Positions 1 to 64,000 of a stretch of 64,000 nt of DNA are shown here, one piece after another. Under the pieces are notes generated by a model, which saw only the letters and a program-made list of their open reading frames with translations, was not told the DNA's origin and made no database searches. Positions within the stretch are counted from its first letter, which is position 1. Each line of letters starts with the position of its first letter. This stretch comes from an uncultured Pseudomonadota bacterium. Its GTDB lineage: Bacteria; Pseudomonadota; Alphaproteobacteria; Rs-D84. The translations under genes were made by a program, and so were the position numbers. The stretch is taken from the NCBI GenBank assembly GCA_949283535.1, contig CASDTC010000003.1, positions 2,052-66,051 of the forward strand, in the 5' to 3' direction.

Positions 1-1388
1 ATCAAACACGCGGTTGGTTCTATTCTTTGATGGTTTTGGCAACAGCGTTATTCGACAGCCCGGCATTTAAAACAGTGTCTGTTAATGGGATGGTGGTTGA
101 TGAAAATAAAAAGAAATTTTCTAAATCACTGAAAAATTTTGTTAATCCCGAAGAACAAATTGAACAATTCGGCGCAGATGCAATTCGTCTGTTTATACTG
201 GGGTCAAATTTTATGAAGGCAGAGCCTGTCCCCGTTGACAAGGAAGGCAAGGTATTTGCAGAATCGACAAAAACTATATTAACCCCACTGTGGAACGCGT
301 ATCATTTCTTTACGCTGTATGCCAATGCAGGCAACATAACGGCGCACGAAAACGCAACCCCAGATGGCGCGTTAGATAAATATATCATCGCCGAATTAAA
401 CGCATTGATTTCGGTTGTTGGGGCGGCACTGGATGAATACAAGCCTGATGTCGCGGTCAAAGAATTTGTGCGATTTTTGGATGTGCTGAATAACTGGTAC
501 ATTCGCCGCAGTCGCGAAAGATTTTGGGATGAAGACCAGGGGGCATTTGATACATTGTATACGGTGTTGACCACACTGTGTCGTGCAATGGCACCATTTG
601 CACCGTTTATTTCTGATTATATCTATCGCAACTTAACAGGCGCGGAAAGCGTGCATTTACAATCTTTCCCAGATGCCACAGATTACGATAAAAAAATTGT
701 CGATAATATGCGGCGGGTGCAAATGGTTGTGTCGGTTGGCAAGCAATTACGCGAACAATATAAACTGCGTAACCGGCTGCCATTAAATAAACTGACCATG
801 GCTGGGGCAGATTTATCAGAATACGGCGATATTATTCGTGATGAATTAAATGTTAAATCTGTTGAATTTACCGATGATATCAATGGCGTGGCCGATGCAT
901 TTGTATATTTAATTACACCAAAAATCGGTGCGCGTTTGGGTGGCGCATTAAAGCAGATTATTCCCGCGGTAAAGCAGGGTAATTACGAAATTCGCGATGA
1001 CAAGTTATATGTTGGCGAATATGAATTAAATTCTGATGAATTTGAAAATCGCCTGACTGTGCGCGATGGGGTGACGGGCGCGGCATTGCCAGATAATACG
1101 GCAGTGGTCGTTCTGGACACAGAGATAAATTCAGAACTGGTCGCCGAAGGGTTGGCAAATGATGCATTGCGCTTTATCCAGGATTCGCGCAAGGCAGCCG
1201 GTCTGGATGTGTCTGACAGAATTAACCTGGAATACAGCGCAGACCCGGCACTGGCCAATGCAATCGAACAACATCGTGCGCGCATCATGCGTGATGCATT
1301 AATAAAAAATATGTCGCAAAATGGCGCGGGTGTGTATAATACAGAAATAGAAGGGTATAATTTATCAATAAAAATTGATAAAGCATAA
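1..1388 (+). CDS. ileS: isoleucyl-tRNA synthetase, C-terminal part (5' end outside window)
   Basis: The frame is open to the window edge (..GWFYSLMVLATALF..). It has a class I KMSKS-type loop (KFSKS), GADAIRLF and an IleRS-like anticodon-binding C-terminal region. Confidence 0.85.
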   Translation, partial: QTRGWFYSLMVLATALFDSPAFKTVSVNGMVVDENKKKFSKSLKNFVNPEEQIEQFGADAIRLFILGSNFMKAEPVPVDKEGKVFAESTKTILTPLWNAYHFFTLYANAGNITAHENATPDGALDKYIIAELNALISVVGAALDEYKPDVAVKEFVRFLDVLNNWYIRRSRERFWDEDQGAFDTLYTVLTTLCRAMAPFAPFISDYIYRNLTGAESVHLQSFPDATDYDKKIVDNMRRVQMVVSVGKQLREQYKLRNRLPLNKLTMAGADLSEYGDIIRDELNVKSVEFTDDINGVADAFVYLITPKIGARLGGALKQIIPAVKQGNYEIRDDKLYVGEYELNSDEFENRLTVRDGVTGAALPDNTAVVVLDTEINSELVAEGLANDALRFIQDSRKAAGLDVSDRINLEYSADPALANAIEQHRARIMRDALIKNMSQNGAGVYNTEIEGYNLSIKIDKA

Positions 1389-1405
1389 ATAAAAAGGGGG
1401 AAATT

Positions 1406-1789
1406 ATGCATATACATAAATCTTTGCGTTGGTTGTTTTATATTATTGGTGTGGTTGTTATATTTTTTGCCGGATTCTATATCGGTACATTGGATGCCGA
1501 TGCACATGAAATAAAAATTACATCGCAATGCACGGGAATTGGTGTGGAAAAAAGTTTTTCATCAAACTATGAAAGTGTAAATGGCACCGTTATTCGTGAT
1601 GACAGTGAAAAATCAGAAAAATACACAACGCGTTGTTTATGCTTTGCATCAGATGCCACACATAAAAATATATGGGTTGATACCGTTGAATTTTCTGGTG
1701 AATCATCTGAATCAGTACAAAATCTGTGCAACAGTGATTGCCAAAAATTATGTGAAGGCAGATTGGCAAACTTTACATTTGCGGAATAA
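1406..1789 (+). CDS. hypothetical membrane-anchored cysteine-rich protein (127 aa)
   Basis: The ATG follows an AAAGGGGG RBS. An N-terminal hydrophobic helix is followed by a Cys-rich soluble part. No family was recognised. Confidence 0.5.
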   Translation: MHIHKSLRWLFYIIGVVVIFFAGFYIGTLDADAHEIKITSQCTGIGVEKSFSSNYESVNGTVIRDDSEKSEKYTTRCLCFASDATHKNIWVDTVEFSGESSESVQNLCNSDCQKLCEGRLANFTFAE

Positions 1790-1790
1790 A

Positions 1791-2453
1791 ATGACATTAA
1801 CACCAGAAATTTATTTTACGCATGTTCCGACTGTAATAGATATGAATATTCGGTCGGAACTGTATTCAACAAATGAATTTACTTTTGCGGTTGCTGTTAT
1901 TTTATCCGCCCAGGCAACTGATAAAAAAGTGAACGAGGTTACACCAAAATTATTCCGTGTTGCACCATCGCCGGCAAAAATGCTGGCACTGGGGATAGAT
2001 GGATTAAAATCGCATATTCGTGTTTTATCGTTCTTTAATAACAAGGCTAAAAGTATTATGGGACTGGCGGCGGCACTGATGGATGATGCAGGTGGCGGGG
2101 ATGATAATTATAAATTTCCAAAAAAATATCATAATCGTGATGCATTAATGAAATTGCCAGGCATTGGACAAAAAACAGCAAATGTTATTATGAATGTTTT
2201 GTGGGGCGCACCAAATATTGGTGTTGACACGCATGTTTTCCGCAATGCACATCGTTATGGTTGGGTTGGAGCGGATGCAAATACACCAGAAAAGGTCGAA
2301 GAAAAACTGGTAAAACTTATTCCAAAAAAATATCATCCAATTGTAAATCATGTTATGGTTTTGCATGGTCGATATATTTGTCGTGCAATTCGTCCGAAAT
2401 GTGGGGAATGCCCGGTGGCACGATGGTGTAATGCCCCAGATAAAATAATATAA
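1791..2453 (+). CDS. nth: endonuclease III (DNA glycosylase/AP lyase)
   Basis: Track ORF 1581..2453 was trimmed to the ATG at 1791, just after the upstream stop. It has an HhH motif (LPGIGQKTANVI) and a C-terminal 4Fe-4S loop C-x6-C-x2-C-x5-C (CRAIRPKCGECPVARWC). Confidence 0.85.
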   Translation: MTLTPEIYFTHVPTVIDMNIRSELYSTNEFTFAVAVILSAQATDKKVNEVTPKLFRVAPSPAKMLALGIDGLKSHIRVLSFFNNKAKSIMGLAAALMDDAGGGDDNYKFPKKYHNRDALMKLPGIGQKTANVIMNVLWGAPNIGVDTHVFRNAHRYGWVGADANTPEKVEEKLVKLIPKKYHPIVNHVMVLHGRYICRAIRPKCGECPVARWCNAPDKII

Positions 2454-2461
2454 AAAACAAT

Positions 2462-2491
2462 AAAAAAAGCCGGCAAATGCCGGCGTTTTTT
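2462..2491. terminator. bidirectional intrinsic terminator
   Basis: The stem is GCCGGC-AAAT-GCCGGC (2469-2484), flanked by an A-run and a T-run. Confidence 0.8.
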
Positions 2492-2493
2492 AT

Positions 2494-2577
2494 TCATAAT
2501 GCAATCATGTATCCACATGTCAGTATTGCAATAACCATTATTACAAACACAAATCTTTGTTTTGTTTTAAATGTCAT
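2494..2577 (-). CDS. possible 27-aa hydrophobic small protein (MTFKTKQRFVFVIMVIAILTCGYMIAL)
   Basis: A GGGGGGAT RBS lies 4 nt upstream of the ATG. The peptide has one predicted TM helix and ends directly at the 2462-2491 terminator. It is not in the ORF track because it is under 60 aa. Confidence 0.25.
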   Translation of the reverse strand: MTFKTKQRFVFVIMVIAILTCGYMIAL

Positions 2578-2808
2578 TTTATCCCCCCGTTTTTTACCAA
2601 CCCGTTGTTAAATTCGGACAACCGAAATTGTCGCCATTACTTAAATACCCCCTGTAATTGCGTGATTAATGCACATAACCCCTGGGTATTACTGCCAGCG
2701 ATTGATGCCGCATTGGCAGAATTTATAACAAACAATGACACAACAAAACCGCCGTTTAGATTCGGCAAAATAAAGGTATAAAAATATGCAGATTTCTGCT
2801 TTTTTATC

Positions 2809-2834
2809 AAAAATAAAACCCCGTAATACGGGGC
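2809..2834 (-). terminator. intrinsic terminator downstream of pheT
   Basis: In minus sense a CCCCG-TATTA-CGGGG hairpin is followed by TTTTATTTTT. Confidence 0.7.
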
Positions 2835-2845
2835 TTTATTCATAA

Positions 2846-5149
2846 TTATTTATCGCGGATTTTTGCACCACATTTTTGTTCAACATTTTTAATAACCGCA
2901 TTTTGCAATTTTAATAAATCATCATCGGTCATATTTTCTGTTGGTATGATTGTTATTGTAAATGCAATTGATTTTTTGCCATCTGGTAATGTAAACGCAT
3001 CAAATACAACCGCGTCTGTTATACGCGCATCTGTTGCAATCGCAGTGTTTATTAACTTTTCCGATGGAAAATCATTATCAACAATAAATGCGAAATCACG
3101 CGTTATTGGTTGAAATTCTGATAGTTCTGGTTCATGTACACGGCGCGTATGTGGCAGATTTTCAACATTATCAATAATTGCAATATTCACACGCGTTTTT
3201 ATTTTTAATGCGCGCGCAACAACTGGTGATAATTCACCAAATTCTGCAATTTTCTTTTTACCCTGGTATATGGCACCATATCTGAACGGATGCACCCAAT
3301 ATGGCGGATTTTCTGTACATACCGTGAATTTTTGACCATGCATCAATGCAATTATATCTGCCTTGACATCGTATATATCACGCGGTCTGTTTCGGTGTGA
3401 CCAATGGCGTGGCGATGTGTTGCCTGTACGAATGATACATATTTGTGTATGCTGTTGGTTTGGTATATCACCATCAAATACGGTTCCTAATTCAAACAGA
3501 TTTAAATCTGGATATCCACGTTTTTCATTTTCAGCAACAAATTCCAGCATATTACCCAATAACCCGTTACGCGCCGTATCCATGTTCGCAACAATCGGAT
3601 TTGCAATCTTTGTTATCGGTGCATCTGATAATACAGATTCTGTTTTTGAATTGCCGAATCCGAATGATTTTACTTCGTTCAATCCACGCGCCGCCATTTC
3701 GCGTTTTATTTCAATATAATAATCACGGTGTGGCGCCGAATCAGACGCTTTGTGTACCGCCGAATTTGCGATATTATCGTATCCATATATACGGATTAAT
3801 TCAGATACTATATTTTCTGGTATTTCAATATCAACCCGTGCAGGGCGCGGTGTAATTATCCATTCTTTATCTGTTTCTAAAACTGTAAAACCCAAATTAT
3901 TTAAAATTTCGCGTTGGGTTTCGGCATTCATTTCAATGCCCGTTTTTTTCATAAATAAATCAGGACTGTATTTAATCTGACGATTTTCAACAGGTAATTT
4001 ACCACCAATTCCAGTACCGACAATTTTGCCACCACATGCGTCTGTTATCATTTTTGATGCCGCAGATAATGCAATGCCCGTTATTGTTGGATCAATGCCG
4101 CGTTCATATCTGTATGATGAATCTGTTGATATTCCTAGTCTTTTGGATGTCTTGCGAACAGATACAGGGTTAAAATATGCGCTTTCCAAAATTATATTTT
4201 TTGTTTTATCGGTTGTCATGCCACGCGCACCACCAATAACCCCCGCCAATGCCAATGCGCCCATATCATCAGCGATAACCATGTCTGTATCGCATAATGT
4301 ATGTTCATTACCAAACAAGTCTGTAAATTTTTCACCGTTTTGTGCCATGCGTACGGTAATATCACCATGAATTTCATCGGCATCAAAGCAATGCATTGGT
4401 TGTCCCATGTCATAGCAAATATAGTTTGTTGTGTCCACAGGGGCATTTTTTGGATTAATGCCGATTGCCGCCAGACGCGATTTTACAACATCATTACTGG
4501 GCGCAATTTTAATACCATGAATTTCACAAAATTGGTATACAGGGCATTTATCTGTTTTTATATTAACACCGCGCGTTGATTTAACTGGTATTAAATCCAT
4601 ATCTGTTGGCGCAATATATTGTCCCGCACCACATGCCGCCAAATCACGCGCAATGCCGCGTACAGATAAATAGTCTGGACGGTTTGGTGTAATACCGGCG
4701 TCAAATATAATTTCTGTATTTAATACCGGCGCACCAATTTTTGTATTTTCATCCAGTTCAATAATGCCACTGTGGTCATCGCCAATGCCCAATTCACGCG
4801 CACTGCACATCATTCCATTTGATATAACACCGCGCAATTTACCAGATTTTATTTCATGACCATCAATCACACACCCAGGCAACGCCAATGCAGACACCAA
4901 CCCAACGCGTGCATTTGGCGCACCGCATACAACCTGGCGCAGTTTTTTTGTACCGTCATCAACCATTAATATATGCAGGTGATCACTGCCATCCATTGGT
5001 GTGCATTCAACAATACGCGCCGCAATTGGTGAAATTGGTGCAACAACATCATCAACTTCCAGTCCGGTGCGTGTCAATTTATCCGCGATTTCATCGGGCG
5101 ATAAATCTGTTTTTAAATAATCTGTTAGCCAATTATATGTCCATTTCAT
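2846..5149 (-). CDS. pheT: phenylalanyl-tRNA synthetase beta subunit
   Basis: This 767-aa protein has a tRNA-binding OB N-terminus (MKWTYNWLTDYL), a B3/4-B5 core and a C-terminal FDX-ACB-like region. It lies directly downstream of pheS. Confidence 0.9.
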   Translation of the reverse strand: MKWTYNWLTDYLKTDLSPDEIADKLTRTGLEVDDVVAPISPIAARIVECTPMDGSDHLHILMVDDGTKKLRQVVCGAPNARVGLVSALALPGCVIDGHEIKSGKLRGVISNGMMCSARELGIGDDHSGIIELDENTKIGAPVLNTEIIFDAGITPNRPDYLSVRGIARDLAACGAGQYIAPTDMDLIPVKSTRGVNIKTDKCPVYQFCEIHGIKIAPSNDVVKSRLAAIGINPKNAPVDTTNYICYDMGQPMHCFDADEIHGDITVRMAQNGEKFTDLFGNEHTLCDTDMVIADDMGALALAGVIGGARGMTTDKTKNIILESAYFNPVSVRKTSKRLGISTDSSYRYERGIDPTITGIALSAASKMITDACGGKIVGTGIGGKLPVENRQIKYSPDLFMKKTGIEMNAETQREILNNLGFTVLETDKEWIITPRPARVDIEIPENIVSELIRIYGYDNIANSAVHKASDSAPHRDYYIEIKREMAARGLNEVKSFGFGNSKTESVLSDAPITKIANPIVANMDTARNGLLGNMLEFVAENEKRGYPDLNLFELGTVFDGDIPNQQHTQICIIRTGNTSPRHWSHRNRPRDIYDVKADIIALMHGQKFTVCTENPPYWVHPFRYGAIYQGKKKIAEFGELSPVVARALKIKTRVNIAIIDNVENLPHTRRVHEPELSEFQPITRDFAFIVDNDFPSEKLINTAIATDARITDAVVFDAFTLPDGKKSIAFTITIIPTENMTDDDLLKLQNAVIKNVEQKCGAKIRDK

Positions 5150-5167
5150 TTTTTATCCCCCGTTTTA

Positions 5168-6115
5168 TTAAAATCCTGTTTTTTGCAACCAGCGCACATC
5201 ACCATCATAAAATTTACGAATATCATTTAATCCGTATTTTAACATTGCCAATCTGTCCCAGCCAAAACCAAATGCAAAGCCCTGGTATTCATCGGAATTT
5301 ATATTACAATTACGCAATACATTTGGATGCACCATCCCAGCACCCATTATTTCCAGCCATTTATCACCATGCCATTTCATATCTATTTCAATACTGGGTT
5401 CTGTAAATGGAAAGTATGATGGGCGAATGCGCAAATCAACATTGTCCATATTAAAAAACCGTTTTAAAAATTCACGAACATCTGCGATTAAATCAGACAT
5501 CGTTATATTTTTATCAATATATAATCCTTCGATTTGGTGGAACATTGGACTGTGTGTTGCATCCATTTCTTTGCGGTATGTTGCGCCAATTCCAAACATT
5601 TTTATTGGTGCGCCAACCGTTTCCATGCTGCGAATCTGGATTGCAGATGTCTGGGTACGCATAACATTGCCATTTTCCAGAAAAAATGTATCTTGCATAT
5701 CACGCGCAGGATGATATTCCGGTGTATTTAATGCGGTAAAATTATGCCAATCATCTTCGACCTCTGGTCCGGTCCACATTTCATAACCGAACGATTCCAA
5801 AATATATGATATATCAGATAAAGTTTGCGTCAATGGATGCAGTGTCCCGCGATTTTCGGGCATTGGATTTAATGATGCGTCCAAACTTTGCGATTTTAAC
5901 GCGGACATTAATGCGGCATTTTCCAAGTCTGATTGACGCTTTTTAAATAATTCGCGCAATTCAGAATTTTCCTGATTTAATGCCGCACGCGCATCATTAT
6001 CCAGATTTTTCATATTTTTCAATTTTGCCGTCATTGTACCATTCTTGCCAAATGTTGCCGTATACAATGCCTGTAATTCTTCCAGCGTTTTTATATTCTT
6101 TATCTGTTCTTGCAT
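5168..6115 (-). CDS. pheS: phenylalanyl-tRNA synthetase alpha subunit
   Basis: Class II motifs are present (FRPSYFPFTEPS, GFAFGFGWDRLAML). The start was trimmed to the ATG at 6115 (MQEQIKN..), which follows a GGGGTGA RBS. The track start at 6181 adds an implausible extension. Confidence 0.9.
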   Translation of the reverse strand: MQEQIKNIKTLEELQALYTATFGKNGTMTAKLKNMKNLDNDARAALNQENSELRELFKKRQSDLENAALMSALKSQSLDASLNPMPENRGTLHPLTQTLSDISYILESFGYEMWTGPEVEDDWHNFTALNTPEYHPARDMQDTFFLENGNVMRTQTSAIQIRSMETVGAPIKMFGIGATYRKEMDATHSPMFHQIEGLYIDKNITMSDLIADVREFLKRFFNMDNVDLRIRPSYFPFTEPSIEIDMKWHGDKWLEIMGAGMVHPNVLRNCNINSDEYQGFAFGFGWDRLAMLKYGLNDIRKFYDGDVRWLQKTGF

Positions 6116-6192
6116 AATTTTCACCCCAGAAACAAAAAGACCGTCATATGACGGTCTGTATAATACAAAATAATACACCACACCGCCATGGT

Positions 6193-6561
6193 TTATTTAG
6201 CATTGGTGGATGTAAATCGTTTTGCTGTTTCAACCAGTTTTGCAAAGTTTGCGTCCCCGGCGTATGCCATTTGTGCCAAAACCTTGCGGTCCAGGGCAAC
6301 ACCCGCCTTTTTCAAACCATTCATAAACTGGCTGTATGTCATACCATTATTACGCGCAGCGGCATTAATACGAACAATCCACAAACCACGAAATTCGCGT
6401 TTTTTCACACGACGATCACGGTATGCATACTGTCCCGCCTTTTCTGTCTTTTCACGCGCAGCGCGATATGTTGAATGATGACGTCCCAAATAACCCTTGG
6501 CACGCGCCAATATCTTGTTATGTTTTTGTTTTACGGTTGTTCCGCGTTTAACTCTTGCCAT
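6193..6561 (-). CDS. rplT: 50S ribosomal protein L20
   Basis: It begins [18 protein letters not shown].. and contains ..YAYRDRR.KKR.FR.LWI.RINAA, the canonical L20 sequence. Confidence 0.95.
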
Positions 6562-6582
6562 AATTCAGCCCCCTATAATTTA

Positions 6583-6786
6583 TTATTTCAATCCGTATGG
6601 GGCCAAGATTTTCGCTTGTCCGACCATATTGTCATTTAAATATTGTGCCTTGGACCCAGCGTTATTCGCACGCTTTGATTTATGGCGCAATAATTTTTTG
6701 TGGGCATTTCTGGCAACACGGATTTTACCGGTCGCTGTCATCGATGCGCGCTTTTTCAAGTACGACTTTGTTTTTAATTTTGGCAT
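6583..6786 (-). CDS. rpmI: 50S ribosomal protein L35
   Basis: It begins MPKLKTKS...KRF-type basic and is 67 aa. It lies upstream of rplT in the classical order. Confidence 0.9.
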   Translation of the reverse strand: MPKLKTKSYLKKRASMTATGKIRVARNAHKKLLRHKSKRANNAGSKAQYLNDNMVGQAKILAPYGLK

Positions 6787-6925
6787 TTTTTGTCCTTTTG
6801 TTTAACACCTGATGGCAAAGCCACAGCCATTTTGGTTTCGTTATACGCGTGATATTTTGGCATATTTAAATGAAAAATCAAGTTTTTATTGAATATCCGC
6901 TTTTTAGTGTTTAAACTTATGCCCG

Positions 6926-7750
6926 ATGGTCCAGAACAAGTTATCTTCCAAATTGCGTACAATTATAAAATCCGCGGTTGCGGCGGCGGTTCTGCCATTG
7001 CTGTTTATATATATAATGATTGCTAAACCAGATTATACACTAATGAATGGATTGGCACATATTGTTTTGCCGGTGGCGAACTGGGTCGGCGATGTTATAA
7101 CATGGCCGGTACGCGCGGTTGGCGCAGCGGTGGAAAATATTCGTGAATTATCTGACTTGCGTGATGAAAACGCACGGTTGCGCAGCGCACTGGACGATGC
7201 ATTAAAAAACAAAAATGCATGTGATATCGCAATGGTGGAAAACCAAAAATTATCCCGCGAATTGGATATAATTCAAAATATGCCACATGACGCCATTGTT
7301 GCAGATGTAATATATGATAACACAGCATTTCATCACAGTAATTTTTTAATAAACAAGGGTGTAAAACACGGTTTAGAAAACGGCATGGTTGTTGTTGCGC
7401 CGGATGGAATGCTGGTGGGGGTCATAATGGATACAGCACCAAGTTTTTCACGCGTACGCGCATTAACAGATTCTGATACAAATATACCAGTCAGAATTGC
7501 TGGGGCCGAAGTATATGGATTTTTGCATGGTAATGGTTCCAGTACACCAACATTAGGATTTTTCAGCGATCCGGAATTTCAACCATCTGCGGGGGTGAAA
7601 CTGATAACCAGTAATATCAGTGGTGTCATGCCAAATAATATATATGTTGGCGAAACAATAAATGAAACAGATGTTGATATACGCCAACCTGGGACATTAT
7701 CGCGTGTTGTAATTTTACAATTCGACAATGCGGATAATAAATATGAATAA
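6926..7750 (+). CDS. mreC: rod shape-determining protein MreC
   Basis: It has an N-terminal TM, a coiled coil (ENARLRSALDDAL) and beta-rich C-terminal domains. It is the first gene of an mreCD-mrdA-rodA block. Confidence 0.8.
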   Translation: MVQNKLSSKLRTIIKSAVAAAVLPLLFIYIMIAKPDYTLMNGLAHIVLPVANWVGDVITWPVRAVGAAVENIRELSDLRDENARLRSALDDALKNKNACDIAMVENQKLSRELDIIQNMPHDAIVADVIYDNTAFHHSNFLINKGVKHGLENGMVVVAPDGMLVGVIMDTAPSFSRVRALTDSDTNIPVRIAGAEVYGFLHGNGSSTPTLGFFSDPEFQPSAGVKLITSNISGVMPNNIYVGETINETDVDIRQPGTLSRVVILQFDNADNKYE

Positions 7751-8208
7751 TGAAAAAAAATATTGTTAATTTTTTACGCGCAGCATTCCCATTTATCACA
7801 GTTATAATACTGTGGCGGTTGGCTGTACCGTTTTGGAATCCTGCTGGAATATTGGCAATCATTCCGATTTTTTATTGTTCATTTGTACGACCGGTGCCAT
7901 GGTTTGCACCATTTGCCGTATTATTTTGTTTCTTGATAGATTATCGTTTTGATACATTGGCATACTGGACAGCGGCATATTGTTTATTTTATGCAATTAA
8001 TGGTTTTCAAAGTTTTATTGATTTAACCCGCACAGACAAAAATGCATTAAATATATTTATGGTATTTTTCGGTGTGGCAACATTAATATTAACACTGACC
8101 GGATTCAGCGTTTCAAATTTAATGCGGGCAGTATGGCTGTTTGCATGGGTCGCGACATTATATATCCCAATTACTGCATTAATAAAAAGGGTGTGCGATG
8201 ATAGATAA
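7750..8208 (+). CDS. mreD: rod shape-determining protein MreD-like polytopic membrane protein
   Basis: This 152-aa protein has about 5 TM helices. Its position between mreC and mrdA, with start/stop overlaps, supports the call. Confidence 0.6.
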   Translation: MKKNIVNFLRAAFPFITVIILWRLAVPFWNPAGILAIIPIFYCSFVRPVPWFAPFAVLFCFLIDYRFDTLAYWTAAYCLFYAINGFQSFIDLTRTDKNALNIFMVFFGVATLILTLTGFSVSNLMRAVWLFAWVATLYIPITALIKRVCDDR

Positions 8209-9976
8209 AGAAGTTGCACGCACTTTTGACCGGCGCAGCGCATTATTTTTAACCGCAGGTGCAATATTAACATCTGCGCTGGTTTTGCGCATGTTGCAAA
8301 TGCAATTATTTAATTATCATGAATATACTGAAAAAAGCGAAAACAATTCTTTTCGTATTCAAATAAATATGCCAGAACGCGGTAAAATATTGGCGGCAAA
8401 TGGAACAACAATTTCACGCGATGCACCAACATACAGAATTTATATTATCCCCGAAGAAATCAAAGATATTGATTCTGTTATATCAACGGTTGCGACAGAA
8501 TTAAAATTAAATAAAAAGCGCGTTGATAAAATTTATGCAAATATAAAAAAACAGCGCGCATTTCAACCTGTATTAATCAGTGAAAATTCTGATTGGAATC
8601 AATTGGCAAAATTACAGGCAAAAAATATTCCTGGATTACATGTCCGGGATGGATTTGCACGCGTTTATGAAATGGGACCGGCGGGCGCACAAATATTTGG
8701 ATATGTTGGCGCACCAAATGAACCAGTCGCAAATGCACCATTCTTTACAACCGGAATTACCGGATTGGAAAAAAGATTTAATGATGAATTGGCGGGGGTG
8801 CCGGGTCAAACGGTCATGATAACAAATGCGGTCGGTCGCGTTACTGGTGAAGATAAATCGCAATTTCGTCCGGCAATTGTTGGGAACAATTTGCGTACAA
8901 CAATCAATCCAGATGCCCAGCGTACAATGTATGATGCATTAATGCAACACCGGGCTGGCTGTGGCGTTGCACTGGAAATTGAAACAGGTAATATACTTGC
9001 AATGGTTTCAACCCCCAGTTTTGACCCAGCAATGTTTGGTGCCGATGATGGCGAAGAATACATTAATTCACTGCGTAATGATTTTATGAAACCATTTATG
9101 AACAAAACAATCGAAGGATTATATCCGCCGGGTTCAACATTTAAAATCGTTGTCGCGTTGGCGGCACTGGAATCTGGGGCAATTACCCCAAACGAGAAAG
9201 TTTATTGCCCCGGTCATTGGGATTATGGCGACAGACGATATCACTGCTGGAAACCCGAAGGACACGGTCATGTTAACTTGGCAGATGCATTGAAATGTTC
9301 ATGCGATATATATTTTTATCAACTGGCACTGAAAATTGGTATTGATTCCATCAAAGAAATGGCAATAAAACTGGGGCTGGCACAAAAATATATGGATGGT
9401 GTATTGTCGCGTGAAATGGCGGGAATTATCCCAGACAGATATTGGAAAGAACGCGAAATTGGATATCATTGGGTTCATGGTGATACAATTATTTCTGGCA
9501 TTGGTCAGGGTTTTATACTAACAAACTGTATGCAATTGGCGATAATGATGGCGCGTACTGCATCGAACAAGGTTGTTATGCCGCGATTAATCATGACAGA
9601 TGATATACCAAAATTTGCAAATCTGAATTTACAGAAAAAAAATATTCGCGCAGTATTAAATGGATTGGAACAAGTTACACGCCCCGGTGGAACCGCCGCA
9701 TACAGTGCAATAAATGTTGGCGGCGTGCGTATGGGTGGAAAAACTGGTACCGCACAGGTACGCAGTATTTCACGCGCTGAACGCGAAAGCGGTGTTTTAA
9801 CAAATGAACAATTAAAATGGAATATGCGAAATCATGGTTTGTTTGTTGGATATGCACCAACGAATAATCCAAAATATGCCGTATGTGCAATAACAGAACA
9901 TTCCGGGGGCAGTGGTCTGGCGGCGCGTACTGTGGCGGCAACAATGCGTACACTGTTAGGGGATAAAAAGAAATAA
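8198..9976 (+). CDS. mrdA: penicillin-binding protein 2 (elongasome transpeptidase)
   Basis: It has an N-terminal TM, a dimerisation domain, the SxxK motif (STFK) and the KTG motif (GGKTGTAQV). Confidence 0.9.
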   Translation: MIDKEVARTFDRRSALFLTAGAILTSALVLRMLQMQLFNYHEYTEKSENNSFRIQINMPERGKILAANGTTISRDAPTYRIYIIPEEIKDIDSVISTVATELKLNKKRVDKIYANIKKQRAFQPVLISENSDWNQLAKLQAKNIPGLHVRDGFARVYEMGPAGAQIFGYVGAPNEPVANAPFFTTGITGLEKRFNDELAGVPGQTVMITNAVGRVTGEDKSQFRPAIVGNNLRTTINPDAQRTMYDALMQHRAGCGVALEIETGNILAMVSTPSFDPAMFGADDGEEYINSLRNDFMKPFMNKTIEGLYPPGSTFKIVVALAALESGAITPNEKVYCPGHWDYGDRRYHCWKPEGHGHVNLADALKCSCDIYFYQLALKIGIDSIKEMAIKLGLAQKYMDGVLSREMAGIIPDRYWKEREIGYHWVHGDTIISGIGQGFILTNCMQLAIMMARTASNKVVMPRLIMTDDIPKFANLNLQKKNIRAVLNGLEQVTRPGGTAAYSAINVGGVRMGGKTGTAQVRSISRAERESGVLTNEQLKWNMRNHGLFVGYAPTNNPKYAVCAITEHSGGSGLAARTVAATMRTLLGDKKK

Positions 9977-11121
9977 TGGCACGGCAAACACGCGTTTCAA
10001 ATGCAAGTATGATGAGTTTTCCAGAAAAACTTAGCCGTTTTTCATGGGCAATGTTTATTCCAATGTGCTTGATTCTGGCAATATCAATTGTTGTCTTGTA
10101 TTCGGCGGGTGGCGGTGCATGGCGACCATTTGCACTGTCCCAACTGGTAAAAATTGGATTGGGGTTTGCGGTATTCTTTTTTGCGGCATTTACAAATATA
10201 AAAACATGGGTAAAGTCTGCGTATATAATATATGCAATTGCATTGATGATGATTATTCTGGTTACATTTGTTGGGCATACCGGAATGGGTGCGCAAAGAT
10301 GGCTGAATCTGGGATTTTTCCATGTACAACCATCAGAACTGATAAAAATTGCATTGGTTTTGGCACTGGCACGATATTTTGCATGGATGAATTCTGTCGA
10401 ATTATCACAAATTAAAAATTATGCCGTACCTGTGGCAATGTTATTGGTTCCTTTTTTATTAATAGTCGCGCAACCTGATTTAGGTACTGCATTATCCCTG
10501 GGGATGATTACAGTTGGTATGTTCTATATCGTTGGCGCACAAAAAAAATGGTTTATTATTGCAGCAATATTGGGGTTGATGGCGGCACCACTGGTATGGT
10601 TTGGTGGGTTACACGATTATCAACGCGACAGAATTATTACTTTTATTAATCCTGACCATGATGCCCAGGGTGCCGGATATCAAATTAACCAGGCAAAAAT
10701 TGCATTTGGTTCTGGTGGAATGCTGGGCAAAGGGTATATGGCAGGTACACAATCACAACAATCGTTCTTGCCAGAAAAACAAACTGATTTTATATTTACT
10801 ATGTTGGGTGAAGAATTTGGTTTTATTGGCGCATTTGCACTGGTTATATTATATACATTTATTGTTATTGTATTATTCAGGTGTGCAAAAACATGCCGTA
10901 ATCGTTTTGGACAACTGGTGTGTTTTGGTTTTATGTTGAACTTTTTCATTTATTATTTTATAAATATTTCTATGGTTCTGGGACTGATGCCAACAGTTGG
11001 GGTACCATTGCCGCTGATGTCATTTGGTGGCAGCAGTTTATTATCATTGATGTTCGGTTTCGGTCTGTGCCAGAACGCACATATTCATAAAGATCAGCAA
11101 TTGTCATCCAAAGGAAGTTAA
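9976..11121 (+). CDS. rodA: SEDS peptidoglycan polymerase RodA
   Basis: It is a polytopic FtsW/RodA/SpoVE-family protein (..PSELIKIALVLALA.., ..LPEKQTDFIF..), located next to mrdA. Confidence 0.9.
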   Translation: MARQTRVSNASMMSFPEKLSRFSWAMFIPMCLILAISIVVLYSAGGGAWRPFALSQLVKIGLGFAVFFFAAFTNIKTWVKSAYIIYAIALMMIILVTFVGHTGMGAQRWLNLGFFHVQPSELIKIALVLALARYFAWMNSVELSQIKNYAVPVAMLLVPFLLIVAQPDLGTALSLGMITVGMFYIVGAQKKWFIIAAILGLMAAPLVWFGGLHDYQRDRIITFINPDHDAQGAGYQINQAKIAFGSGGMLGKGYMAGTQSQQSFLPEKQTDFIFTMLGEEFGFIGAFALVILYTFIVIVLFRCAKTCRNRFGQLVCFGFMLNFFIYYFINISMVLGLMPTVGVPLPLMSFGGSSLLSLMFGFGLCQNAHIHKDQQLSSKGS

Positions 11122-11125
11122 GATT

Positions 11126-13384
11126 ATGAACCTGCTTATCGTAGAATCACCATCAAAGGCAAAAACAATTGAAAAATACCTGGGGGCGGGGTGGCGTGTT
11201 ATCGCATCTGTTGGTCATGTACGGGATTTAGTTCCAGAAAATGGCAGTGTTGATACAGAACATGATTTTAAAATGCGCTGGCAAATTATGCCAGGTAAAG
11301 AAAAACAAATAAAATTAATCACAGATGAATTAAAAAAAGCAGATGCAGTGTATCTGGCATCGGACCCGGATCGCGAAGGTGAAGCAATTGCATGGCATAT
11401 TCTGGATATATTAAATGCCAAAAAAGCATTAAATGGTAAAAAAGTTTATCGTGTCGCATTTCATGAAATTACGAAAAAGGCTGTATTAGACGCCATCGCA
11501 CATCCGCGCGAAATTGATAAAAACCTGGTTGATGCATATTTAGTACGCCGCGCGTTGGATTATTTGATTGGATTTGGAATTTCACCATTGCTGTGGCGCC
11601 GTAATCTGGGGCGCAGTGCGGGTCGCGTACAATCTGTTGCAGTTAAATTGGTTGTTGATCGTGAACGCGAAATAGGGGCGTTTAAACCCGTTGAATATTG
11701 GTCGTTGGGTGCAAAATGCAATGTTAGTGCGGGCGAATTTAATGCAATGCTGGCAAAATTCGATGGTGAAAAAATTGAAAAAATGACAATTGAAAATCGC
11801 GCGCGCATGGATGAAATCCTGGGGAAAATTGGTGAACCAATTATTGATGCGCGTGTTATTGCAATTGATAAAAAGAAAACATCACGGCGCGCGGCGGCAC
11901 CATTTACAACCAGTACATTACAACAAGAAGCCGCACGGAAATTATACTTTTCATCGCGGCGCACAATGTCAACCGCGCAAAAGTTATATGAAGCAGGTTT
12001 AATAACATATATGCGTACAGATGCAACAAATCTGTCTGCCGATGCGGTTAATGAAATCCGCGGATTTATTGCACATACATACGGAAATCAATTTGTTCCA
12101 AAATCACCAAATGTATATGTTACAAAATCTAAAAATGCACAAGAAGCACATGAAGCAATTCGCCCAACACATTTCGATGTTGAAAAACCAAAATTATCTG
12201 GTGATGAAGAAAAACTGTATGATTTAATATGGAAACGCACAATTGCATGTCAAATGACAAATGCGGAATTTGACAGTGTTACCGCCGATATTGAAACACA
12301 AAATCATATTGCGGTATTTCATGCGGTTGGAACAACACGCACATTTGACGGTTTTATGCGTGTTTATACCGAAGATAAAGATGACGCATCCGATGATACG
12401 GAATCTAAATTACCACAATTAAATGTTGGTGATGATGTAAATATTTCTGAATTGATACCAGAACAACATTTTACACAACCACCTGCGCGCTATACAGAAG
12501 CATCACTGGTAAAAAAACTGGAAGAATTGGGTATCGGGCGACCATCAACATATGCAACAATTATGTCAACAATTGTTGACAGAAAATATGTTGAACAAGA
12601 TAAACAACGCCGCTTTCATCCAACCCCCGGTGGATGGGTGATTTCTGCATATTTATCAAAATATTTTGATGATTTGGTCGATGTTAATTTTACCGCAAAA
12701 ACAGAAGATACCCTGGACGATGTTTCAAATGGAAAGCGTGACAAATTGGACGCGCTGCGTAATTTCTGGACACCAACATCTGAAATGATTGATGGCGCAC
12801 GCGGTGTAAAAACCACAGAAATTATTGATGCAATTAATAATGTTATGCATAATCACTTGTTTCCGGACGGAAATGATAAATGCCCAAAGTGTGGTGGAAA
12901 ATTGGGAATAAAATTATCAAAATATGGTGCATTTATTGGTTGTGAAAATTATCCAAAATGTGATTATACACAAAAATTGGCGGATTTCGGCAATCCACAG
13001 CCGACAGATGAAAATACAAAATCAAAAAATATGCCAATTGATTTGGGTGATGGTATATCATTTCGTGTTGGACGGTTTGGTCCATATGTAACCGATGGCA
13101 AAAAAAATGTGGCGGCAAAACAATATACAGCAGATACAATAACACTGGACGCGGCGCGTGAATTGTTGGCGGGTGGCGGTAAAAAATCAGAGCCAATTGT
13201 AATTGGTGAAAATCCAGAAACAGGGAAAACAATATATTATTATCCAACTGGACGATATGGCGCATATATATCATCAAATCGTGTTAATGTTTCTGTATCT
13301 GCGCAACCTGATTTAGAAACAGCTATAAATTTAATAAATAATAAAAAGCCAACAAAAAGATTTAAAAGGACAACCAAGAAATAA
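11126..13384 (+). CDS. topA: DNA topoisomerase I
   Basis: It has a Toprim N-terminus (LIVESPSKAKTIEKYLG), an active-site Tyr region (GLITYMRTD) and one C4 zinc ribbon (CPKCGG..C..C). Confidence 0.92.
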   Translation: MNLLIVESPSKAKTIEKYLGAGWRVIASVGHVRDLVPENGSVDTEHDFKMRWQIMPGKEKQIKLITDELKKADAVYLASDPDREGEAIAWHILDILNAKKALNGKKVYRVAFHEITKKAVLDAIAHPREIDKNLVDAYLVRRALDYLIGFGISPLLWRRNLGRSAGRVQSVAVKLVVDREREIGAFKPVEYWSLGAKCNVSAGEFNAMLAKFDGEKIEKMTIENRARMDEILGKIGEPIIDARVIAIDKKKTSRRAAAPFTTSTLQQEAARKLYFSSRRTMSTAQKLYEAGLITYMRTDATNLSADAVNEIRGFIAHTYGNQFVPKSPNVYVTKSKNAQEAHEAIRPTHFDVEKPKLSGDEEKLYDLIWKRTIACQMTNAEFDSVTADIETQNHIAVFHAVGTTRTFDGFMRVYTEDKDDASDDTESKLPQLNVGDDVNISELIPEQHFTQPPARYTEASLVKKLEELGIGRPSTYATIMSTIVDRKYVEQDKQRRFHPTPGGWVISAYLSKYFDDLVDVNFTAKTEDTLDDVSNGKRDKLDALRNFWTPTSEMIDGARGVKTTEIIDAINNVMHNHLFPDGNDKCPKCGGKLGIKLSKYGAFIGCENYPKCDYTQKLADFGNPQPTDENTKSKNMPIDLGDGISFRVGRFGPYVTDGKKNVAAKQYTADTITLDAARELLAGGGKKSEPIVIGENPETGKTIYYYPTGRYGAYISSNRVNVSVSAQPDLETAINLINNKKPTKRFKRTTKK

Positions 13385-15000
13385 TGGCGGGGTTTGATAA
13401 AAATTTTACCGATGAATTACGGACGCGGTTGTCGATTGTTGATGTTGTATCGCGGCGGGTGCCACTGGTAAAAAAGGGTCAAAACTATTGGGGATGTTGT
13501 CCATTTCATAATGAAAAGACACCCAGTTTTTCTGTTAATGAAGACAAGGGATTTTATCACTGTTTTGGATGTGGTGCGCATGGTGATATTATATCTTTTA
13601 CAATGAAATCAAATAATGTTGATTTCCGCACTGCGATAACAGAACTGGCGGCGGCGGCGGGATTAAAATTACCAGATTATAAACCCAAATCAGCAGAACA
13701 GGTCGCACGCGAAGAATCATATTTTCAATTGGTAAATGATGCCGCACAAATATATCAAAAACATTTGTATATGCCCGATGGTGCGCATGCATTAGAATAT
13801 ATAAAAAATCGTGGTTTTACAGATGATATGATAAAAAAATATGGTATTGGTTATGCGCCGAAAAATAATATCATCGCAAATAAGTTTATAAATGTAAAAC
13901 AAGATTCTTTAATCGCGACGGGATTATGTCGCCGTGGTGATTTTGGAATGTATGATTTCTTTCGCGATAAATTAATGTTTCCAATATTTAATGCACATGG
14001 AAAAATTGTCGCATTTTCTGGACGCAGCTTGGACGGCAGTGAACCAAAATATATAAACACCACAGATACAGATCAATTTCATAAACGCCGCACTATATTT
14101 GGTTTTAACTTTGCACGCGATGCAATATATCGCGCAAATCGCAGCATTGTTGTCGAAGGGCAAATTGATGCAATTCAAATGCAATGTAATGGTTTTCCAG
14201 AAACAGTTGCGCCATTGGGTACCGCCCTGACCGAAGATCATATATCAATGCTGTGCAAGGCAAACAGAAATATAATATTTTGCTTTGATGGTGATAATGC
14301 CGGTCAAAAAGCTGCCGCGCGCGCATGTGATATTGTAATGCCATTTTTGCGTGATGCATCAGATGTGCGTTTTGCGTTTGTCAGTGGTGGCAAAGACCCG
14401 GATGAAGTATTAAAAACCGGTGGTACAGCCGCAATGCATAAAATTATTGACAGTGCAACACCACTGGTTGATTTTTTATGGAATCTGGTAAATACACAAT
14501 TTCTGGTATCCACGCCGAATGGACGCACGCAGGCAGAAAAATTTTTAAAACAAAAAACAGATAAAATTTCTGATGTAACTTTGCGCGGTGAATATGAACA
14601 TGAATACAATTCACGCATGTTTAATAATTGGCATAAATGGAAAAAAGATAAAAAATCGGCACAAAAAATCGAATTGCCAGAAATAGATGCAATTACACAA
14701 AATACATTAATATATATAACAAACCAATATCCAGAAATTGCCGAACAATATGCTGAATTTTTGGCAACACTGAACATAAATCTGGATGGTAATGTGGCAG
14801 ATATGAATTTGGATAAAACAGCCGCAGAAAAGTATATCGTATCATTAAAGTTGCAAAAATATTTGGAAAAGTTGCATATACAAAAGAAAGATTTAACCGC
14901 AAAATTATTGGCAGGTGATGATGTACGCGAAGAAATAGAAAAAATAGACGCAGATATAAATGATGCAAATGAACGATTGGAAAAGTTAATTTCCATGTAA
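13384..15000 (+). CDS. dnaG: DNA primase
   Basis: It has a CHC2 zinc finger (CCPFHNEKTPSF...YHCFGCGAHGD) and Toprim motifs (VVEGQIDA, FDGDNAG). Confidence 0.92.
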   Translation: MAGFDKNFTDELRTRLSIVDVVSRRVPLVKKGQNYWGCCPFHNEKTPSFSVNEDKGFYHCFGCGAHGDIISFTMKSNNVDFRTAITELAAAAGLKLPDYKPKSAEQVAREESYFQLVNDAAQIYQKHLYMPDGAHALEYIKNRGFTDDMIKKYGIGYAPKNNIIANKFINVKQDSLIATGLCRRGDFGMYDFFRDKLMFPIFNAHGKIVAFSGRSLDGSEPKYINTTDTDQFHKRRTIFGFNFARDAIYRANRSIVVEGQIDAIQMQCNGFPETVAPLGTALTEDHISMLCKANRNIIFCFDGDNAGQKAAARACDIVMPFLRDASDVRFAFVSGGKDPDEVLKTGGTAAMHKIIDSATPLVDFLWNLVNTQFLVSTPNGRTQAEKFLKQKTDKISDVTLRGEYEHEYNSRMFNNWHKWKKDKKSAQKIELPEIDAITQNTLIYITNQYPEIAEQYAEFLATLNINLDGNVADMNLDKTAAEKYIVSLKLQKYLEKLHIQKKDLTAKLLAGDDVREEIEKIDADINDANERLEKLISM

Positions 15001-15010
15001 AAAAAAACAT

Positions 15011-15041
15011 AAAAAAAGCCGGTAAATGCCGGCTTTTTTTT
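15011..15041. terminator. bidirectional intrinsic terminator between dnaG and ychF
   Basis: The sequence is A7-GCCGG-TAAATG-CCGGC-T8. Confidence 0.8.
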
Positions 15042-15043
15042 AA

Positions 15044-16123
15044 TTAATTGTTAAACAAGAAATGACATATATCACCATCTTGCATAATATATTCTTTGCC
15101 AACCAGGCGCATTTTGCCGGCGTCGCGAACAGCGACTTCGCCACCATATTGTATAAAATCTGCTGGTGATATTATTTCGGCGCGAATAAAACCCTTTTCA
15201 AAATCAGTATGAATTTTGCCAGCTGCCTGGGGCGCGGTCATACCACGCGTAATGGTCCATGCGTGTGCTTCCTTGGGTCCAACGGTATAAAATGTTTGCA
15301 AACCCAATGTATTATATCCTGTGCGAATTATTTTATCCAATCCGGATTCTGATAATCCCAAATCATCCAGAAACATTTTTCGTTCACTGGGGTCAACAAT
15401 TTGCGCAATTTCCATTTCAATCTTGGACGATATAACCAATACGGGCGCAACAGATGAATATTTATCACGCACTGCATCAGAAAACTTATTTCCGGTTGCA
15501 GCGGATGATTCATCAACATTACATACATAAATAACTGATTTTGCCGTTAATAAATTAAATGGATGCGCATCAATCCCAGATGTACGCGCCGGTACGCCCC
15601 GCGCCAGACCATCACGAATTGCGTTGGCATCCGCCAATAATTTTATTGCATTTTTATCCAGACCATGTGCCTTTTTTTCCAGATTTTTTATCTGTTTGTC
15701 CAGGCTTTCAATATCTGCCAACATTAATTCTGTTTCAATTGTATCAATATCAGACAGTGGGTCTATTTTGCCATTTACATGAACAATATCATCATTTTCA
15801 AAACATCGAACAACATGAATTATGGCATCAACATTTAATATATTGCCCAAGAATTTATTGCCCAATCCTTCGCCCGCAGAAGCACCGCGGACCAGCCCAG
15901 CAATATCAACAATTTCCAACTGGGTCGGTATAATTTTTTGTGATTTTGCAACATCTGCTAATTTATGTAATGTTGCGTCTGGTACAACAACGCGCCCAGT
16001 ATTTGGTTCGATTGTACAAAACGGATAATTTTGTGCATCCGCCGCCGCACTTTGTGTCAATGCATTAAATAATGTTGATTTACCGACATTTGGCAATCCA
16101 ACAATTCCACAATTGAATCCCAT
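15044..16123 (-). CDS. ychF: ribosome-binding ATPase YchF
   Basis: It has the G1 motif GLPNVGKSTLFNALT and a C-terminal YchF/TGS-like region (..AWTI..G..AP.AAG.IH.DF..GFIRAE). Confidence 0.92.
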   Translation of the reverse strand: MGFNCGIVGLPNVGKSTLFNALTQSAAADAQNYPFCTIEPNTGRVVVPDATLHKLADVAKSQKIIPTQLEIVDIAGLVRGASAGEGLGNKFLGNILNVDAIIHVVRCFENDDIVHVNGKIDPLSDIDTIETELMLADIESLDKQIKNLEKKAHGLDKNAIKLLADANAIRDGLARGVPARTSGIDAHPFNLLTAKSVIYVCNVDESSAATGNKFSDAVRDKYSSVAPVLVISSKIEMEIAQIVDPSERKMFLDDLGLSESGLDKIIRTGYNTLGLQTFYTVGPKEAHAWTITRGMTAPQAAGKIHTDFEKGFIRAEIISPADFIQYGGEVAVRDAGKMRLVGKEYIMQDGDICHFLFNN

Positions 16124-16150
16124 GTTTATTTCCTTTATAATGCAAATAAT

Positions 16151-16831
16151 ATGTCATACATGTGGAACGAATTCAATATAAAAACCATGCCCGCGGAAAC
16201 GGTTGTTTTCCGCGATGGTAAATTTTGTCCGGATTTATCAACACTGAATGGGACAGATATTAATGAAAATTATGAAAAACCGGTACATATTATATATGTT
16301 GGCGAAATTGCCGGTGATTGCCGGTTAAATATCAATATAAATGTTCCAAACCAAATTGTTTATATCAGCGTTCGAATAAAAAATAAAAAGCCGGCTTTTT
16401 TTAACATTTTTATCAAAAATGCCGGGAAAAATTCAGAATGTCGTGGTCAAATAATGATGGAAAATTATTCCGAATTAAAATATGAATGTACGGCACAACA
16501 TGTACAGTCTGATACAACAATTTTATTAAAAAATAAATTAATCGCAAACAAAGAAAGTATATCAAATTTATCGGGTACAGCAATTATTGAAAAAAATTGT
16601 GAAAATACAATATCAGATATCGGTTTTTCTGCAATGGCCGATAAAACCGCACGAATTAAATTTATGCCAACACAACGAATTTCGTCTGTTCCAAATTCTG
16701 CGGATCACAGTGCATCAATTTATGCGCCACAAAATGTTCAAATTGAATATTTACGCAGTGCCGGATTATCCGGGGCAGAAGTTAATGATGCCCTGCGCGA
16801 GGCATTTATGAATGATTTTAATTTATTTTAA
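16151..16831 (+). CDS. short SufD/SufB-family beta-helix protein (226 aa)
   Basis: The C-terminal region DHSASIYAPQNVQIEYLRSAGLSGAEVNDALREAFMND resembles the SufB/SufD tail (H..A..G.lde..lFYL.sRGi...A..ll..gF). No sufB or sufC lies adjacent. Confidence 0.5.
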   Translation: MSYMWNEFNIKTMPAETVVFRDGKFCPDLSTLNGTDINENYEKPVHIIYVGEIAGDCRLNININVPNQIVYISVRIKNKKPAFFNIFIKNAGKNSECRGQIMMENYSELKYECTAQHVQSDTTILLKNKLIANKESISNLSGTAIIEKNCENTISDIGFSAMADKTARIKFMPTQRISSVPNSADHSASIYAPQNVQIEYLRSAGLSGAEVNDALREAFMNDFNLF

Positions 16832-16888
16832 TTAATAAAAAATGCCCGCAAAATGCGCGGACATAAAAAATAGAATTATTATCCAAGA

Positions 16889-17023
16889 TTATTTTTTCTT
16901 GAATCCTTGCTTCGCCTTTAATTTTGGATTATTTGGATCAATCAAAATAATCTGTTTACCACGGCGAATTTGTTTTACATTACCGCGCTTTTTCCACGCC
17001 TTTAATGAACTTAAAAACTTCAT
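16889..17023 (-). CDS. rpmJ: 50S ribosomal protein L36 (44 aa; absent from ORF track)
   Basis: Hand translation gives MKFLSSLKAWKKRGNVKQIRRGKQIILIDPNNPKLKAKQGFKKK. This matches the non-zinc L36 type (MKV.SSLKSLK.R......RR.G...VI.K.NPRFKA.QG). Confidence 0.85.
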   Translation of the reverse strand: MKFLSSLKAWKKRGNVKQIRRGKQIILIDPNNPKLKAKQGFKKK

Positions 17024-17117
17024 ATCAAATCCTTTTTACGGACGTGATTATAAACAGTTTTTAAAAAAAATCAAATAATTATTAAATATTTGTTGTTTTT
17101 GTTGGTGCTGTTAGTTT

Positions 17118-17303
17118 TGTTGAAAATGTTTTTTAGTTTTTTATTAACAAGTTTTCAACAATTTTTTGTTAGTTTTCCCGGGTGTTTATAGATTCTGTTG
17201 AAAAAGTATCGCGTATAATTAACTGTTGAAAAAAATGGTGGTTTTCAACATTTTTAACAAAATTTTGTAAATGCTTTTTATGCTTGTTGAAAACTGTTGA
17301 AAT
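17118..17303. promoter_or_regulatory. array of seven TGTTGAAAA / TTTTCAACA motifs plus TATAAT boxes upstream of virB3
   Basis: Forward copies lie at 17118, 17196, 17224, 17285 and 17295 (the last reads TGTTGAAAT). Inverted copies lie at 17152 and 17242. TATAAT boxes lie at 17214-17219 and 17307-17312. Confidence 0.6.
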
Positions 17304-17340
17304 TGTTATAATTCAAGCATCAGGGGGGATTTTATTCAAA

Positions 17341-17637
17341 ATGAAGCAACAAATACTGAAAGCATTGGCAAACCCACCGCGCATTTTTTATGTGCCGTAT
17401 TCGTTGGCAGTCATTAATTTTGCAGTGCAATTCATTGTTTTTATTATAGTTTTTGTTGTTGGGTTATCTGTTAGTGGTGGTGATATCGCAGTAAACCCGC
17501 TGTATTTTTTATTGTCTGTTATTGTGGTTCATATGATTTTGGCGTTCTTTGCAAAGCGTGAACCACAGTTGGGGCAAATTGTGGCGGCAAAAATACAATT
17601 GTTAAAAAAGAAAATACCAGGAAGATTGGCGGCGTAA
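17341..17637 (+). CDS. virB3: type IV secretion system protein VirB3/TrbD-like
   Basis: The start was trimmed to the ATG at 17341, after an AGGGGGGA RBS. This 98-aa protein has two TM helices and an ..AKREPQLGQIV.. region like the VirB3 'DP.f..v' segment. It lies directly upstream of virB4. Confidence 0.75.
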   Translation: MKQQILKALANPPRIFYVPYSLAVINFAVQFIVFIIVFVVGLSVSGGDIAVNPLYFLLSVIVVHMILAFFAKREPQLGQIVAAKIQLLKKKIPGRLAA

Positions 17638-17638
17638 A

Positions 17639-20047
17639 ATGAATGGATTTTTTGAATATTTTGCAGGTGGCGGATTCCCATTAACAGCGATAATTCTGGT
17701 TATGGCGGTTGTTTTTGTGTTTATTGTATTGCTGATGTATATTCCTGTACTGACACGGCGAATTTTCCCAAAATTTGGATATACCAGGTATTCACAATAT
17801 TTGCCTTTTCAGACGGTATATAATGATAATTCAATGACGCTGACCGATGGCAGTATAATTCGTGTATATCATGTTGATGGGGTGCAAACCAGTATGCAGG
17901 ATGATGCAACGCGCGAAAAATTCTTGGATTTGCGGGCACAATTATTTAATCAAATCCGTGACCCAAATGTTGTTTTGCGATTTTATATGATACGCGATGC
18001 GGTTGATGAAAATACAAATTATGAATTTGATCAACCGGTTTTACAGCAAATTTATAATAAATGGAAATCCCAGGGTTTGCGTATATTTACAAATAATTAC
18101 TATATCGTTTTATCGGTTGGTGGCGCAAATGCGCGTGAAAAATTAAATCAATATGGTAATTATATTGAAACAATATTGGCGGCGTACAGACCAACGGTCT
18201 TGCGTAATGACGCGCCGAATAATATGGCAAAGTTCTTTGGACGAATTTTATCGCCAATTACCAAGCCGTCACCAATTGTGTGCGACCAGCGTATCGGGGA
18301 AGTAGCCACAGTCGATGATGTTGAATTTTTGAAAAATGGTATTGTTCGGTATATTGGGGCGGGGCGACAATCTTTTGCGGCAATGATTTCTTTTAAAATG
18401 TCGCCGGATTATTTAGATGAAGATTTCTTTAATTCTGTATCAACAATACAAACAGAAATGATTTGTATGAATGGATTTAATATTTTGGGAACCGCAGATG
18501 TTGAAAAGGTTATTCAACAACGACGCGCAACAACAAAAGAAAATGAAACAACCGCCGAAGAACAAATTTCAGCTGCGCAAAGTGCAATGGATGAAAATAT
18601 TTCCGGAAATCAAAGTTTGGTTAATTATTATCCATTGTTTGTTATATTTGGCGCAACAATTGATGATTTGCAGAAATATGTTGATGAATTTAATAAAATT
18701 GCGGCGTCGTTCGGGGTTTCGCCAATTGTTGAAACATTTGCATCAAAGGTTTCATGGTTTGCACAAATTCCAGGATTTAATACTTTCCCGCGCAGCTTTA
18801 AAATGTTATCACGGACGGCGGCAATCAGTATCCCAATGTCCAGTACACCGCGTGGTGTTGCAAACAGTGATTGGGGACCGGGACCGTTGGTTATTTTCCC
18901 AACAGCACAGGGTACGCCATATCAGTTTCAATTTCATGTGTCTGATAAACCCGCTGCGGTTGCACATACATTAACAATTGGTCCAACAGGTGGTGGTAAA
19001 ACGACTTTATTCAGTTTCTTGATATCACAATCATTGCGGCATCCGCGCTTAAAAGCATTTTTCTTTGACAGAAATAAAGGTGCAGAAATATTTACATTGG
19101 CGGTTGGTGGTAAATATATAACCATGCACGGTAAAGAAAAAGATCAAGATGTATTCCAAACACATTTAAATCCATTGAAAATGCCAGATACAGCGGAAAA
19201 TCGTGCGTTTTTACGCCGGTGGTTTGCAATGATTACGGGACAATCGGATGCAATTTCAGCCGATGAAATTGCGCGCGCTGTATCGGTGAATTTTGACTAC
19301 TTACAAGAAAAAGACAGATTGTTAAAAAATTTGTGGCAGAGCTGTTTTTCATCTGCAGGAAAAATGCGTCCGGAATTAAAAAAGTGGATTGACCCATTAC
19401 AATATGGGGATATATTTAATGAAGATTCTGATACATTGGATTTGAATTCCAGATTAACAACATTTGATTTTACAGAAATACTGCAAGACGAAGTTTTGGC
19501 ACCTGCGGTTATATCTTATATATTACACAGAATTAATAATATTACCGTATCTGGTGGAAATCCGTCATTAATCATGATTGATGAAACGGCGCCAATGCTG
19601 GAAAATAAAATGTTCCGTGATAATTTTATAACAGGTTTACAAGAAGGGCGCAAAAATCGCCAGGCATATATGGTCGCGTTCCAGCGCGCAAATGTGCTGG
19701 ATAAACTGGGAATCGGTGATGTTGTTCGTGGTCAAGCGCAAACAGTTTTGTTTTTCCGTAATCCTGCCGCAGATATTAATGATTATGCGCATTGGAATTT
19801 AAATCCGCTGGAAATGGCATTTATCCAGGGCAAGGCATATCCAAACCTGAAACGCGCGGTACTATTATCACGACCCGTTAATGGGGAATCTGTTATTTTA
19901 AATACTGAATTGGGCGGATTGGGGAATATGTTAAAATTGTTTGAATCAGGGCGGTCATCTGTATTACTGGCCGAAGAATTATACAAGCAATATGGTAATA
20001 ATTTTGTTGCAGAATATTTGAAAAAGCAGGGGGCAGGTAATTTATAA
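17639..20047 (+). CDS. virB4: type IV secretion ATPase VirB4/TrbE/CagE family
   Basis: This 802-aa protein has Walker A (GPTGGGKTT), Walker B-like (LIMIDETAPML) and an N-terminal membrane-associated region. Confidence 0.9.
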   Translation: MNGFFEYFAGGGFPLTAIILVMAVVFVFIVLLMYIPVLTRRIFPKFGYTRYSQYLPFQTVYNDNSMTLTDGSIIRVYHVDGVQTSMQDDATREKFLDLRAQLFNQIRDPNVVLRFYMIRDAVDENTNYEFDQPVLQQIYNKWKSQGLRIFTNNYYIVLSVGGANAREKLNQYGNYIETILAAYRPTVLRNDAPNNMAKFFGRILSPITKPSPIVCDQRIGEVATVDDVEFLKNGIVRYIGAGRQSFAAMISFKMSPDYLDEDFFNSVSTIQTEMICMNGFNILGTADVEKVIQQRRATTKENETTAEEQISAAQSAMDENISGNQSLVNYYPLFVIFGATIDDLQKYVDEFNKIAASFGVSPIVETFASKVSWFAQIPGFNTFPRSFKMLSRTAAISIPMSSTPRGVANSDWGPGPLVIFPTAQGTPYQFQFHVSDKPAAVAHTLTIGPTGGGKTTLFSFLISQSLRHPRLKAFFFDRNKGAEIFTLAVGGKYITMHGKEKDQDVFQTHLNPLKMPDTAENRAFLRRWFAMITGQSDAISADEIARAVSVNFDYLQEKDRLLKNLWQSCFSSAGKMRPELKKWIDPLQYGDIFNEDSDTLDLNSRLTTFDFTEILQDEVLAPAVISYILHRINNITVSGGNPSLIMIDETAPMLENKMFRDNFITGLQEGRKNRQAYMVAFQRANVLDKLGIGDVVRGQAQTVLFFRNPAADINDYAHWNLNPLEMAFIQGKAYPNLKRAVLLSRPVNGESVILNTELGGLGNMLKLFESGRSSVLLAEELYKQYGNNFVAEYLKKQGAGNL

Positions 20048-20050
20048 AAA

Positions 20051-20671
20051 ATGCATGTGAGGTGGTTGTTTAATCTTGCCGTAATTTTTGTGTCTGTTTC
20101 TGCATTTGCAGATGATGATTGTGTATCGTATAAATTAACCCCGCGTGTCGATTTAGAATTTCCAACATGGTCAAAGGAAGTTGTTCAACCATTGCGCCAT
20201 ATGGATTTATTGCATGGCAATGTTGTTGCAACAATGGTTGATAATTATGATATTGTTGCGGATATCACAAATATCGAAGATGGTTATTGTGTCGCGTTAA
20301 AGTCTGTTTATGCAACAGTTGGATATTCTGATTTTTTGGTTCAAATTGATATCAGGCATAAACCGAATACTTGTTCATATAACGCGATTTTATCACACGA
20401 AGATGAACATATTCGGGCATATTTGTCGGTAATGGATGATAACAGAAAAGATTTACAAGATTCTATATATCGTGCGGCAAATTCAATTCCGCCAATATTT
20501 GTACGAAGTGTTAATGATATTGATGCCGCAATTAATGAATTAAACGCAGAATTACAGGCACATCCAGATTTAATTTTGGCAAAACAAAAAATCAAAGCAG
20601 CCGAAGAAATTCGTAATAAACGCGTGGACCAGCATGATACTGGGCAAACATTGCGTAAATGTTTTGAATAA
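20051..20671 (+). CDS. secreted putative zinc metallopeptidase (HExxH; DUF922-like)
   Basis: It has a signal peptide (..VSVSAFA/DD), an HEDEH motif and a downstream ..DQHDTGQ.. region. The layout recalls DUF922 predicted peptidases. Confidence 0.45.
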   Translation: MHVRWLFNLAVIFVSVSAFADDDCVSYKLTPRVDLEFPTWSKEVVQPLRHMDLLHGNVVATMVDNYDIVADITNIEDGYCVALKSVYATVGYSDFLVQIDIRHKPNTCSYNAILSHEDEHIRAYLSVMDDNRKDLQDSIYRAANSIPPIFVRSVNDIDAAINELNAELQAHPDLILAKQKIKAAEEIRNKRVDQHDTGQTLRKCFE

Positions 20672-20696
20672 AAAACGCCCGTATGGGCGTTTTTTA
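20671..20696. terminator. bidirectional intrinsic terminator
   Basis: The sequence is A5-CGCCC-GTAT-GGGCG-T5, lying between convergent genes. Confidence 0.8.
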
Positions 20697-21026
20697 TTGG
20701 CGGGTGTATGTCATTGTCATATTACCATTTCGTAAAACCAATGTATCTGGGGTTAGTTTTTCTATTGTATATATTTCACTGAATTCAATTGTTTGACCAT
20801 TGCCAATACTGCGTCCAGTCATTTTTAATTCATTGCCATTTAATGTCCATGTGTCGTATTGCAATGTTGCCATGTTGACTGATTCTGCCGTGCCGTCTGG
20901 ATTTAATATAAATCCTTGGGTCATGGTTGGCATATTTGGGATGGGTTGAATCCATGTGCCGGATATGTCTGGGTTGGCGCATGCAATTAAAAATAAAGCA
21001 AATAAAACAGATAGTAATTTTTTCAT
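20694..21026 (-). CDS. small lipoprotein (110 aa)
   Basis: A signal peptide with lipobox LIAC is followed by a beta-rich, lipocalin-like-sized domain. Confidence 0.6.
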   Translation of the reverse strand: MKKLLSVLFALFLIACANPDISGTWIQPIPNMPTMTQGFILNPDGTAESVNMATLQYDTWTLNGNELKMTGRSIGNGQTIEFSEIYTIEKLTPDTLVLRNGNMTMTYTRQ

Positions 21027-21100
21027 AATTCTTTTTCTCCTGTGTGTTAATTATAGCAATAAATGCTTGCTATAAAAATATATTTTCATAAAATTTTGGC

Positions 21101-22717
21101 ATGCGTGCAGAAAATCTGACTTTATCGTTTGGAACAAATGTTGTGTATGATGGTGCCGGGTTTAATATGCCAGCACGGGCAAAGGTTGGTATTGTTGGTG
21201 TTAATGGTGCAGGAAAAACAACATTGTTTAAAATTATGTTGGGTCAAATTGTGCCAGATGCCGGGTTTATTGATACAGGGCGTGCAAATATTGGGTATTT
21301 ACCGCAACAGGTGGAAATAAAAAATCCAGATGAAACAGTTTGGGATTTTATTATATCGGCGCGTCCAATTGCACAATTGGAATCAGAGTTAAATGATTTA
21401 TATGTCGCATTGGCAAATTCGCCAGATGATGAAAATATCCAAAATAAAATATCACAAATTCAAGAAAGACTGGATTATTACGATATATATAATGCCGAGT
21501 CTGCAATGCTGGATATAATTGAAAATATGCAACTGGATAATTTGGTTGATATGCGCATATCTGATTTGTCTGGTGGGCAAAAGTCCAAGGTTGCATTTGC
21601 GCGTATGTTATATTCTGTGTCAGATATTTTATTGCTGGATGAACCGACAAATCATCTGGATGCGGCCAGTCGTGAATTCGTTTGTGATTATTTAAAGCAC
21701 TATAAAGGCAGTGTTCTGATTATCAGCCATGATACAGATTTTTTAAATAAAATTGTTTCAAAAATTTTATTTGTTGATAAAACAACGCATAAAATAACGC
21801 TGATTGATGGAAATTATGATGATTATAAAAATAAATTAGTACAAATGCGCGCACGCCAAAACGCAAAAATAGAATCAGAAAACAGGCAAATAAAGCATTT
21901 ATCTGAATTCGTTGCACGCGCAAATGCCGCCAGTCCAACAAATCACAGTATTAAAAAGGCTGGACATACACGCGCGGCGCAACTGAAAAAATTAATGGAA
22001 CACAGAACAATTCGTGATGTGGAATATAAAAAAGTAAAAATGAATTTGGCGCCATTGCATGATGGGGCGCGCTTTCCAATTATGGTGGATAATCTGTGGT
22101 TTAGGTATCCGGGCAAAAAACTGTTATATCGTAATTTGTCGTTTCATATTACTGGTGGTGAACGGTTTTTAATTGTTGGTGAAAATGGGGCGGGAAAGTC
22201 AACACTGTTGAAATTGATAATGGGATTTTTGACGCCTGAACGCGGTGTAATAGATATAAATCCTAAAACCGATATTGCATATTATGCCCAAGAATTAGAA
22301 CAGTTGGATTTAAGTAAATCGGTGTTGGAAAGTGTTGCCAGTCCGGAATATTCTGATTTGCAATTACGCGCGGCATTGGCAAATTTTTTGTTCTTTGGTA
22401 CGGATGTGTTCAAGCTTGTCGGGGTGTTATCGCCCGGGGAACGGGCGCGTGTGGCATTATGTAAATTATTATTGCGGCGGGCAAATTTATTAATATTGGA
22501 CGAGCCAACAAATCACCTGGATCCAGAAACGCAAATGATAATCGGGGATAATTTTAGGGATTTCCCAGGTACAATAATTGTGGTCAGCCATAACCCGGAA
22601 TTTGTTGAACAAATTGGTATTACGCGTATGCTGGTATTGCCGGCGGGGCGCATAGAAGACTATGACCATGAAAAATTGGAATATTATTATTCGGTGAACA
22701 GTGAAAATGATAAATAA
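21101..22717 (+). CDS. ABC-F family ATPase (no membrane domain)
   Basis: It has two ABC cassettes joined by a charged linker. Walker A motifs are GVNGAGKTT and GENGAGKST. Signature motifs are LSGGQ and LSPGE. Confidence 0.88.
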   Translation: MRAENLTLSFGTNVVYDGAGFNMPARAKVGIVGVNGAGKTTLFKIMLGQIVPDAGFIDTGRANIGYLPQQVEIKNPDETVWDFIISARPIAQLESELNDLYVALANSPDDENIQNKISQIQERLDYYDIYNAESAMLDIIENMQLDNLVDMRISDLSGGQKSKVAFARMLYSVSDILLLDEPTNHLDAASREFVCDYLKHYKGSVLIISHDTDFLNKIVSKILFVDKTTHKITLIDGNYDDYKNKLVQMRARQNAKIESENRQIKHLSEFVARANAASPTNHSIKKAGHTRAAQLKKLMEHRTIRDVEYKKVKMNLAPLHDGARFPIMVDNLWFRYPGKKLLYRNLSFHITGGERFLIVGENGAGKSTLLKLIMGFLTPERGVIDINPKTDIAYYAQELEQLDLSKSVLESVASPEYSDLQLRAALANFLFFGTDVFKLVGVLSPGERARVALCKLLLRRANLLILDEPTNHLDPETQMIIGDNFRDFPGTIIVVSHNPEFVEQIGITRMLVLPAGRIEDYDHEKLEYYYSVNSENDK

Positions 22718-23035
22718 AGTTCAATCAGTAATTGAATTTTTATAATTATTCTTATTTTTGTATTGCGGGATTTTTATGCAGAATTCAACTATAACGGGAA
22801 TTGATTGCTTGTTTTATTGATGTTTGTTGTGATGTAGTGTTTTATTTGCTGTAATAAATAGAATTTTTATAAATGTTCAATCATAACAAGAAATTATGTT
22901 TAGTTTTGTTTGCGATTGGTCTTTTGGTTGTTTTTTGTCTGGTTTCTTTTGCTGGTTGATTGGCGGTGGATTTACGGCGTCACCCGGAAATTTTTGCCGG
23001 GGGCAAACCGGCGTACTGCCGTCCGCCTGGTTTCT

Positions 23036-23075
23036 GCGGTTGAACCACATTGCTTCTGTGGTTCAAATCCAACAC
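23036..23075. repeat. inverted repeat derived from the T-arm of the adjacent tRNA-fMet
   Basis: A 9-bp perfect hairpin pairs TTGAACCAC (23040-48) with GTGGTTCAA (23058-66). Segment 23055-23075, TCTGTGGTTCAAATCCAACAC, equals the tRNA sense sequence TCTGTGGTTCAAATCCACAC plus one inserted A. Confidence 0.7.
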
Positions 23076-23089
23076 AACACATGTAAAAC

Positions 23090-23118
23090 AAAAAATACAC
23101 CACAAGGGTGTATTTTTT
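23090..23118. terminator. bidirectional intrinsic terminator just 3' of tRNA-fMet
   Basis: The sequence is A6-TACACC-ACAAG-GGTGTA-T6. Confidence 0.75.
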
Positions 23119-23126
23119 ATTTTAAC

Positions 23127-23203
<77 letters not shown>

Positions 23204-23349
23204 ATAAACGGGTCAAATTATAGTATATTTTTATTTTGTTGTCAAATAAAAATCATTTCTATGATTTTACACGCTTTTTTCTTCATACCTTGAAATATGA
23301 TTTTTTTACTGCTAAAATCCAAATCGCATTTATATAAAGAGCATAGATC

Positions 23350-24141
23350 ATGTATCAAACTTTTAGAAAATTGTGGAAAGGCTTTTGGGAGCCTGTATTG
23401 CGAATGGATTGGGTTCAATGGATTGTTGCTGGATTAATGGCAATCGCAATCTGGTTCGTTTATTTTACATGTCGCAAACGTATTACAAATTGGGAAACTT
23501 TTAAAAAATATCGGAAAAAGCCCGCAATCTTTATTTTCTGGCATGGGCGCAGTATGATGTTGTCGCCAATTGTTTGTTTGGGGGGGATGCGGGCGTATGC
23601 GGTTGCATCCCGTCATAAAGACGGTCGCATGATGGCAAAATTACAGCGATTGTTCGGTTTAAAATCTATTTATGGCAGTACATCTGATGGTGGAATTTCT
23701 GTTTTGCGCCAAGGGGTGCGGGTATTGCGTCGTGGGAACTATTCAATGTGTATGTCGCCCGATGGTCCGGGTGGTCCATCGCTGCGTGTGCAAGATGGCG
23801 CGTTATATTTTGCAAAAATGACGGGTGCGCCAATTATTCCGGTTTGTTATTCGGCATCGCATGCATGGTTTCAAAAACGGTGGGACAGGTATTTGGTCGT
23901 ATTGCCTTTTTCACTGATTACATGTAAGGTTGGAAAGCCGATATTTATTGATTCTAAAATCAATGCCACGGAATTTGAGGCTTTGCGTAAAAAGGTAGAA
24001 GATATTATGGTGCGCCAGGTTCGTGAAATGGATGGCGAATTTAATTTGTTCCGTGTTGAACAAGATTTAACATCGACAGAATTTAAACAGAAACTGCGCG
24101 AAGAACGCGCCCATAAAAAAGCAGAAAAAAAGAAAAAATAA
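23350..24141 (+). CDS. DUF374-type lysophospholipid acyltransferase-like protein
   Basis: It contains ..IFWHGRSMM...ASRHKDGRMMA...GSTSDGG...SPDGPGGP.., the DUF374 pattern. Its position upstream of lpxK is as seen in many proteobacteria. Confidence 0.7.
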   Translation: MYQTFRKLWKGFWEPVLRMDWVQWIVAGLMAIAIWFVYFTCRKRITNWETFKKYRKKPAIFIFWHGRSMMLSPIVCLGGMRAYAVASRHKDGRMMAKLQRLFGLKSIYGSTSDGGISVLRQGVRVLRRGNYSMCMSPDGPGGPSLRVQDGALYFAKMTGAPIIPVCYSASHAWFQKRWDRYLVVLPFSLITCKVGKPIFIDSKINATEFEALRKKVEDIMVRQVREMDGEFNLFRVEQDLTSTEFKQKLREERAHKKAEKKKK

Positions 24142-25043
24142 TGAAAACACCGTGGTGGTTTTTACATAAAACGCCGCTGGCATTTTTATTGGTGCCAGTG
24201 TCATGGATTTATTATTTAATTGGGCGGTTTGTTTATTTATTTCGTAAAATTGGTGCATATAAATCATCGCGTCCGGTTATTTGTATTGGAAATATATTGG
24301 CGGGCGGGGTTGGAAAAACACCAATTGTGCGCGCGGTTGCAAAATATTTTGATGCACCGGTTGTTATGCGTGGATATAAAAAAAGCGCAAAAACAGGCGA
24401 TGTTGGTGATGAAGCAACCATGTTGGCACGCGATGGTATCCAGGTGCATGTTGGCGACAGAAAAAGTAATATAATGTTATTAGATAAGCAAACAGATAAT
24501 CATTGCCCAATAATTATGGATGATGGGTTTCAAAATCCAACAGTAAAAAAGAATATTTCTGTTCTGGTATTTAATCAGGCAATTGGATATGGAAATGGTT
24601 TTATGTTGCCGGCGGGACCATTGCGTGAACCACGGCGTGCTGTGCGGCGGGCGGATGCAATAATTGTTGTGCGTAATTCAAAACCACGGCGGAAATTTGT
24701 TTTACCAACAGATAAACCGGTGTTTTATGCCACAACCACAACAATATCACCGTATGATGAAGATGAAAAATTATATGCATTTGCAGGTATTGGGTATCCG
24801 AAAAAATTCTTTGCCGCGTTAAAAAATGTTGTTGGAAAAAAATCTTTTTCTGATCATTATCAATATACAGATGAAGATTTAAAAAAATTAATTGCCGCGG
24901 CATCACGACGCAGTGCAAAACTGATTACAACAGAAAAAGACTGGGTGCGTTTGCCAGATTGGGCGCGCAGTGAAATAAAATATGCGCGTTTAGATATGCT
25001 GATTGATAATGCATTTTATGAATGGATAAAAGAGAAAATCTGA
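24141..25043 (+). CDS. lpxK: tetraacyldisaccharide 4'-kinase
   Basis: It has an N-terminal membrane helix and the P-loop GNILAGGVGKTP characteristic of LpxK. Confidence 0.85.
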   Translation: MKTPWWFLHKTPLAFLLVPVSWIYYLIGRFVYLFRKIGAYKSSRPVICIGNILAGGVGKTPIVRAVAKYFDAPVVMRGYKKSAKTGDVGDEATMLARDGIQVHVGDRKSNIMLLDKQTDNHCPIIMDDGFQNPTVKKNISVLVFNQAIGYGNGFMLPAGPLREPRRAVRRADAIIVVRNSKPRRKFVLPTDKPVFYATTTTISPYDEDEKLYAFAGIGYPKKFFAALKNVVGKKSFSDHYQYTDEDLKKLIAAASRRSAKLITTEKDWVRLPDWARSEIKYARLDMLIDNAFYEWIKEKI

Positions 25044-25987
25044 TGGTTGCAACATTAAAAAAACAAGTAAATATTACAGGTAAGGGGATTCATTCTGGAT
25101 TGCCGGTGAATATGATTGTTCATCCGTCTGACCGACACGGAATTTTTTTTCATCGCAGTGATATTCCAGAATCTGGTTTAATACCGGCAACATATGATAA
25201 TGTTGGTGATACATCAATGCGCAATACCACAATTGGTAATATAAATGGCGCGCATGTTCAGACAATTGAACATTTAATGGCGGCGCTGTTTATGGCGGGG
25301 ATTGACAGTGCAATAATTGATATTGATGGTCCAGAAACACCAATTTTAGATGGCAGTGCAGAGCAATTTTATAATGCGTTTATTGATGCCGGAATAACGG
25401 GAAATGGACGCCGCAAAGTTATTGTTAAGCAGCCTGTAATTGCATACGCGCGCGAGGTTCGTCGTACTTTAAAATTATGGGTGCGGATAAAGTTATGGTT
25501 CTTTGAAAAATTGGCGGGGCGTAAAAATGATGGTTTTGTAAAATTGATGCCGTCTGATAATAATTCGTTGGAAATTGTGGCAACATTGGTTTATCCAGAA
25601 AAAATAATTGGGCGCCAGACATATTCGTATGTGTTTCGTGATGATAAGAAATCTGTGTCTGATTTTGTTAAAAATGTTGCACGTGCGCGTACATTTGGCA
25701 AATATTCTGAATGGGGATATTTAAAGGCGCATGGTATGGGACGCGGGGCAGATGAAACAAATGTCATTGCATTAAATGATGCGGGGGATGGGACACTGAA
25801 TAATACAATATGGCCGGATGAATTTGTGCGGCACAAAATAATTGATGCAATTGGTGATATGTATACATCTGGTGGTTTTGTTATCGGAAAACTGGAATCA
25901 TACAAGGGCAGTCATGCGCTAAATAATATGGTGTTAAAAAAATTGTTCAGCAATCCAGCAAATTATGATATAATTGAATCAAAGTAA
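25043..25987 (+). CDS. lpxC: UDP-3-O-acyl-GlcNAc deacetylase
   Basis: The start was set at ATG 25043, in a TGATG overlap with the lpxK stop. LpxC motifs are present (..TGKGIHSGL.., ..TIEHLMAAL.., ..HKIIDAIGD..). Confidence 0.88.
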   Translation: MVATLKKQVNITGKGIHSGLPVNMIVHPSDRHGIFFHRSDIPESGLIPATYDNVGDTSMRNTTIGNINGAHVQTIEHLMAALFMAGIDSAIIDIDGPETPILDGSAEQFYNAFIDAGITGNGRRKVIVKQPVIAYAREVRRTLKLWVRIKLWFFEKLAGRKNDGFVKLMPSDNNSLEIVATLVYPEKIIGRQTYSYVFRDDKKSVSDFVKNVARARTFGKYSEWGYLKAHGMGRGADETNVIALNDAGDGTLNNTIWPDEFVRHKIIDAIGDMYTSGGFVIGKLESYKGSHALNNMVLKKLFSNPANYDIIESK

Positions 25988-26005
25988 AAATATAGGGTTT
26001 TAATT

Positions 26006-26449
26006 ATGAAAAAAGCATTGGCATTTTGTTCACTGGTGTTGGCATTGGCGGCATGTGGTGGAATGATAAAACCAGAAAATGGCAGTCAATATCTAACACA
26101 ATTGGATGCGGAACCGATTGGTTGTACATTCTTGTATAAAATTGAGTCAGAGGTTTCAGTATATGATGCAGATGATGCGCGTACATATTTGGAAAACAGA
26201 ATTGTTGACCAGGCGCGTCCAGGAAATGCATATTGGATTACCAGCCAGCGTACGCGTCCAAATGAATGGGTGATTTTTGGACCGGAACGCGCGTTTATAC
26301 TGGTCGCAAATGTTTATGATTGTCCACATCCAAATTCTGTTCGTACCGCCGCTGATGGTGGCAGCAGTATAACAGCAACACCGATTTTGGTTGAACATCA
26401 AATAAATTGCAGTGGTGCAATGTATGGTGGACAAACAGGTGGATGCTGA
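26006..26449 (+). CDS. lipoprotein (147 aa)
   Basis: It has a signal peptide with lipobox LAAC. No confident family assignment was made. Confidence 0.6.
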   Translation: MKKALAFCSLVLALAACGGMIKPENGSQYLTQLDAEPIGCTFLYKIESEVSVYDADDARTYLENRIVDQARPGNAYWITSQRTRPNEWVIFGPERAFILVANVYDCPHPNSVRTAADGGSSITATPILVEHQINCSGAMYGGQTGGC

Positions 26450-26478
26450 TATTAAAAAAATTAAAATATTAAAAATTA

Positions 26479-26506
26479 ACCGCCGTTATGAAATGCGGCG
26501 GTTTTT
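26479..26506 (+). terminator. intrinsic terminator
   Basis: An ACCGCCG...CGGCGGT stem is followed by TTTTT. Confidence 0.7.
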
Positions 26507-26576
26507 ACTGTATTCTGTGTTTGCCAAAACAGATGTTTTTATGTTATAATTATTTAAAATATTATAGAGAGAGAAA

Positions 26577-27839
26577 TTGTCAGGTCAGGTTATAACCATT
26601 AACAGAAAAAAATATGCCGTTGGATTGTTTTGGCAACCAACGGGGGCGGGGTATGTTGCGCGAACATATGCCAGAACACTGGCACGCAGTATTGATAAAA
26701 AATTGAATTTGTATACGGAATACCGCGCAATGGTTGGTTTGGGGTCTAAACGCGCCGGACATCGCGTTGGTATGGACAGTGCGGCGGCGGCGGTTACAGA
26801 TGCGCTGGGGGAATATTCATCTTTCTTGGCGGTTTTTCAAATTGATAAATTATTTTATTTGGTTGCGGTTCGTAATGGCGTAATACTGGAAGATAAAATT
26901 TTTGATAAAGAAGAAGATGCGCGTGCAGAATATTTTAAGCTGTCTGAAATACCGGATTGGGGTGCGTTATTTGCACCATCATCGTGGGGTATGCCGCGTG
27001 CTGTTGAACGAAATATATCTGATTTAATTATGCGTGCAGTGCGCGCGCCATTGCGTCCAATCAGTCGTATTGGTGCAGGTATAATTTCTGGGGTGTTATT
27101 ATTGGTATTTGTGTTGGGGGCAATGTGGTTCTTTCGTGAGCCATTAGAACAAATTGCAACAACATCTGAAATTTCAGAAATTAGTAATCCTGAATTAGCC
27201 GCAGAATTAGAAAAACGGGTTGAAGAAAAAAACAAAGAATTAGATGCAGCGTTTGATATTGATAAACCAACGCCACCCCAGCCAATTGTTTTGCCGTATG
27301 AATATCTGCCAGATCCGATTATTCGCGCCCAGGTTTGTTATCAGGCAATGGGATTTTTAATGCAGCCGATAACCGGGTGGGTACAAACATCGGTGGAATG
27401 TGGTGAAGAATATGCAACAGTTCAATTTGTGCGTGATTATGGTACATTGGATGATTTTTATTTAATGGCAACAGAATTAATGCCGGCATCATTTGTTCAA
27501 CAAGAATCTGAAAATTCATTGACTGTTCGGGCAAAATTGCCGAATGTGCCAACAATTGCATCAATTGATGAACGCGATGTTGAAACAGTACTGCGTGCGG
27601 TTATGACGGCGTTTCAGGGTATTGATACACCGGCAGATGCCCAGATGGTTGTGGATACATTAACAAATGGCGTTGATACGGTATATCTGAATGTGGTAGA
27701 AGTTGCGGCGGAATCAAAGTTGATACCAACGCAATTTATGCGCATCTTTGACGATTTTGGCGGTGTGTATATGACGCGTTGTGCATGGAATGCGTCATCG
27801 CGCACATGGAACTATGAGGTGATTATCTATGCAAAATAA
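26577..27839 (+). CDS. type IVb pilus accessory protein, PilO (R64) / PilO2-like
   Basis: It uses a TTG start after an AGAGAGAGAA RBS. The N-terminal 'KKYAVGLFWQP' segment and a single mid-protein TM resemble the PilO/PilO2 family as recalled. It sits first in a pilO-P-Q-R-like order. Confidence 0.5.
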   Translation: MSGQVITINRKKYAVGLFWQPTGAGYVARTYARTLARSIDKKLNLYTEYRAMVGLGSKRAGHRVGMDSAAAAVTDALGEYSSFLAVFQIDKLFYLVAVRNGVILEDKIFDKEEDARAEYFKLSEIPDWGALFAPSSWGMPRAVERNISDLIMRAVRAPLRPISRIGAGIISGVLLLVFVLGAMWFFREPLEQIATTSEISEISNPELAAELEKRVEEKNKELDAAFDIDKPTPPQPIVLPYEYLPDPIIRAQVCYQAMGFLMQPITGWVQTSVECGEEYATVQFVRDYGTLDDFYLMATELMPASFVQQESENSLTVRAKLPNVPTIASIDERDVETVLRAVMTAFQGIDTPADAQMVVDTLTNGVDTVYLNVVEVAAESKLIPTQFMRIFDDFGGVYMTRCAWNASSRTWNYEVIIYAK

Positions 27840-28563
27840 ATTAAAATTATTCATGATATTTTTTATGGTGGGAATGATTTCTGGACCGGTTCCATTGTAC
27901 GCAGCAGACGCAACCGCAAATGATGTTGAAAATGCAATTGCCACTGATGCAGAAATTACCGAAGATGATGTTGCTGCGGAATTAGAGGCAGCAAATGCCG
28001 ATGCGGTTGCTGCATATGATATGGACGGGTCGTTGTTTCAGCAAATAACAACATTGGAACAAGAAAAAGTTTTAATGGAACTGGAAAAAGAACGCGCACA
28101 ATTGGATTTAGAACTGGACAGATTGGCAGCGGAAAAAATAAAACTGCATATGGAAATAGATACTTTATCAGGACGCGCAGAACAGCAACAGCAGGAATTA
28201 GAAAATGCCCAGGCTGAACTGGAAGCCGAAGCCGCACGGTTGGAACGCGAAAAAGAACAGTTAGCCGCACAAACAGAAGAATTAAAATCTGGGGCGGAAA
28301 ATAAAACAAAATCCAGTTCGTCAAGCACAGATGAAACAGAATCAAAAATTAATTTTGGTGAAAAATATCGCTTGATAAATGTTGTTGGTGCGGGATCGCA
28401 ATTACAGGCAACGATTGAAGACCTGGATACAGGGCAGAATAAAACAATCAGTGTTGGCAAAGTTGTTGATGGATATACTGTGAAATCTATATCACTGGAT
28501 GAAGGAATTGTGTTTGCAGATGGTACAGATACCCAGACATTAAATATTACAAAATCTAAATAA
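27829..28563 (+). CDS. PilP-like periplasmic protein with long acidic coiled coil
   Basis: It has a signal peptide and a coiled coil of about 110 aa. The C-terminal beta domain (KYRLINVVGAGSQLQATIEDLDTGQNKTISVGKVVDGYTVKSISLDEGIVF) is typical of PilP/GspC-HR-like domains. Confidence 0.5.
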   Translation: MQNKLKLFMIFFMVGMISGPVPLYAADATANDVENAIATDAEITEDDVAAELEAANADAVAAYDMDGSLFQQITTLEQEKVLMELEKERAQLDLELDRLAAEKIKLHMEIDTLSGRAEQQQQELENAQAELEAEAARLEREKEQLAAQTEELKSGAENKTKSSSSSTDETESKINFGEKYRLINVVGAGSQLQATIEDLDTGQNKTISVGKVVDGYTVKSISLDEGIVFADGTDTQTLNITKSK

Positions 28564-28580
28564 ATTGTGGGCATGTACAC

Positions 28581-30218
28581 ATGAATGAAACAGAAAACAA
28601 TATTTTAAATAATGTACCAGTTGCGTTAAAACCGTCAATTCCGGCGGGATTGGAAAACGCAGATAACAAGGATATTGTTGATTATTTGTTTTCAAATGGT
28701 AATAGATTGCTGACTGCAACAGGGGCGGAACAAGAATTACCAAAAGATACCCAGGGTTTGGTTGCATATTTTTCGGGTGGTGAAATTATCATATCGCGTA
28801 CGCATCGATATGACGGGCGGGTGTTGGCTTTTCTGGATTTATTAAAAAAACGCGCGCGTCCAATGCGTATACCGTTTTATTCGGATTTGGGTCTGGTTTC
28901 CAGTATTTACAAGGCGTATGAAAGCAGACTGGGTGGCGCAACCCGTTCCCGCCAGGATTATGACAACCAAATGCAGAAAGATTTTGTCGATATTATCGCC
29001 AAGGCTGCTGCACAAAAGGTGTCAGATATTCATATAGAGGTTGCCGATCAAACAACAATTTATTTTCGTATCGATGGCAGTATGCAACCAGTATTGGAAT
29101 ATAATGCGGGGTGGGGGGAATCTTTTGTTCGTGCGGCGTTTGCATCATCGGATATTTCAAATGCAAACTATGCCCAGAATGAATATCAATCGGCGCAGAA
29201 AGATGGGCGAACCCCACTGCGCGGGACCAAGGATTTATATCTGCCGCGTGGAATTTTAAGTATTCGTATGCAATTTAATCCAATCGCATTCGGCAGTCGG
29301 TATGTTGTTATGCGATTGCTGTATGATAACCCGTCTGAGGGGATTAAAACCGAACAAGAATTCGGTGAATATGAACAGAAACTGTTGATGCGTTTGCGTT
29401 CGTTTCCAACGGGATTGGTTATTGTTGCTGGTCCAACCAGTTCGGGTAAGTCAACCACATTGGTGCGTAATATGTCATTGATGTTAAAAGAACATCACTA
29501 TGAAATAAATATGATAACGGTCGAAGATCCGGTTGAACAAAAAATATTTGGCGCGCACCAGATGCCTGTGGTTAATACAATGAACGAAGAACAGCGCGAA
29601 GAAAAATATACCGAAGCATTGGCGGCGGCATTGCGCAGCGACCCAGATACTTTAATGGTTGGTGAAATTCGTACGCTGGCGGCGGCGCAGTTAACGGTGC
29701 GTGGGGCATTGTCGGGGCATAATGTTTGGACAACACTGCACGCGAATTCGGCAATGGCGGCATTGACCAGATTGTTGGATTTGGGAATAGAGGCATTTAA
29801 ACTGAAAGAAGAAACATTGATGCGTGGATTGATATCTATGCGTCTGTTTAAAAAGTTATGTCCGTATTGTCGTGAACGATTAATTGACCACCCAGAAAAT
29901 CCGGCGTATCGCCGTGTGATGGATGCGTTTGGTGAATTGGGTTTGCGCCAGGTGTATATTCGTGGCGCAGGTTGTGAAGAATGCAAAGGCACGGGAACAC
30001 TGGGACGAATAAAAGCCGGTGAAATTATTATTACAAACAGTGAATTTTTGCGTTTGGCATTGTCTGGTAATACCGATGGGGCGGTTAAGTATTGGTTGGA
30101 AGAAATGGATGGACGCACATTGAAAGAGGCTGCCACATCACTGATGTTACAGGGTGTTATCGGGGTCGATGAACTGGAACGTTGGGTTGGGTTGCTGGAC
30201 AGACCGGGGGTGTATTGA
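28581..30218 (+). CDS. GspE/PilB-family secretion ATPase (R64 PilQ-like)
   Basis: It has Walker A (GPTSSGKST), a Walker B/Asp box (..DPDTLMVGEIR..), a His box (..GHNVWTTLHAN..) and a tetracysteine motif (CPYC...C..C). Confidence 0.88.
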   Translation: MNETENNILNNVPVALKPSIPAGLENADNKDIVDYLFSNGNRLLTATGAEQELPKDTQGLVAYFSGGEIIISRTHRYDGRVLAFLDLLKKRARPMRIPFYSDLGLVSSIYKAYESRLGGATRSRQDYDNQMQKDFVDIIAKAAAQKVSDIHIEVADQTTIYFRIDGSMQPVLEYNAGWGESFVRAAFASSDISNANYAQNEYQSAQKDGRTPLRGTKDLYLPRGILSIRMQFNPIAFGSRYVVMRLLYDNPSEGIKTEQEFGEYEQKLLMRLRSFPTGLVIVAGPTSSGKSTTLVRNMSLMLKEHHYEINMITVEDPVEQKIFGAHQMPVVNTMNEEQREEKYTEALAAALRSDPDTLMVGEIRTLAAAQLTVRGALSGHNVWTTLHANSAMAALTRLLDLGIEAFKLKEETLMRGLISMRLFKKLCPYCRERLIDHPENPAYRRVMDAFGELGLRQVYIRGAGCEECKGTGTLGRIKAGEIIITNSEFLRLALSGNTDGAVKYWLEEMDGRTLKEAATSLMLQGVIGVDELERWVGLLDRPGVY

Positions 30219-30219
30219 T

Positions 30220-31293
30220 ATGACATCAAGAATGGATCTGTGGTATGCGCGTATTGTTTTTCGTATGAATACGGAAAAAAGAATGGCCACCGCGCGCAAG
30301 CTGGCATCGCTGTTGCGTAATGATTTTACATTGATGGATGCGCTGGGGCGGATGGAGTCCATTGAATCCCACGGTGGTAAAAAGCCAAACGAACCATTTG
30401 CAATCGTTATGCGTGAATGGCAAAAAAACCTGGAACGCGGGATGAGTTTTTCTGATGCCACACGCGGTTGGGTGCCACCAGATGAAACACTGTTGGTGAC
30501 ATCGGGAAATTTGTCTGACTTGGTTGTTGCGCTGGAAAATGTCAGCCGGGTTGTTACCGGTACCCAGCGTATACGCCGCGCAATGGTAAATGCAATTGCG
30601 TATCCGTTATTCTTGCTGTTGTTGACATTTGGTATAATTATGTTGGTGGGGATTTATCTGGTCCCGCCATTGGCAGAAATTGCCGGTGATAGTATGGTGT
30701 GGCGTGGTATGGCGCGTTCGCTGATATGGCTGTCTGAATTTTCAATACAGTATTGGTATATTATTTTGGGTATGTTTGTTGCACTGTGTGCTATTATCGG
30801 TATCAGTTTACCAAATTGGTCGGGACGGTTGCGTGCAAAATTTGATAAGTTGCCACCATGGAATGTTTATAAAATTCAAATGTCTGTGGGCTGGTTGATG
30901 AGTTTGTCGTCAATGGTTGCCGCCGGTATTACAATACCAGATGCAATGCGTATGCTGGCGGATAATTCAAATAAATACCTGCGTGATATACTGGAAGAAA
31001 CATTGCACTATATCGCAAATGGCGCAAATCTGGGGGCGGCATTAAACAATACAGGGCGCGATTTTCCAAATTCAGAAATAATTGGCGATTTGGCAATATA
31101 TGCTGATATGAATGGTTTTGATGAAAATTTGGGGCGTGTGGCAAATGATTATCTGGAAGAATCTGTGCGCAAAATGGAATCTGTATCAAATGCATTAAAT
31201 AGTATTGGAATTTTACTGGTATCGGCGATTATTGCATGGGTCGTGCTGGGTACTTTCCAGATGCAAGATCAAATTACCAGCGCACTGACATAA
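30220..31293 (+). CDS. GspF/PilC-family inner-membrane platform protein (R64 PilR-like)
   Basis: The start was trimmed to ATG 30220 (TGATATG junction with the ATPase stop). It has three TM segments and a duplicated cytoplasmic-helical architecture. Confidence 0.75.
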   Translation: MTSRMDLWYARIVFRMNTEKRMATARKLASLLRNDFTLMDALGRMESIESHGGKKPNEPFAIVMREWQKNLERGMSFSDATRGWVPPDETLLVTSGNLSDLVVALENVSRVVTGTQRIRRAMVNAIAYPLFLLLLTFGIIMLVGIYLVPPLAEIAGDSMVWRGMARSLIWLSEFSIQYWYIILGMFVALCAIIGISLPNWSGRLRAKFDKLPPWNVYKIQMSVGWLMSLSSMVAAGITIPDAMRMLADNSNKYLRDILEETLHYIANGANLGAALNNTGRDFPNSEIIGDLAIYADMNGFDENLGRVANDYLEESVRKMESVSNALNSIGILLVSAIIAWVVLGTFQMQDQITSALT

Positions 31294-31350
31294 AACAGGG
31301 CGCATTTGCACTTTGAACTTTGTAATCTGGTATAAAACGCCAATGGCATT

Positions 31351-34394
<3,044 letters not shown>

Positions 34395-34413
34395 TTAAAT
34401 ATGGGGTGTTATT

Positions 34414-34710
34414 ATGGCAGAAAATGATTTTACAGTTGATGAATATGGCGAAATTCACCGTAATTCTGAACCACAGCGGATTGAAAATGATGCGCTGTGG
34501 CGTGAATATCAACAGTTGGAATATGAAATTTTTTCACACAATGATAAAAGTCCGGAAAAGTTGGCGCGTTTTCAAGAACTGGAAAAGCAATTGGGCATAA
34601 CACAGCAGAAAAAGAATGCGTTTATTAATGCAAAAAATAAATTGCGTGAAAATGCGCAACAGACAATGTCAATAACGCAAATTTTGTCAAAAGAAAATCA
34701 AAACGATTAA
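34414..34710 (+). CDS. hypothetical protein (98 aa)
   Basis: It is a compact, charged, helical ORF between gyrB and a repair-gene pair. No family was recognised. Confidence 0.4.
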   Translation: MAENDFTVDEYGEIHRNSEPQRIENDALWREYQQLEYEIFSHNDKSPEKLARFQELEKQLGITQQKKNAFINAKNKLRENAQQTMSITQILSKENQND

Positions 34711-34713
34711 CTT

Positions 34714-35385
34714 ATGATATTCTCTGCGGATTGGTTTTTTGATCTGGATCAGCAATTGCGCAAAATGGGACTAGATTCCGATGCGCAATCGTTTGATGAA
34801 ATACGCGAAAATTTGTCACACCGGCATGTCTTGGATGCGGACGCGTTCGCAGAAAATTGTGTCTATGTAATATTGGCGGGCGGTTTTTCGCAAAAGACGG
34901 CAAAAAGAATTCATGGGCAAATTATGAATTATATTCATGCAAATGGTGCAGATTTTGATGGGCTGTTTGCAATGTTTCATAATAAAAATAAAATCAATGC
35001 CGTGTGTAAAATATGGAATAATCGTGCAGAATTTTGTCGCAAATATTATGATTTAGATAATACAGATGCGCGAATAAAATATTTATCAAAACTGCCGCAT
35101 ATTGGAAAAATTACAGCAAATCATCTGGCGCGTAATCTGGGCGAAGATGTTGTTAAATATGATATTTGGATACAGCGATTGGGTGTTATTTATGCGCATA
35201 ATCCGGCATTGGCGGAAAAAATAGACAACGGAAATTTATGCAATGAAATAAAATGTGCATGTGATGATATGTTCACAGATTTATGTCGCCAGACAGGGTT
35301 GCCACGTGGCTATATTGATGTTGTATTGTGGAAAAGCGCACAGGTTGGATTAATAAAGGAATTAAAGCATGAATGTAAAAATTGA
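34714..35385 (+). CDS. helix-hairpin-helix (HhH-GPD-like) putative DNA glycosylase
   Basis: It carries the HhH-type segment LPHIGKITANHLARNLG and overlaps the ung start, which suggests co-translation with a repair gene. Confidence 0.4.
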   Translation: MIFSADWFFDLDQQLRKMGLDSDAQSFDEIRENLSHRHVLDADAFAENCVYVILAGGFSQKTAKRIHGQIMNYIHANGADFDGLFAMFHNKNKINAVCKIWNNRAEFCRKYYDLDNTDARIKYLSKLPHIGKITANHLARNLGEDVVKYDIWIQRLGVIYAHNPALAEKIDNGNLCNEIKCACDDMFTDLCRQTGLPRGYIDVVLWKSAQVGLIKELKHECKN

Positions 35386-36031
35386 ACAATCATGGAAAAA
35401 TGCGTTAAGTGCCGAATTTGATAAAGATTATTTTATTAAACTGACCGATTTTGTACGGGGTGAATATCTGGCGGGGCATGCGGTATATCCGGCACCTGCA
35501 AATATTTTTAATGCGTTTAATTTATGTCCATTGGAAAATGTAAAGGTTGTTATTATTGGTCAAGACCCATATCATGAACCAGGGCAGGCGCACGGACTGT
35601 GTTTTTCTGTACTGCCGCCGACACCGATTCCGCCATCGCTGGTAAATATTTATAAAGAAATTCAAAATGACATGGGGCGCCCGTCAAAAACGCATGGCGA
35701 TTTAACAGATTGGGCGCGCCAGGGTGTTTTATTGCTGAATGCGACATTGACTGTTGCTGCGCATCGGGCGGCATCACATGTTGGACGCGGTTGGGAACAA
35801 TTTACAGATGCGGTTATACGCGTTGTTTCTGGGCGGTCAAATATCGTTTATATGCTGTGGGGCAGTTATGCCCAGCGCAAGGCAGAATTTGTTAACCCAG
35901 AAAATAATTTAATTTTAAAAAGTGTTCATCCATCACCGTTATCTGCCAGTCGTGGATTTTTTGGTAATCATCATTTTTCACGCGCAAATCAATATTTGAT
36001 TGAACATGGCAAAACACCGATTGATTGGTAA
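35369..36031 (+). CDS. ung: uracil-DNA glycosylase
   Basis: It has the GQDPYH water-activating loop, the HPSPLS DNA-intercalation loop and LLLN. Confidence 0.92.
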   Translation: MNVKIEQSWKNALSAEFDKDYFIKLTDFVRGEYLAGHAVYPAPANIFNAFNLCPLENVKVVIIGQDPYHEPGQAHGLCFSVLPPTPIPPSLVNIYKEIQNDMGRPSKTHGDLTDWARQGVLLLNATLTVAAHRAASHVGRGWEQFTDAVIRVVSGRSNIVYMLWGSYAQRKAEFVNPENNLILKSVHPSPLSASRGFFGNHHFSRANQYLIEHGKTPIDW

Positions 36032-36061
36032 AATAAAAAAAACTGGCATTGCCAGTTTTTT
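36032..36061. terminator. bidirectional intrinsic terminator
   Basis: The sequence is an A-run, ACTGGC-ATT-GCCAGT, then a T-run. Confidence 0.75.
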
Positions 36062-36620
36062 AAAAACTGTATGTAAATCCGGCGCCATAGAATGCGTATG
36101 AATAATTTTCAGTGGCGGTATTTGCATTTGAAAAATGTTGAACGAATATTTCAATACCCCAATTATCATTTATTCTGTATCCGCCAATTAATTTAAATTG
36201 AAACAGTAATTTTGCCCCCAGTCGTTCATTTTCTTTTACCTGTAAACCGGCACCAATACTGGTTGCAAAATACCAATTGTCGCCGTGTGCCAGGGCGATA
36301 TCTTCACTTAAAAATATCATTGGTATAGTATATCTATCCCAATCCCATCCATATTTACTGCCCAGTCCAATTGTTTGACCAATGTTTATTGATTGGCGTG
36401 CCGGTAATTTAAAGAATGTTGTCGGCTGGGAATACTGTAAATGCAGAAAATAAAATGGTACCAACTGTGATGGTGGTGGAACCAAAAAGCCACTGTTAAC
36501 ACCCTGGCCAATGTTCAGGGCAATTTGATTTTCGTTTTCACCCATGAATGGGTTTGCGTCTGCATATGCGGCGGATACCGCAAAAATTATGGTAAATAAA
36601 GATATCGCGAATTTTTTCAT
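36060..36620 (-). CDS. pagL: outer-membrane lipid A 3-O-deacylase (PagL-like acyloxyacyl hydrolase)
   Basis: It has a signal peptide, an 8-strand beta-barrel size, a terminal F, and an HFSNA motif like the PagL catalytic His/Ser segment. Confidence 0.55.
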   Translation of the reverse strand: MKKFAISLFTIIFAVSAAYADANPFMGENENQIALNIGQGVNSGFLVPPPSQLVPFYFLHLQYSQPTTFFKLPARQSINIGQTIGLGSKYGWDWDRYTIPMIFLSEDIALAHGDNWYFATSIGAGLQVKENERLGAKLLFQFKLIGGYRINDNWGIEIFVQHFSNANTATENYSYAFYGAGFTYSF

Positions 36621-36709
36621 ACGCGCAATATATAATATATAAAAAATCTTTGCAACAACAATTTATTAAATTTTATAATGATTTTATGTATGAATAAAAT
36701 CATTTATAT

Positions 36710-37618
36710 TTAATACAGCCCTGTTTCATGTGCAACGGTCCACCATATATCTGAAAATATTGGGCGTGTGTTTTCTGGTCCCCATGGTTTCATCCAATTA
36801 GAATAATGTATTACAACCAGGTTATGATATAAATCATTGATTTCATATTGTGAATGCGTTTTAAATATCCATGCACCCAGCATAGTTTGAAAATTATACT
36901 TTAATGGTAAAAACAGTATTCGACCGCGCAGTGTATAATTTATTAAATCTTGGTCGGGATTATTGTATTTTTTTCTGTTTGCAACAGATATCCATTTTTC
37001 ATATATTTTTTCAGCACGAATTTGTTTTAAATTCATAACCAGAAATCCAGAATTTATATATCCATTTGTATAATCTGGGATGCCGGCTAAAACTTTATCA
37101 CCCATATCCAGGCGCGATAATTCAATTAAATCATCGCGGAATATTATGTCGATATCTGCATATATTATTTGGTCAATATTTGGTAATAATTTTGGCAATT
37201 GCAGGCGCCAAAATACGGCGGCGGGCCAACCACTGCGATATGCATTGTCAAAGTCATTATTTGCAGATAAAAATATTATGCGTGATTTTGTACCGTGGGT
37301 CATACTTGATACAATTTTGCGATGTTCTGGGGAAACGCCACTGTCAACAACACAATATATATCATAATCGCATCTGTTTTTTGATGCCAGAATCAGTGAT
37401 TTTATTGATACGCATGCCAGTTTATATCCATTGTCATTAAAGCAAAATGCAATGGGAATTCTTTTATTATATTTATGTAATGGTATATGTTGTCGTGGTG
37501 CGCCAATAATATGTTTAAATCTGATTTTATCACGGATTTGTCGACGCGCAGTGCGTGTTCGACCAATGATTGACAAGATTTTTGCAATAAATTCGCGTGT
37601 TTTCCAATTATTTCGCAT
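36710..37618 (-). CDS. glycosyltransferase family 8 (LPS-type retaining GT)
   Basis: It has the GT8 layout: ..IPIAFCFNDNGY.., DxD (YADIDIIF) and ..NSGFLVMNL.. ..DQDLINY... Confidence 0.75.
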   Translation of the reverse strand: MRNNWKTREFIAKILSIIGRTRTARRQIRDKIRFKHIIGAPRQHIPLHKYNKRIPIAFCFNDNGYKLACVSIKSLILASKNRCDYDIYCVVDSGVSPEHRKIVSSMTHGTKSRIIFLSANNDFDNAYRSGWPAAVFWRLQLPKLLPNIDQIIYADIDIIFRDDLIELSRLDMGDKVLAGIPDYTNGYINSGFLVMNLKQIRAEKIYEKWISVANRKKYNNPDQDLINYTLRGRILFLPLKYNFQTMLGAWIFKTHSQYEINDLYHNLVVIHYSNWMKPWGPENTRPIFSDIWWTVAHETGLY

Positions 37619-37840
37619 ACTTTAAACCCCTGGGTTGAATAAAACTAAAAAGCCGTCATTTTTATCAGACGGCAGGAGTTTCAACACTATTGTATGCGTA
37701 ATAGCGTGATGCTTTCGATATATGACATCACACTCCTGCCGATGTATAGCAGGAGGCATTTAACGTCTGCACAGACGCGCATACAATGGGTGTTGAATCC
37801 CAGTATCGGAACCCCCGATACAATTAACATGATAAAATTG
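37619..37840 (-). promoter_or_regulatory. structured 5' leader of the GT8 gene: four-way junction plus terminator/antiterminator (riboswitch-like)
   Basis: Given in plus coordinates. P1 pairs 37680-98 with 37778-97 (18 bp). Three internal hairpins lie at 37706-31, 37733-55 and 37764-77. The terminator pairs 37652-57 with 37668-73 and has a U5 run only in minus sense. The 10-nt segment 37670-79 is perfectly complementary to 37732-41. Confidence 0.55.
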
Positions 37841-37869
37841 TCGAAAATAAAAAGCAAATTATTTGTTGC

Positions 37870-37897
37870 TTGCAATTAGAATTTTCTTTGTTATAAT
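37870..37897 (+). promoter_or_regulatory. sigma70-type promoter of tRNA-Met(CAT)
   Basis: TTGCAA - 16 nt - TATAAT lies 10 nt upstream of the tRNA 5' end. Confidence 0.6.
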
Positions 37898-37907
37898 TCG
37901 GGGCATT

Positions 37908-37984
37908 GGCGGGATAGCTCAGCTGGTTAGAGCAGTGGAATCATAATCCACGTGTCGGGGGTTCAAGTCCCTCTCCCGCTACCA
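37908..37984 (+). tRNA. tRNA with CAT anticodon (elongator Met or lysidine-modified Ile2), CCA encoded
   Basis: The cloverleaf GGCGGGA/TCCCGCT.ACCA has anticodon arm GTGGA-ATCATAA-TCCAC and T-arm GGGGG-TTCAAGT-CCCTC. Confidence 0.88.
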
Positions 37985-38011
37985 AAATCAAACCGGGCGA
38001 ATGCCCGATTT
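37968..38011 (+). repeat. direct repeat copy 1 (tRNA 3' end plus its terminator)
   Basis: TCCCTCTCCCGCTACCAAAATCAAACCGGGCGAATGCCCGATTT matches 38141-38184 at 43 of 44 positions. Confidence 0.9.
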
Positions 38012-38140
38012 TATTTTGGTATTTGTGTATGTGGACTTGAACCCCCGGGAAAGGGGGTTCAATCAAACAAATAGGCGCGTGGGAACGCGCCGGTTGCGGA
38101 CAGCAAATTTGTGCAGATGCGTCCACGCCAGTGGACGAAT

Positions 38141-38184
38141 TCCCTCTCCCGCTACCAAAATTAAACCGGGCGAATGCCCGATTT
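38141..38184 (+). repeat. direct repeat copy 2 (orphan tRNA 3' end plus terminator)
   Basis: TCCCTCTCCCGCTACCAAAATTAAACCGGGCGAATGCCCGATTT has no complete tRNA body in front of it. Confidence 0.9.
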
Positions 38185-38194
38185 GATTTTTTTA

Positions 38195-38863
38195 TTAAAA
38201 CTTGTTTCCGGTTTTTTCAAATCGTTTGTGTATGCATCCGATTGTAGTTTTATGTACACCGGCGGTTATGTCATAGTATATAAATCGTCCATCGCGGCGC
38301 GATTTCACAAAATCATCATCCAATAATTTTTTTAAATACTGGGATACTTTTATTTGTGGTATGCCGGTACCAGATACGATTTCTGATACGCATGATTCAC
38401 CATTATATATCAAGTATTCCAGTATGCGCATCTTGTCATAATTTGCAAACAGTTTTATCCGGTTTGCCGCCATTGTTGTATAATCTGTTGGCAAGATTTC
38501 TTTGTGTCCCGTGCGCAGAAATTTTAATTGGTCCGTCATATGACCAAACAGTTTGCGCAGGCAAACAAATATACTGGCGGGGTATTCGCGACATATTTCA
38601 TAATAAATAAATATCCCGCGGCGGTGTGTTTGTACCAAATCTGCATCGCGCATTTTACGCAGTGATTGCGATACTATCATTTGTTCGGCACCAACGGCGC
38701 GTGCAATTGCCGATACAGATGATGCGCCATATACATCCAGATATTCTAGTATACGCAAACGCAGTGGGTGCGCAATATATGTCAACCCGCGGACCGCGCG
38801 TTCCATAATGGCATCTGGTAACATGCATTTTATTTTTACATCTGGCAGAATTTGGTTCGACAT
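38195..38863 (-). CDS. transcriptional regulator with two tandem ArsR/SmtB-type winged-HTH domains
   Basis: It contains two copies of the pattern ..RLRILEYL...G..SV..IA...G......VSQ.L.K.....V...R.G.FIYY.I. Confidence 0.7.
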   Translation of the reverse strand: MSNQILPDVKIKCMLPDAIMERAVRGLTYIAHPLRLRILEYLDVYGASSVSAIARAVGAEQMIVSQSLRKMRDADLVQTHRRGIFIYYEICREYPASIFVCLRKLFGHMTDQLKFLRTGHKEILPTDYTTMAANRIKLFANYDKMRILEYLIYNGESCVSEIVSGTGIPQIKVSQYLKKLLDDDFVKSRRDGRFIYYDITAGVHKTTIGCIHKRFEKTGNKF

Positions 38864-38912
38864 ATCATTAATATAACATTATTTTTTTAAATCGTAAATA
38901 AATTATTTGACT

Positions 38913-38960
38913 TTTTGATATGTATTAATTATTATATATATAAATTTTGATATATATTAA
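38913..38960. promoter_or_regulatory. two 16-bp direct repeats in the divergent promoter region (candidate operator)
   Basis: TTTTGATATGTATTAA (38913-28) and TTTTGATATATATTAA (38945-60) start 32 bp apart, about 3 helical turns. Confidence 0.4.
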
Positions 38961-38988
38961 AAATACAATGTTTTGAAAGGGGAAATGT

Positions 38989-39495
38989 ATGAAATGTTTA
39001 TCAAAAATGCTTGCGGGGTTGGCGTGTGTGTTTCCGGCGGTGGCGGCGGCAAATCCGGCGTGTCCAATATGTACAATTGCAATTGGGGCGGGTGTTGGTG
39101 TTGCAGAATCGTTGGGGGTGCCGATTGGAATTGTTGGTCTGTGGGCGGGTGCGCTGTTGACATTGTTGGGATATTGGATGATTAAATTCTGTGATAAAAA
39201 GGGGTGGAATTTCTGGGGACGCAATGCATTGCTGATTGGTCTGTCGGTCGCAATGATTGGGTTTGCCTATGTGGGTGATATTGATTACAGTCCTGTTTGG
39301 ATTTGGAATGTTTTTTATGTGGATCCAATATTGTTTGGTGCAATCGTTGGGATGATTGTGTTTATACTGGTTGAAAAACTGTATGAATGGATGAAAGCGA
39401 AAAATGGCGGGCATGCACATTTTCCGTTTGAACGCGTTGTGTTGCCGGTGGTGGCACTGGCGTTGGTCAGTTGGCTGTTTTGCATATGCATGTAA
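38989..39495 (+). CDS. hypothetical polytopic membrane protein (168 aa)
   Basis: It has a signal-like N-terminus, a CPIC motif and 4-5 TM helices. It is divergent from the ArsR-like regulator. Confidence 0.55.
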   Translation: MKCLSKMLAGLACVFPAVAAANPACPICTIAIGAGVGVAESLGVPIGIVGLWAGALLTLLGYWMIKFCDKKGWNFWGRNALLIGLSVAMIGFAYVGDIDYSPVWIWNVFYVDPILFGAIVGMIVFILVEKLYEWMKAKNGGHAHFPFERVVLPVVALALVSWLFCICM

Positions 39496-39516
39496 TTTCT
39501 GTAACAGGGGGATAAA

Positions 39517-40095
39517 ATGGAAAAAATAAAAAATGTACGCGAATTTGTTGAAAAACTGGATGCAGCAAAAAAAGTTAATCCAAAGGATTTATCTTCGGAC
39601 CAAGATTTAACAATTGGTATTATGAATCTGATTTCAATCGAAGAGCATCTGATGTTTTCGGGTGCCAAAACAGGCAAGCATGAATTCTATGACTTGATTG
39701 ACGAAGTGCGCGAACAGCGCAAGCAGATGATGCAGAAAATCATCCCATCGTATGAAGGGGAAGTATGGTGTATTTCAAAGCATTTATTGGCGGCGTCTAT
39801 GCGTTTGTTTGAGGTTGGTACCAAAGCATTGGCGGCGGGGGATAAAGACGGGGCGTATGATTTGTTTGATCGGTCGTATGGACTGTATTGCATATTTTGG
39901 GGGTTAAATATGGGAATGCTGAATGGCGGGACGGATGTAAAATGGGTCAAGACAAAACATACATCTAAATCTGTGACATCGCACGCGCCACGCGCATCCC
40001 AGGCGGCAGATATAACCCCAGATGCAGCGCCGGCGGGTCGCATGTCAAAGTTAAAAAACTGGGTCAAAAATGCGGTTAATTGCTGTATAGAATAA
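39517..40095 (+). CDS. hypothetical protein (192 aa)
   Basis: A GGGGGATAAA RBS precedes the ATG. The protein is helical and soluble and ends in NCCIE. No family was recognised. Confidence 0.5.
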   Translation: MEKIKNVREFVEKLDAAKKVNPKDLSSDQDLTIGIMNLISIEEHLMFSGAKTGKHEFYDLIDEVREQRKQMMQKIIPSYEGEVWCISKHLLAASMRLFEVGTKALAAGDKDGAYDLFDRSYGLYCIFWGLNMGMLNGGTDVKWVKTKHTSKSVTSHAPRASQAADITPDAAPAGRMSKLKNWVKNAVNCCIE

Positions 40096-40114
40096 GTGTG
40101 TGCGTCTGTTGAAT

Positions 40115-40141
40115 CGCCCCGCAACAGGCGGGGTGTTTTTT
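40115..40141 (+). terminator. intrinsic terminator
   Basis: The sequence is CGCCCCGC-AACAG-GCGGGGTG followed by T6. Confidence 0.8.
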
Positions 40142-40145
40142 ATCC

Positions 40146-40173
40146 TTGATTTTTGGCGTGTGGCATTTATAAT
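40146..40173 (+). promoter_or_regulatory. sigma70-type promoter of tRNA-Thr
   Basis: TTGATT - 16 nt - TATAAT lies about 15 nt upstream of the tRNA. Confidence 0.5.
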
Positions 40174-40188
40174 TACCAGGCAATGATC

Positions 40189-40262
40189 GCCCTAATAGTC
40201 TAGTGGTAAAACACGTCCTTGGTAAGGACGAGTCGCAAGTCCGATTCTTGCTTAGGGCACCA
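40189..40262 (+). tRNA. tRNA-Thr (anticodon GGT), CCA encoded
   Basis: The acceptor is GCCCTAA/TTAGGGC-A-CCA and the anticodon arm is CGTCC-TTGGTAA-GGACG. The T-loop is atypical (TCCGATT) and the D-stem has one mismatch. Confidence 0.8.
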
Positions 40263-41778
40263 CTAAAGAATTCTCCCCCGAAAAACTGTTAAATAGCCCG
40301 AAAATCGGGGATAAATTTATAGTCCCAAATTTTTGTTCTTTGTTGTAGGAAATTTTGTCCCTAAAGCACAAATTTAGGACTACTTGTTTGATGTTGTAAT
40401 CTCCATTTTTCCATGCTTCAATGGGGCGTGAAATAAAATCAGATACATATCCGAACGCTTCATCAAATGGTATTAATTCAGGGGTAAAGTTATCAACTTC
40501 TGATTGTAGTGATAATTTCTCTGATTCCAGCGCATTAATTTTTGCGTTAAGTGCCTTTTTCATAACATCGTTTGCGCTGATATATGCGTCAGTGATTAAT
40601 GATTGTTCTTGTTCTATTGCAGATATGCGTTTCTTTTTTTCTTCGTTATTCGCACATGCTGCTTTATTGCGGTTTGAATATTCCCTTGTTGCTAATGCTC
40701 GTGCCAGCGCAATCAGATTCTCTTTCGGGGCAATTTTATTCAAAACCTCTGTTTCAAATTCTTCGTGCAAAATTTGCGGTGATACGTTGGCAAGTTTCTT
40801 TTTAGGGCAGTTCTTGTTTTGACATTGATAGTATGGATATTTGCCGCTTTTCGTCATACTAGCAGTTAACGGGCGACCACACTCGGGACAGGTTATAAAT
40901 CCCTTAAGAGGGAAGCGTTCATCATGTTTGTTGTATTTCTTGTGTCTAAGGCGATTTCGTCCATGTAGGCGGTCTTGGATTAAATCAAATGTCGCAGTAT
41001 CTATTAATGGTTCTATGTGCCATTTTTGTACTGGAATATCATATTTAGGATATGCGAATATACCCGTATATTTGCGGTCGGTTAAGATGCGTTTCACGAA
41101 ATCAAATATGTTTTTTGGGGTAGGGACGCCGGCTAAGTGCATTCTTTCTGTTAAAAAGTTTGCTACATCGGTCTGAGATACTAATTTTGCGCTGGCGAAT
41201 TGTTCTAGGGCTTCTTGTATTATCCCTGCCAATGGTTCTTGTCGTTTTAATTCTTTGCGTGCGCCAATTTTTACGAATTGGTATCCCTTTGGGGGTTGCG
41301 TAATCCAATACCCATTTCTGGCGGCTTCACGCATACCGGCAATAGTTCTTTCTCTGTTCTGGTCTGCGAATAACTCTGCCTGTGCCGCTTCTATTGTTGC
41401 CATGAATTTCCCGACAGGGCTTGTTTCTAAAATCCCTTTGCATGTTGCCAATCTGTGCCCGCATCGTTCCATAGATTTGCGTAATTTAATGAAATCTCCT
41501 GCGTTGCGTGCTAATCGGCTTATGTCATAAAATAATACCAGACGAGGTTCTTTTATTTTTGATAGATAATCTATCATTTCTGCAAGTTGATCACGTCCTT
41601 CGGTTTTAGTTCCTGTTTTTGCCGCATCTATATAAAATTTTTCGATTGTGCAGTTATTCCGTTGTGCCCAAGATTCGCATGCCCATTGTTGTGTATCCAG
41701 ACCGTTACCTTGGCTTACTTGCTTGTCGCTTGAAACCCTGTAATATGCAACTGCTGTATTAATTTTTATTTGTTCCAT
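40252..41778 (-). CDS. large serine recombinase (integrase)
   Basis: This 508-aa protein has a resolvase catalytic domain (AVAYYRVSSDKQ ... ISRLARN), a recombinase domain, a zinc ribbon (CPECG..(16)..YYQC....C) and a C-terminal coiled coil. The stop codon at 40252-54 lies inside tRNA-Thr. Confidence 0.88.
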   Translation of the reverse strand: MEQIKINTAVAYYRVSSDKQVSQGNGLDTQQWACESWAQRNNCTIEKFYIDAAKTGTKTEGRDQLAEMIDYLSKIKEPRLVLFYDISRLARNAGDFIKLRKSMERCGHRLATCKGILETSPVGKFMATIEAAQAELFADQNRERTIAGMREAARNGYWITQPPKGYQFVKIGARKELKRQEPLAGIIQEALEQFASAKLVSQTDVANFLTERMHLAGVPTPKNIFDFVKRILTDRKYTGIFAYPKYDIPVQKWHIEPLIDTATFDLIQDRLHGRNRLRHKKYNKHDERFPLKGFITCPECGRPLTASMTKSGKYPYYQCQNKNCPKKKLANVSPQILHEEFETEVLNKIAPKENLIALARALATREYSNRNKAACANNEEKKKRISAIEQEQSLITDAYISANDVMKKALNAKINALESEKLSLQSEVDNFTPELIPFDEAFGYVSDFISRPIEAWKNGDYNIKQVVLNLCFRDKISYNKEQKFGTINLSPIFGLFNSFSGENSLVVP

Positions 41779-41908
41779 TTTGTAAAACCTTATTAAAAAT
41801 AGTGTTAATTATGATTGTCAGATTATCTCTGCAACACTCTATTTCTTTATCGGTTAAACTAATGTTTTTGAGGTATTTGCGGCATTCTGCCACCGACATC
41901 GTCGCCAT
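41759..41908 (-). CDS. possible 49-aa ORF overlapping the recombinase start (MATMSVAECRKYLKNISLTDKEIECCRDNLTIIINTIFNKVLQNGTNKN)
   Basis: Hand translation shows the ORF ends 20 nt inside the recombinase gene in another frame. No RBS was recognised. Confidence 0.2.
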   Translation of the reverse strand: MATMSVAECRKYLKNISLTDKEIECCRDNLTIIINTIFNKVLQNGTNKN

Positions 41909-41981
41909 AGTGCCCACCAAAAGGTTTGCGTTTTGGCTCCGGTGCTTCCGATAATCAAAACATTGTTTCCTTTCAACATGT

Positions 41982-42806
41982 CTAGTCTGTTATTGCTTTG
42001 TTCTTTTTTTGTGTTTTTCCTTGTAAGTAGCTAACTTTACCGTCTTTTATGGTTAGATTAATTTGCCCGTATCCGATTTTGTTTATAAGATTATGTAAAC
42101 TTTCTGTATCTTTTGGTTTGCTTGCAAAGCTTTTTTCTACCAGGTTTATTCGATTTTTATTTGTTTTTACGGTTATTTCTCTTTTATCGTCTGCGAGACG
42201 GATGTTTTTTATAAGGTTCCATTCACTGTTATATAGCCAAAAAGTATCTTCATCCCATATTTGCATTGTTTTGTCTTTTAGAATTTCTTTTTCTACTTTA
42301 TTAAAGTTAATATAAATATAAGAAGCGGGAATGTTATTGGTTGTTCTATTTAGTGCGATATCTCGTTCTGTAATCACGCCTGTGTTTCCATTGCTATCTA
42401 TCAGAAGATATGTATTACCGTCTTCTATGCTGGTTTTTGAACGCAATAAAGCAAATTCAAGTCTGGTTATTGCGTTTGGGTTATTAGATTCTTGTGCAGG
42501 TAGATAAAGAGAGTTTTTTACTTGTTTAAGTTTTTCAATCGATAGACCAAATTTTCTTAGTTCTATAAGTATTGTCATTAATATTATGTCCATTGTAGAA
42601 AACTTGCGCCAACCTTGTGGTTTTTTGCGTTCGTCATCTAGAATTCCAGAACTTGTCCAACTGTTTATTATTCTAAAAGATAGTGGAGTTTGATTAGCGG
42701 ATTTGTTTCTTTCTCGAAGAGATTGTAAAATTTTGCAGTTGTTTAATTCTACGGCTTGTTGAATTAAATCCAGGTCTTTTTGTGTCCCATCTGTATAGTT
42801 GAACAT
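41982..42806 (-). CDS. MerR/excisionase-like HTH protein with uncharacterised C-terminal domain
   Basis: The start was trimmed to MFNYTDG. The segment FRIINSWTSSGILDDERKKPQGWRKFSTMDIILMTILIELRKFGLSIEKLK follows the MerR-type HTH pattern (yr.l..We..Gll.p.r...g.R.ys..dl..l..i..L...G.sl..ik). Confidence 0.5.
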   Translation of the reverse strand: MFNYTDGTQKDLDLIQQAVELNNCKILQSLRERNKSANQTPLSFRIINSWTSSGILDDERKKPQGWRKFSTMDIILMTILIELRKFGLSIEKLKQVKNSLYLPAQESNNPNAITRLEFALLRSKTSIEDGNTYLLIDSNGNTGVITERDIALNRTTNNIPASYIYINFNKVEKEILKDKTMQIWDEDTFWLYNSEWNLIKNIRLADDKREITVKTNKNRINLVEKSFASKPKDTESLHNLINKIGYGQINLTIKDGKVSYLQGKTQKKNKAITD

Positions 42807-42976
42807 TTTTGTATAACCTTTGTCCTTTACAAAAATATACAACAATGTATAATATTATCAAGTATTTTATACATATTTGTATATTTTTTATAAAAACAAA
42901 ATAAATACATTTTTACAGCCAATTTTTTTGAGAATTCTGCCGTTTTTTGTAATTATTTTATAATAGATTTTCTGTT

Positions 42977-44215
42977 TTAAAATTTATAATCAATCTTGAT
43001 AAGTCCTGTGTGGCTATGAAAATTTTGTCGTGCGCTTAATGAATATTCTATAGACAAACTTATTCCGTTATTGAAAGTTGTTTGTGCTGAAAGACCTGTT
43101 TCTATACCAAATGGATCCCATGATTTAAATGATGCGTTTGCAAAAATATCATGTGCATTATAATAAATTGTTATTTCATCGTTATCATATAAAATATCGT
43201 ATAAAATATTAAATTTCATCTTTATGGAAATGGGGGTTAGATTTATGGTGTGTTTGAGCCCGGTTGTCCATGTTAAAAAATGATTAGAGTCGAAAGATAT
43301 TTCATTACCAATAGAATCGTTATAAGAAACAGGTAAGAGATTCAGATAGCGCAAACCTGTTTCAGCTATAATATTTTGTGGCGTTTTATAGCCCATATTT
43401 ATAACAGTTCCGAAATTTGATGCACTGAAATTATCGATGTTTTTATACTGTGAAAATCCATAATTAAATAATAAACTTAGATACACATTATTAAAATTAT
43501 ACATTGAATATAAATGGATATTATGTATTGAATCATCTTGCGTGAGATTATTTTTATATGTTGTTTCTCCATCACTAAAAGAGTAACTAAAACCCAATAA
43601 CAGGTTGTTTTTAATGTGTTTGTCCATACCTATATGTAAACCGAAAGCAGAACTTGTGAAGTCAGAATAACTATTTTGCTTAAACCAATTATAAGATTCT
43701 GTTGCCCATAATGTTAAGTTGGAATGATAGGGCTCTTGGAATCTGTTATCTATTTGGTTTATATTTGAATAAAATATATTTCTTGTTTTGGCAGAAGTAG
43801 TAAAAACATAGTTTTCTTTGAGTTTTTCAGAAAAATACTCTTTTGCTTGTTTTCGAAGAGATTCTAATATGTAGTCTGCTTCCCAATAGAAGTAGTTTAT
43901 ACTAGGGTTTGTTGCGATGTCTTTCAACGTAACGTTTTTATATTTAAAGGTCGTTGGAGAGTATGGTGCTATATATTCTCCTCCTGAACCATCTGCAATC
44001 CATTCGGTCAATGTTATATCTAAATCCAAGGTTTCTAAATTATAGAAAAAATATGTATCAGATTGCATTGTTGCTGTTCCTGCAGGAACATGTCCAGGAT
44101 CTGCCAAAGAGTATACGGTATCATTGTATGCAGATATTATTGGGTTAATTGCATATGCTGAATTATAAAAATACAATGTAATAAATGTGAACAAGATAAT
44201 ATTTGTGTTTTTCAT
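42977..44215 (-). CDS. autotransporter-like outer-membrane beta-barrel protein
   Basis: The start was trimmed to MKNTNIILF.. (signal peptide ..NSAYA). The C-terminal 250 aa show alternating beta-strand patterns and end in ..IDYKF. A short N-terminal passenger of about 150 aa precedes the barrel. Confidence 0.55.
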   Translation of the reverse strand: MKNTNIILFTFITLYFYNSAYAINPIISAYNDTVYSLADPGHVPAGTATMQSDTYFFYNLETLDLDITLTEWIADGSGGEYIAPYSPTTFKYKNVTLKDIATNPSINYFYWEADYILESLRKQAKEYFSEKLKENYVFTTSAKTRNIFYSNINQIDNRFQEPYHSNLTLWATESYNWFKQNSYSDFTSSAFGLHIGMDKHIKNNLLLGFSYSFSDGETTYKNNLTQDDSIHNIHLYSMYNFNNVYLSLLFNYGFSQYKNIDNFSASNFGTVINMGYKTPQNIIAETGLRYLNLLPVSYNDSIGNEISFDSNHFLTWTTGLKHTINLTPISIKMKFNILYDILYDNDEITIYYNAHDIFANASFKSWDPFGIETGLSAQTTFNNGISLSIEYSLSARQNFHSHTGLIKIDYKF

Positions 44216-44487
44216 TTTTTTCCTTTTATGCAAAAAGACCGCCACGGGAATGACGGTCGGGCATTTTCAAAATCATAACGTGAATGATCCCATGGATTTC
44301 GGCGAACCTGTTGTATAGCCACAGATACCCGACCACAAGGTCAGGCAATAAAAGTGTGAAACACCATTTTTGCCGTAAAATCGGATAACGATGTTTTCAC
44401 ACCGCACGTTATGGGTTTTGAAAGCCCCCGAACCCATATCCCTATGGATTCGGAGTTATTTTAATATATGTGTGTAATCATTGCAAA
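44216..44487 (-). promoter_or_regulatory. structured leader/attenuator upstream of the OMP gene
   Basis: In minus sense the terminator is GACCGTCA-TTCCCG-TGGCGGTC plus U5 (plus 44232-58), 17 nt before the ATG. Mutually exclusive pairings link 44328-34 with 44339-45, or 44328-34 with 44255-61. G-U pairs form only in minus sense. Confidence 0.5.
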
Positions 44488-45090
44488 TTAAAATAATTTC
44501 GTTATTTCAGATATGATTGGCGCAAAAAATGTCATATGTGCTGCTGCGGACTGTATAAAGTTATTATATTTATCCATAAACCTTGAGCGGTTATTTGCAG
44601 AAATCGCTATTTTCATTTCTTCAATGCTGTTCAGGATGTTTTGTACAACTTCTTTGCTATCCGGCACTTGGGCGGCGATTGCTTTCATTTTATCAAAAAT
44701 TTCCAATTGGTCGTGATTTATGATATTTGTGACCGAATTATCCACTGAGCCAAAATTTACACGCGACCCATCCCCAGAAACTGAAATATTTACCCCACTT
44801 GCGTTTATTGTATCTTTCGTACGAGTGCGGTTTAACCCATTCACTTCGTCGTATCCACTTTCCGTAAGAATGTTAGGGGCAGTGATAAATCCTTTGCTTA
44901 CCATATCGTTCCAAATTTCATCAAAGTTATCTTTAATGTGTTGGCATTGTTCAAGTATCAAAGCACGTCGGATTGGTCGAGTTGGGATATACATGGTACC
45001 GTCTTGTCCGCGTGACGCAAACTTCCGCAACAAGTCATATAAAAAGGCTCTCGTATCGTCAAGTGCATTTTGTTTTGCTATATCGGTCAT
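44488..45090 (-). CDS. hypothetical protein (200 aa), partner of the AbiTii-like gene
   Basis: It starts 4 nt after the upstream gene. The central Asn/Ser-rich segment GVNISVSGDGSRVNFGSVDNSVTNI echoes the C-terminal tail of the upstream protein (GSTVNIASTDNSII). Confidence 0.55.
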   Translation of the reverse strand: MTDIAKQNALDDTRAFLYDLLRKFASRGQDGTMYIPTRPIRRALILEQCQHIKDNFDEIWNDMVSKGFITAPNILTESGYDEVNGLNRTRTKDTINASGVNISVSGDGSRVNFGSVDNSVTNIINHDQLEIFDKMKAIAAQVPDSKEVVQNILNSIEEMKIAISANNRSRFMDKYNNFIQSAAAHMTFFAPIISEITKLF

Positions 45091-45094
45091 TGTA

Positions 45095-45727
45095 TTATCC
45101 TTTGTTTATTATTGAATTGTCGGTTGAAGCTATATTTACAGTTGAGCCAGCACTGGCAATTATACTTATGCTGGAAATTTCAGGGTTCTTTTGTGCTTTT
45201 GATATTTCCTCGTTGGTAAAAGATAAGTTTTCCCCTAAAATTCCATTTTCTTCTAGTTTTAATGCCCATTCTAAAAGATTGTGCCGCACCGTTCCAAGAA
45301 TTGCCGAAATTGCATATCTTGTATAGAATACTGCCATTTGCATGGGTATTGTAAGCATATTATTGGCGACTGACGACAAAGGGGACATTAAGGTATTGTT
45401 TTCCTTACCAGCAGATAAAGACGCCTCTAATTCCGCAATTGAACTTGTCAAGTGTACAGTACTTAGAGTTTTTTCTGTTTCAAAGTCGGGGCATTGAATA
45501 TAAATCCACCCACGCATAGGGTTAAACGCTTTTAATACACCATGTATTTCTCGGTATTCAGGTAGATTATTTGCGTCGGGATATCCCTTAATTTCATTTT
45601 CTATGAATTCCCTTGATTCTGATATTTTTAATTTTCGTGCAATAAAGTAGGCTTTATTTAACGCGCTTAACAGACTAGCATTTGGGTCCATTAATTCTTT
45701 TTGCAAATCTATAACGATACTTGCCAT
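45095..45727 (-). CDS. AbiTii-like abortive-infection family protein
   Basis: N-terminal LLSALNKAYFIARKLKISESREFIENEIKGYPDANNLPEYREIHG and later VRHNLLEWALKLEENGILGENLSF fit the AbiTii domain pattern as recalled (L.KA..lA.kL.......W...EL.GY......P.YR). Confidence 0.55.
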   Translation of the reverse strand: MASIVIDLQKELMDPNASLLSALNKAYFIARKLKISESREFIENEIKGYPDANNLPEYREIHGVLKAFNPMRGWIYIQCPDFETEKTLSTVHLTSSIAELEASLSAGKENNTLMSPLSSVANNMLTIPMQMAVFYTRYAISAILGTVRHNLLEWALKLEENGILGENLSFTNEEISKAQKNPEISSISIIASAGSTVNIASTDNSIINKG

Positions 45728-46026
45728 AAGTTATACCTTCTCTTTTTGGTAGAGGTTATATCACAAAACCTGTCAAATCAAGTTTATATCTTTAAATATT
45801 CCTGTTCTTTCATGTGGTTAGTATAGGAACTATCTGCGCTGGGAGACAAATCCGCCGTTTGCGACGCGCAATATTAGCGATTTTGGGCGGCTTTTTTAAC
45901 CGTATTTTGACGATGTTAAAATGGTGGTTTATGGCCTTGCTAACCGCCTTGCTACTTTTTTGATTTATTGATTAATAAATCAGTGTGCCAGATACGAAAT
46001 AATAACGTCGTTTTTTACGTGGTTAT

Positions 46027-46956
46027 TTATTCTATTGGCAATATTTCCATTAAAGTATATGAGGTTTTTTCACTTGTATTATTTATAGTTATTTTCTTAG
46101 CTAATTTAAAATTATAGGCTTTGCCAGTGGTTTGTTCGTGGGCTAGATTTGCGTCTATTGTACCAGTTATTACTTCATCTTCGTTATCTTCGTCTAATTT
46201 TATATTAAAAGACGAAGTTGCATAATTAAACCCTTGCAATATGCCGTCTATCAGAATTTCTTCTTCAAATATTTGTGGTTCTGTCGGTTCTAGGGCTTTT
46301 TTGACTCTGTTTAATCTAGACAACTCAACATGTTTTGATACTTCATTGTCCGTGGATTTGTCCCATTTTATTTCTGCTGATATATTATTTTCTATGTGAC
46401 TATTGACCCATTCTTTCAATGCTTTAAAAGTCCCTAATCCGTATTTAGAAATCAACTCTTTTATTGACTCAGGGCTCTCTGTATTAATCATTTTTAAAGT
46501 TTCTTTCATAGCAAAATCAATATCAGAGCCAAATAAATTGTCTTTTTGAGCTTTTAGCGTCAATGCGATTCCAATAGAACCAGAATAAGTATAGGCGAAA
46601 CCTAATAGTGTCTCTTCTTTTGCCTTTTTTGTGATTCTGACATTATTCTTTGGTTTCTTTAATGTAATGGAATCATACACCAAAGAAAACAGATTTTGAA
46701 AACTATCTATAATGTCAGTTATCTGGGAAAATCCAACCCGTTCATTTACACAAAGCCTATAATCTAAAACAGATTCTTCCATTTTCGCTGCTTCCTCTGC
46801 AAAAGCAGCCTTTAATTCCTCACCAAACTTTTCTACGGACTTCAGAGAAATAGCCAATCCAAAATCGTTCGGATTTTTTGCCAATTCTGATTGCAGTCTT
46901 GTGATTTCCGCATTGTTATCAAATAATCTGGATTGGATTTCCAGTAAAGTAGACAT
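46027..46956 (-). CDS. hypothetical protein (309 aa), downstream partner of the nucleotidyltransferase
   Basis: It shares one nucleotide with the stop of the upstream gene (ATG at 46954-56). The N-terminus is coiled-coil-like and no known domain was recognised. Confidence 0.55.
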   Translation of the reverse strand: MSTLLEIQSRLFDNNAEITRLQSELAKNPNDFGLAISLKSVEKFGEELKAAFAEEAAKMEESVLDYRLCVNERVGFSQITDIIDSFQNLFSLVYDSITLKKPKNNVRITKKAKEETLLGFAYTYSGSIGIALTLKAQKDNLFGSDIDFAMKETLKMINTESPESIKELISKYGLGTFKALKEWVNSHIENNISAEIKWDKSTDNEVSKHVELSRLNRVKKALEPTEPQIFEEEILIDGILQGFNYATSSFNIKLDEDNEDEVITGTIDANLAHEQTTGKAYNFKLAKKITINNTSEKTSYTLMEILPIE

Positions 46957-47438
46957 TACTTGCCTCCATTTATTTGAATTACAGCTAAGCCTTTTAAGGT
47001 TTTGTCTCTATTAAAACAAAATAACCCTCTCCAATAAGCCATACCATCTATATCGGTTGTTGGTCGTGCATACACATCACAATGGCATCTGCATTTTAAA
47101 TCATCGTGGTTAGATACACACATATATAAAAAATTATTTATACAACTAACTTTTTCAGCAGAATATGGTTTGTTTGGGTCAAATTCTACCAAGACGTCTA
47201 TGTCTTCAGGATTTTCTTTTTCTGTGATAAAACTGCCGTCCACCCACACATCACACATCAGACCCGTGTTGGTCAACGGTATGATAAAATTTTCCACAAA
47301 ACTATCAAAAATGGTAGAACGTGTTGCCGAATTTGGAAAATTTTCCACGCACAAGGTCTTAACTTCCTCCAAAGTTTTGTTATGAAACCCTGCGGGCAAT
47401 AATCCCGGAAACGACAACTTATCAGGCATTTCTTTCAA
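46956..47438 (-). CDS. minimal pol-beta-fold nucleotidyltransferase (DUF6932-like)
   Basis: LLPAGFHNKTLEEV ... DVWVDGSFITEKENPEDIDVLV ... KGLAVIQI matches the remembered DUF6932 pattern (LPPG.H..t..Ef ... y.DGSFvT.K..P.D.D ... kGii.i.l), including the GS...D.D NTase catalytic motif. Confidence 0.6.
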   Translation of the reverse strand: MKEMPDKLSFPGLLPAGFHNKTLEEVKTLCVENFPNSATRSTIFDSFVENFIIPLTNTGLMCDVWVDGSFITEKENPEDIDVLVEFDPNKPYSAEKVSCINNFLYMCVSNHDDLKCRCHCDVYARPTTDIDGMAYWRGLFCFNRDKTLKGLAVIQINGGK

Positions 47439-47452
47439 TCTCTCTTTGCTAT

Positions 47453-47481
47453 ATTATACCACAAAATTGGTTAAATTACAA
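47453..47481 (-). promoter_or_regulatory. strong sigma70-type promoter of the NTase operon
   Basis: In minus sense it reads TTGTAA - 17 nt - TATAAT, with an extended -10 TG. Confidence 0.5.
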
Positions 47482-47564
47482 TTTGTTTACACAGAATAGA
47501 GGAAAAAAACGATAAGTCAAATTATTTCAAGATGTTATTGATAAGTATATTCCTATATACATTC

Positions 47565-47828
47565 TTATTCTTGTCCGGTGTTTAGTGGGTTGAAAGCCCG
47601 CTTATCTGTAAAACCGCCATTCACAACGTGCAGGATTTCACAAATCCCGCTTTCCTTAATAATCCTTGCATTTCGCATTATTTCATTATAAAATCTGTTC
47701 CAGTTGTCCCAACTTTTATGCAGTAGGGGCACCAGAAAATTTTTTGGGCATGCGTGTGATGATATGACTGACAACCATGGAATGCGCAAAACCCAGTAAA
47801 AGTTATAAGACAGGGTGGCACCGCGCAA
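47565..47828 (-). CDS. 87-aa ORF of doubtful status (possible gene remnant at the island edge)
   Basis: No RBS or family was recognised. The composition is closer to core sequence, and the ORF spans the tRNA-3'-like 11-mer at 47724-34. Confidence 0.2.
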   Translation of the reverse strand: MRGATLSYNFYWVLRIPWLSVISSHACPKNFLVPLLHKSWDNWNRFYNEIMRNARIIKESGICEILHVVNGGFTDKRAFNPLNTGQE

Positions 47829-47924
47829 TGCTATATTTGCGCCCCTGGAATTTAAATTGTGGGTGCCGTTTCAGATATTTGTATGAATTTGGTACCCAAC
47901 AGTAACAAAAAGGGTCCAAAAAAA

Positions 47925-49694
47925 ATGTTGTCTTTGAAATCAAAATACAGAACGCATACTTGTGGTGAATTGAATAAAGATAATGTCGGTGAAACGGTTG
48001 CCTTGTCTGGGTGGGTTCACCGTAAACGCGATCATGGGGCGTTATTATTTATTGATCTGCGCGATAATTATGGTATTACGCAATGCGTGTTTGATGGCGG
48101 CGATGAAGCGTTGGAAAAAGTTCGTCCAGAATCAGTGATTCAAATTACAGGTACTGTTGTTGCGCGTGATGCGGCGGCGGTTAATGAAAAAATTCCAACC
48201 GGTGCCATAGAAGTTAAGGCAGAAAAATGGCAGGTCTTGACAAATGCAGATGTTTTACCGTTCCAAGTCTTTGGTGATGATGACAGTGTTTCCGAAGATT
48301 TGCGTTTGAAATATCGTTATTTGGATTTACGGCGTGATTCTTTGCATAACAATATTTTAATGCGCAATCGCATGATTAAATTCATTCGTGATAAAATGTG
48401 GGAAATGGGATTTTCGGAATTTCAGACACCGATTTTAACAGCATCCAGCCCAGAAGGTGCACGCGATTTTATCGTGCCGTCCAGAATGCATCATGGAATG
48501 TTCTATGCATTGCCACAGGCGCCGCAGCAATTTAAGCAGTTATTACAAATTTCTGGGTTTGACAGATATTTTCAAATTGCGCCATGTTTTCGTGATGAAG
48601 ATTTGCGTGCAGATAGGTTATTGGAATTCTATCAATTGGATTTGGAAATGTCGTTTGTTGATTTGCCGGATATTCAAGCAGTTGGCGATACATTGATGCC
48701 GCAAATTATTCGTGAATTTGTCCCAGATGCAAAAATCTGTGAAGATATTCCACATATACCATTTGACGAGGCAATGTTGAAATACGGTTCTGATAAACCG
48801 GATTTACGCAATCCAATTATAATATCTGATGTAACAGATATATTCCGTGGATCTGATTTTGGTATATTTGCAAATGCAATTGAAAATGGCAGTATAGTTC
48901 GTGCAATTCCGGCACCAAACAGTTCAGATAAACCGCGTTCATGGTTTGACAAGTTGGGCGACTGGGCGGTCAAAGAATTGGGACTGGGCGGATTGGGATA
49001 TATAATCTTTGCCGATGAAGCCAAGGGACCAGTTGCAAAAAAACTGGATGCCGCGCGCGTTGCAAAATTGCGTGAAATTGCCGGTGATAATTCGTCATTA
49101 TTCTTTATCTGTGATGCGCCAGATGTTGCCGCCAAGGCGGCAGGCAAGTTGCGCAATAAACTGGGTGAAGATTTGGGATTGATTGATGAAAAAGAATTTC
49201 GTCTGTGCTGGATCGAAGAATTCCCATTCTTTGAAGCAGACCCGGAATCACCAACTGGTATTGCGTTTACCCACAATCCGTTTTCATTCCCGATGGCGAC
49301 ATTGGATGAATTGAAAACAAAAGATCCGCTATCTATCAAGGCGGCACAATTTGATATGGTTTTAAATGGCGCAGAAATTTGCAGTGGTGGATTACGCAAT
49401 TATAATCCAGATGTTATGTTGCGCTGTTTTGAAATAACTGGATATGGTGAAGAAACCGTTAAACAAAAGTTTGGTGGAATGTACACTGCATTCCAATATG
49501 GTGCGCCACCGCACGGTGGGTGTGCGTTTGGTTTGGACAGATTGGTTCAAATTATGTTGAATGAACCAAATTTACGTTCTGTTGTTGCATTCCCAACAAA
49601 TCAGCGTGGTCAAGATTTGATGATGGGATCACCAAGTCCGGTTACGGAACAACAACTGCGCGAAGTTCATATTCAAGTTCGCAAAAAAGGATAA
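47925..49694 (+). CDS. aspS: aspartyl-tRNA synthetase
   Basis: The start was trimmed to MLSLKSKYRTHTCGEL. It has an OB-fold N-domain, class II motif 2 (FRDEDLRADR) and motif 3 (GGCAFGLDRL). Confidence 0.93.
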   Translation: MLSLKSKYRTHTCGELNKDNVGETVALSGWVHRKRDHGALLFIDLRDNYGITQCVFDGGDEALEKVRPESVIQITGTVVARDAAAVNEKIPTGAIEVKAEKWQVLTNADVLPFQVFGDDDSVSEDLRLKYRYLDLRRDSLHNNILMRNRMIKFIRDKMWEMGFSEFQTPILTASSPEGARDFIVPSRMHHGMFYALPQAPQQFKQLLQISGFDRYFQIAPCFRDEDLRADRLLEFYQLDLEMSFVDLPDIQAVGDTLMPQIIREFVPDAKICEDIPHIPFDEAMLKYGSDKPDLRNPIIISDVTDIFRGSDFGIFANAIENGSIVRAIPAPNSSDKPRSWFDKLGDWAVKELGLGGLGYIIFADEAKGPVAKKLDAARVAKLREIAGDNSSLFFICDAPDVAAKAAGKLRNKLGEDLGLIDEKEFRLCWIEEFPFFEADPESPTGIAFTHNPFSFPMATLDELKTKDPLSIKAAQFDMVLNGAEICSGGLRNYNPDVMLRCFEITGYGEETVKQKFGGMYTAFQYGAPPHGGCAFGLDRLVQIMLNEPNLRSVVAFPTNQRGQDLMMGSPSPVTEQQLREVHIQVRKKG

Positions 49695-49715
49695 TTAATT
49701 TATTCTGTATTTATG

Positions 49716-49748
49716 CAGGTTCGCAATTTTGCGAACCTGTTTGTTTTT
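49716..49748 (+). terminator. intrinsic terminator after aspS
   Basis: The sequence is CAGGTTCGC-AATTTT-GCGAACCTG followed by TTTGTTTTT. Confidence 0.8.
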
Positions 49749-49816
49749 GTTGTGAAATCAAACCTATTAAAAATATTTTGTGTATAAATATAATTTTATT
49801 TCATAGGTGGATTATT

Positions 49817-50173
49817 ATGGTAAATGCGGATATTGATAAATTGGCAACAGTAATGGGATTAAGTGCGTATCAGAAAAATGTATTAAAATCTAATCAAGAT
49901 GCGTACAAATTAAATCGTTTAATAAAACACGGATGTGTTTTATATGCACCGCGTACAACACATTCAATGTCGTGTTTTATACGCAGAATTTTATTTGGAC
50001 GCCCCGCTGATTTAATTGGGACAAATAAAATGCTGGTTCGTAATCAGCGTGGAATTCATTTATTTTCACATGGGTTTTACAGTGTGCCTGTTGGACCATT
50101 TAAGTATTACGCCGATGAAAATGGTGATATTGTTGCACGGCGTAATGCATTACAAAAAATACATGAAAATTAA
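49817..50173 (+). CDS. hypothetical protein (118 aa)
   Basis: The start was trimmed to the ATG after a TAGGTGG RBS. No family was recognised. Confidence 0.4.
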   Translation: MVNADIDKLATVMGLSAYQKNVLKSNQDAYKLNRLIKHGCVLYAPRTTHSMSCFIRRILFGRPADLIGTNKMLVRNQRGIHLFSHGFYSVPVGPFKYYADENGDIVARRNALQKIHEN

Positions 50174-50179
50174 TCTGTT

Positions 50180-52654
50180 TTAAAACTGTTTATGTGTTTG
50201 TATAAAATCACGCATATATGTCGCATCAAAATTCGTCATGATTTCTGATAATGAATATTGATGTGTTCCGTTTGGCATAATCTGTAATTCTATGGGTTGG
50301 GGTGATGGTGATGTGCCGCGTAATATCATATTTATTTTGGCATACATTGCACCATCTGATATTTCAATGTTGCCCGTTGCATCGGTGTGGCGCAATTGCA
50401 ACATGATTGGTTCTGTTGTTTTAAAATCACCATTTTTATATTTGCCAATAATGCGCATTCGTTTGATTCTGGATTCGCCGCCGTCCAGTGCATATGATAA
50501 TGCGTATTCTGCATTAAAAGAATTTATTTGATTTGCCGCGGCAAACAAATCATCAATACCGATTCCAATTAAATATCCACTGTCAAAAGATAAATCAATA
50601 TCGCCAATTAAGTTATATTCTAAATCATGGGCAATATTACCAAATGTTTGCATATTTATTTCAGCGGTAATTGTTGTGTCGCGTACATTTAATGGCATAT
50701 GTGTGGATAATAATGTGCCATCTATTTTGAATTTATTTAATTGTACAAATACATTGTATTTGTTGCCATCACGCGATATCGTTGCCAATAAATTTCCGCG
50801 ATTTTTGTCAGTTATTGAAAATGTCTGTGACGATTTTTTTGACGAATAAACAAAATTTCTGAATGTTATTCCATTGTATATCAATTCATCCGCAGATAAT
50901 GATATGTTTATTGGTAATTCAAATGGAATTGTTATTGGCGGCATCATCAAGAATGATAATTCTTCGTAATTATCCAGGTAATATTGACTGATAAAAGAAT
51001 CCAGGTTTAATATATCTGTGCGTAATGTTATTGTGTCATCATTCAAACTGCCATAGAATTTATGGTCTGCAATTATTATTTCCAGGTTTGCAATATTTTT
51101 TCCGTTATATGTTCCGGATATTGTATATTCCAGATTTTTAAATGCACGGGTGTCAATATTTGGAAACCAATCTTTGGCATTTTTGCCATTTATCATGAAA
51201 TATTTATCGGTTAAATATAATTCCCACCTGCCAGATTTTGGAACAAAGTGCATCATATCATTGTCCCATTTGAAATCACCGATTGATGAACGCATAAATT
51301 GTGGTATTTGTTCAATGCTGGGGTCCAGCCATTGCAATGTTTTGTTGTTCGCAAATCTGTATGTTGGAATTATGTGATTGCCATCAATATTGTATGTGCC
51401 GCTGATGTCTGAAAATTCAAAATCAATTTTTCCGCGTGGTGTGAATTTTTGCATTTGATTTATAATATCACTGCGCGTTGGCATTGGTTGTTGCGAATAT
51501 ACCAATAAATTAAATTTATCGGGCGTAATTGTAATGGCACCAGTATAATCACCATATGTAAACTGTGTGCATTGCCAATTTGTTGGCGTGCCAGAAAATA
51601 TGCACATTGCGTGTTCGCCATGATATGGCATTTTTATAGTTATATTATGGGCGCCAAATTCATCAATTTCGCCACCAGTCATTGAAATATTGTCTGCGAT
51701 AACGGTGTCTATTTCCAATGCATCGCGCGTACCAGTTGCGCGTACAATTAAATGATTGAATTCATATTCACCAAATTTTAATTTGCCGGTAAAATCAAGA
51801 TCAAATTTTGTTTGATAAAATATACGCGATGGTTCCATTAAAAAAGATAAATCGTATGCTATATCATGCCCACGCAGTTGTACAATTTTTTCACCATTTG
51901 GTTTGATTTCTATATTGCCAGAAATTTTGTCCATTTTTATATCTGTAAATTTCCATCCACGACCGCCGTCCCATTCGAAATTCATGCTAAGTTTTACTGT
52001 TTTATCAATGCGTGGCTGGGAAAAACCAAACCAGCGATTTAAATCGTCTGTTTCCATTGATATATGACCGTTGGCGGCACCATCTGCAAATAGTTGTCCA
52101 GATATTTCCAGTTTGTCATTTTGATTGTGTACATAGAATGTATCATTATCAAAATCAATATCATATTTATGTTTTTCTGTTCGCACAACACCAACCAGAT
52201 GACTGCCGTCTATGGTGGCGTCTATGATTTCAATTTCGTGATTTCGAAAATTTATTTTTGAATTATATATATCAATAACATGATGAAAGTCTGTTGGTAT
52301 TAAACTGGATATACTGATATTGGCATCGTATATTGTTATGTCGCCTGTCAGTGGTGCAGATTCCAGATTAAATATACTGGACAATGGTACCGAAAACATT
52401 GCCGCCCCAATATGACCATGTGCAATTTCTATATCATTTACAACAATTGTTGTGCGTCCCAGCAAGCTGAAATGAATGTCGCCATTTATTTTTGCGGCAA
52501 CGCCTGTTTGTTCGGCAATTGCCTGGGTAATTTTAGGCTTTAAATTATTCAGGGTTATCATTGGCGGCACAATTACAATTGCCAGTATAAACAGACCGAT
52601 AATTGCAATTATCGACCAGAATATTCTGCGCTTATATCTGGGTTTTAATGCCAT
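50180..52654 (-). CDS. AsmA-family outer-membrane assembly/lipid transport protein
   Basis: This 824-aa protein has a single N-terminal TM (IFWSIIAIIGLFILAIVIV) followed by a long beta-rich periplasmic region. The N-terminal AsmA-like segment is LNNLKPKITQAIAEQTG..A.I.GDI.FSL. Confidence 0.7.
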   Translation of the reverse strand: MALKPRYKRRIFWSIIAIIGLFILAIVIVPPMITLNNLKPKITQAIAEQTGVAAKINGDIHFSLLGRTTIVVNDIEIAHGHIGAAMFSVPLSSIFNLESAPLTGDITIYDANISISSLIPTDFHHVIDIYNSKINFRNHEIEIIDATIDGSHLVGVVRTEKHKYDIDFDNDTFYVHNQNDKLEISGQLFADGAANGHISMETDDLNRWFGFSQPRIDKTVKLSMNFEWDGGRGWKFTDIKMDKISGNIEIKPNGEKIVQLRGHDIAYDLSFLMEPSRIFYQTKFDLDFTGKLKFGEYEFNHLIVRATGTRDALEIDTVIADNISMTGGEIDEFGAHNITIKMPYHGEHAMCIFSGTPTNWQCTQFTYGDYTGAITITPDKFNLLVYSQQPMPTRSDIINQMQKFTPRGKIDFEFSDISGTYNIDGNHIIPTYRFANNKTLQWLDPSIEQIPQFMRSSIGDFKWDNDMMHFVPKSGRWELYLTDKYFMINGKNAKDWFPNIDTRAFKNLEYTISGTYNGKNIANLEIIIADHKFYGSLNDDTITLRTDILNLDSFISQYYLDNYEELSFLMMPPITIPFELPINISLSADELIYNGITFRNFVYSSKKSSQTFSITDKNRGNLLATISRDGNKYNVFVQLNKFKIDGTLLSTHMPLNVRDTTITAEINMQTFGNIAHDLEYNLIGDIDLSFDSGYLIGIGIDDLFAAANQINSFNAEYALSYALDGGESRIKRMRIIGKYKNGDFKTTEPIMLQLRHTDATGNIEISDGAMYAKINMILRGTSPSPQPIELQIMPNGTHQYSLSEIMTNFDATYMRDFIQTHKQF

Positions 52655-52701
52655 TCCTCTATTCCCTTGTATTTTAATTATAATGAATTATATTAAGGCT
52701 T

Positions 52702-54690
52702 GTGAATAAAAAAATATTTGATCTTCAAAGTAATTATAAACCCATGGGTGATCAGCCCCAGGCAATTTCTGAATTGGTTGCCGGGGTTCGTGATGGTCGC
52801 CGCAGCCAGGTTTTATTGGGGGTGACTGGGTCTGGCAAGACATTTACCATGGCAAATGTTATTGCTGAATTGGGACGACCGGCACTGATTATGGCGCCAA
52901 ATAAAATATTAGCGGCACAGTTATATACCGAAATGAAATCGTTTTTTCCAAATAATCATGTTGAATACTTTGTGTCGTATTATGATTATTATCAGCCAGA
53001 GGCATATTTACCAACCACGGATACATATATTGATAAAGACGCATCGATAAATGAACAGTTGGATCGTATGCGGCACAGTGCAACGCGTGCAATGCTGGAA
53101 GAACGCGATGTCGTTGTTGTGTCGTCTGTATCATCAATTTATGGTATGGGGTCGCCAGAACAATATGCCGGTATGAAATTGGTTTTGCATGCGGGCGATA
53201 AAATCAGCATATCAGATGTTATGCATTCGTTGGTTGATATTCAATATAAACGAAATGATATGGCATTTGAACGCGGTGATTTTCGCGTACGCGGTGATAG
53301 CTTGGATATATTTCCATCACATTCCCAGGACAGGGCGTGGAAATTGTCTTTCTGGGGTGATGAAATCGAAGAAATTTGGGAATTTGATACTTTAACGGGT
53401 GCGAAATTACAAAAATTGGACAGAATTGCTGTATATCCAAATACTCACTATGCAACGCCAATGCCATCAATTTTACAGGCAATTGGGCAAATTCGTGATG
53501 ATTTAAAAGACAGGCTGGAATACTTTCATGAAAATATGAAGTATATCGAAGAACAGCGTTTGCGTGAACGCGTGAACTTTGATATTGAAATGATGGAATC
53601 AACCGGGATATGTCGCGGAATTGAAAATTATTCCAGATATTTATCAGGACGCGCGCCCGGGCAACCACCGCCAACATTGTTTGAATATTTACCGCGTGAT
53701 GCAATTTTATTTGTTGATGAAAGCCATGTAACGATACCGCAAATTGCCGCAATGTCACGCGGTGACCGGGCGCGTAAAGAAACACTGGCACAATATGGGT
53801 TTCGTTTGCCAGCGTGCATTGATAACAGACCGTTGACATTTGAAGAATGGGATGCATTACGCCCACAGAGTATTTTTGTATCTGCAACACCTGCACAATG
53901 GGAATTGGAACAATCGGGTGGAATTGTATCAGAACAGGTTATCAGACCAACTGGATTGTTGGATCCAGAATGTCAGGTTCGTCCCACAACGCACCAGGTT
54001 GATGATTTATTGGGCGAAGTTAAAAAGGTTCAGGGACGCGTTCTGGTTACAACATTAACAAAAAAAATGGCAGAACAATTAACCGACTATTTCGTTGAAA
54101 ATGGGGTGCGGGCAAAATATCTGCACAGTGATATTGAAACGCTGGAACGAATTGAATTATTGCGCGATTTGCGTTTGGGAAGATTCGATGTATTGGTTGG
54201 AATTAACCTGTTGCGCGAAGGTTTGGATGTGCCAGAATGTGAACTGGTTGCGATTATGGATGCGGATAAAGAAGGGTTCTTGCGTTCAACGCGCAGTTTA
54301 ATTCAGACAATTGGGCGCGCGGCGCGTAATGCAAATGGACGGGTGATTTTATATGCAGATAAAATTACAGATTCTATGCAGGCAGCGTTATCAGAAACCG
54401 CGCGGCGTCGTGAAAAGCAAATGGCGTATAATCGCGAACACAATATAACACCAAAAACTGTATCCAAGGCAGTATTTGCAGAGGTTGGCGATAAAGCCGA
54501 AAAAACAGATAAAAAGCGTCGTTTTGTTTATACGCGTGATGGTGTTATGGATGCAGATACTTTACGCAAAGAAATCAAGAAATTAAATAAGCAAATGCGT
54601 GATGCCGCAGAAAATCTGGAATTTGAACGGGCGGCAGAACTGCGCGATGCAATCCATAAAATGGAAGATGATTTATTGTTGTTGGAGTAG
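52702..54690 (+). CDS. uvrB: excinuclease ABC subunit B
   Basis: It uses a GTG start. It has Walker A (GVTGSGKT), helicase motifs and a C-terminal UVR domain ([13 protein letters not shown]). Confidence 0.95.
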
Positions 54691-54694
54691 GGGT

Positions 54695-55096
54695 ATGAAA
54701 TCAGAATACGATTTAAAAAATATTGATGAAACGCGTGCGTTTGCGCGTGAATTTGCACACAGGCTGCATGCGCCGTGCGTGGTTGCGTTGCATGGCGATT
54801 TGGGTATGGGTAAATCAGAAATTGCGCGAACAATAATCCAAGAATTGCGCGGGGCAGATACGGTTGTGCCCAGTCCGACATTTACAATTGTTCAAAATTA
54901 TGATGGAATTTCGCATTTTGATTTATATCGGGTCGAAGATAAATCAGAACTGACCGAAATTGGATTGCCGTATGCAATGCAAAATGATATAACATTAATT
55001 GAATGGCCAGAAATTGCCGCAGATATATTACCCAACAATACAATTCATATTTTTATAACTGGCAATGGTGATGGACGTAATATTGTTATTAATTAG
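54695..55096 (+). CDS. tsaE: tRNA t6A37 biosynthesis ATPase TsaE
   Basis: The start was trimmed to MKSEYDL. It has the P-loop GDLGMGKSEIAR plus SPTFTIVQ.Y and HFDLYR motifs. Confidence 0.85.
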   Translation: MKSEYDLKNIDETRAFAREFAHRLHAPCVVALHGDLGMGKSEIARTIIQELRGADTVVPSPTFTIVQNYDGISHFDLYRVEDKSELTEIGLPYAMQNDITLIEWPEIAADILPNNTIHIFITGNGDGRNIVIN

Positions 55097-55157
55097 GCAT
55101 AGGAAATTGTACTTGTTGCGATTAACATGTTTGTTATGTAATGCTTATAATGGTTGC

Positions 55158-55296
55158 AGAAAACAACCGTGCAAGTATCTGCATATAATTACTGCATCCC
55201 AGGGCTTTGCTAAGTCCCGAACCCACATCCCTATGGATTCAGCAGAATTCATATCATGCAGTGATTGAAATAAAAAACCGCATTTTGCGGTTTTTT
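55158..55296 (+). ncRNA. candidate small RNA with its own promoter and terminator
   Basis: TTAACA (55122-27) - 18 nt - TATAAT (55146-51) lies upstream. Hairpins include GGTTG-CAGAAAA-CAACC and CTGCAT...ATGCAG. It carries the 27-nt motif at 55216-42, shared with 44427-53, and ends at terminator 55272-96. Confidence 0.35.
55272..55296. terminator. bidirectional intrinsic terminator
   Basis: The sequence is A6-ACCGC-ATTTT-GCGGT-T6, and it overlaps the stop of the ftsA-like gene. Confidence 0.75.
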
Positions 55297-57073
55297 ATTG
55301 TTCAGAATGTTTTAATAAACTTTGTACCGCCAATGGAAAATCATTACTGCGTGCCAGGTATGAACCACTGACCAATAAATCGGCGCCAGCAGTCCAACAT
55401 TTTTGTGCGGTTTCAGCATTTATTCCGCCATCAACAGATATTAAGTATTTTAGCCCATATTTTTTGCGTGTCGCCGCCAATACTGATATTTTATGCAGGC
55501 ATGTGTCGTCAAATTCTTGACCCGCCGCCCCAGGTGGTACAGTCATTATCATTATTTCGTCAATTTCACGCAAAATCGGCTTTAATATTTCTACAGATGA
55601 TTCTGGGTTTAATGCAACGCCCGCGCGTTTTGATGCTGCGCGTACCGAACGAATTGCTGCACGCAGTCCAGATGTATTTGTTGACATTATAACCGTGTCT
55701 GCACCCGCAGAAATTGCGTCATTCGCCCAGACGGTTGGACTTTCCGTCATTAAATGTACATGCAGATGCGCGTTTGTATGTGCGCGTATGTATTTTAATT
55801 CCGCAATACTGCCGGCAATGCGGTCAACATAAAATCCATCCATTATATCGACATGTATCATTGATATGCCGCCCGCCCGGAATAATGAATATGTTTCCGG
55901 ACTTTTCATATTAAAGCATAATGTGCTGGGCATTATGGGTATAAATTTTTTTTGTGGGTGCCGACGCCGGCGGAATATAGACATTATGCGATTACTGAAC
56001 TGTTCAACGCGGGCGTGGCGCATTGCATATTTGTTGCGATGTTCTGATTCTAGATTCCATATGTATGTTGATAATGCACGAACAGATGCGTCAGAATGAT
56101 TGTTCTTTACAGGTATTGAAAAAACATTTTCAACAAATTCATCAATTCCATCAATTTCAGCACCACCGCCAGATATCATTATTGATGATGGTTTATATTT
56201 TGAAAATGCCGCATTTGATGCGTCCTTGATACGGGCGCATATATCGACCATATGTGGTAATATAATGTCATTTACATCGGCGCGTGAAAAATCGTATGCC
56301 GTGTCTGCCGGGGTAAATCTGTCCATTTCGCGTGGCATTAATCCGGCGACATTGCGTTTTATTCGGTCGGCATCATCAAAATCAATATTTAATTTTTTTG
56401 ATATATCATTTGTTATATCTGTCCCACCAACAGATATTTTTGCATGCCATACGGGACCACGATCCATCCAAATAGATGCGCTGGTAAATTTTGCGCCAAA
56501 ATCAATAAACATTGTTGTTTGTTTTTTGGGGCGAAATACCGAATTTTGCAAAAATTGTGGGTCGTAAAATGCGTCTGGTTGAATATGGGCATGGCGCAGA
56601 TTGGACCCCAGTTCATCGATTTGTGCATATGAATAAAATATTACACCAAATGCAGATATTAATTGTCGGTCTGTATGACCAATTGGTGAAAACATATTTC
56701 GTGCGGTTGGTGTATCGTATCGCAGTGGAAATATATGCATTGGGAAATATCCGTCTGGTGGGGTAATTTGTGAAATTTGCGTTCGAACATCTGATACAGT
56801 TATTTTATGTTCACCATGCCAAATCGTATTTTTCGCAATCATTTCAAATTTTGATTGCCCAAAATCACCCGTAATATATGCAGAATCAAAATGCGATCCG
56901 ATTTGTTGTTCCAGTTCGTCAATTACAGACTTTAATGCAAATACTGTATCAAAACTGTCAACGGCATGCATTGCAGATTGAACAATTCGACCGCCCAGTA
57001 CATGATGTGCAATGCCGCGTACGCAGTGCGTGCCAACATCCAGACATAAAAAAGTTGAATCCCCCAGGTTCAT
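55295..57073 (-). CDS. ftsA: FtsA-like actin-fold protein fused in frame to a ribulose-phosphate 3-epimerase-like TIM barrel
   Basis: The N-terminal ~375 aa are FtsA-like (LCLDVGTHCVRG, IDFGAKFTS, ISGGGAEIDGIDEFVENVFSIPV). The C-terminal ~215 aa are Rpe-like (IMPSTLCFNM, HVDIMDGFYV, HLMTE, ISVDGGIN). There is no stop between the two parts. Confidence 0.7.
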   Translation of the reverse strand: MNLGDSTFLCLDVGTHCVRGIAHHVLGGRIVQSAMHAVDSFDTVFALKSVIDELEQQIGSHFDSAYITGDFGQSKFEMIAKNTIWHGEHKITVSDVRTQISQITPPDGYFPMHIFPLRYDTPTARNMFSPIGHTDRQLISAFGVIFYSYAQIDELGSNLRHAHIQPDAFYDPQFLQNSVFRPKKQTTMFIDFGAKFTSASIWMDRGPVWHAKISVGGTDITNDISKKLNIDFDDADRIKRNVAGLMPREMDRFTPADTAYDFSRADVNDIILPHMVDICARIKDASNAAFSKYKPSSIMISGGGAEIDGIDEFVENVFSIPVKNNHSDASVRALSTYIWNLESEHRNKYAMRHARVEQFSNRIMSIFRRRRHPQKKFIPIMPSTLCFNMKSPETYSLFRAGGISMIHVDIMDGFYVDRIAGSIAELKYIRAHTNAHLHVHLMTESPTVWANDAISAGADTVIMSTNTSGLRAAIRSVRAASKRAGVALNPESSVEILKPILREIDEIMIMTVPPGAAGQEFDDTCLHKISVLAATRKKYGLKYLISVDGGINAETAQKCWTAGADLLVSGSYLARSNDFPLAVQSLLKHSEQ

Positions 57074-57081
57074 TATAATTT

Positions 57082-57762
57082 TTATTTTACTAATATTCGC
57101 GCGTCATCGCGCATGTCAATTATTTCCAATTTTTTTGATAAAATTCCATGGTTTTTATCCAATACCAATAAACTTGCCACGGCATCAGATGGATTTTTTT
57201 CTGGCAACATGACCGTTATACCACCCGTTGTGTGAATGTTCCAACGGCGTTCTTCGACCCATTCGATATAATCCAGGTTATTAATCATGCTGTGTGCAGT
57301 TGATGTTATTGCCGATAAATCATTTGGCAATTCGCCACGAAATACAACAGTGCCGGGTGTGCGTACATCTGATGGGCGATTTATAATTGTGCCGTCTGAT
57401 GATAATGGATAATACTGCAATCCATCTGTCCATTGGGCAATTGCCTGGTATAATTCAACGCGTACAGATAAATTGCCATTTGGTGTGCGGCGAACCGCAG
57501 ATGCGCGTACACCAGGTACGGCACCGATGCGTGCGTTTATTGTATTCAGATCTGTGCGGAATGCATTTGTACCCGGTGCCACAGCCGCCGCCGCCGCAAC
57601 CGATGTCAGATCTTTGTTTGGCATGTCCGCAGATATTGATATGCGGCGTACATGTGCAATTTCGCCGCGGCCCATATATGTCATAACAATTCGGGTCGCA
57701 AAATATACCGACAATATTATCGCAATAACAAAATACAGCCAAAACCAAATGCTTCGTTTCAT
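57082..57762 (-). CDS. ftsQ: cell division protein FtsQ
   Basis: The start was trimmed to MKRSIWFWLYF. It has a single TM followed by POTRA and FtsQ beta domains, and lies immediately upstream of the ftsA-like gene. Confidence 0.7.
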   Translation of the reverse strand: MKRSIWFWLYFVIAIILSVYFATRIVMTYMGRGEIAHVRRISISADMPNKDLTSVAAAAAVAPGTNAFRTDLNTINARIGAVPGVRASAVRRTPNGNLSVRVELYQAIAQWTDGLQYYPLSSDGTIINRPSDVRTPGTVVFRGELPNDLSAITSTAHSMINNLDYIEWVEERRWNIHTTGGITVMLPEKNPSDAVASLLVLDKNHGILSKKLEIIDMRDDARILVK

Positions 57763-57811
57763 GTGTGCAATTATACCATAAATTGTTTTGATTGGAAAGC
57801 AGACAAAATTT

Positions 57812-58192
57812 TTAACTGGCGCGTAATAAATATCCGCGTCGGAACATGCATTTACGATATGAACCAACTGATTTTGATGTTGTATTACGCGGTACAGATA
57901 ATAATGCGCGTTGACCAACATCCCTGTATTCGTTCGACTGGAATGTTACCCACAGTCCGTCCCAATCTGGCATAATGCTGCTTTGGTTCGGGGACAACAG
58001 TTTTGAAATACGCGAACGCGGCATATATGATGGCTTGTCAATACCCAGGCATGCCTTGTGATCACGGACAAACTGTTCCATTGTTACGGATTCGTTTTCC
58101 CAGTTTAATATTGTCGCGTCATCAATACTGCCCCGATTTACGGACGCGCATGCAGTTAGTGCTAGTATTAGAGGCAGGTATTTAATTCTCAT
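57812..58192 (-). CDS. lipoprotein (126 aa)
   Basis: It has a signal peptide with lipobox LTAC. Confidence 0.55.
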   Translation of the reverse strand: MRIKYLPLILALTACASVNRGSIDDATILNWENESVTMEQFVRDHKACLGIDKPSYMPRSRISKLLSPNQSSIMPDWDGLWVTFQSNEYRDVGQRALLSVPRNTTSKSVGSYRKCMFRRGYLLRAS

Positions 58193-58256
58193 ACTTTATA
58201 TTATAATTTAATTGCCTTATGGGGGCAATAGTTTTTATAATAGGTAAAAAGGGGCA

Positions 58257-58595
58257 ATGGACAGAGACATGGCATTAACAGTTCAAAACTTTATAAAGTT
58301 GGCAAACTTTTATAACCAAATGGTTATGATGATGTCGGCAATTTGTGTGCAAAAGGGCGGTATCGCAACAGAAAATTATGCTGGGCGTTTCTTTGTGGCT
58401 GATACATTGGAATTTGTTTATGAATATGGGCGCAGGTTGTTGGAAAAAAACAAGGCGGCGGTGCCATCTGATGTTGCCGCGGTAATTGAAAAATTTCGCG
58501 AACAATATGAACGGGTCAAGGATTTAACAACGCCGACACAAAAACCAATATACGAAATGACACTGGAAGAATTTGAACGCGTTATGAATATTTGA
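58257..58595 (+). CDS. hypothetical protein (112 aa) upstream of the secretin-like gene
   Basis: An AAAAGGGG RBS precedes the ATG. No family was recognised. Confidence 0.4.
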   Translation: MDRDMALTVQNFIKLANFYNQMVMMMSAICVQKGGIATENYAGRFFVADTLEFVYEYGRRLLEKNKAAVPSDVAAVIEKFREQYERVKDLTTPTQKPIYEMTLEEFERVMNI

Positions 58596-58618
58596 TAAAA
58601 TCATGGTAAGGGGAAAAT

Positions 58619-59959
58619 ATGAATAAATTTAAAATATTTTTTGTATTAATGTTGGCAATCGTGGTCGCAGGTTGCGCCGCACGTCAACAAGAAGAACAGG
58701 TTCCCCAATACGATACGATAAATGTTGTTGAAAATTTTGTGATTGATGAAAATTCTGTGCCAATTTTTCCAAAGAAAGCCGCGCTGACAACAGATACTGC
58801 CCAGCGTTTTTCAATTGATTTACCAAAACGATGCACGGTTGATTGGGATAATCAAAATGTTGTGTCGGTTGTTCCCCAGGAAAAAATAGAAATGGTGCGT
58901 TTGGGGGTTGGTGATGAATTGCCAAATGATTTAAAGGTTTCTGATTATGAATTCAAGGAATTAAGTGTTAAAGAGGCATTGGATAAATTACTGGATGGTA
59001 CGGATATATCGGTGGTCGAAGATGAAGATTTAACAGAAACTATTTCTGGGACAATTACATCGGGGACGCTGTCGGATACGGTTGAACTGATTTCAAAAAT
59101 TGGACGCGCGTATTATTCGTATGATGCAATAAATGCAGAAATTCATTTGAAAAATCGTGCAAAGTGGATGATAAAAATGCCGTATGATGAAAATATTATA
59201 ATGGCATTGTTGGACGCGTTGCATGGTGCGGATATGCGAAATTTAATTGTTGATTGGCAAGACAAGACAATCGTTTTCGAAGGTAATTACCAAACAGAAC
59301 GCGAAGTCGCAAAAATTATTTCTGAATTTGCATCAAAGAAATATTTGTTGGCATGGGATATCGATGTATATCGTGTGTATCCGCGTACTGACAATCCAAT
59401 TATTTGGATGAATTTATTACCGGCGTTCGGGGACAAGAATGTGAAAATGTCTGTGCCGGGTGTTGTTGGTCGTGCGTTGGTGGTCAGTCCAGAAATAAAT
59501 ACAAAAACACTGCAAGAATTTTTATCACAACAGGCAAATGTTGTTCTGATTTCCCAGGGACGCTTTGTTATCCCAAACGGTTGGCAATCACGATTTGATA
59601 TTGGTCAATGCAGTAAAGAAGATAGATTAGAGACAGACTTAATAATCGGTGCAACGGGTACATATGGTGATTATGGTGGTACAAACAAGATTGATTCAAA
59701 AATTGTATTACGAACCAGCAATGGTGAATTGTCGTCATTTAACATCCCATCCAGTGTTGGGGATAACTATGTAATTATTGGTATTCCGACACATTCATTT
59801 GTTACAACCCCAGAAACATTAATCAGCCCGTTTGCGGAATTGGTTGTATTTATGTCGCCGCGTTTAATATCGATTATTGATACGCCTGATGCAAAAAATG
59901 TTACACCAGAACAACTGGTTGGTGATGCATTGCGTGCGTATTTAAGTGAAGAACAGTAA
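58619..59959 (+). CDS. lipoprotein secretin-like outer-membrane protein (type IVb PilN/BfpB-like)
   Basis: It has lipobox VAGC and an N-terminal secretin/STN-like segment (LSVKEALDKLLDGTDISVV). The C-terminal region has secretin-like strands and ends in ..FAELVVFMSPRLI (compare e.lifitP.i.). Confidence 0.45.
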   Translation: MNKFKIFFVLMLAIVVAGCAARQQEEQVPQYDTINVVENFVIDENSVPIFPKKAALTTDTAQRFSIDLPKRCTVDWDNQNVVSVVPQEKIEMVRLGVGDELPNDLKVSDYEFKELSVKEALDKLLDGTDISVVEDEDLTETISGTITSGTLSDTVELISKIGRAYYSYDAINAEIHLKNRAKWMIKMPYDENIIMALLDALHGADMRNLIVDWQDKTIVFEGNYQTEREVAKIISEFASKKYLLAWDIDVYRVYPRTDNPIIWMNLLPAFGDKNVKMSVPGVVGRALVVSPEINTKTLQEFLSQQANVVLISQGRFVIPNGWQSRFDIGQCSKEDRLETDLIIGATGTYGDYGGTNKIDSKIVLRTSNGELSSFNIPSSVGDNYVIIGIPTHSFVTTPETLISPFAELVVFMSPRLISIIDTPDAKNVTPEQLVGDALRAYLSEEQ

Positions 59960-59971
59960 AGGTATAAAATA

Positions 59972-61228
59972 ATGTTGTTTTCAAGACTGGAACGCAAAAT
60001 CGCATTTAGATATCTGGGCGCGAAAAAACGCGGATTTGGTTCCGTTATATCATGGGTGTCACTGATTGGTATTACACTGGGGGTGGCAACATTGATTGTT
60101 GTTATGTCTGTTATGGGTGGCTTTCATGATACATTATTGTCGCGTATTGTTGGCATGAATGGGCATGTTGTTGTATATCACCAAGATGGTGCAATCAAAG
60201 ATTATGATTTCTTGATTGATAAAATGAAACAAAACAAAATTGTTGCTGCAAACGCAACAGGAATCGTTCCAATTGCCGAAGGGCAGGTTATGGCAATGGC
60301 AAATGGAAACAATACTGGCGCAATGATACGCGGAATTCGTATGTCTGATTTGGCAGCCAAGGTTGAAAATGGAACGCGTATTTATGGCAAACCATTGGAT
60401 CAAATTCGTGATGGGGAATTGGTTGCAGGGGCATCGTTGACGCGTGCATTGCGTGTTGGAATGGGTGATAATATTTCATTGGCATCGGCAAATACATCAA
60501 CACCAACGCCGTTTGGTTCAATGCCGCGTATAATGGCGTATCCGGTTATGTCATCTTTCTTTATGGGAATGTATGAATATGATTCTGGGTATATATTTAT
60601 GCCGCTGGAAACCGCACAAAAATATTTAAATATTCCAGATGCCGTAACCCATATCGATTTGTTCTTGCGCAATCCCGAAGATACAATTGCGGTGCGTGAT
60701 GCGTTGGCAAATCTGTTGCCAGACGGGTTCGTTGTGCGTGATTGGCGCGATTTAAATCGTGGGTTTGTTGGCGCATTACAGGTTGAATCCAATGTTATGT
60801 TTTTAATATTATTATTAATCGTTATTGTTGCGGCGTTTAATATTGTGTCCAGTTTGGTTATGTTGGTCAAAGATAAATCCAAGGATATTGCTGTATTACG
60901 AACATTTGGTGTATCGCGCCGGTCAATGATGAAAATATTTATTTTGTCGGGAACCAGTATTGGTGTATTGGGGGCGTTTTTTGGAACTGTATTCGGTGTG
61001 CTGATTGCAATATATATCGAACCAATACGGCAATTCTTTCAATGGGCAACAGGACGCGATTTATTCCCGGCGGAATTATATTATTTGTCGGAATTGCCGT
61101 CTAAATTGGTTTTCAGTGATGTTGTTGGAATTGCGTTGATTGCGATTGTTTTGGCATTTTTGGCAACGCTGTATCCCGCATGGAAGGCGGCAAGTACAGA
61201 CCCAGTTGAAGTTTTAAGAAATGAATAA
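59972..61228 (+). CDS. lolC: lipoprotein-releasing system permease LolC/LolE
   Basis: It begins FRYL..KKRGF.S.ISWVSLIGITLGVA and has the MacB-type periplasmic domain and a C-terminal FtsX 3-TM bundle. Confidence 0.85.
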   Translation: MLFSRLERKIAFRYLGAKKRGFGSVISWVSLIGITLGVATLIVVMSVMGGFHDTLLSRIVGMNGHVVVYHQDGAIKDYDFLIDKMKQNKIVAANATGIVPIAEGQVMAMANGNNTGAMIRGIRMSDLAAKVENGTRIYGKPLDQIRDGELVAGASLTRALRVGMGDNISLASANTSTPTPFGSMPRIMAYPVMSSFFMGMYEYDSGYIFMPLETAQKYLNIPDAVTHIDLFLRNPEDTIAVRDALANLLPDGFVVRDWRDLNRGFVGALQVESNVMFLILLLIVIVAAFNIVSSLVMLVKDKSKDIAVLRTFGVSRRSMMKIFILSGTSIGVLGAFFGTVFGVLIAIYIEPIRQFFQWATGRDLFPAELYYLSELPSKLVFSDVVGIALIAIVLAFLATLYPAWKAASTDPVEVLRNE

Positions 61229-61240
61229 AGGAATCGCGTA

Positions 61241-61951
61241 ATGGCAAATATTTTAAATTCGTTGTCTAAGATTCAAAAAGGTGATGTCGTCCTGTCTGTG
61301 CGCGATATCAAAAAAACTTTTATGGAAGGGGGACAGCCATTACATATTTTGCGTGGCGGTGGTTTTGATTTACATCGCGGTGAAATTATTGCGCTGGTTG
61401 GACCATCGGGCAGTGGTAAATCAACGCTGTTGCAATGTGTTGGATTGTTGGATAAACCAACCAGTGGCAGTATTTTATTAACAGGTGTCCCAGTGCAAAA
61501 AATGGATGATGAAATGCGCACGATGATGCGGCGGCGTAAAATTGGATTTGTGTATCAGCGGCATAACTTATTATCTGATTTTACTGCGGTGGAAAATGTT
61601 GCATTGCCAATGATGGCAAATGGTGTTGATGAACGAACCGCAATGGCGCGCGCAATGAAATTATTACGCGCGGCAAATGTTGCACATCGTGCATCACATC
61701 TGCCGGGGGAAATGTCGGGGGGTGAACAACAGCGTACCGCAGTTGCACGTGCGTTGGCAAATAATCCAGAAATTTTGCTGGCAGATGAACCAACCGGCAG
61801 TCTGGATCCCGCGCATGCGGCATCTGTGTTTGAATTGTTATTGGATTTAGCGCGAAAAAATAAAATGGCAATGCTGTTTGTAACACATGATATGAATTTA
61901 GCATCACGGGCAGATAAAAAGATTTCAATTTGTGATGGAATTGTGGAATAA
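61241..61951 (+). CDS. lolD: lipoprotein-releasing system ATP-binding protein LolD
   Basis: It has Walker A (GPSGSGKST), the signature MSGGEQQR and Walker B (LLADEPT). Confidence 0.88.
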   Translation: MANILNSLSKIQKGDVVLSVRDIKKTFMEGGQPLHILRGGGFDLHRGEIIALVGPSGSGKSTLLQCVGLLDKPTSGSILLTGVPVQKMDDEMRTMMRRRKIGFVYQRHNLLSDFTAVENVALPMMANGVDERTAMARAMKLLRAANVAHRASHLPGEMSGGEQQRTAVARALANNPEILLADEPTGSLDPAHAASVFELLLDLARKNKMAMLFVTHDMNLASRADKKISICDGIVE

Positions 61952-61973
61952 TATGAAAAAATGGGGAGGGATC

Positions 61974-62708
61974 ATGAAAAAAACAACGGCAAAAACAAGT
62001 AAAGTAAATAATAAAAATGCATCTGGTAAAAATTCTGCGGCGGTAAATTGTCCGATTAATTGTTGCAGCACATCACATAAGATATGGAGTGCCATTGCAT
62101 TAGCAGGGTTGTTCGCATGTGGTTTAATATTGGGATTGTCATACAGCGCACGTGATGTTAATCCGGCAGCAATCAGTGCAGAGCAGTGTGATGCAATTGC
62201 AAATGAAATTGTAAAAATTACCACAGATGGTGCAACGGCTGAAAATATAGATTCTTTGAATGAATTAAATATGGTGTATTCAAATGGTTGTGCCGGGCGA
62301 TTGGTTATAATTGAACGACCGGTGGCGTCTGCGCCCAGTGAAAAACATCCGGAAATTATGTCGACATGTATGCGTATAGAAAAATTGTTGATACAGCGAC
62401 TGTATCCAGAAGACAGTCCAGAATACTGGAAACATTTGCAGAATGCCGATACATACAGTTCTTTGGCAGATCGTGGGTGTGCAGAAAATGCAGATATGTA
62501 TAAAACATTGGCGTTGCGTGAACTGGAAATTTCATCGGCATTGCAACCCGAAGAAAATATGGGTGAAAATGACGCAGAAATTGTTATTGATACTTTTAAA
62601 AAATTAGATATGCAACAGGAAGCAAAAGAATTTTTAGATAAAATGGAACGGCTGATTGACCCAGCAACAGATTTTATCTTGCAAATGGAACAAATAATAA
62701 ATGAATAA
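61974..62708 (+). CDS. membrane-anchored protein built from two-cysteine repeat modules (paralog 1)
   Basis: The start was set at the ATG after a GGGGAGGG RBS. It has one TM (IALAGLFACGLILGL) and carries the segment YSSLADRGCAENADMYKTLALRE, shared with paralog 3. Confidence 0.5.
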   Translation: MKKTTAKTSKVNNKNASGKNSAAVNCPINCCSTSHKIWSAIALAGLFACGLILGLSYSARDVNPAAISAEQCDAIANEIVKITTDGATAENIDSLNELNMVYSNGCAGRLVIIERPVASAPSEKHPEIMSTCMRIEKLLIQRLYPEDSPEYWKHLQNADTYSSLADRGCAENADMYKTLALRELEISSALQPEENMGENDAEIVIDTFKKLDMQQEAKEFLDKMERLIDPATDFILQMEQIINE

Positions 62709-63381
62709 AAATATAAAAAATATCTTTGTTGGTATAATGTGCGCGATGTTTATTGTACCAGTGTTTGGTGCAGATGTATCGGTTGCAGAACGCATGGATT
62801 GCAGCGCATTGAGTACGCGTATCGGTGAATTGGTGGCAATTGAAAATCCAGATGACGCCACCGCAACAGAATTGGCGCAATTACAGGCGCAATATCGCAG
62901 TAATTGCGCGCGGTCATCTGGGGGACGACCGGCATCGGGGCGGGTGTCAACAATGTCGGTTGTTGCAACATCTGCTGATACAACACCAATTGCAGTGCCG
63001 GTTGCAACAGTAATAACGGCGTACAGTGCGTTGACAGATTATTTAACCGCGCGGCGCAGTTTATGTGATGATTTGTCCGCGGATATTACAACACTGAAAA
63101 ACAGTGGTACATCAGACGATGAATTAAAGCCACTGCAAAATCAATATGATGCAGATTGTACGGATATTGATAAATCAGCCGTTGTTATTGATGAACAAAC
63201 GGCGGCGGAAAATATGGCGGCGGGTTTATGCCCAGACGGCAGTAAACCGAATAAATTTGGTTGCTGTGATGGGGAAACATTTAAAGATATGGGGAATTTA
63301 GTTTTTCAATGCTGCCCAGATGATGGGGATGGTGAATGTCATGAACCAATAACAGATGGAAATGCATTGTTGTATAAATAA
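62701..63381 (+). CDS. secreted cysteine-rich protein (paralog 2)
   Basis: It has a signal peptide (..VPVFG/ADV) and repeated C-x(33-37)-C modules (CSALSTRIGEL...YRSNC; CDDLSADITTL...YDADC). The C-terminus has a Cys cluster. Confidence 0.5.
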   Translation: MNKNIKNIFVGIMCAMFIVPVFGADVSVAERMDCSALSTRIGELVAIENPDDATATELAQLQAQYRSNCARSSGGRPASGRVSTMSVVATSADTTPIAVPVATVITAYSALTDYLTARRSLCDDLSADITTLKNSGTSDDELKPLQNQYDADCTDIDKSAVVIDEQTAAENMAAGLCPDGSKPNKFGCCDGETFKDMGNLVFQCCPDDGDGECHEPITDGNALLYK

Positions 63382-63401
63382 TAAAAATGGAGGGCAAAAT
63401 A

Positions 63402-64000
63402 ATGAAAGAAAAAACAAACGGTGCTTTGCATACGGAAAAAGTAAAGCATACTCGTAGGATTCGACTGTGGTTTGTGTTGGTTGTGTTGGTTCTGTGTGGG
63501 GCAGTGGCATGGGTGCTGTATGATGGTGGAATAATTGGTGGAAAAAACGCACCAGTTGCGGTGGAATCTGTGTCAGAACAGATTAATGAAAATGTCGTAT
63601 CAGAAACAAATGATGTACAGTCAGAAAATGTCGCCCAGAAATCGGAAAGTGCAGATTCTGAAATTCGTCCGGCATGTGCAGTTGTTGAAGATATTTTATT
63701 GGAGAGTATTGTAAGTGATAAAAATACAGACTGGACTGATCAAGAACAAAGTGCGGAAATATATACCGTTTTGTCACAACGCGGTTGTCCAGAAAATGCA
63801 CAATTGTTTAAAGATTTGGCGGCACGCAAACAGGTGATTGCAGATGGTTTGCGTGCAGCATATGGGAATGATTACAGAGAAATGACATCGATTGAATATC
63901 TGTATTCAGATGAAAAAATATGTGAAACGATTGAAAATCGTGTTATGAAAAATATTAATACAAACGCGTATACATATTCTGAATTTTTGAAGAATGCAAA
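63402..64000 (+). CDS. membrane-anchored two-cysteine-repeat protein (paralog 3), 3' end outside window
   Basis: The ATG follows an ATGGAGGG RBS and the frame is open to the window end, so it is absent from the track. It has one TM (LWFVLVVLVLCGAVAWVL) and the segment YTVLSQRGCPENAQLFKDLAARK. Confidence 0.55.
   Translation, partial: MKEKTNGALHTEKVKHTRRIRLWFVLVVLVLCGAVAWVLYDGGIIGGKNAPVAVESVSEQINENVVSETNDVQSENVAQKSESADSEIRPACAVVEDILLESIVSDKNTDWTDQEQSAEIYTVLSQRGCPENAQLFKDLAARKQVIADGLRAAYGNDYREMTSIEYLYSDEKICETIENRVMKNINTNAYTYSEFLKNA

Follow-up and report, generated by a model that had tools for sequence, protein, structure and literature searches.

Four coupled genes on the plus strand occupy positions 26577-31293 of the window, the whole 64-kb stretch of DNA analysed here, which derives from a tiny-genome chicken-gut Candidatus Enterousia. 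Every open reading frame called there by the initial annotation was confirmed. The genes and the candidate signals ahead of them are as follows.

26478..26503, plus strand: candidate intrinsic terminator (9-bp stem with 6 G-C pairs, then TTTT), from a consensus scan only
26521..26550, plus strand: candidate sigma-70-type promoter of the pilO-pilP-ATPase-platform operon, from a consensus match
26577..27839, plus strand: pilO, 420 aa with a TTG start, PilO2/BfpC-type bitopic inner-membrane protein
27829..28563, plus strand: pilP, 244 aa, exported protein combining an acidic coiled-coil stalk with a PilP-type beta domain
28581..30218, plus strand: extension ATPase of the PilQ/BfpD type, GspE superfamily, 545 aa (T2SSE 219 bits)
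30220..31293, plus strand: platform protein of the PilR/BfpE type, GspF family, 357 aa from ATG (two T2SSF domains, 94.6 bits)

The candidate promoter consists of TTGCCA, an 18-nt spacer and TG-TATAAT, with 11 of 12 consensus matches and an extended -10 element, and lies 27 nt upstream of the pilO start. The candidate terminator would close the upstream lipoprotein gene and set the pilus operon apart, and the GC content of the operon is that of its surroundings. The lpxC and gyrB flanks were confirmed by Pfam, together with LpxK, but the label "RusA-like" given to one flanking gene is not supported, because this 189-aa minus-strand open reading frame matches no family in Pfam or NCBIfam. The 147-aa upstream lipoprotein likewise has no family match in either collection. 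It was considered as a substitute for PilM or PilN and rejected, with no family match and no BLASTP match to R64 PilM, and it appears to be a neighbour of the operon rather than a part, having its own candidate terminator and being missing from that position in genus g3. VirB3-like and VirB4 genes are present at 17284-20047, as had been proposed, and the 64-kb window contains no pilin, peptidase or secretin gene.

The first two proteins had been assigned to the PilO and PilP families from their appearance, and both family models are exceeded at their curated cut-offs. PilO, whose N-terminus reads ...RKKYAVGLFWQP, scores 34.6 bits against PF06864 PAP_PilO in a Pfam profile search (cut-off 26.7). 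Its residues 5-151 match the N-domain of BfpC (3VHJ, E 4e-6) and a single hydrophobic segment spans residues 161-179, giving a predicted layout in which a single transmembrane segment separates a cytoplasmic actin-like N-terminal domain from a periplasmic C-domain. The start of pilP overlaps the 3' end of pilO by 11 nt, and its product has a predicted signal peptide followed by a strongly acidic stretch (residues 29-175, with 38 D/E versus 14 K/R) that gives coiled-coil-type matches. Residues 120-225 of PilP match the NCBIfam model TIGR03021 pilP_fam by a narrow margin (36.6 bits, cut-off 34.65), and the protein is probably the link between the inner-membrane complex and the secretin. The ATPase carries a Walker A motif at 284, an Asp box at 315, a Walker B motif at 358 and a tetracysteine site (CPYC at 427 and CEEC at 465). 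Although the longest open reading frame for the platform opens at GTG 30154, translation probably starts from the ATG at 30220, 1 base past the ATPase stop and with a GGGGG stretch ahead of it; the resulting 357-aa protein has three hydrophobic segments.

For both the ATPase and the platform, type IVb proteins score far higher than the others compared; clustering with T2SS or Tad systems had been considered a possible refutation. The ATPase scores 298 bits against its homologue on a Bosea plasmid, 264 against BfpD (PDB; residues 38-531), 152-173 against GspE (152 over residues 138-531) and 40 against the Tad-type model TIGR03819. On these scores, it has a GspE-superfamily core plus an N-terminal docking domain of the BfpD/PilQ/TcpT type. 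For the platform, BLASTP gave 238 bits to Bosea, 102 to R64 PilR, 55 to HofC and 38 to GspF, the range for type IVb platforms being 179-238 bits. The NCBIfam GspE model reaches 219 bits on the ATPase against a cut-off of 630, and the GspF model 71 bits on the platform against 424. In the whole genome there are no matches to GspD, GspC or GspG, and GspE and GspF match only the window genes, weakly. With regard to Tad/Flp systems, the 40-bit ATPase score is accompanied by a platform that is a single two-domain GspF protein and by pilins of 151-154 aa that are not Flp-like. A phylogeny of the ATPase, which the initial annotation had proposed as a check, was built from 25 sequences (15 from Rs-D84, Bosea, two E. 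coli plasmid operons, R64 PilQ, K-12 GspE and HofB, three short ATPases and VirB11, with no labelled CpaF). It recovered the Rs-D84 sequences as a monophyletic clade, but did not separate the type IVb from the T2SS/T4a references, the tree having long branches and support of 81/82.

The initial annotation suggested that the fibre subunit might be encoded elsewhere, and class III signal pilins, an A24 prepilin peptidase, a secretin and PilL were all located on other contigs of the same 0.83-Mb genome.

C10:9215-10840: PilN-type lipoprotein secretin with a LAAC lipobox (Pfam Secretin 52 bits, cut-off 27.5)
C10, adjoining the secretin gene: PilL/TcpQ protein (TcpQ domain 65 bits)
C7:37235-37723: short A24 prepilin peptidase (Peptidase_A24 56 bits, cut-off 26.5)
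C8:17483-17938: pilin A, with a class III signal motif
C13:6159-6623: pilin B, with a class III signal motif
C8:11518-15378: three pilin-like proteins of 404-451 aa in one operon

The machine genes thus occupy at least five loci, with pilO-pilP-ATPase-platform in the window, pilL(TcpQ)-pilN(secretin) on C10, the peptidase on C7, pilin B on C13 and, on C8, the three large pilin-like genes adjoining dnaX-pilin A. Each part is single-copy, the pilins excepted. The best model for the C10 secretin is TIGR02520 PilN, at 247 bits versus 95 for MshL, although the equivalog cut-off of 288 is not reached, and the protein has no BLASTP match to GspD. On this evidence the real secretin of the genome is the C10 gene, rather than the gene at 58619-59959 in the window that had been called secretin-like. 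The latter encodes a 446-aa lipoprotein with a sub-threshold STN match of 16 bits and is no demonstrable secretin; hhalign against a PilN profile aligned an N0-like stretch only, with a probability of 5%, and the AF2 model of the protein is unusable because its pLDDT is 30.

Type IVb pilins are typically recognised by a leader of about 15-30 aa, a residue other than Phe at +1 and a large D-region. The two Enterousia pilins are paralogs of 151-154 aa with Ala or Arg at +1, Glu at +5 and a C-terminal Cys pair, but their leaders, atypically for type IVb, have only 6 residues (MKQEFG followed by A, and MIQESG followed by R), as against about 15-30 aa in type IVb pilins. They fall just short of the PF08805 cut-off (20.5 bits, E 5e-4; cut-off 22), and a match to a plasmid-encoded E. 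coli type IVb major pilin was found at E 4e-7. All 38 sequences in the family of the 404-aa pilin-like protein have G(-1) and E(+5). The AF2 model of the 404-aa protein consists of a long N-terminal helix and a beta-sheet (pLDDT about 80, confident at residues 20-172 only), and a Foldseek search of this model against the PDB gave no match below E 0.2. A retraction ATPase was not found in the genome; the sole other T2SSE-family gene, encoding a 331-aa ATPase on C4, was considered for this function and proved to be VirB11 (155 bits). PilM (PF07419) was not found either, the best score in the genome being 11 bits, and R64 PilI, J, K, M, T and V gave no tblastn matches in the genome. There is no other pil or gsp operon, so that the block is not a paralogous fragment of a second, complete one.

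The arrangement of these genes varies within the order Rs-D84. The genes pilL-N-O-P-ATPase-platform are contiguous in families f2-f5 and also in the early-branching genera g6 and g8 of family f1, and the single locus from family f6 lies on a contig without pilL-pilN beside pilO. The operon is split in genera g1, g3 and g7, which form one clade on the ATPase tree, and a single operon fission fits this distribution. Since the contiguous operon is present in other families and in the early-branching f1 genera, the split seen in Enterousia is therefore derived by fission. The parts themselves have been retained: within the order, PilO is present in 149 of 151 genomes, the secretin in 100 of 101 and the pilin in 148 of 151 (family f1 consistently having two copies), and the peptidase was found in all 22 sampled f1 genomes. 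Overall, PilO, the secretin and the pilins each occur in 98-99% of the genomes sampled, a distribution that takes in at least 19 genera. Purifying selection on both PilO and PilP is clear from within-genus dN/dS values of 0.05 and 0.14, respectively. In addition, contigs from chicken-gut metatranscriptome runs cover parts of all four window genes at a depth similar to that of gyrB, although the data are unstranded and DNA carry-over is possible.

Taken together, these findings make it very probable that a complete type IVb pilus, chromosomally encoded and vertically inherited in Rs-D84, has its inner-membrane assembly operon in this block. The idea of a dispersed type IVb machine is supported by the parts located at other loci of the same genome. 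That it might also be reduced is not borne out for the core parts, with only PilM, PilI/J/K and a retraction ATPase missing. The seemingly missing pore, pilins and peptidase are intact elsewhere in the genome, and the machine is thus an ordinary, known one whose genes are scattered.

A pilus of this kind could conceivably serve chiefly as a DNA-uptake (competence) organelle feeding ComEC, for nucleotide supply or transformation, but this is unlikely. ComEC (C2:17833-18651, 181 bits) and, as read from the sequence, a DprA-like gene (C10:1722-2741) are retained in an 830-kb genome in which this is the sole type IV filament system, and Rs-D84 genomes have been reported to be without nucleotide biosynthesis (PMC12306168). 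However, ComEC and DprA also occur widely among bacteria without known competence, the usual competence pili are not type IVb, and retraction is normally required for uptake, yet no retraction ATPase is encoded here. The absence of a retraction ATPase would suit a device used mainly for secretion, either through a T2SS-like pseudopilus or by TCP-style export of the TcpF kind via the PilN secretin, with no long adhesive fibre. The short pilins (151-154 aa) with their 6-residue leaders are pseudopilin-like, several accessory pilin-like proteins share one operon, and the pilin and secretin loci each have genes for large Cys-rich secreted proteins nearby. Furthermore, the NCBIfam model with the highest score on the ATPase is GspE, albeit at 219 bits and far under its cut-off. 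This reading is nevertheless quite improbable: genes of the GspC/L/M type are absent, the C10 secretin has PilN as its best match and none to GspD by BLASTP, the platform gives 38 bits to GspF and 238 to a type IVb platform, the ATPase including its N-domain is much closer to BfpD than to GspE, and PilO2, PilP and TcpQ are type IVb hallmarks. A decaying, nonfunctional remnant of a conjugative-element mating pilus of the R64/PAPI-1 type, as might be suspected from the plasmid or island location of the closest characterised relatives, the scattered genes, the failure to find pilM and pilI/J/K and the equally scattered VirB-type genes, is already disfavoured and scarcely credible given parts that are all intact, single-copy and present in 98-99% of genomes at dN/dS of 0.05-0.14, housekeeping flanks with no integrase or transfer genes, a GC content that does not deviate from the surroundings and an operon with its own candidate promoter.

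For a complete type IVb pilus, the steps of assembly can be drawn from the BFP, TCP and R64 pili. The peptidase would remove the 6-residue pilin leaders, and a hexameric ATPase, bound to the cytoplasmic actin-like domain of PilO and to the platform, would drive extraction of pilins from the membrane and their polymerisation. The coiled-coil stalk of PilP would span the periplasm to the PilN lipoprotein secretin, which PilL may support through its TcpQ domain. The three 404-451-aa pilin-like proteins would prime or cap the fibre, and binding specificity probably resides there. Since no retraction ATPase is encoded, retraction, if it occurs, would proceed without a motor, as in TCP. The likely role, we infer, is attachment to a partner cell, a host surface or mucus, by an organism that must obtain metabolites from others, and DNA uptake via the conserved ComEC is possible as an added role. 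A bolder proposal, which is speculative and rather doubtful, is that the pilus is the organelle enabling an obligate partner-dependent lifestyle, in which recognition of a specific partner or host surface would fall to the three giant accessory pilins and the fibre would bring contact for the scattered VirB-type T4SS or DNA for ComEC. If true, the pilus would be a 'lifeline' retained by all of these bacteria, with an analogue in the type IV pili of episymbiotic Patescibacteria.

Rs-D84 bacteria, including Enterousia, are abundant and uncultured members of the gut microbiota with genomes under 1 Mb, and are thought to live off other cells. A comparative genomic study reported type IV pili only for another lineage and mentions only 'hypothetical membrane-bound proteins' for Rs-D84 (PMC12306168). 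Encoded in essentially every Rs-D84 genome and strongly constrained by purifying selection, a complete type IVb pilus is a concrete candidate for the means of partner or host attachment, and also provides a surface antigen and a way to enrich or image these cells. Moreover, the case shows the operon of an envelope machine breaking up during genome reduction without loss of parts, and serves as a warning that locus-based detectors will call such scattered systems incomplete.

Among known systems, the best matches outside the order are on plasmid pBSY19_1 of Bosea sp. RAC05 (NZ_CP016463.1), with identities of 35% for the ATPase, 35% for the platform, 27% for PilO (E 2e-24) and 45% for the TcpQ domain. 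The Bosea genes run TcpQ-secretin-PilO2-hyp-ATPase-platform-ATPase2-...-PilV, and the order TcpQ, secretin, PilO2, PilP-like protein, ATPase and platform is that of the ancestral Rs-D84 operon, Bosea also being alphaproteobacterial. Its system is plasmid-borne and contiguous and includes both a PilT-like second ATPase and a shufflon-type adhesin annotated as PilV, whereas that of Enterousia is chromosomal, spread over at least five loci and without a second ATPase. The BFP-like operons of E. coli plasmids (pilin-TcpQ-secretin-PilO2-hyp-ATPase-platform-ATPase2-A24-transglycosylase) have the same core order as Rs-D84, and BfpD and BfpC provide the closest solved ATPase and PilO N-domain, respectively. 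They differ in having the pilin, peptidase, retraction ATPase and transglycosylase in cis and small minor pilins, while Enterousia has 6-residue leaders and three 404-451-aa accessory pilins in a separate operon. With R64 (reference sequence NC_005014), PAPI-1, pKLC102 and the 'R64 variant' Tfp7 of Burkholderia, Enterousia shares PF06864 PilO2, TIGR03021 PilP, a PilN-family lipoprotein secretin, a TcpQ-domain PilL, a short A24 peptidase without a methyltransferase domain and the order L-N-O-P-Q-R (PMC3984277). R64 also resembles it in the lack of a PilT-type retraction ATPase. The R64/PAPI-1 gene order noted by the initial annotation is indeed present, but it is not specific to those elements, being common to the BFP-like E. 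coli plasmid operons and the Bosea plasmid. Identity to R64 is lower than to Bosea or BFP-like proteins (PilQ 29%, PilR 24%, PilN 28%), and Enterousia has no matches to PilM (PF07419, 11 bits at best) or PilI/J/K, and no shufflon or conjugation context was found, the system itself being core-chromosomal, dispersed and vertically inherited. The Enterousia system therefore works like the R64/PAPI-1 thin-pilus variant, sharing its core families without being a full member. In genome architecture only, a precedent is offered by a different machine, the rvh type IV secretion system (T4SS) of the Rickettsiales, the genes of which are scattered around a reduced alphaproteobacterial chromosome and are still functional.

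Four ORFs, all on the forward strand, lie where the initial annotation had placed a type IVb-pilus-like assembly block:

26577-27839, + strand: pilO (ORF1), 420 aa, PF06864 PAP_PilO
27829-28563, + strand: pilP (ORF2), 244 aa, TIGR03021 pilP_fam
28581-30218, + strand: ATPase (ORF3), 545 aa, T2SSE (219 bits)
30220-31293, + strand: platform (ORF4), likely starting at the ATG one base past the ATPase stop, two T2SSF domains

The PilO and PilP calls are upheld by models scoring above cut-off (PF06864, 34.6 bits against 26.7; TIGR03021, 36.6 bits against 34.65), as are the GspE-family ATPase and GspF-family platform by their T2SSE and T2SSF domains. ORF1 has a single hydrophobic segment (residues 161-179), and its residues 5-151 match the solved N-domain of BfpC (3VHJ, E 4e-6). 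PF06864 proteins are bitopic, carry an actin-like N-domain in the cytoplasm and occur only in type IVb machines (PMC3984277). The pilP gene overlaps the end of ORF1 (11 nt). Its product carries a signal peptide, and residues 29-175 are acidic (38 D/E, 14 K/R) and give coiled-coil-type matches. The ATPase has intact Walker A and Walker B motifs, an Asp box and a tetracysteine site.

The block lacks prepilin, peptidase and secretin genes, and its fibre subunit had been suggested to be unknown or encoded elsewhere. Family searches, together with scanning the six reading frames of the genome for class III signal peptides, recovered all of these parts on other contigs of the source genome:

C10, 9215-10840: PilN secretin, 541-aa lipoprotein with LAAC lipobox, Pfam Secretin (52 bits)
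C10, 36 bases upstream of the secretin gene: PilL, 318 aa, TcpQ domain (65 bits)
C7, 37235-37723: prepilin peptidase, 162 aa, Peptidase_A24 (56 bits)
C8, 17483-17938: pilin A, 151 aa, MKQEFG/ASLIE...
C13, 6159-6623: pilin B, 154 aa, MIQESG/RSMIE...
C8, 15378-11518, - strand: three large pilin-like proteins (451, 404 and 438 aa) with class III motifs

The best NCBIfam model for the secretin is TIGR02520 (PilN type IVB secretin; 247 bits, below the equivalog cut-off of 288), whereas the MshL model reaches only 95 bits. The two pilins are paralogs, 33% identical, with a C-terminal Cys pair in both; pilin A scores 20.5 bits with PF08805 PilS (E 5e-4), under the cut-off of 22, and is matched by an E. 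coli plasmid type IVb major pilin (E 4e-7). The pilin A gene begins 13 nt past the dnaX stop (C8:15884-17938), a layout also seen in genes predicted independently on a related contig, and a relative (L059:5106-7130) shares the order dnaX-pilin-OmpA-like-skp-lpxD-fabZ. This spacing and shared arrangement indicate that pilin A is probably co-transcribed with the replication gene dnaX. The large pilin-like proteins show weak mutual similarity. Position +5 is Gln in the 451-aa protein, whereas all 38 aligned homologs of the 404-aa protein have G(-1) and E(+5). An AF2 model of the 404-aa protein gives a long N-terminal helix and beta-sheet for residues 20-172 (pLDDT ~80), with no confident structure beyond them and no Foldseek match. 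Their operon (C8:10506-15378) runs on into a 173-aa membrane protein (MJ0042-type zinc ribbon and DUF3426) and a 159-aa lipoprotein, which might be further components of the pilus. The pilN gene is followed, in the same orientation, by genes (C10:5098-9039) for 155-aa (no family match), 325-aa glycine-rich and 812-aa Cys-rich proteins, which may be co-transcribed with the secretin.

A complete pil operon elsewhere would make the block a paralogous fragment. By tblastn against the source genome, every part is single copy except the two pilins, and the one other T2SSE-family gene is a VirB11 (C4:40048-41043, 155 bits); the genome thus encodes neither a second pilus or T2SS operon nor a retraction ATPase. 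The co-residence of virB genes with the block also stands, with isolated VirB3-like and VirB4 genes in the window (17284-20047). As VirB11 and a putative VirD4-like gene read from sequence (C8:23454-25676) lie on separate contigs, the type IV secretion genes seem scattered, as the pilus genes are. Elsewhere in the window, a 592-aa ORF downstream of ftsQ (55295-57073, - strand) matches FtsA over residues 189-327 and ribulose-phosphate 3-epimerase over residues 395-573, reflecting a gene fusion or else an overlooked stop or frameshift.

The window gene at 58619-59959, previously described as secretin-like, does not merit that label. It encodes a 446-aa conserved lipoprotein ahead of a MacB/FtsX-type permease (59972-61228) and an ABC ATPase (61241-61951), with more than 1200 homologs, the top 120 all at least 78% identical. 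The Pfam Secretin model does not match it; the likeness is confined to an N0/STN-like stretch (STN 16 bits, sub-threshold), which hhalign aligns to the PilN N0 region at 5% probability, and its AF2 model has a pLDDT of 30. It is not required for a complete machine.

The operon is flanked by LpxK, LpxC and GyrB, in agreement with the lpxC-lipoprotein and gyrB borders originally described. The 147-aa lipoprotein between lpxC and pilO (26006-26449) has no family match, is kept in 30 of 30 genus loci examined (dN/dS 0.09) and is missing at this locus in genus g3. Its gene is closed off by a terminator-like hairpin (26478-26503), after which comes a near-consensus promoter candidate (26521-26550) 5' of pilO. 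The 189-aa ORF beside gyrB (31351-31920, - strand) is 64-70% identical in related genera; no Pfam or NCBIfam model supports calling it RusA-like.

The source assembly (830,597 bp, 23 contigs, 93% complete, ~41% GC), of which the window is C3:2052-66051, belongs to order Rs-D84, which is genome-reduced throughout and probably reliant on partner cells; type IV pili were reported for another lineage only, not for Rs-D84 (PMC12306168). One window protein has a close homolog labelled Candidatus Enterousia intestinigallinarum, and runs containing the window sequence are chicken-gut samples. Within the order, PilO occurs in 149 of 151 genomes (141/141 of good quality), the secretin in 100 of 101 and a pilin in 148 of 151; each genome of the window's family (f1) has two pilin copies, and the peptidase is present in all 22 f1 genomes sampled. 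Median dN/dS within the genus (pairs with dS < 0.8) is 0.05 for PilO and 0.14 for PilP. Weak evidence of expression comes from three chicken-gut metatranscriptome runs: all four genes are partly covered by contigs at about gyrB depth, but these contigs are unstranded and could include DNA.

In 20-kb regions around pilO from 14 Rs-D84 genomes, pilL-pilN-pilO-pilP-ATPase-platform are contiguous in families f2-f5 (PilP falling below the tblastn threshold in two f2 loci) and in f1 genera g6 and g8. In g1 (Enterousia), g3 and g7, pilL-pilN lie away from pilO, lpxK-lpxC precede it and gyrB adjoins the far side of the block; pilL-pilN are also not beside pilO on the contig of the single f6 locus. The separation fits a single fission, as g8 and g6 branch first in the ATPase tree and g1, g7 and g3 form one clade (support 99/96). 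The proposed chromosomal dispersal is likewise seen on single contigs of relatives: in G052 (a single-contig genome) the secretin lies at 342 kb, pilO at 221 kb and the pilins at 125 and 356 kb, and in G014 the secretin, pilO and pilin A lie at 168, 288 and 377 kb.

These parts fit the standard type IVb scheme. The peptidase would mature the pilins. Docking on PilO and the platform, the ATPase would polymerise them into a fibre possibly primed or tipped by the large pilin-like proteins, and PilP would couple the PilN/PilL pore to the complex in the inner membrane. Given the lack of a retraction ATPase, the fibre may be static or retract passively. Its most likely role is to attach the cell to a partner, the host or mucus, in view of the partner-dependent metabolism reported for Rs-D84; DNA uptake is possible, because the source genome keeps ComEC (181 bits) and a DprA-like gene.

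Judged by sequence scores, the system is a type IVb pilus. Its best matches outside Rs-D84 are type IVb operons that share its core order, including BFP-like E. coli plasmid operons and a Bosea plasmid operon (identity: ATPase 35%, platform 35%, PilO 27%, TcpQ domain 45%); R64 is farther off (PilQ 29%, PilR 24%, PilN 28%). Against solved structures, the ATPase scores 264 bits with BfpD, near full length, 152 with GspE and 125-150 with PilB or PilF. With the Tad-type ATPase family model it scores 40 bits. The platform scores 238 bits with its Bosea counterpart, 102 with R64 PilR, 55 with HofC and 38 with GspF, and the secretin has no match to GspD. As PilM, PilI/J/K, a shufflon adhesin and a conjugative context were not found in the source genome, the system is not counted as belonging fully to the R64/PAPI-1 variant. 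The sub-variant is ambiguous, with R64 favoured by the PilP, PilN and PF06864 models and BFP the nearest relative for the ATPase and the PilO N-domain.

Follow-up and report, generated by a model that had tools for sequence, protein, structure and literature searches.

The GT8 glycosyltransferase gene on the minus strand of the 64-kb stretch of DNA analysed here (the window) is preceded by about 200 bases that can fold into an elaborate RNA structure, and the question raised by this locus is what that RNA is and how it might control the genes behind it. To our knowledge, gene regulation in the Rs-D84/'Ca. Enterousia' bacteria, whose genomes are smaller than 1 Mb, is essentially undescribed. 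In the literature on this lineage and on similar motifs, no description of the leader was found. Members of the order Rs-D84 have genomes of ~0.75-1.0 Mb and inhabit the animal gut (PMC12306168). The comparative work described below argues, with a probability of roughly 0.78, that the leader represents a conserved family of cis-regulatory leader RNAs with terminator/antiterminator control; the leader of the GT8-PagL operon, which is concerned with LPS modification, is most likely one member of a small paralogous family in Rs-D84/Enterousia-like gut Alphaproteobacteria.

Read 5' to 3' on the minus strand, the GT8 leader consists of a 5' hairpin (P0), a four-way junction (P1-P4), an intrinsic terminator, and the SD and ATG of the gene, which together span ~200 bases (Table 1). 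The folding energy of 37619-37840, -74.8 kcal/mol, compares with -52.2 +/- 4.4 kcal/mol for 200 dinucleotide shuffles, none of which equalled it (z = -5.12). The original prediction for this locus had described an 18-bp closing helix, three enclosed hairpins, a GCCGUC/GACGGC terminator with U5, an AGGGG sequence, and a GT8 start at 37618, and each of these lies where it had been placed. The closing helix, P1, is composed of two blocks that are both 100% complementary, one of 8 bp (37680-37687/37790-37797) and one of 10 bp (37689-37698/37778-37787), with a CC/A internal loop between them; a further 4 bp, GGGA/UCCU, extend it to 22 bp. The hairpins inside the junction (CGUCU/AGACG, CUCCUGC/GCAGGAG, and GUGAUG/CAUCAC) are found both in the sequence and in the fold. 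Two details fared less well. The position 37840, which had been taken as the edge of the leader, takes in the -10 box of the promoter, and a duplication of CGTCTG in the platform, real in this genome, does not recur in the other 11 species; confined as it is to one genome, it is probably a coincidence. P0 had not been part of the earlier description. Conserved unpaired nucleotides are located in J2/3, J4/1, the CC/A internal loop, and the P4 loop (AUAUA..GAAA).

The terminator is a GC-rich stem-loop with a U-run directly 3' on the transcribed strand. A terminator hairpin is present in all 13 orthologous versions of the leader, with a stem of 6-10 bp and a U-rich run of 4-6 U after it, this run being weaker and interrupted in L017, L021, and L026. 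(A generic terminator scanner did not call the terminator of the leader, because its loop is longer than 8 nt.)

Table 1. Positions of the GT8 leader, the type D leader, and their genes in the window, and the strands that compete in each leader type
Feature	Position	Strand	Sequence or description
Predicted sigma-70-type promoter, GT8 leader	37829..37857	minus	-35 TTGCTT (37857-37852), 17-nt spacer, -10 TATCAT (37834-37829)
P0	37821-37803	minus	5' hairpin GUAUCGG-GGGUU-CCGAUAC, 7 bp
Four-way junction core, P1-P4	37674..37801	minus	MFE and centroid folds
P1, 5' strand	37801-37778	minus	GGGA+UUCAACAC+[CC]+AUUGUAUGCG
P1, 3' strand	37698-37674	minus	CGCAUACAAU+[A]+GUGUUGAA+[AC]+UCCU
P2	37777-37764	minus	
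P3	37755-37733	minus	
P4	37734-37703	minus	Conserved loop CAUAUAUCGAAA
Switch strand (tail)	37679-37670	minus	ACUCCUGCCG; overlaps terminator 5' arm
Intrinsic terminator	37647..37673	minus	GCCGUC (37673-37668), 10-nt loop, GACGGC (37657-37652), U5 (37651-37647)
SD	37631-37627	minus	AGGGG; GT8 ATG at 37618-37616
GT8 glycosyltransferase gene	36710-37618	minus	302 aa; Pfam PF01501, E 9.8e-33
PagL-like lipid A deacylase gene	36060-36620		After GT8; Pfam PF09411, E 3.5e-7
Predicted promoter, type D leader	44458..44486	minus	TTGCAA (44486-44481), 17 nt, TAAAAT (44463-44458), read from sequence
Second window member, type D	44232..44453	minus	R2 match at 44258-44427, 17.2 bits; rough E 0.022 window-wide, 1e-4 locally
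Type D P0	44453-44428	minus	
Type D P1, 5' strand	44427-44405	minus	
Type D P1, 3' strand	44282-44259	minus	
Type D P2	44403-44353	minus	Long
Type D P3	44345-44328	minus	
Type D P4	44324-44290	minus	
Type D tail	44262-44255	minus	GCCCGACC; complement GGUCGGGU at 44334-44327
Type D terminator	44259-44236	minus	U5 at 44236-44232
Autotransporter beta-domain gene	42977..44224	minus	Downstream of type D leader; PF03797, E 1.5e-11; SD AGGA 44224-44221, ATG 44215
Type A competing strands			Tail ACUCCUGCCG; P3 3' strand CGGCAGGAGU
Type C competing strands			Tail CCUCCAACC; P3 3' strand GGUUGGAGG
Type D competing strands			Tail GCCCGACC; P3 3' strand GGUCGGGU
Type D' competing strands			Tail CCCCGACC; P3 3' strand GGUCGGGG
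Type B competing strands			Tail UCCCGACC; P3 3' strand GGUCGGGA

Insight into the function of this structure comes from its relatives. The GT8 homologues belong to uncultured Alphaproteobacteria, and 13 distinct orthologous versions of the leader occur in such bacteria of the Rs-D84/"Ca. Enterousia" type, at loci where the identity of GT8 falls to as little as 53%. (These 13 versions amount to ~7 independent lineages, to which 4 paralogue types are added, and MAGs or metagenome contigs are the source of all of them.) When 185,579 species-representative genomes were scanned for exact 20-mers, the element turned up in 8 of them, with one copy each and always at the same locus; the element-bearing MAGs include 'Candidatus Enterousia avistercoris' and a closed chromosome of 958,618 bp. 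Within the 64-kb window, BLAST found no second near-identical copy of the leader. When the 3' invariant block was used as a metagenome query, the sole match, inside an unrelated coding sequence (L029), was due to chance and was set aside.

Orthologues with GT8 proteins of only 53-69% identity still show 100% identity in P1, the junction strands, and the tail. RNAalifold, applied to a plain MAFFT alignment, predicts 52 pairs, 12 of them compensated, and recovers P0, P1, P2, P4, and the terminator. In a structure-aware alignment of the 13 versions, with loops padded by N, 95.9% of the cells pair, as opposed to 28-52% when the partners are slid by 1-3 columns, although the fitting of the alignment to the model inflates such pairing percentages. 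Compensatory changes are seen at 14 pairs, a number reached by none of 500 shuffles. P0 is 100% paired in the 13 sequences with five of its seven pairs compensated; P2 contributes one compensated pair, P4 three, and the terminator five of its eight stem pairs. The 22 pairs of P1 are invariant among the orthologues except for one U-A to U.G change, which is present in five sequences. With the paralogue L011b added, 18 of 51 pairs are compensated, including six in P1 and two in P3, and over the two alignments the terminator stem covaries at 5-6 pairs; paralogous copies can thus provide covariation that near-invariant orthologues cannot. Overall, the helices covary at 12-18 compensated pairs with 94-96% of cells paired, values that shuffles never attain, as is expected of the conserved, structured aptamer of a riboswitch 5' leader. 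The original prediction had staked its fold on covariation among homologues, and the 13 orthologous versions and four diverged paralogues, with their 14-18 compensated pairs, bear it out. Only in RNA read in the GT8 sense can the U.G that replaces U-A and the invariant G.U pairs form, and the covariance model gives 119-155 bits in this sense and 18-28 bits in the opposite one. In these alignments, the strand-specific G.U pairs and the compensatory changes indicate that selection operates at the level of RNA.

In every orthologous locus the leader has an antisense tRNA-Met on one side and the GT8-PagL operon on the other; it is invariably flanked by a promoter and the GT8 SD, and its terminator stands 25-35 nt short of the ATG. 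The predicted promoter, TTG(C/A)TT-N17-TAT(C/T)AT, recurs in 13 of 14 loci, always equally far from the tRNA, and its hexamers and exact 17-nt spacing are conserved while the letters of the spacer drift. In the window, it would place the start of the transcript at ~37825-37821, upstream of the limit at 37800 that the original prediction had set. (A simple promoter scanner did not call this promoter, because its -35 rule demands at least 4 of 6 matches.) A conserved block nearer the tRNA is the promoter of tRNA-Met itself, on the opposite strand (TTGCAA-16-TATAAT); a tmRNA was considered for the conserved block beside tRNA-Met and was rejected, as it has no ARAGORN or Rfam support and its putative tag frame is not conserved. 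The conserved neighbouring regulator is an ArsR-type DNA-binding protein.

In L004-L009, the nearest relatives with a syntenic locus (GT8 71% identical), the antisense tRNA-Met, promoter region, and start of GT8 are all in place, and ~185 nt that correspond to the entire structured element are missing. The element is found at the identical position in loci whose GT8 is more distant (53-69% identity). In a neighbour-joining tree of GT8, the two leaderless lineages (the L004 and L030 groups) nest within element-bearing ones, and the absences are therefore deletions, by which the leader has been excised cleanly with promoter and SD retained. In L004 the promoter abuts the GT8 SD directly; consequently, the element sits inside the GT8 transcription unit.

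Diverged copies of the leader were found with two covariance models: R1, built from the core of the GT8 leader, and R2, which includes the L011 paralogue and was run unfiltered over the window. R1 finds a copy in L011 (2458-2601, minus strand) with 33.9 bits and with E-values, rough because of a shortened calibration, of ~3e-6 multi-locus and 1e-8 locally. This paralogue has the same architecture (z -5.1) and a promoter, read by eye, of TTGAAT-17-TATAAT, and it lies directly upstream of a Cys-rich gene of 184 aa whose product has a signal-peptide-like N-terminus; the P0 loop form G(G/U)(G/A)UU is found in paralogue L011b too. R2 matches a second member in the window, the type D leader. The fold of 44236-44500 (z = -7.08) follows the same plan as the GT8 leader, with fully paired helices of 6-11 bp and a terminator stem in which 8 of 9 pairs form. 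The type D leader and the autotransporter gene that it precedes are located on a 7.5-kb island; the mechanically listed GTG start of this gene (44245) falls within the terminator stem, and the true start is the downstream ATG. A member in L026 is upstream of a small gene for a product of ~100 aa with an apparent C-terminal membrane helix. In L032 and L033, an architecturally equivalent leader stands upstream of GT8 in a different context; the L032 leader is detected by neither R1 nor R2, and it may be an analogue or a distant homologue.

Every family member retains all of the helices and builds them from different sequences. A sequence-independent scan (for a tail 7-mer that has its exact complement 30-110 nt upstream within a local hairpin, and for a terminator that begins inside the tail) returns only the GT8 leader and the type D locus from the 64-kb window, where 30 shuffled windows yield 2 loci in total. 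Weak covariance-model matches at 11196-11361, 55219-55370, and 23010-23165 are without P4 and tail logic or else overlap a tRNA, are absent from the design scan, and were treated as spurious. The role first suggested for the leader, that of a regulator of envelope glycosylation, is too narrow for the family, since members also precede the autotransporter and other genes for envelope or secreted proteins.

How such a leader might act as a switch is suggested by its tail. As originally predicted, ACUCCUGCCG (37679-37670) is a perfect 10-nt complement of CGGCAGGAGU (37741-37732), which is the 3' strand of P3. In each member the tail has two pairing options, one with the 5' extension of P1 and the 3' arm of the terminator, and the other with the P3 3' strand. 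For the tails of types A, C, and B, no stretch upstream pairs better than the P3 3' strand, which complements them perfectly over 10, 9, and 8 nt, respectively (P<=0.002 each); 0 of 2000 shuffled tails match the P3 3' strand of type A, and at most 0.2% do so across A, C, and B. In types D and D', the tail:P3-3' duplexes are 8-9 bp. Between types, 3-4 positions of tail:P3-3' are altered jointly on both strands, and the P1-extension pairing covaries as well (GGGA/UCCU, GGGC/GCCC, GGGG/CCCC, GAGGU/ACCUC). Both tail pairings are thus conserved by compensation, and therefore selection maintains both of them, a pattern that marks a two-state switch. If only the 13 orthologues are considered, tail:P3-3' is 96% paired with zero compensatory changes, and single mismatches weaken it in L012 and L025; consequently, the covariation argument for the antiterminator depends on the paralogues, including the possibly analogous L032. 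With that dependence, the mutual exclusivity of terminator and antiterminator that had been proposed is supported by compensated complementarity in five leader types, all of which have an expression platform of mutually exclusive pairings tied to the terminator or SD. The two states are nearly isoenergetic: the P3 hairpin and the terminator are worth ~-12.8 and ~-10.5 kcal/mol, against ~-19 to -20 kcal/mol for tail:P3-3' taken as a plain duplex. The tail is also anti-SD-like and is able to pair with the real SD in most versions, a pairing that appears in the MFE fold of L032; this suggests that there may be a second, translational layer of control.

Taken together, these observations lead to the following model. 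The RNA would begin at the sigma-70-type promoter and fold into P0 and the four-way junction P1-P4, after which the tail, 9-10 nt immediately 3' of P1, would have two mutually exclusive fates. In the OFF state, P3 would exist as a local hairpin, leaving the 5' half of the tail to extend P1 (UCCU:GGGA) and the 3' half (GCC...) to form the base of the terminator; RNA polymerase would then halt ~30 nt ahead of the start codon, which would be the end of the short transcript, and in any read-through RNA the anti-SD-like tail could pair with the SD too. In the ON state, the tail would instead pair with the P3 3' strand; this pseudoknot-type antiterminator would stack on P1 and deprive the terminator of 3-4 bp at its base, and transcription would proceed into the gene. 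J2/3, J4/1, the CC/A loop, and the P4 loop AUAUA..GAAA would constitute a putative effector site, occupation of which would tip the balance toward whichever state the effector favours. It is predicted, at somewhat less than even odds, that this effector is a small molecule or ion and hence that the leader is a riboswitch; direct sensing of a small effector is favoured by how large and complex the conserved domain is, by the unpaired nucleotides that it conserves, and by the regulon-like distribution in multiple copies.

The same bistable attenuator might answer to a trans-acting macromolecule (a protein, a tRNA, or another RNA) that reads the invariant P1 or the loops. This is unlikely, even though the identity of P1, junction, and tail exceeds the needs of base pairing and would suit sequence-specific recognition by a protein, an invariant P1 of 22 bp is atypical of riboswitch P1 helices, and several paralogues per genome before related envelope genes resemble a regulon. 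The P1 sequences, however, are entirely different among the paralogues, which leaves no common P1 sequence for a single protein to recognise; moreover, the element has no linked gene that is a candidate for encoding an RNA-binding protein. Known targets of protein-dependent antitermination are short hairpins (RAT/BglG-SacY, PyrR, TRAP, HutP), and the ~150-nt four-way junction of the leader is unlike them. For tRNA-Met as the effector, the AUG in J2/3 would be a possible specifier codon, but it is not conserved: it is replaced by ACG in L017 and by ACA or ACG in L012, L025, and L027, and there is no Rfam T-box match, so that a T-box/tRNA-Met link was rejected. A quite improbable alternative is that the element is an independent sRNA gene of ~175 nt, with a role in trans or in housekeeping and with only incidental read-through into GT8. 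Although it does form a complete promoter-to-terminator unit of very high sequence conservation among orthologues, and the OFF state would release just such an RNA, the 25-35 nt from the U-run to the ATG are too few for a separate GT8 promoter, the same promoter drives GT8 directly in the deletion lineages, and each paralogue leads directly into the SD and ATG of its own, different gene. The dual tail pairings that are maintained would be pointless for a simple sRNA terminator, and, because two lineages dispense with the element, it is not a housekeeping RNA.

Attenuation by a leader peptide would require translation of a 13-codon ORF, M[S/P]YIE..ALLRIQ*, from an ATG that lies 4 nt beyond an SD-like AGGAG in P3 to a UAG in the P1 3' strand. 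In 10 of 13 orthologues the SD-like element, an ATG or GTG 4 nt later, and the in-frame UAG are all present, but the start is lost in the other three (L017, and L012 and L027, where a compensatory stem change converts ATG to CUG), and the variable residues follow RNA compensation rather than amino-acid conservation. A longer overlapping frame is disrupted by indels in L021, L026, and L028. With the SD-like sequence and start codon buried in P3/P4 in both states, and with no SD-like P3 in paralogues D and B, translation of such a peptide is highly improbable as the basis of control. The 18-bp inverted repeats of P1 look terminal, and the ~185 nt are missing cleanly from L004-L009, as might be expected if a MITE, REP, Correia-like, or other DNA inverted-repeat element had been inserted upstream of GT8; in addition, the DUS-like GCCGTCTGA occurs 3 times in the window where 0.13 are expected. 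There is nevertheless virtually no chance that the leader is such an insertion, given that each of 8 genomes has one copy, always at the orthologous site and with no target-site duplication, that the element is present in lineages more distant than the leaderless one with the absences nested within the presences, that the paralogues have diverged strongly and each lead directly into a gene start, and that strand-specific G.U pairs and compensatory changes point to selection on RNA. (A neisserial DUS/Correia-like element was also dismissed as the source of GCCGTCTGA, with 39% GC in the window, no over-represented word, and only 3 copies.)

The attenuator reading of the leader can be extended into a more specific, and somewhat doubtful, proposal: that it represents a new riboswitch class, in which the four-way junction, the CC/A loop, and the AUAUA..GAAA loop would form an aptamer for an unrecognised signal. 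Such an aptamer would coordinately switch a surface-remodelling regulon (LPS glycosyltransferase, lipid A deacylase, autotransporter, and secreted proteins) in reduced-genome gut Alphaproteobacteria with few protein regulators, and it would be portable on an integrative island; candidate ligands are a nucleotide sugar or other envelope precursor, a second messenger, or a divalent ion. If this is confirmed, the leader would provide a new candidate class of riboswitch or attenuator with an explicit three-way design (anti-antiterminator, antiterminator pseudoknot, and terminator), in which all of the regulated genes act at the surface, through modification of the LPS core and lipid A, an autotransporter, and secreted or membrane proteins. 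The identity of the effector would then reveal the envelope-remodelling signal of host-associated, probably epibiotic or parasitic, bacteria.

A clear match to a known RNA family would have counted against the original prediction, and comparison with catalogued RNAs gives none. At the gathering threshold, Rfam 15 finds only 3 tRNAs in the whole window; the region 37560-37900 gives zero matches even at E<=10, and 44180-44520 gives only two chance-level matches, far under threshold. In particular, the leader falls below the gathering thresholds of Rfam 15 for yybP-ykoY, c-di-GMP-I/II, ZTP, SAM-II/V, cobalamin, M-box, and T-box, and for 6S, SRP, tmRNA, Y RNA/YrlA, and EAR. The leaders probably form a new family of riboswitch-like attenuators, and they match no catalogued RNA family.

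Parallels to individual systems are nonetheless instructive. The yybP-ykoY (Mn2+) riboswitch likewise has a four-way-junction aptamer followed by an intrinsic terminator and controls membrane-related genes; however, there is no Rfam match to it even at E<=10, and the pattern of conserved nucleotides differs. It is the 3' strand of P1 that switches in yybP-ykoY, whereas the P1 of the leader is very stable and switching would occur at P3 and the tail. Regulons of c-di-GMP-I (GEMM-I) resemble the present family in having several copies per genome before surface and envelope genes (adhesins, autotransporters, polysaccharide genes), but GEMM-I consists of two adjacent hairpins with a tetraloop-receptor contact, an architecture that differs from that of the leader, it gives no Rfam match, and no feature of the leader points to c-di-GMP. 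A functional analogy is offered by the Salmonella mgtA leader and the PhoPQ control of pagL, in which PagL and LPS remodelling are switched by an environmental or host signal, and the mgtA leader RNA can itself act as a sensor. The mgtA leader is unrelated in sequence and structure, though, PagL in Salmonella is under a two-component system rather than an RNA leader, and no feature of the GT8 leader points to Mg2+ sensing. The ZTP (pfl) riboswitch, like similar transcriptional riboswitches gated by a pseudoknot, also has a leader of ~100-200 nt directly upstream of the regulated gene, and the 3' strand of its long-range pseudoknot overlaps the 5' arm of the terminator, so that the pseudoknot blocks termination. 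Apart from the lack of an Rfam match, the GT8 leader differs from ZTP in having a four-way junction on a 22-bp closing helix as its core and in that its pseudoknot partner doubles as the P3 3' strand, that is, as part of an anti-antiterminator. Finally, the logic of trp- and T-box-type attenuators can be recognised in the alternatives P3-5'(1):P3-3'(2) with tail(3):terminator 3' arm(4) versus 2:3. The leader has no conserved leader peptide, T-box sequence, or specifier logic, and its 2:3 helix, rather than being a nested alternative, would be a pseudoknot that forms across an intact P1.

The second member of the predicted leader family is carried, together with its autotransporter gene, as cargo on an integrative island. 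In a syntenic relative (L004), the alignment to the window stops at 40262 and picks up again at 47727, and both junctions of the island bear the 8-nt repeat GGGCACCA. Several of the island genes have no Pfam match. The GTG at 44245, which is mechanically listed as the start of the 422-aa autotransporter ORF, falls within the terminator stem of the second leader; the true start is almost certainly the ATG at 44215 rather than this GTG. The ATG is preceded by the Shine-Dalgarno sequence AGGA, and the N-terminus that begins there (MKNTNIILF...) is signal-peptide-like in appearance.

Features in the window and in other loci
Feature	Position	Strand	Remarks
Conserved structured block, ~130 nt	about 38013-38150, within 37985-38190		between ArsR-like gene and tRNA-Met
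Predicted tRNA-Met promoter	37870-37897	plus	TTGCAA-16-TATAAT
Predicted leader promoter	37857-37829	minus	TTGCTT-17-TATCAT
GT8 codons 1-50	37469-37618		basic N-terminal extension, ~50 aa
tRNA-Thr	40189-40262		island begins at its 3' end
Integrative island, 7.5 kb	40263-47726		abuts tRNA-Thr 3' end; from alignment with L004
Large serine recombinase gene	40252-41778	minus	runs into 3' end of tRNA-Thr
Diverged leader-family member	L011:2458-2660	minus	upstream of 184-aa Cys-rich protein gene
Diverged leader-family member	L026:4985-5275	minus	upstream of gene for ~100-aa protein

Two further, diverged members of the family are found in L011 and L026. The Cys-rich product encoded downstream of the L011 leader (Ephrin_rec_like) has a signal-peptide-like N-terminus, and the protein encoded downstream of the L026 leader has an apparent C-terminal membrane helix. 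Taken together, these two members suggest a regulon of surface genes.

At the GT8 locus, the predicted tRNA-Met and leader promoters stand back-to-back and divergent within 37829-37897, and their occupation of the spacer accounts for the strong conservation of the entire tRNA-to-leader interval. Beside the tRNA, the structured block lies between copies of a 45-nt direct repeat, which consists of the tRNA-Met terminator hairpin and the final 17 nt of the tRNA. The block was found in 9 of the 12 loci examined (L022, L025, and L028 are without it), and L027 and L014 carry it as a tandem duplication. By RNAalifold it has 30 pairs, of which 9 are compensated; neither Rfam nor ARAGORN returned an identity for it. 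The block could be another, likewise unclassified structured RNA or, alternatively, an integration scar under selection. Within the GT8 protein itself, the Pfam domain begins at residue 55, after the basic extension, whose length is conserved among homologues (query coverage 98-100%).

A GT8 orthologue (56% identity) also occurs in a different genomic context, without tRNA-Met (L032:1000-1203 and L033:1-90). Its leader in L032 has the architecture and switch logic of the leader family (fold z -5.07), but its sequence is unrelated, and the covariance models of the family did not detect the L032/L033 leader. The 3' part of this leader type is kept in a second species. The L032/L033 leader is thus either a very distant homologue of the leader family or a product of convergence.

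Follow-up and report, generated by a model that had tools for sequence, protein, structure and literature searches.

The interval between a tRNA-Thr(GGT) gene (40189..40262, plus strand; ARAGORN and Rfam agree) and aspS (47925..49694, plus strand; tRNA-synt_2, OB-fold and GAD domains; 80 orthologous loci) in the 64-kb window, that is, the whole stretch of DNA analysed, is occupied by a block of genes in which every sizeable ORF (40252-47438) lies on the minus strand. The G+C content of this island is 0.349 (0.337 for the cargo and 0.395 for the recombinase gene) versus 0.394 for the remainder of the window, and a composition profile placed it below all other 7.5-kb windows of the sequence. The first-pass annotation had described an AT-rich, entirely minus-strand block after which aspS resumes at 47925 (confirmed, with an ATG at that position), and this description holds throughout.

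Closest to the tRNA gene lies a large serine recombinase (LSR) of 508 aa in its integrated-state form (40252..41778, minus strand), with Resolvase, Recombinase and Zn_ribbon_recom domains (Pfam PF00239, PF07508 and PF13408) and a match to the PHROG 95 integrase at E = 8e-74. Its start codon is overlapped by a conserved small ORF of ~49 aa (MATMSVAECRKYL...; 41759..41908, minus strand) that matched nothing in Pfam or PHROG. Five other elements (L081, L087, L089, L091 and L082) have a homologous small ORF in the same overlap with the LSR start, and the product is a candidate for directionality control or regulation. The third gene encodes a MerR-like HTH protein of ~274 aa (41982..42806, minus strand; the mechanical ORF extends to 42845), whose MerR_1 match (E = 1.2e-4) is weak (22.5 bits; cutoff 21.6), and homologues of 194-279 aa are found immediately upstream of the LSR in four elements (L081, L082, L084 and L089). 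The island is composed of this conserved three-gene core and exchangeable cargo, which differs among elements with a common LSR.

The cargo assignments made at first are mostly upheld. An autotransporter-like outer-membrane beta-barrel protein (42977..44215, minus strand; autotransporter beta-domain PF03797, E = 1.6e-11) probably has its start codon, an ATG, at 44215, which would give MKNTNIILF... and a signal peptide, whereas the listed GTG start at 44245 falls within a terminator hairpin. A structured leader or small RNA of ~240 nt (44232..44490, minus strand), behind which the barrel gene lies, has its own promoter-like site and an intrinsic terminator. Among 7 aligned copies, 16 of its 70 pairs display compensatory changes, compared with 7.5 +/- 1.9 in shuffles (0/500 reach 16) and 1-3 in slid controls; it belongs to no Rfam family, with no match at E <= 1. 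An AbiTii abortive-infection protein (45095..45727, minus strand; PF18864, E = 1.3e-38; PADLOC AbiTii, E = 5.5e-42) is accompanied by its downstream partner by position, a 200-aa protein (44488..45090, minus strand) with a weak PHROG 16834 match and no Pfam or PADLOC match. Finally, a DUF6932, minimal nucleotidyltransferase-like protein (46956..47438, minus strand; PF22014, E = 8.9e-25; PADLOC PDLC04744, E = 2.2e-35) with a GS...DxD motif and its neighbour (46027..46956, minus strand; PADLOC PDLC04747, E = 3.5e-18) correspond to components A and B of the PADLOC candidate defence system PDC-M63.

Insertion site and island boundaries

The tRNA-Thr(GGT) gene, the attB target, is 100% identical across 59 related loci, empty or occupied. 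The block is absent from L001 and L096-L099 (the latter being contigs with an identical left-flank protein, listed from a set with 15 further similar places), where position 40262 is joined to 47727 with an 8-bp overlap. Specifically, the left empty-site alignment stops at 40262 and the right one resumes at 47727, with GGGCACCA as the shared sequence. This octamer, the crossover core, occurs only twice in the window: the attL copy forms the last 8 nt of tRNA-Thr (40255-40262), and the attR copy lies at the right end of the island (47727..47734, plus strand). The overlap yields an insert of 7,472 bp spanning 40263-47734. The empty tRNA-Thr/aspS junctions that the first-pass annotation proposed to look for were found in same-species and sister Candidatus Enterousia assemblies, and the tRNA-aspS gap measures just 173-196 bp in 16 other Enterousia species representatives. 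The attL, attR, attB and attP sequences of the window element were reconstructed, and the crossover lies within the shared GCACCA/GGGCACCA, the last 6-8 nt of tRNA-Thr(GGT).

The empty sites and the flank overlap support the earlier proposal of insertion at the tRNA 3' end. An 11-mer at 47724-34, put forward as a possible displaced remnant and called weak evidence, turns out to be real and to represent the true attR, where the empty-site joins fall. By contrast, the accompanying suggestion that the tRNA's present 3' end comes from the element survives for a few nucleotides at most, because the crossover lies inside the shared core and the tRNA is identical at empty and occupied sites. Window positions 40263-47734 are likely to be a small, integrative and mobile defence island in the genome of a gut alphaproteobacterium, Candidatus Enterousia, and we are highly confident of its anatomy (insertion, att sites and split recombinase ORF).

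Divergence from relatives jumps (~96% to ~87%) precisely at the att site, so that the contig may be an assembly chimera joined via the shared island.

A recombinase reading frame across the attachment site

The TAA stop codon of the LSR (40254-40252) lies inside the tRNA 3' end, as initially described: the ORF with its stop overlaps the last 11 nt of tRNA-Thr, and the final codons GTG-GTG-CCC-TAA read the tRNA 3' end in reverse complement. This position is more than compaction: the ORF straddles attP, and integration removes a conserved segment from its C-terminus, which the earlier description missed. The LSR frame runs on through TGGTGCCC into 47726-47565, where a detached 3' segment of 53 codons plus stop (LLHKSWDNWNRFYNEIMRNARIIKESGICEILHVVNGGFTDKRAFNPLNTGQE*; 47565..47726, minus strand) keeps the reading frame of the LSR on the other side of the core, giving a reconstructed full length of 561 aa. 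This form is reconstructed rather than observed, since neither the attP junction or excised circle nor an unsplit gene was found in any collection searched: a word search of 5.8 billion proteins contained no contiguous LSR-tail protein, and phmmer over 1.84 billion representative proteins returned only 51-118-aa attR ORFs. On the evidence of its residues and predicted fold, the 508-aa integrated form is intact. It retains the nucleophile S16, R14, R88, R91 and four zinc-ribbon cysteines; its AF2 model (mean pLDDT 88.6) includes a coiled coil at 353-429, and a Foldseek search with the whole model gave full-length fold matches to the Bxb1, SPbeta and PhiC31 integrases.

An in-frame tail occurs at the far end of 9/9 related elements with both ends (LSR identity 39-99%; two tRNA-Thr genes, GGT and TGT). 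The LSR ORF also crosses attP in L002, L019, L034, L084, L081, L082, L087 and L086, with full lengths of 541-588 aa versus 508-557 aa when integrated, and the core TGGTGC(C/A)CC precedes the tail in 16/16 copies. Measured from the tRNA 3' end, 8 close elements and L092, L093, L094 and L101 have the codon phase of the window, and homologues as low as 17% identity have C-termini that are reverse-complement tRNA translations. Tail NG86 dN/dS ranges from 0.07 to 0.30 over 42 codons; in codons 12-42, past the normal attP arm, pN/pS is 0.12-0.50 and third positions account for 22/41 variable columns. Peptide similarity remains where the DNA is unalignable (L081, L082, L087 and L086), and a tail HMM run against 36,459 six-frame ORFs retrieved L017 (E = 4e-7) and L087 (E = 4e-4). 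By these measures, the tail evolves as coding sequence. It has no match in PHROG 95 or PDB sequences, and in some copies the frame closes earlier, at 33 aa in L009 and at 38 aa in both L039 and L067. The attP P arm extends over the first ~10 codons of the tail and contains a conserved DNA motif (AAAGTTGGGA), so that part of the tail conservation may reflect a DNA-level function. In the AF2 model, residues 503-510 are of low confidence, 510-544 form a helix (confidence only 63-76, with no alignment depth and no contact information there) and 545-561 are disordered. The tail is predicted to comprise a flexible linker and an amphipathic helix that is conserved (~510-544), and its end is short and variable.

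Recent mobility and alternative explanations

The LSR gene shares 97.2-99.7% DNA identity with L002, L009 and L019, while left flanks are 75-97% and aspS 81-87% identical; one LSR gene is 98.6% identical in a host with flanks just 75-81% identical. With the module 97-99.7% identical and species flanks 75-88% identical, sequence comparison indicates that the LSR module has moved recently. The same site also holds many LSR-less remnants and tandem arrays, which fits elements often failing to leave. The block could instead be a decaying, immobile remnant, present in some relatives and absent from others because the tRNA-aspS interval was deleted or homologously exchanged and not because the recombinase acted, as the numerous 1-9-kb inserts that lack an LSR, a C-terminal piece of an LSR (L030), degraded tails in five loci (L005, L038, L030, L031 and L025), a divergence step suggestive of homologous recombination or chimerism and the lack of a detected circle junction might lead one to think. 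We regard this as highly improbable: the window copy combines all catalytic residues with an intact core module and tail, the boundaries fall precisely on the 8-bp repeat at the tRNA end, and the flanks around the 98.6%-identical gene are too diverged for flank-mediated homologous exchange.

Two further explanations accept an LSR island but differ on the tail. In one, the tail is non-protein and conserved as DNA (for instance an attP arm that extends further, accessory binding sites or a promoter) and its frame is incidental. The first ~30 bp past the core must indeed be an LSR binding arm, the motif AAAGTTGG is common to all reconstructed attP sites, the first 90 nt are near-identical DNA in the window and five other loci (L002, L009, L019, L039 and L067), and the fused protein appeared in none of the protein searches. 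Yet conservation reaches ~125 bp beyond the core, well past a 25-bp half-site; changes past codon 12 are mainly synonymous or at third positions; peptide similarity outlasts DNA alignability; and all nine elements keep the frame open and in phase, which makes this explanation very unlikely. Alternatively, the tail may be an independent gene of ~55 aa, such as a small regulator or directionality factor, starting at the core GTG or at fortuitous upstream starts, with the LSR phase a by-product of the tRNA-derived core. An in-frame GTG is always present in the core, gene callers placed ORFs of 48-118 aa over the tail in 12 clusters, and the tail's size and predicted helical nature resemble small recombination directionality factors (RDFs; 10.1101/2025.01.03.631226). 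We nevertheless consider an independent gene unlikely, given that the DNA upstream of the attR core is site-specific host or neighbouring-element sequence with no conserved ribosome-binding site or promoter, that the called N-termini are mutually unrelated and that selection would be hard to maintain if arbitrary host DNA supplied the expression signals.

Proposed mechanism and relation to known systems

Under the split-recombinase reading that we favour, the LSR would have inserted the island by crossover within the last 6-8 nt of tRNA-Thr(GGT), with attP embedded in the 3'-terminal part of the recombinase ORF. Excised as a circle, the element would specify a 561-aa recombinase consisting of the canonical LSR body (1-~502), a linker at the crossover, the helix and the variable end. 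Integration would leave the final 53 codons at the opposite end of the island, at a distance of 7.4 kb, and the host tRNA would close the remaining ORF; here a stop follows ...LVVP, and other hosts contribute 9-41 junk residues. Conversely, excision would restore the 53-residue tail. Because integration detaches the tail and the host tRNA closes the ORF, the element would encode two state-specific isoforms of its own recombinase. The full-length form, made from the circle, would matter for integration or commitment, as the tail is under purifying selection yet joinable only in the circle state. The truncated form, with all catalytic and DNA-binding domains, would be the one available for excision, probably aided by the small ORF and/or the MerR-like protein.

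Characterised LSRs are known mostly for targeting protein-coding genes. A large survey of LSRs nowhere mentions tRNA (PMC10083194). The window LSR has the domain order of the Bxb1, PhiC31, SPbeta SprA and A118/LI integrases (catalytic, helix E, DBD1 and zinc-ribbon DBD2 with inserted coiled coil), and its element shares with theirs a short identity core, the lack of long repeats and an integrase at the element end. It differs in targeting a tRNA 3' end, in an extra C-terminal linker and helix and in an attP inside the integrase ORF, such that the integrated and excised products would differ. The 'suicidal' tyrosine integrases of the SSV type (SSV1, pTN3 and pT26-2), from archaeal viruses and plasmids, likewise have attP in the recombinase gene, target tRNA genes and are partitioned on integration; these elements exchange a compact int-att module and their integrases have been stated to be exclusive to Archaea (PMC8371274). 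There, however, Int(N) is parted from the catalytic Int(C) and both are inactivated, whereas the window encodes a bacterial serine recombinase that gives up only its 53-aa tail, with all known functional domains left in place. In the mycobacteriophages BPs and Brujita, attP reportedly lies within an ORF and the C-terminally truncated prophage protein behaves unlike the viral form (integration-dependent immunity); the split gene is said to be the repressor, the integrase a tyrosine recombinase and the removed tail an ssrA-like degron. The DNA state would set the protein isoform in both cases, but what integration splits in the window is the recombinase gene, and the tail there is a conserved predicted helix. 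For the LSR-mobilised Tn4451/Tn4453 (TnpX), the circular joint is said to alter recombinase expression, in Tn4451 by creating a tnpX promoter; the window joint would instead complete a coding sequence.

In SPbeta, the native integrase C-terminus contacts the RDF, and directionality is under the control of a single RDF helix that a linker connects to this C-terminus (10.1101/2025.01.03.631226). Engineered SPbeta and PhiC31 Int-linker-RDF fusions have the architecture predicted for the 561-aa form, namely an LSR body, a flexible linker and a short C-terminal helical module. These fusions are synthetic and permanent, whereas the window helix is natural, sequence-unrelated to the tested RDFs and would be joined to the enzyme or released from it by recombination itself. 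Tentatively, the split tail may serve directionality control or lock the element in place; in either case, integration would rewrite the C-terminus of the recombinase.

Insertion site and attachment sites

A scan for AspS in species-representative genomes yielded 80 loci, nearly all from gut MAGs labelled Candidatus Enterousia or uncultured Alphaproteobacteria, and in most of them a tRNA identical to that of the window lies upstream of aspS. In the window this tRNA-Thr(GGT) (40189-40262, plus strand; ARAGORN and Rfam agree) is followed by a block in which all sizeable ORFs through 47438 are on the minus strand, before aspS (47925-49694, plus strand) resumes with its start confirmed at 47925, as initially reported. 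The first-pass annotation had read this block as a genomic island and proposed to search relatives for an empty tRNA-Thr/aspS junction. Such junctions exist: in L001, the closest relative, the left flank aligns to the window up to 40262 and the right flank from 47727, with an 8-bp overlap, and the same junction occurs in L003, L004, L006, L007, L011, L014, L016, L018 and L033. The tRNA-aspS gap is just 173-196 bp in 16 species. At least four contigs with an empty junction (15 similar places besides) encode a left-flank protein of 192 aa identical to that of the window and hence belong to the same species, within which the presence of the island is polymorphic.

Because the flanks of the empty sites align in this manner and 40255 and 47727 are the sole positions of GGGCACCA in the window, the insert spans 40263-47734 (7,472 bp). 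The island reading is thus borne out by a precise insertion relative to the empty site, a repeat of the tRNA 3' end and a large serine recombinase (LSR) gene adjoining the tRNA, and what had been a candidate displaced remnant is the true attR, its core copy at 47727-47734 being where the empty-site alignments restart (attL core copy, 40255-40262). The identity at the crossover is 8 bp here (GGGCACCA) and 6-10 bp in relatives, which fits the short att sites of LSRs. All four sites (attL, attR, attB and attP) were reconstructed, the attP junction reading ...TTTTATGCAGTAGGGGCACCACTAAAGAATTC... and the empty attB junction ...CTTAGGGCACCAGAAAATTTTTTGGGC... Insertion is shown to have occurred by crossover within GCACCA of the tRNA; when the reconstructed attP and attB were scored for dyad symmetry, the crossover dinucleotide within TGGTGC could not be placed consistently. 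The description of the block as AT-rich holds for the island as a whole, with a G+C content (0.349 versus 0.394 for the rest) below that of any other 7.5-kb window of the sequence, but not for the LSR gene alone (0.395).

Beside these boundaries, per-kb DNA identity to same-species contigs (L098 and L001) falls from 92-100% on the left side of the tRNA (window 30000-40262) to 84-89% beyond the right end of the island, over 12 kb or more (window 47735-59734), and the step in divergence coincides exactly with the att site. Sequences from two co-occurring species may have been assembled into one chimeric contig via a shared island, or flanking DNA may have been imported on one side; the att mapping is unchanged either way.

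A recombinase gene with two alternative 3' ends

The LSR ORF (40252-41778, minus strand; 508 aa) stops inside the tRNA 3' end, as first noticed, its final codons GTG-GTG-CCC-TAA being the reverse complement of the tRNA-Thr 3' end (stop at 40254-40252). The protein can be placed securely among the large serine recombinases, as a putatively active enzyme. The protein comprises a catalytic domain (PF00239, E = 2.7e-30), DBD1 (PF07508, Recombinase) and a zinc ribbon (PF13408, Zn_ribbon_recom); across 66 homologues, S16 (the nucleophile), R14, R88 and R91 are invariant or nearly so, and the zinc-ribbon residues C297, C300, C319 and C324 are conserved. An AF2 model based on the 66-homologue alignment (mean pLDDT 88.6) displays the catalytic domain, helix E, DBD1 and zinc-ribbon DBD2, with a coiled coil inserted in DBD2 at 353-429 (helices 353-399 and 404-429), and Foldseek matched the whole model to cryo-EM structures of Bxb1 (9iu2), SPbeta-type (9y66/9dxd) and PhiC31 (9tep) integrases at E ~1e-17. 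In this model, the integrated 508-aa ORF retains all catalytic and DNA-binding domains.

On the LSR strand of an excised circle, the core would be followed by the reverse complement of 47726 downward, and there the LSR frame stays open for 53 further codons (LLHKSWDNWNRFYNEIMRNARIIKESGICEILHVVNGGFTDKRAFNPLNTGQE), for a predicted product of 561 aa that integration splits at codon 508/561. This tail, detached at the far end of the integrated island (47565-47726, minus strand), recurs as the same peptide, in the same phase and with the same core at the far ends of L002, L009, L019, L034, L039, L058, L067, L017 and L038. Contexts of more distant homologues, retrieved by exact protein look-up, contain a homologous in-frame tail at every element with both ends present: L084 (P0010, 76% LSR identity), L081 (P0014, 55%) and L086 (P0027, 39%) at tRNA-Thr(GGT), and L082 (P0019, 43%) and L087 (P0026, 39%) at tRNA-Thr(TGT). 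The count stands at nine of nine elements with both ends (4.1-8.4 kb in size), the reconstructed proteins having 541-588 aa as against 508-557 aa in the integrated form.

TGGTGC(C/A)CC immediately precedes the tail in 16/16 copies. Since the attP arm extends over the first ~10 codons of the tail, DNA-level constraint contributes to that stretch. Over the first 42 codons dN/dS is 0.07-0.30, and codons 12-42, past any normal attP half-site, still evolve in a coding manner (pN/pS 0.12-0.50; third positions make up 22 of the 41 variable columns). When 36,459 six-frame ORFs are searched with a profile built from the close tails, L017 (E = 4e-7) and L087 (E = 4e-4) are recovered, along with weak remnants at the aspS-proximal ends of LSR-less inserts. 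Far-end conservation, coding-type evolution, profile detection and core adjacency together argue against a chance open frame. The LSR gene is shown to have two alternative 3' ends, depending on DNA state, with purifying selection on the detached one. A separate proposal, that the host flank upstream of attR is homologous to the LSR, was rejected, as the lone tblastn alignment is accounted for by the identical tail.

AF2 modelling of the 561-aa form gives low confidence at the crossover (503-510), then a helix (510-544; pLDDT 63-76, in a region that lacks alignment depth) and a disordered end; the single-sequence prediction of this form has a pLDDT of 37. A search of PDB sequences for tail homologues matched only the catalytic domain, and PHROG 95 does not extend over the tail. 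Exact-pattern scans of metagenome (two) and viral contig collections did not find the attP junction, and a word-indexed protein search with the reconstructed protein found no unsplit 561-aa gene, the homologues ending at ≤91% of the query. The tail alone, searched in the same way, retrieved just 48-78-aa orphan ORFs with unrelated N-termini and no unsplit gene, and an exhaustive phmmer search over 1.84 billion representatives returned no joined gene, only such orphan ORFs and three long matches (P0091, P0095 and P0096), which are unrelated repeat proteins. Because the joined gene is absent from every collection searched, we infer the 561-aa form from the two ends.

Breadth of the arrangement, mobility and cargo

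The C-terminus of the integrated LSR is set by the host tRNA: the stop follows LVVP in the window, P0010 and P0014 carry 41 and 20 extra residues, respectively, and LSRs of the tRNA-Thr(TGT) group end in VVGLEPTTL. Homologues down to 17-30% identity likewise end in reverse-complement tRNA translations (...GFEPT, ...GLEPAT and ...TGFEPAHPFGRHHLKVVRLPISPPG), with tRNA-Leu (L092), tRNA-Ser (L093 and L101) and tRNA-Ala (L094) as the targets of four such homologues, and in 4/4 the codons fall in the same phase with respect to the tRNA 3' end as in the window. Tail conservation is established over the clade of 39-99% LSR identity; the far ends of L089, L090, L092, L093, L094 and L101 do not fall within 10 kb (larger elements or contig ends). 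The self-truncating LSR gene is conserved in the clade and probably also in a superclade. In public gene calls, translated reverse-complement tRNA forms the C-termini of P0010, P0014-P0021, P0025, P0026, P0032-P0056, P0059, P0075 and P0080 (for example, VVGLEPTTL and GFEPAHPFGRHHLKVVRLPISPPG), an artefact that the att-in-ORF arrangement systematically introduces into annotation.

LSR gene DNA of the window is 99.7%, 98.6% and 97.2% identical to that of L002, L009 and L019, respectively, the corresponding values being 97%, 75% and 83% for the left flank and 87%, 81% and 84% for aspS, a pattern that shows the module to have been mobile recently. Cargo varies among these LSR-sharing elements, L002 matching the block of the window only to 44451, and L009 and L019 only to ~41970. 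The tRNA-Thr site also bears many LSR-less inserts of 1-9 kb, an LSR C-terminal fragment (L030), degraded tails and tandem arrays, and is an integration hotspot at which elements arrive and often decay. In one tandem array (L034:3000-4980, minus strand), the LSR reads over the core not into the tRNA but into the tail-like end of its neighbour (VPQMISQEDHMTRFYNLVMDMSTQLGYICRAFGD and then a stop), which means that integrated DNA does encode a hybrid 'full-length' recombinase; the neighbouring element encodes a small resolvase and a methyltransferase-like gene. Several related elements contain a second, small serine recombinase (Resolvase and HTH_7; L085:442-1005, L086:2787-3350, L093:5279-5833, L101:1-280 and L034:~2677-3333), which in L085 and L086 immediately follows the detached far-end tail.

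Two genes accompany the LSR with conserved position and sequence across its clade, an ORF of ~49 aa (41759-41908, minus strand), the overlap of which with the LSR start codon suggests translational coupling, and, just upstream, a MerR-like protein of ~274 aa (41982-42806, minus strand). The latter, first described as a MerR/excisionase-like HTH protein of the cargo, belongs to this conserved core module and has a weak match to MerR_1, the sole Pfam match for either protein; neither matches a PHROG. Both are candidate directionality or regulatory factors.

Domain and PADLOC matches back the remaining cargo as first described, namely an autotransporter-like OMP, an AbiTii-like pair and a nucleotidyltransferase pair. 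Specifically, AbiTii (E = 5.5e-42) is followed by a 200-aa protein without assigned function, and PADLOC recognizes the candidate pair PDC-M63 A (E = 2.2e-35; a DUF6932 nucleotidyltransferase-like protein) and PDC-M63 B (E = 3.5e-18). This content fits an anti-phage defence island of known and candidate systems with predicted activity. Scans of the island proteins with Pfam, NCBIfam, PADLOC and PHROG found no relaxase, T4SS, coupling protein, capsid, terminase or replication genes, and identity as a prophage, ICE or IME was rejected in the absence of such genes within the island; L101, a distant relative, encodes a TraG/TrwB-like coupling protein.

The suspected attenuator leader of the OMP gene corresponds to a structured RNA of ~240 nt (window 44232-44490, minus strand) with a promoter-like TTGCAA-17-TAAAAT and an intrinsic terminator. 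The RNA is conserved in several tRNA-Thr islands (further copies at L019:4860-5170, L030:8215-8515, L034:7575-7875, L038:7682-7990 and 4795-5125, and L058:1115-1420), and its copies precede differing envelope genes, namely those for an autotransporter-like OMP, lipoproteins and small membrane proteins. Among ~3 distinct sequence types, 16 of its 70 pairs show compensatory changes (0/500 shuffles reach 16; slid controls, 1-3), and 9 of the 15 pairs of a long-range helix covary; pairing of GGTCGGG with CCCGACC instead is a possible antiterminator. With no Rfam match at E ≤ 1, the RNA may be a new small RNA or riboswitch-like leader. The mechanical GTG start of the autotransporter-like gene (44245; ORF 42977-44245) falls within the terminator hairpin (44258-44237), and translation probably begins instead at the ATG of 44215, with a typical signal peptide (MKNTNIILFTFITLYFYNSAYA).

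Models of directionality and relation to known systems

Judged from the selection pattern, the full-length LSR must matter at the circle stage, since no other state allows fusion of the tail and the tail is conserved nonetheless. It would most simply be used for integration or for commitment to integration. The integrated island would express only the tail-less LSR, with all known domains kept; if the island excises itself, this form would do so, presumably with the ~49-aa ORF product and/or the MerR-like protein. In the SPbeta integrase, an RDF keeps its full function when a flexible linker tethers it to the C-terminus of the enzyme, the essential part of the RDF is one ~22-aa helix packed between DBD2 and the coiled-coil hinge, and the native integrase C-terminus touches that helix (10.1101/2025.01.03.631226). 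Given this precedent, a linker and helix at the C-terminus of the LSR would be well placed to affect directionality.

Two models can be envisioned for the role of the tail. Under the first, the tail would make the LSR integration-proficient or insensitive to a factor, and the tail-less LSR would excise with the co-translated factor. Under the second, the tail would be needed for full activity, and integration would partly disable the LSR, a mild version of the archaeal 'suicidal' lock, as fits the many decayed elements at the site. That the tail exerts some state-dependent control over the LSR, under either model, we propose only tentatively, with more doubt than confidence. It is conceivable, if unlikely, that an old superclade of tRNA-targeting LSRs stores directionality in the state of its DNA, as a helix tethered in the circle versus a tail-less integrated form. 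The tethered helix would then lie, by analogy with SPbeta, at the site of action of directionality factors and would yield an LSR committed to integration, or blind to the co-translated small factor, and the tail-less integrated LSR would be excision-competent with that factor or, alternatively, locked. If true, the archaeal 'suicidal' integrases would have a bacterial counterpart among serine recombinases, one that amounts to a natural switch of the integrase-RDF style that rewrites itself.

By itself the island is ordinary and behaves like other tRNA-anchored islands; its distinctive feature is the self-truncating LSR gene. With SSV-type suicidal integrases it shares the topology of an attP inside the recombinase ORF and a gene split by integration. 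By contrast, those enzymes are archaeal tyrosine recombinases (Phage_integr_3), in which the catalytic parts are split from the N-terminal portion, whereas here a serine recombinase of an alphaproteobacterium keeps its catalytic part, a milder form. Recombinases that split their own gene on integration were, according to a 2021 review, found only in Archaea and only of the tyrosine type (PMC8371274). Integration-dependent immunity is similar in principle, but here the split gene is the recombinase itself. A large LSR survey says nothing of tRNA targets or ORF-att overlap (PMC10083194), tycheposons include an LSR-bearing minority for which an ORF spanning attP is not described, and our full-text literature search, of incomplete coverage, found no description of an LSR ORF spanning attP.

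This locus and its relatives extend the self-splitting recombinase topology to bacteria and to a serine integrase, with the enzyme body intact. How LSRs set direction is a current structural question, which for SPbeta centres on the C-terminus and on one tethered helix; an LSR that attaches and removes its own C-terminal helix makes directionality directly testable by comparing the 508-aa and 561-aa forms. The arrangement could also inspire self-limiting integrases for genome engineering. Mis-annotation is systematic, in that databases give translated tRNA as the C-terminus of these proteins, whose true C-terminal segment, if called at all, appears as an orphan small ORF. Finally, the island and its relatives document an active integration hotspot and traffic in defence genes in Enterousia, a poorly known gut lineage with reduced genomes.

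Follow-up and report, generated by a model that had tools for sequence, protein, structure and literature searches.

In the type VII toxin-antitoxin (TA) system HEPN-MNT (MntA-HepT), the gene of the nucleotidyltransferase (NTase) comes first and that of its partner second, and the two open reading frames (ORFs) overlap. AbiE and MenAT are likewise two-gene TA or abortive-infection (Abi) modules organized around an NTase of the pol-beta superfamily. PD-T4-10 is a validated Abi TA system in which the first gene is the antitoxin and the second the toxin (PMC9519451). A further family, PDC-M63, is a computational phage-defense candidate, the PDC systems having been nominated from BREX, DISARM and type I restriction-modification (R-M) loci. 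In the only published test of PDC-M63AB, its deletion in the native host E. coli NILS69, where it is a prophage copy, had no effect on ten phages (PMC12409345).

Here we analyze a pair of genes, A and B, found in a stretch of 64,000 nucleotides of an uncultured Pseudomonadota bacterium, referred to below as the window. An earlier note on this DNA had proposed the pair as a candidate novel TA or defense module. The novelty was not sustained, since both proteins are full-length members of PDC-M63 and also belong to PHROGs 9194 and 6603; judged by sequence, the locus is a genuine representative of this family, already catalogued as a phage defense candidate. As in PDC-M63, two neighboring genes are read in one direction and in the order A, B; the architecture of the locus does not differ from that of the family, of which it is a new, divergent member, the closest named NCBI protein (P0005) being about 38% identical. 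The pair is real and worth studying, yet already catalogued; what is new here is the co-occurrence and co-variation of the two genes, the domain layout of B, the likeness of A to MNT-type enzymes and the status of the pair as cargo of insertion sequences (IS) and islands.

The pair shares with HEPN-MNT a minimal pol-beta NTase in first place, a partner in second place and coupled translation, but B is a non-HEPN protein of 309 aa with three different domains, and A belongs to DUF6932, outside the MNT family proper. Compared with AbiE and MenAT, A is about half the size and acidic, the NTase gene comes first, which is the reverse order, and B is unrelated to the AbiEi/MenA antitoxins; A did not match the AbiEii/DUF1814 family, and PADLOC gave no AbiE match either. 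PD-T4-10 resembles the pair in its two overlapping ORFs of similar sizes and in Abi defense, but HHpred shows no NTase or other domain in PD-T4-10A, unlike A. The window proteins had no match to the PD-T4-10 HMMs in PADLOC, and one B homologue matches PD-T4-10_B (1.4e-5); a link of the pair to DUF6575 and PD-T4-10, traced via Vassallo et al. (2022), was not established. Finally, ISNwi1-type elements of the IS1595 family and elements of the IS1 family contain the pair inside their units elsewhere, whereas the window copy lies on a serine-recombinase island.

Organization of the operon

The minus strand of the window carries an ORF at 46956..47438, of 160 aa when read from a TTG, followed by that of gene B (Table 1). 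The 160-aa length reported in the earlier note had to be revised: gene A in fact begins with the ATG at 47429, since this codon and the next codons are conserved and the identical database protein (P0006) also has 157 aa. The one-nucleotide overlap described there was confirmed from the junction letters GGC AAG TAA TGT, base 46956 being common to the stop codon of gene A and the ATG of gene B (46956-46954), and the Shine-Dalgarno sequence of gene B is located 6 nt 5' of this ATG. Overlap is also usual among homologues: of 65 genome loci, 42 show it, 31 of them as ATGA and five as a single shared nucleotide, which is in line with the translational coupling that the note had proposed.

The promoter assigned to the operon was found as described, with an extended -10 element (TGgTATAAT, 47461-47453) and a score of 10/12 with the TG in the promoter scan. 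Promoter-like sites in general are not rare in this AT-rich stretch, with 24 of them against 16.6 +/- 3.3 in shuffles, but the -35 box, TGn and -10 position of the operon promoter are kept 5' of homologous pairs in three further genomic contexts (four with the window). Further upstream, TTGAC and TTTTTTT are invariant in the alignment of the window with L105, L109 and L112, and the promoter scan reads this box as TTGACT-16-TATTCT (9/12); it may constitute either a second promoter or an operator. A weak T-box match 5' of aspS was dropped (E = 0.12, far under the gathering score).

Table 1. Features of the locus and of its island (positions in the window).
Feature	Position	Strand	Description
tRNA-Thr(GGU)	40189-40262		
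Large serine recombinase	40252..41778	-	tRNA-Thr end of island; Resolvase + Recombinase + Zn_ribbon_recom
Island carrying the pair, ~7.5 kb	40263..47735	.	Identity comparison with L001/L003/L006
AbiTii-domain neighbor gene	45095..45727	-	Context only; Pfam PF18864 1.3e-38; PADLOC AbiTii 5.5e-42
Gene B	46027..46956	-	309-aa partner; PADLOC PDC-M63B
Gene A	46956..47429	-	DUF6932 minimal nucleotidyltransferase, 157 aa; PADLOC PDC-M63A; TAA stop 46958-46956
Shine-Dalgarno of gene B, GGAGG	46963..46967	-	Inside gene A 3' end; read from sequence
Sigma-70-type operon promoter	47453..47481	-	-35 TTGTAA 47481-47476, 17-nt spacer, TATAAT 47458-47453
Upstream TTGACT box, then T-run	47493..47520	-	Conserved ~40 nt 5' of operon promoter

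Gene A, a predicted minimal nucleotidyltransferase

The assignment of the first gene to the DUF6932 minimal NTases of pol-beta type was upheld by Pfam (PF22014, 8.9e-25), and A also matches PDC-M63A (PDLC04744, E = 2.2e-35), with residues 7-157 on profile positions 3-150 of 152, and phrog_9194 (4.7e-30). Its NTase signature reads WVDGSF...PEDIDVLV, so that the pol-beta motif (hG[GS]-x9-13-Dh[DE]h plus a third carboxylate) is present, as DGSF-x9-DID. In the 157-aa numbering, G65, S66, D76 and D78 vary little or not at all among 59-101 homologues, and C117-D118 is nearly invariant, D118 being kept in at least 90% of the homologue alignment. All 101 homologues match DUF6932, with secondary Pfam matches to NTP_transf_2 in 18 and to Polbeta in 13, and none matched AbiEii at E <= 0.1.

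The AF2 model of A, predicted with database homologues as the alignment, has a pLDDT of 93.3. Its top Foldseek matches are MNT and other NTase proteins, among them 2rff, the MNT of HEPN-MNT (7ae2_B) and HI0073, all of them weak (E = 0.016-0.3, TM ~0.3-0.35), and AadA and AAD(9) are also found among these weak matches. The best profile match to PDB sequences is the active site of a CD-NTase, which is also weak (E = 0.019). Our findings indicate that A is a predicted catalytically intact, MNT-like minimal NTase of DUF6932, closest to the MNT-type enzymes, although the likeness to these is weak (Foldseek E >= 0.016).

Gene B, the partner protein

B was described in the earlier note as unrecognizable, which stands only for Pfam, NCBIfam and PDB sequences, where it had no match and where the PDB profile search returned coiled-coil noise alone. 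PADLOC, on the other hand, assigns it to PDC-M63B (PDLC04747, E = 3.5e-18), with residues 1-305 on profile positions 1-308 of 309 and three other PDC-M63 B models matching likewise, and it also matches phrog_6603 (4e-10). An exhaustive search gave 704 representative clusters of B homologues at 50% identity, and 145 of 149 homologues match PDC-M63B. No match to any housekeeping family was found, a check that the note had proposed.

The AF2 model of B (pLDDT 93.3) displays three domains: a helical hairpin (1-58), an alpha/beta domain (59-225) and an acidic OB-like beta-barrel (226-309). The coiled-coil-like N terminus noted before is thus helical in the model, but as a hairpin of two helices (residues 2-27 and 32-58). 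The alpha/beta domain had no PDB fold match in the fold search with full-length B. The C terminus has an OB-like fold, residues ~228-307 aligning with CusF, the OB domain of ExoVII-L, RPA32/14, Rim1 and CSD proteins with probabilities of 0.9-1.0 but E values of 4e-3 to 0.2. F250 and Y281 are conserved, and the median net charge of the barrel is -5, which speaks against nucleic-acid binding; both proteins are acidic, with median pI of 5.1 for A and 5.6 for B. Among 149 sequences, G126, S127 and G173 are invariant and Y66, R67, Q87, W183 and W198 are kept in at least 95%. G126-S127 is located in a loop of the alpha/beta domain, and this Gly-Ser loop together with Y66/R67 is a candidate acceptor or active site of B.

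Two other identities were considered for B and rejected. A HEPN RNase, the partner in the HEPN-MNT type VII system, is not supported, since the Rx4-6H motif is absent by regular expression, as had been noted before, and no HEPN match came from Pfam or PADLOC, nor from PDB sequences or the fold search. G126-S127...D145-x-D147 was discarded as a degenerate NTase motif, given that 17 residues separate its two parts and that only D147 is conserved, a residue at a helix start.

Co-occurrence and loss of the two genes

Homologous loci were gathered with a degenerate nucleotide pattern built on the B motif Y-x-[FY]-x-G-S-x-G-x-[AV]-x-T. The co-occurrence across genomes that the earlier note had suggested examining was clear: of about 120 informative loci, which come from more than ten phyla, ~117 have both genes on one strand with A directly 5' of B. 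The distance matrices of A and B correlate (r = 0.70; Mantel 0/999). These data show that A and B are inherited and moved as a single unit, and support the view that they are a strictly co-occurring, translationally coupled pair. The B proteins of the window and of Klebsiella had no tblastn match in GenBank phages or PLSDB plasmids, nor had the Klebsiella pair a blastn match in complete E. coli genomes.

Loss of the two genes is asymmetric, A being disrupted next to a full-length B in ten loci against two loci of the reverse (p ~5e-4), although B is twice as long; some of these disruptions may be frameshift errors of metagenome-assembled genomes (MAGs). The loss in L070 is a genuine ISL3-type insertion within A, while the 'disrupted A' of L033 was rejected as an artefact, its TGA being a Trp codon of genetic code 4. 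Near-invariant polar sites of B, such as S127 and R67 (S127C, R67G), are changed in five of nine A-disrupted loci against 20 of 103 intact pairs (p = 0.025), a difference that weakens to p = 0.065 in the Fisher test once two copies of a single element are counted as one; in four A-disrupted loci, B is unchanged at the conserved sites checked.

Genomic context of the pair

In the window, the island is composed, from its tRNA-Thr end, of the large serine recombinase, a MerR-like gene, an autotransporter, a 200-aa gene, AbiTii, B and A, the Abi-family neighbor reported earlier being confirmed by both Pfam and PADLOC (Table 1). The island span is 100% identical to L001, L003 and L006, whereas the flanks of L001 are only 72-85% identical. 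Just two copies of GGGCACCA exist in the window, one at 40255 (tRNA-Thr 3' end) and the other at 47727 (identity break). Proximity to defense genes, another check proposed in the note, held for close relatives of the pair, which are located between a type I R-M and AlwI-type R-M/PDC-S20/PDC-S57 (PDC-S20 being a KAP NTPase) or adjoin AbiO/Nhi and Mrr. In distant genomes, only ~10 of 107 immediate neighbors are PADLOC defense genes, and housekeeping genes are the majority.

Of 185 loci, 55 have a homologue of an IS1595-type or IS1-like transposase in the flanking DNA that was retrieved. In eight cases a complete unit, made up of a transposase gene plus A and B, is enclosed by inverted repeats and perfect 8-9 bp target duplications; the IS units with the pair, from other phyla, measure ~2.7-2.9 kb and have inverted repeats of GGnnAT.. 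or GGTAGTG.. type. The majority of loci are without a nearby transposase, the relatives L105-L108 hold the pair without any recombinase, and the window copy has neither an IS1595-/IS1-type transposase nor an IS1595-type inverted repeat around the pair. Elsewhere, IS1595- and IS1-like insertion sequences carry the pair as a passenger, and here the tRNA-Thr island does. Its recombinase companions are of three unrelated kinds, namely two families of DDE enzymes and one serine recombinase, which speaks for generic cargo or an addiction module more than for a dedicated cofactor.

Possible function of the pair

We hypothesize, tentatively and with less than even confidence, that the module may be a type VII-like TA or Abi system in which A nucleotidylylates B and B is a growth-arresting effector. 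A and B would form a stoichiometric complex, and A would use an NTP to nucleotidylylate a protein and not a nucleic acid, with B as the most likely target, modified either on Tyr66/Arg67 or on the exposed, invariant loop with Gly-Ser127. The conserved central domain of B would thereby be held inactive until A is no longer supplied or active, owing to infection by a phage or to loss of the mobile element, and B would then be released as the growth-arresting effector. Such an addictive property would explain the carriage of the pair by insertion sequences and islands. For the idea of an NTase that acts on its own partner by nucleotidylylation, MntA-HepT served as the model. The NTase-first overlapping ORFs, as in MntA-HepT, the overlapping ORFs of PD-T4-10 with the toxin in second place, and the one B homologue that matches PD-T4-10_B were counted for the type VII-like model. 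The acidity of both proteins and the net charge of the B barrel suggest a protein rather than a nucleic-acid substrate, the changes in B when A is disrupted were counted for B as the effector, and the AbiTii neighbor together with the close relatives in defense islands for the defense reading. Counted against the model are the NILS69 deletion without effect on phages (PMC12409345), the weak likeness of A to MNT proteins and the scarcity of PADLOC defense genes next to the pair in distant genomes. B has no recognizable toxin domain, and the evidence on toxin polarity conflicts: A is lost more often than B, which is unexpected if B is a constitutive toxin needing A, yet B is often mutated when A is lost. 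The broader proposal of a new mechanistic class, in which a DUF6932 enzyme nucleotidylylates a partner without PDB fold match, the two forming an addictive or defensive cassette repeatedly captured by at least two unrelated IS families and by integrative islands, is in our opinion doubtful.

NTase toxins exist, MenT and AbiEii among them, and preferential loss of A would suit a toxin of this kind, as in AbiE and MenAT. With the polarity reversed, A would be a toxic NTase that, like MenT or AbiEii, targets an essential molecule of the host or the phage, and B would be the neutralizer of A and a sensor of infection, for which a multi-domain protein with a ligand-binding-type barrel would be suited. 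The selective loss of A despite the greater length of B, the ISL3-type insertion in L070 and the four A-disrupted loci with B unchanged at the sites checked are consistent with this explanation. Nevertheless, we consider it unlikely, as A is acidic, MNT-like and of just 157 aa, with no AbiEii match among its 101 homologues, whereas the characterized NTase toxins are larger and bilobed. Moreover, the possible MAG frameshifts and the genetic code of L033 reduce the weight of the loss data, and the enrichment of B for changes at near-invariant polar sites in A-disrupted loci points the other way.

Functions outside immunity were also weighed. Aminoglycoside and lincosamide NTases are acidic, as are A and B, and the pair could be a two-subunit NTase acting on a small molecule, e.g., inactivating an antibiotic or a toxin, and carried as ordinary adaptive transposon cargo. 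The presence of AadA and AAD(9) among the weak fold matches of A, the IS1595-/IS1-like passenger status with target-site duplications, a classical setting of resistance genes, the mostly housekeeping neighbors in distant genomes and the native-host deletion without phage phenotype (PMC12409345) would agree with it. It appears improbable, however, since the window and the closest relatives put the pair among R-M, Abi, Nhi, Mrr and KAP-NTPase genes and the PDC-M63 family was found embedded in BREX, DISARM and R-M loci, while B resembles none of the helical C-terminal domains of ANT enzymes in PDB profile and fold searches, and NCBIfam gave no resistance-family match. It is very improbable that the pair has no host role and works for its mobile elements, e.g., as a regulator or helper of transposition or integration: the transposase homologues in the flanks of 55 of 185 loci, the eight complete units with perfect duplications and the location at the end of a serine-recombinase island would fit such a service, but most loci have no nearby transposase, the recombinases that carry the pair are of three unrelated types and L105-L108 hold it without any.

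Implications

Provided that PDC-M63 is active, one more widespread defense or addiction system would be known, with 704 clusters at 50% identity in more than ten phyla, whose partner B is without a Pfam model or a solved structural relative, and PDC-M63 would extend NTase-mediated control past HEPN partners. The intact pair in IS1595-/IS1-like units of ~2.7 kb offers a testable case of minimal insertion sequences that carry a TA-like or defense cassette, which bears on the spread of defense genes and on the persistence of some insertion sequences. Should the pair indeed represent a new mechanistic class, small insertion sequences would be vehicles for immune or addiction genes.

Results

Family membership and operon structure

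The nucleotidyltransferase of the pair (A) matches Pfam DUF6932 (8.9e-25), as do 101/101 of its homologues, while its 309-aa partner (B) has no match in Pfam or NCBIfam and a meaningful Pfam match was found for 0/149 B homologues. In PADLOC-DB, A corresponds to PDC-M63A (2.2e-35) and B to PDC-M63B (3.5e-18, residues 1-305 on the 309-position model), which is also matched by 145 of the 149 B homologues; in PHROGs, A matches phrog_9194 (4.7e-30) and B phrog_6603 (4e-10), both of unknown function. On all sequence-level criteria the window pair is a full member of PDC-M63, a module already catalogued as a computationally defined candidate, and the description of B as unrecognisable and of the module as novel in the earlier note has to be withdrawn. 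The PDC ("phage defence candidate") systems number 145, all untested, and were nominated because BREX, DISARM or type I R-M genes surround them (bioRxiv 10.1101/2024.01.29.577857); deletion of a prophage-borne PDC-M63AB from E. coli NILS69 left infection by ten phages unchanged (PMC12409345).

The two-gene minus-strand operon and its promoter, both read from the sequence in the earlier note, were recovered. Both ORFs were found (see table) and, because their junction reads GGC AAG TAA TGT, base 46956 is common to the stop codon of A (TAA) and the start codon of B (ATG). The promoter, TTGTAA, a 17-nt spacer and TATAAT preceded by TGg, scored 10/12 in a promoter scan; such hexamer pairs are frequent in the AT-rich window (24 found vs 16.6 ± 3.3 in shuffles). 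Aligned sequences ahead of homologous pairs in four different genomic contexts nevertheless retain this -35 box, TGn and -10 position, and with them an extra TTGAC box, some 40 nt further upstream, that precedes a T-run. The first gene stands as an ORF, but its proposed length of 160 aa does not: since the ATG at 47429 is the conserved start in aligned upstream regions and the database protein identical to A has 157 aa, A is 157 aa long.

Coordinates of the pair, its surroundings and the comparison loci
Feature	Position	Strand	Basis or remark
ORF 1 (A), as first called	46956..47438	-	
ORF 2 (B)	46027..46956	-	
B ribosome-binding site GGAGG	46967-46963	-	within 3' end of A
B helical hairpin	residues 2-27 and 32-58		AlphaFold
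B central α/β domain	residues ~59-225		AlphaFold
B five-stranded barrel	residues ~228-307		AlphaFold
Start of putative island	3' end of tRNA-Thr(GGU)		
Island genes, from tRNA-Thr end			large serine recombinase, MerR-like gene, autotransporter, 200-aa gene, AbiTii, B, A
AbiTii and 200-aa gene	44488-45727	-	
222-aa winged-helix protein	38195-38863	-	
IS1595-type unit, L064	241-2941		
IS1595-type unit, L081	~5177-7856		
IS1-like unit, L031	~4637-7289		
IS1-like unit, L090	~2624-5568		
IS1-like unit, L055	~2858-5514		
ISL3-like insertion in A, L070	1531-2971		
A split by TGA, L033	6041-6455		
B without A, L176	96-2204		

Anatomy of the two proteins

The pol-β signature noticed earlier in A is DGSF-x9-DID, and in 101 sequences G14, R37, G65, S66, D76, D78 and W133 are invariant, with D64, T69, P74, C117, D118 and G147 at least 90% conserved (157-aa numbering). 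The AlphaFold model of A is confident (pLDDT 93.3). The PDB structures nearest to it, all weak matches (E 0.016-0.3, TM ~0.3-0.35) but pointing the same way, are the Sulfolobus minimal NTase 2rff, the MNT antitoxin of HEPN-MNT (7ae2_B, 7ae9), HI0073, AadA/AAD(9) and the pol β/λ palm. Among the 101 A members, 18 show weak sequence matches to NTP_transf_2 and 13 to Polbeta, none matches AbiEii, and the best PDB profile match of A is to a CD-NTase active-site region (E = 0.019). Taken together, motif, model and weak PDB and Pfam matches suggest that A is a divergent, MNT-like minimal NTase that is probably active.

The model of B is also confident (pLDDT 93.3, pTM 0.88) and predicts three domains. 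The coiled-coil-like N-terminus described in the earlier note appears as a helical hairpin, whose PDB sequence matches are designed coiled coils only, and the HEPN Rx4-6H motif is absent from B, as had been stated. The structure searches suggested there gave no full-length or central-domain match for B in the PDB (Foldseek), A being weakly MNT-like; the barrel aligns to OB folds (probability ~1, E from 4e-3 upwards), namely those of CusF, the ExoVII large subunit, RPA32/14, Rim1 and cold-shock domains. Predicted viral structures (BFVD) yielded three longer matches that have most of B's architecture in common: a siphovirus "DUF6575 domain-containing protein" (E = 7e-14, 267 columns), Q6NE06 of Leptospira phage LE1 and one protein from a myovirus. 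The domains listed for validated E. coli systems include DUF6575 (Vassallo et al., 2022).

Conservation of B peaks in the central domain. G126, S127 and G173 are invariant in 149 sequences, Y66, R67, F86, Q87, G129, W183 and W198 are at least 95% conserved, and K103 (K/R), T133 and D147 about 90% or more; G126-S127 lie in a β-hairpin turn of the model. A and B both have an acidic median pI (5.1 and 5.6, respectively), and the barrel is negatively charged (median net charge -5); this disfavours a nucleic-acid substrate for A and nucleic-acid binding by the OB-like domain of B.

Co-occurrence of A and B

In an exhaustive profile search, B was represented by 704 clusters (50% identity) at E ≤ 1e-3 and by 201 at E ≤ 1e-30, almost all of them 300-320 aa long. 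To locate loci, a degenerate DNA pattern representing the most conserved motif of B was run against genome, metagenome and viral collections, and the fetched DNA was then searched with HMMs for A and B. B was present in 185 loci, of which ~120 had enough DNA on both sides to be judged; in 98 of these both genes are intact, and in all but ~3 A, intact or disrupted, lies directly upstream of B on the same strand. The earlier note held that the proposal would fall if homologues did not co-occur elsewhere, and they clearly do. The exceptions are L021, L135 (truncated B) and L176, where an intact B with an N-terminal extension of ~130 aa is preceded by a SLOG/LOG-family protein (PF03641, LDcluster4) in A's place; in what may be a variant form of the pair, the NTase would have given way to another protein that handles nucleotides.

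Hosts include Alpha-, Gamma- and Deltaproteobacteria, Acidobacteriota, Planctomycetota, Chloroflexota, Nitrospirota, Verrucomicrobiota, Cyanobacteria, Spirochaetota, Firmicutes, Mycoplasmatota and Elusimicrobiota. Stop and start codons overlap by 4 nt (ATGA) in 31/65 genome loci and by 1 nt in 5/65, and most of the remainder are spaced within 12 nt. Across 104 pairs, the pairwise identities of A track those of B (r = 0.70, Mantel 0/999; r = 0.50 when only distant pairs are taken). A and B are inherited as a unit.

Island and insertion sequences

The segment from ~40,250 to 47,735 is 100% identical to three metagenome contigs (L001, L003, L006), and the housekeeping DNA flanking it is only 72-85% identical in L001 (AspRS 88% and UvrB 94% at protein level). 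Two copies of the octamer GGGCACCA, and no more, are present in the whole 64-kb window, one at 40255 (tRNA 3' end) and one at 47727, exactly at the other identity break. From sequence comparison, this segment looks like a 7.5-kb integrative island at tRNA-Thr(GGU), recently exchanged between related species, and the Abi-family neighbour mentioned in the earlier note is AbiTii on this island. In a more distant relative (L105-L108, ~74% DNA identity), a 69-75% identical pair occupies the same aspS/tRNA-Thr slot without recombinase, AbiTii or second GGGCACCA copy. Only 4 nt after AbiTii (210 aa) comes a 200-aa gene of no Pfam or PADLOC family and with only a weak match to phrog_16834; together they resemble another operon of Abi type, also with two genes, lying immediately downstream of A and B.

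Other features of the region were also recorded. The GC content of the autotransporter gene (at 42500-43500) is markedly low, 28-30% vs 35-41% around it. A 222-aa protein with two winged-helix domains (ArsR/TrmB type), which matches PADLOC Csa3/CasR models via its wHTH domains, is encoded in a 2.2-kb tRNA-Met/tRNA-Thr stretch missing from L105-type relatives. A T-box leader candidate upstream of aspS (47689-47849, +) reached 20.8 bits against a gathering threshold of 93 (E = 0.12) and is probably a chance match.

The pair is frequently, not always, in defence neighbourhoods. For two other close relatives of the pair (73-74% identity) the surroundings are plainly defence islands: the first has type I R-M on one side and AlwI-type R-M, a KAP NTPase (PDC-S20) and PDC-S57 on the other, and the second adjoins AbiO/Nhi and Mrr. 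Only ~10 of the 107 immediate neighbours in genome loci are PADLOC defence proteins.

Among the same 107 neighbours, 13 are IS1595-family transposases and 3-5 IS1-like ones. In five loci (L064, L081, L073, L024, L042) an IS1595-family transposase, A and B form a 2.7-2.9 kb unit with inverted repeats starting GGnnAT..ATACTTGAC, which we take to be of the ISNwi1-group type of ISfinder, and with perfect 8-bp direct target-site duplications on its flanks (CTAATAAG, CAAAAATG, TTTGCGGA, GTTGAAAC, AAACGTTT). In Acidobacteriota and Planctomycetota, therefore, insertion sequences carry the pair as a passenger. In L031, L090 and L055, an IS1-like DDE transposase unrelated to the IS1595 type lies with A and B between GGTAGTG.. 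inverted repeats, flanked by duplications of 8-9 bp (CTCTCAGG, CCCTGGCAC, AAGAAGCT). By tblastn, IS1595-type transposases occur in the fetched flanks of 36/185 loci and IS1-like ones in 19/185. The pair is thus a cassette complete in itself, which at least two families of DDE transposons and an integrative island have taken up independently. It is present on 3/3 IMG/VR viral contigs matched by the B motif, and tblastn against GenBank phages and PLSDB plasmids gave no match.

Discussion

The core of our findings is an intact MNT-like NTase coupled to a conserved partner, the two being inherited as a mobile unit. For its function, the reading we prefer, though tentatively, is that the pair may be a type VII-like TA or abortive-infection module, in which A would nucleotidylylate a protein. 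The likeliest target would be B, on its Gly-Ser127 loop or Tyr66, a modification that would hold B in check. We prefer this reading because, to our knowledge, all characterised minimal NTases of A's size act on a partner protein (MntA-HepT), because A and B are both acidic, and because gene order and overlap match those of MntA-HepT and of PD-T4-10, a validated Abi TA whose second gene is the toxin. One B homologue matches the PD-T4-10_B model (1.4e-5), a putative homology; neither PD-T4-10 protein gave any domain by HHpred. Identity with HEPN-MNT was rejected on the missing Rx4-6H motif of B, and identity with AbiE/MenAT on the NTase family of A.

Disrupted loci were used to ask which partner is dangerous. 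A alone is disrupted in 10 judgeable loci and B alone in 2 (binomial p ~5e-4, a count that MAG frameshift errors further qualify), and B is twice as long as A, yet disrupted less. In L070, A is interrupted by a 1.4-kb insertion with a 431-aa ISL3-like transposase, beside a full-length B with D147T. L033 (Mycoplasmatota bacterium zrk7) was left out of the count: its A is split by a TGA at the conserved Trp of WVDGSF, which fits Trp under genetic code 4, and was rejected as a pseudogene. The asymmetry argues that A can be lost with B persisting, which would be surprising for a constitutively toxic B dependent on A. A as the toxin, with B as sensor or neutraliser, is a less likely arrangement than the preferred reading in our estimate. 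On the other side, near-invariant polar sites of B are substituted in 5/9 A-disrupted loci vs 20/103 intact pairs (S127C, R67G, D147T, and K103S with D147R; Fisher p 0.025, or 0.065 once two copies of one element are merged), and these changes fit prior inactivation of B. That the pair is a small-molecule NTase travelling as ordinary transposon cargo seems improbable: the AadA/AAD(9) matches and the passenger status may be set on its side, the defence surroundings of close relatives on the other. We give even less weight to a function that serves the mobile elements' own biology.

New here are the quantified co-occurrence and coupling of A and B, the carriage of the pair by insertion sequences that left target-site duplications, the island of 7.5 kb at tRNA-Thr, the pseudogene asymmetry and, from the models, a predicted three-domain B whose Gly-Ser loop is invariant and whose OB-like barrel is acidic. 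Interest is tempered by the prior listing of the candidate and by its single experimental test, which was negative (PMC12409345). With a partner whose central domain has no fold match in the PDB, the pair is mechanistically opaque, and it is widespread and mobile.
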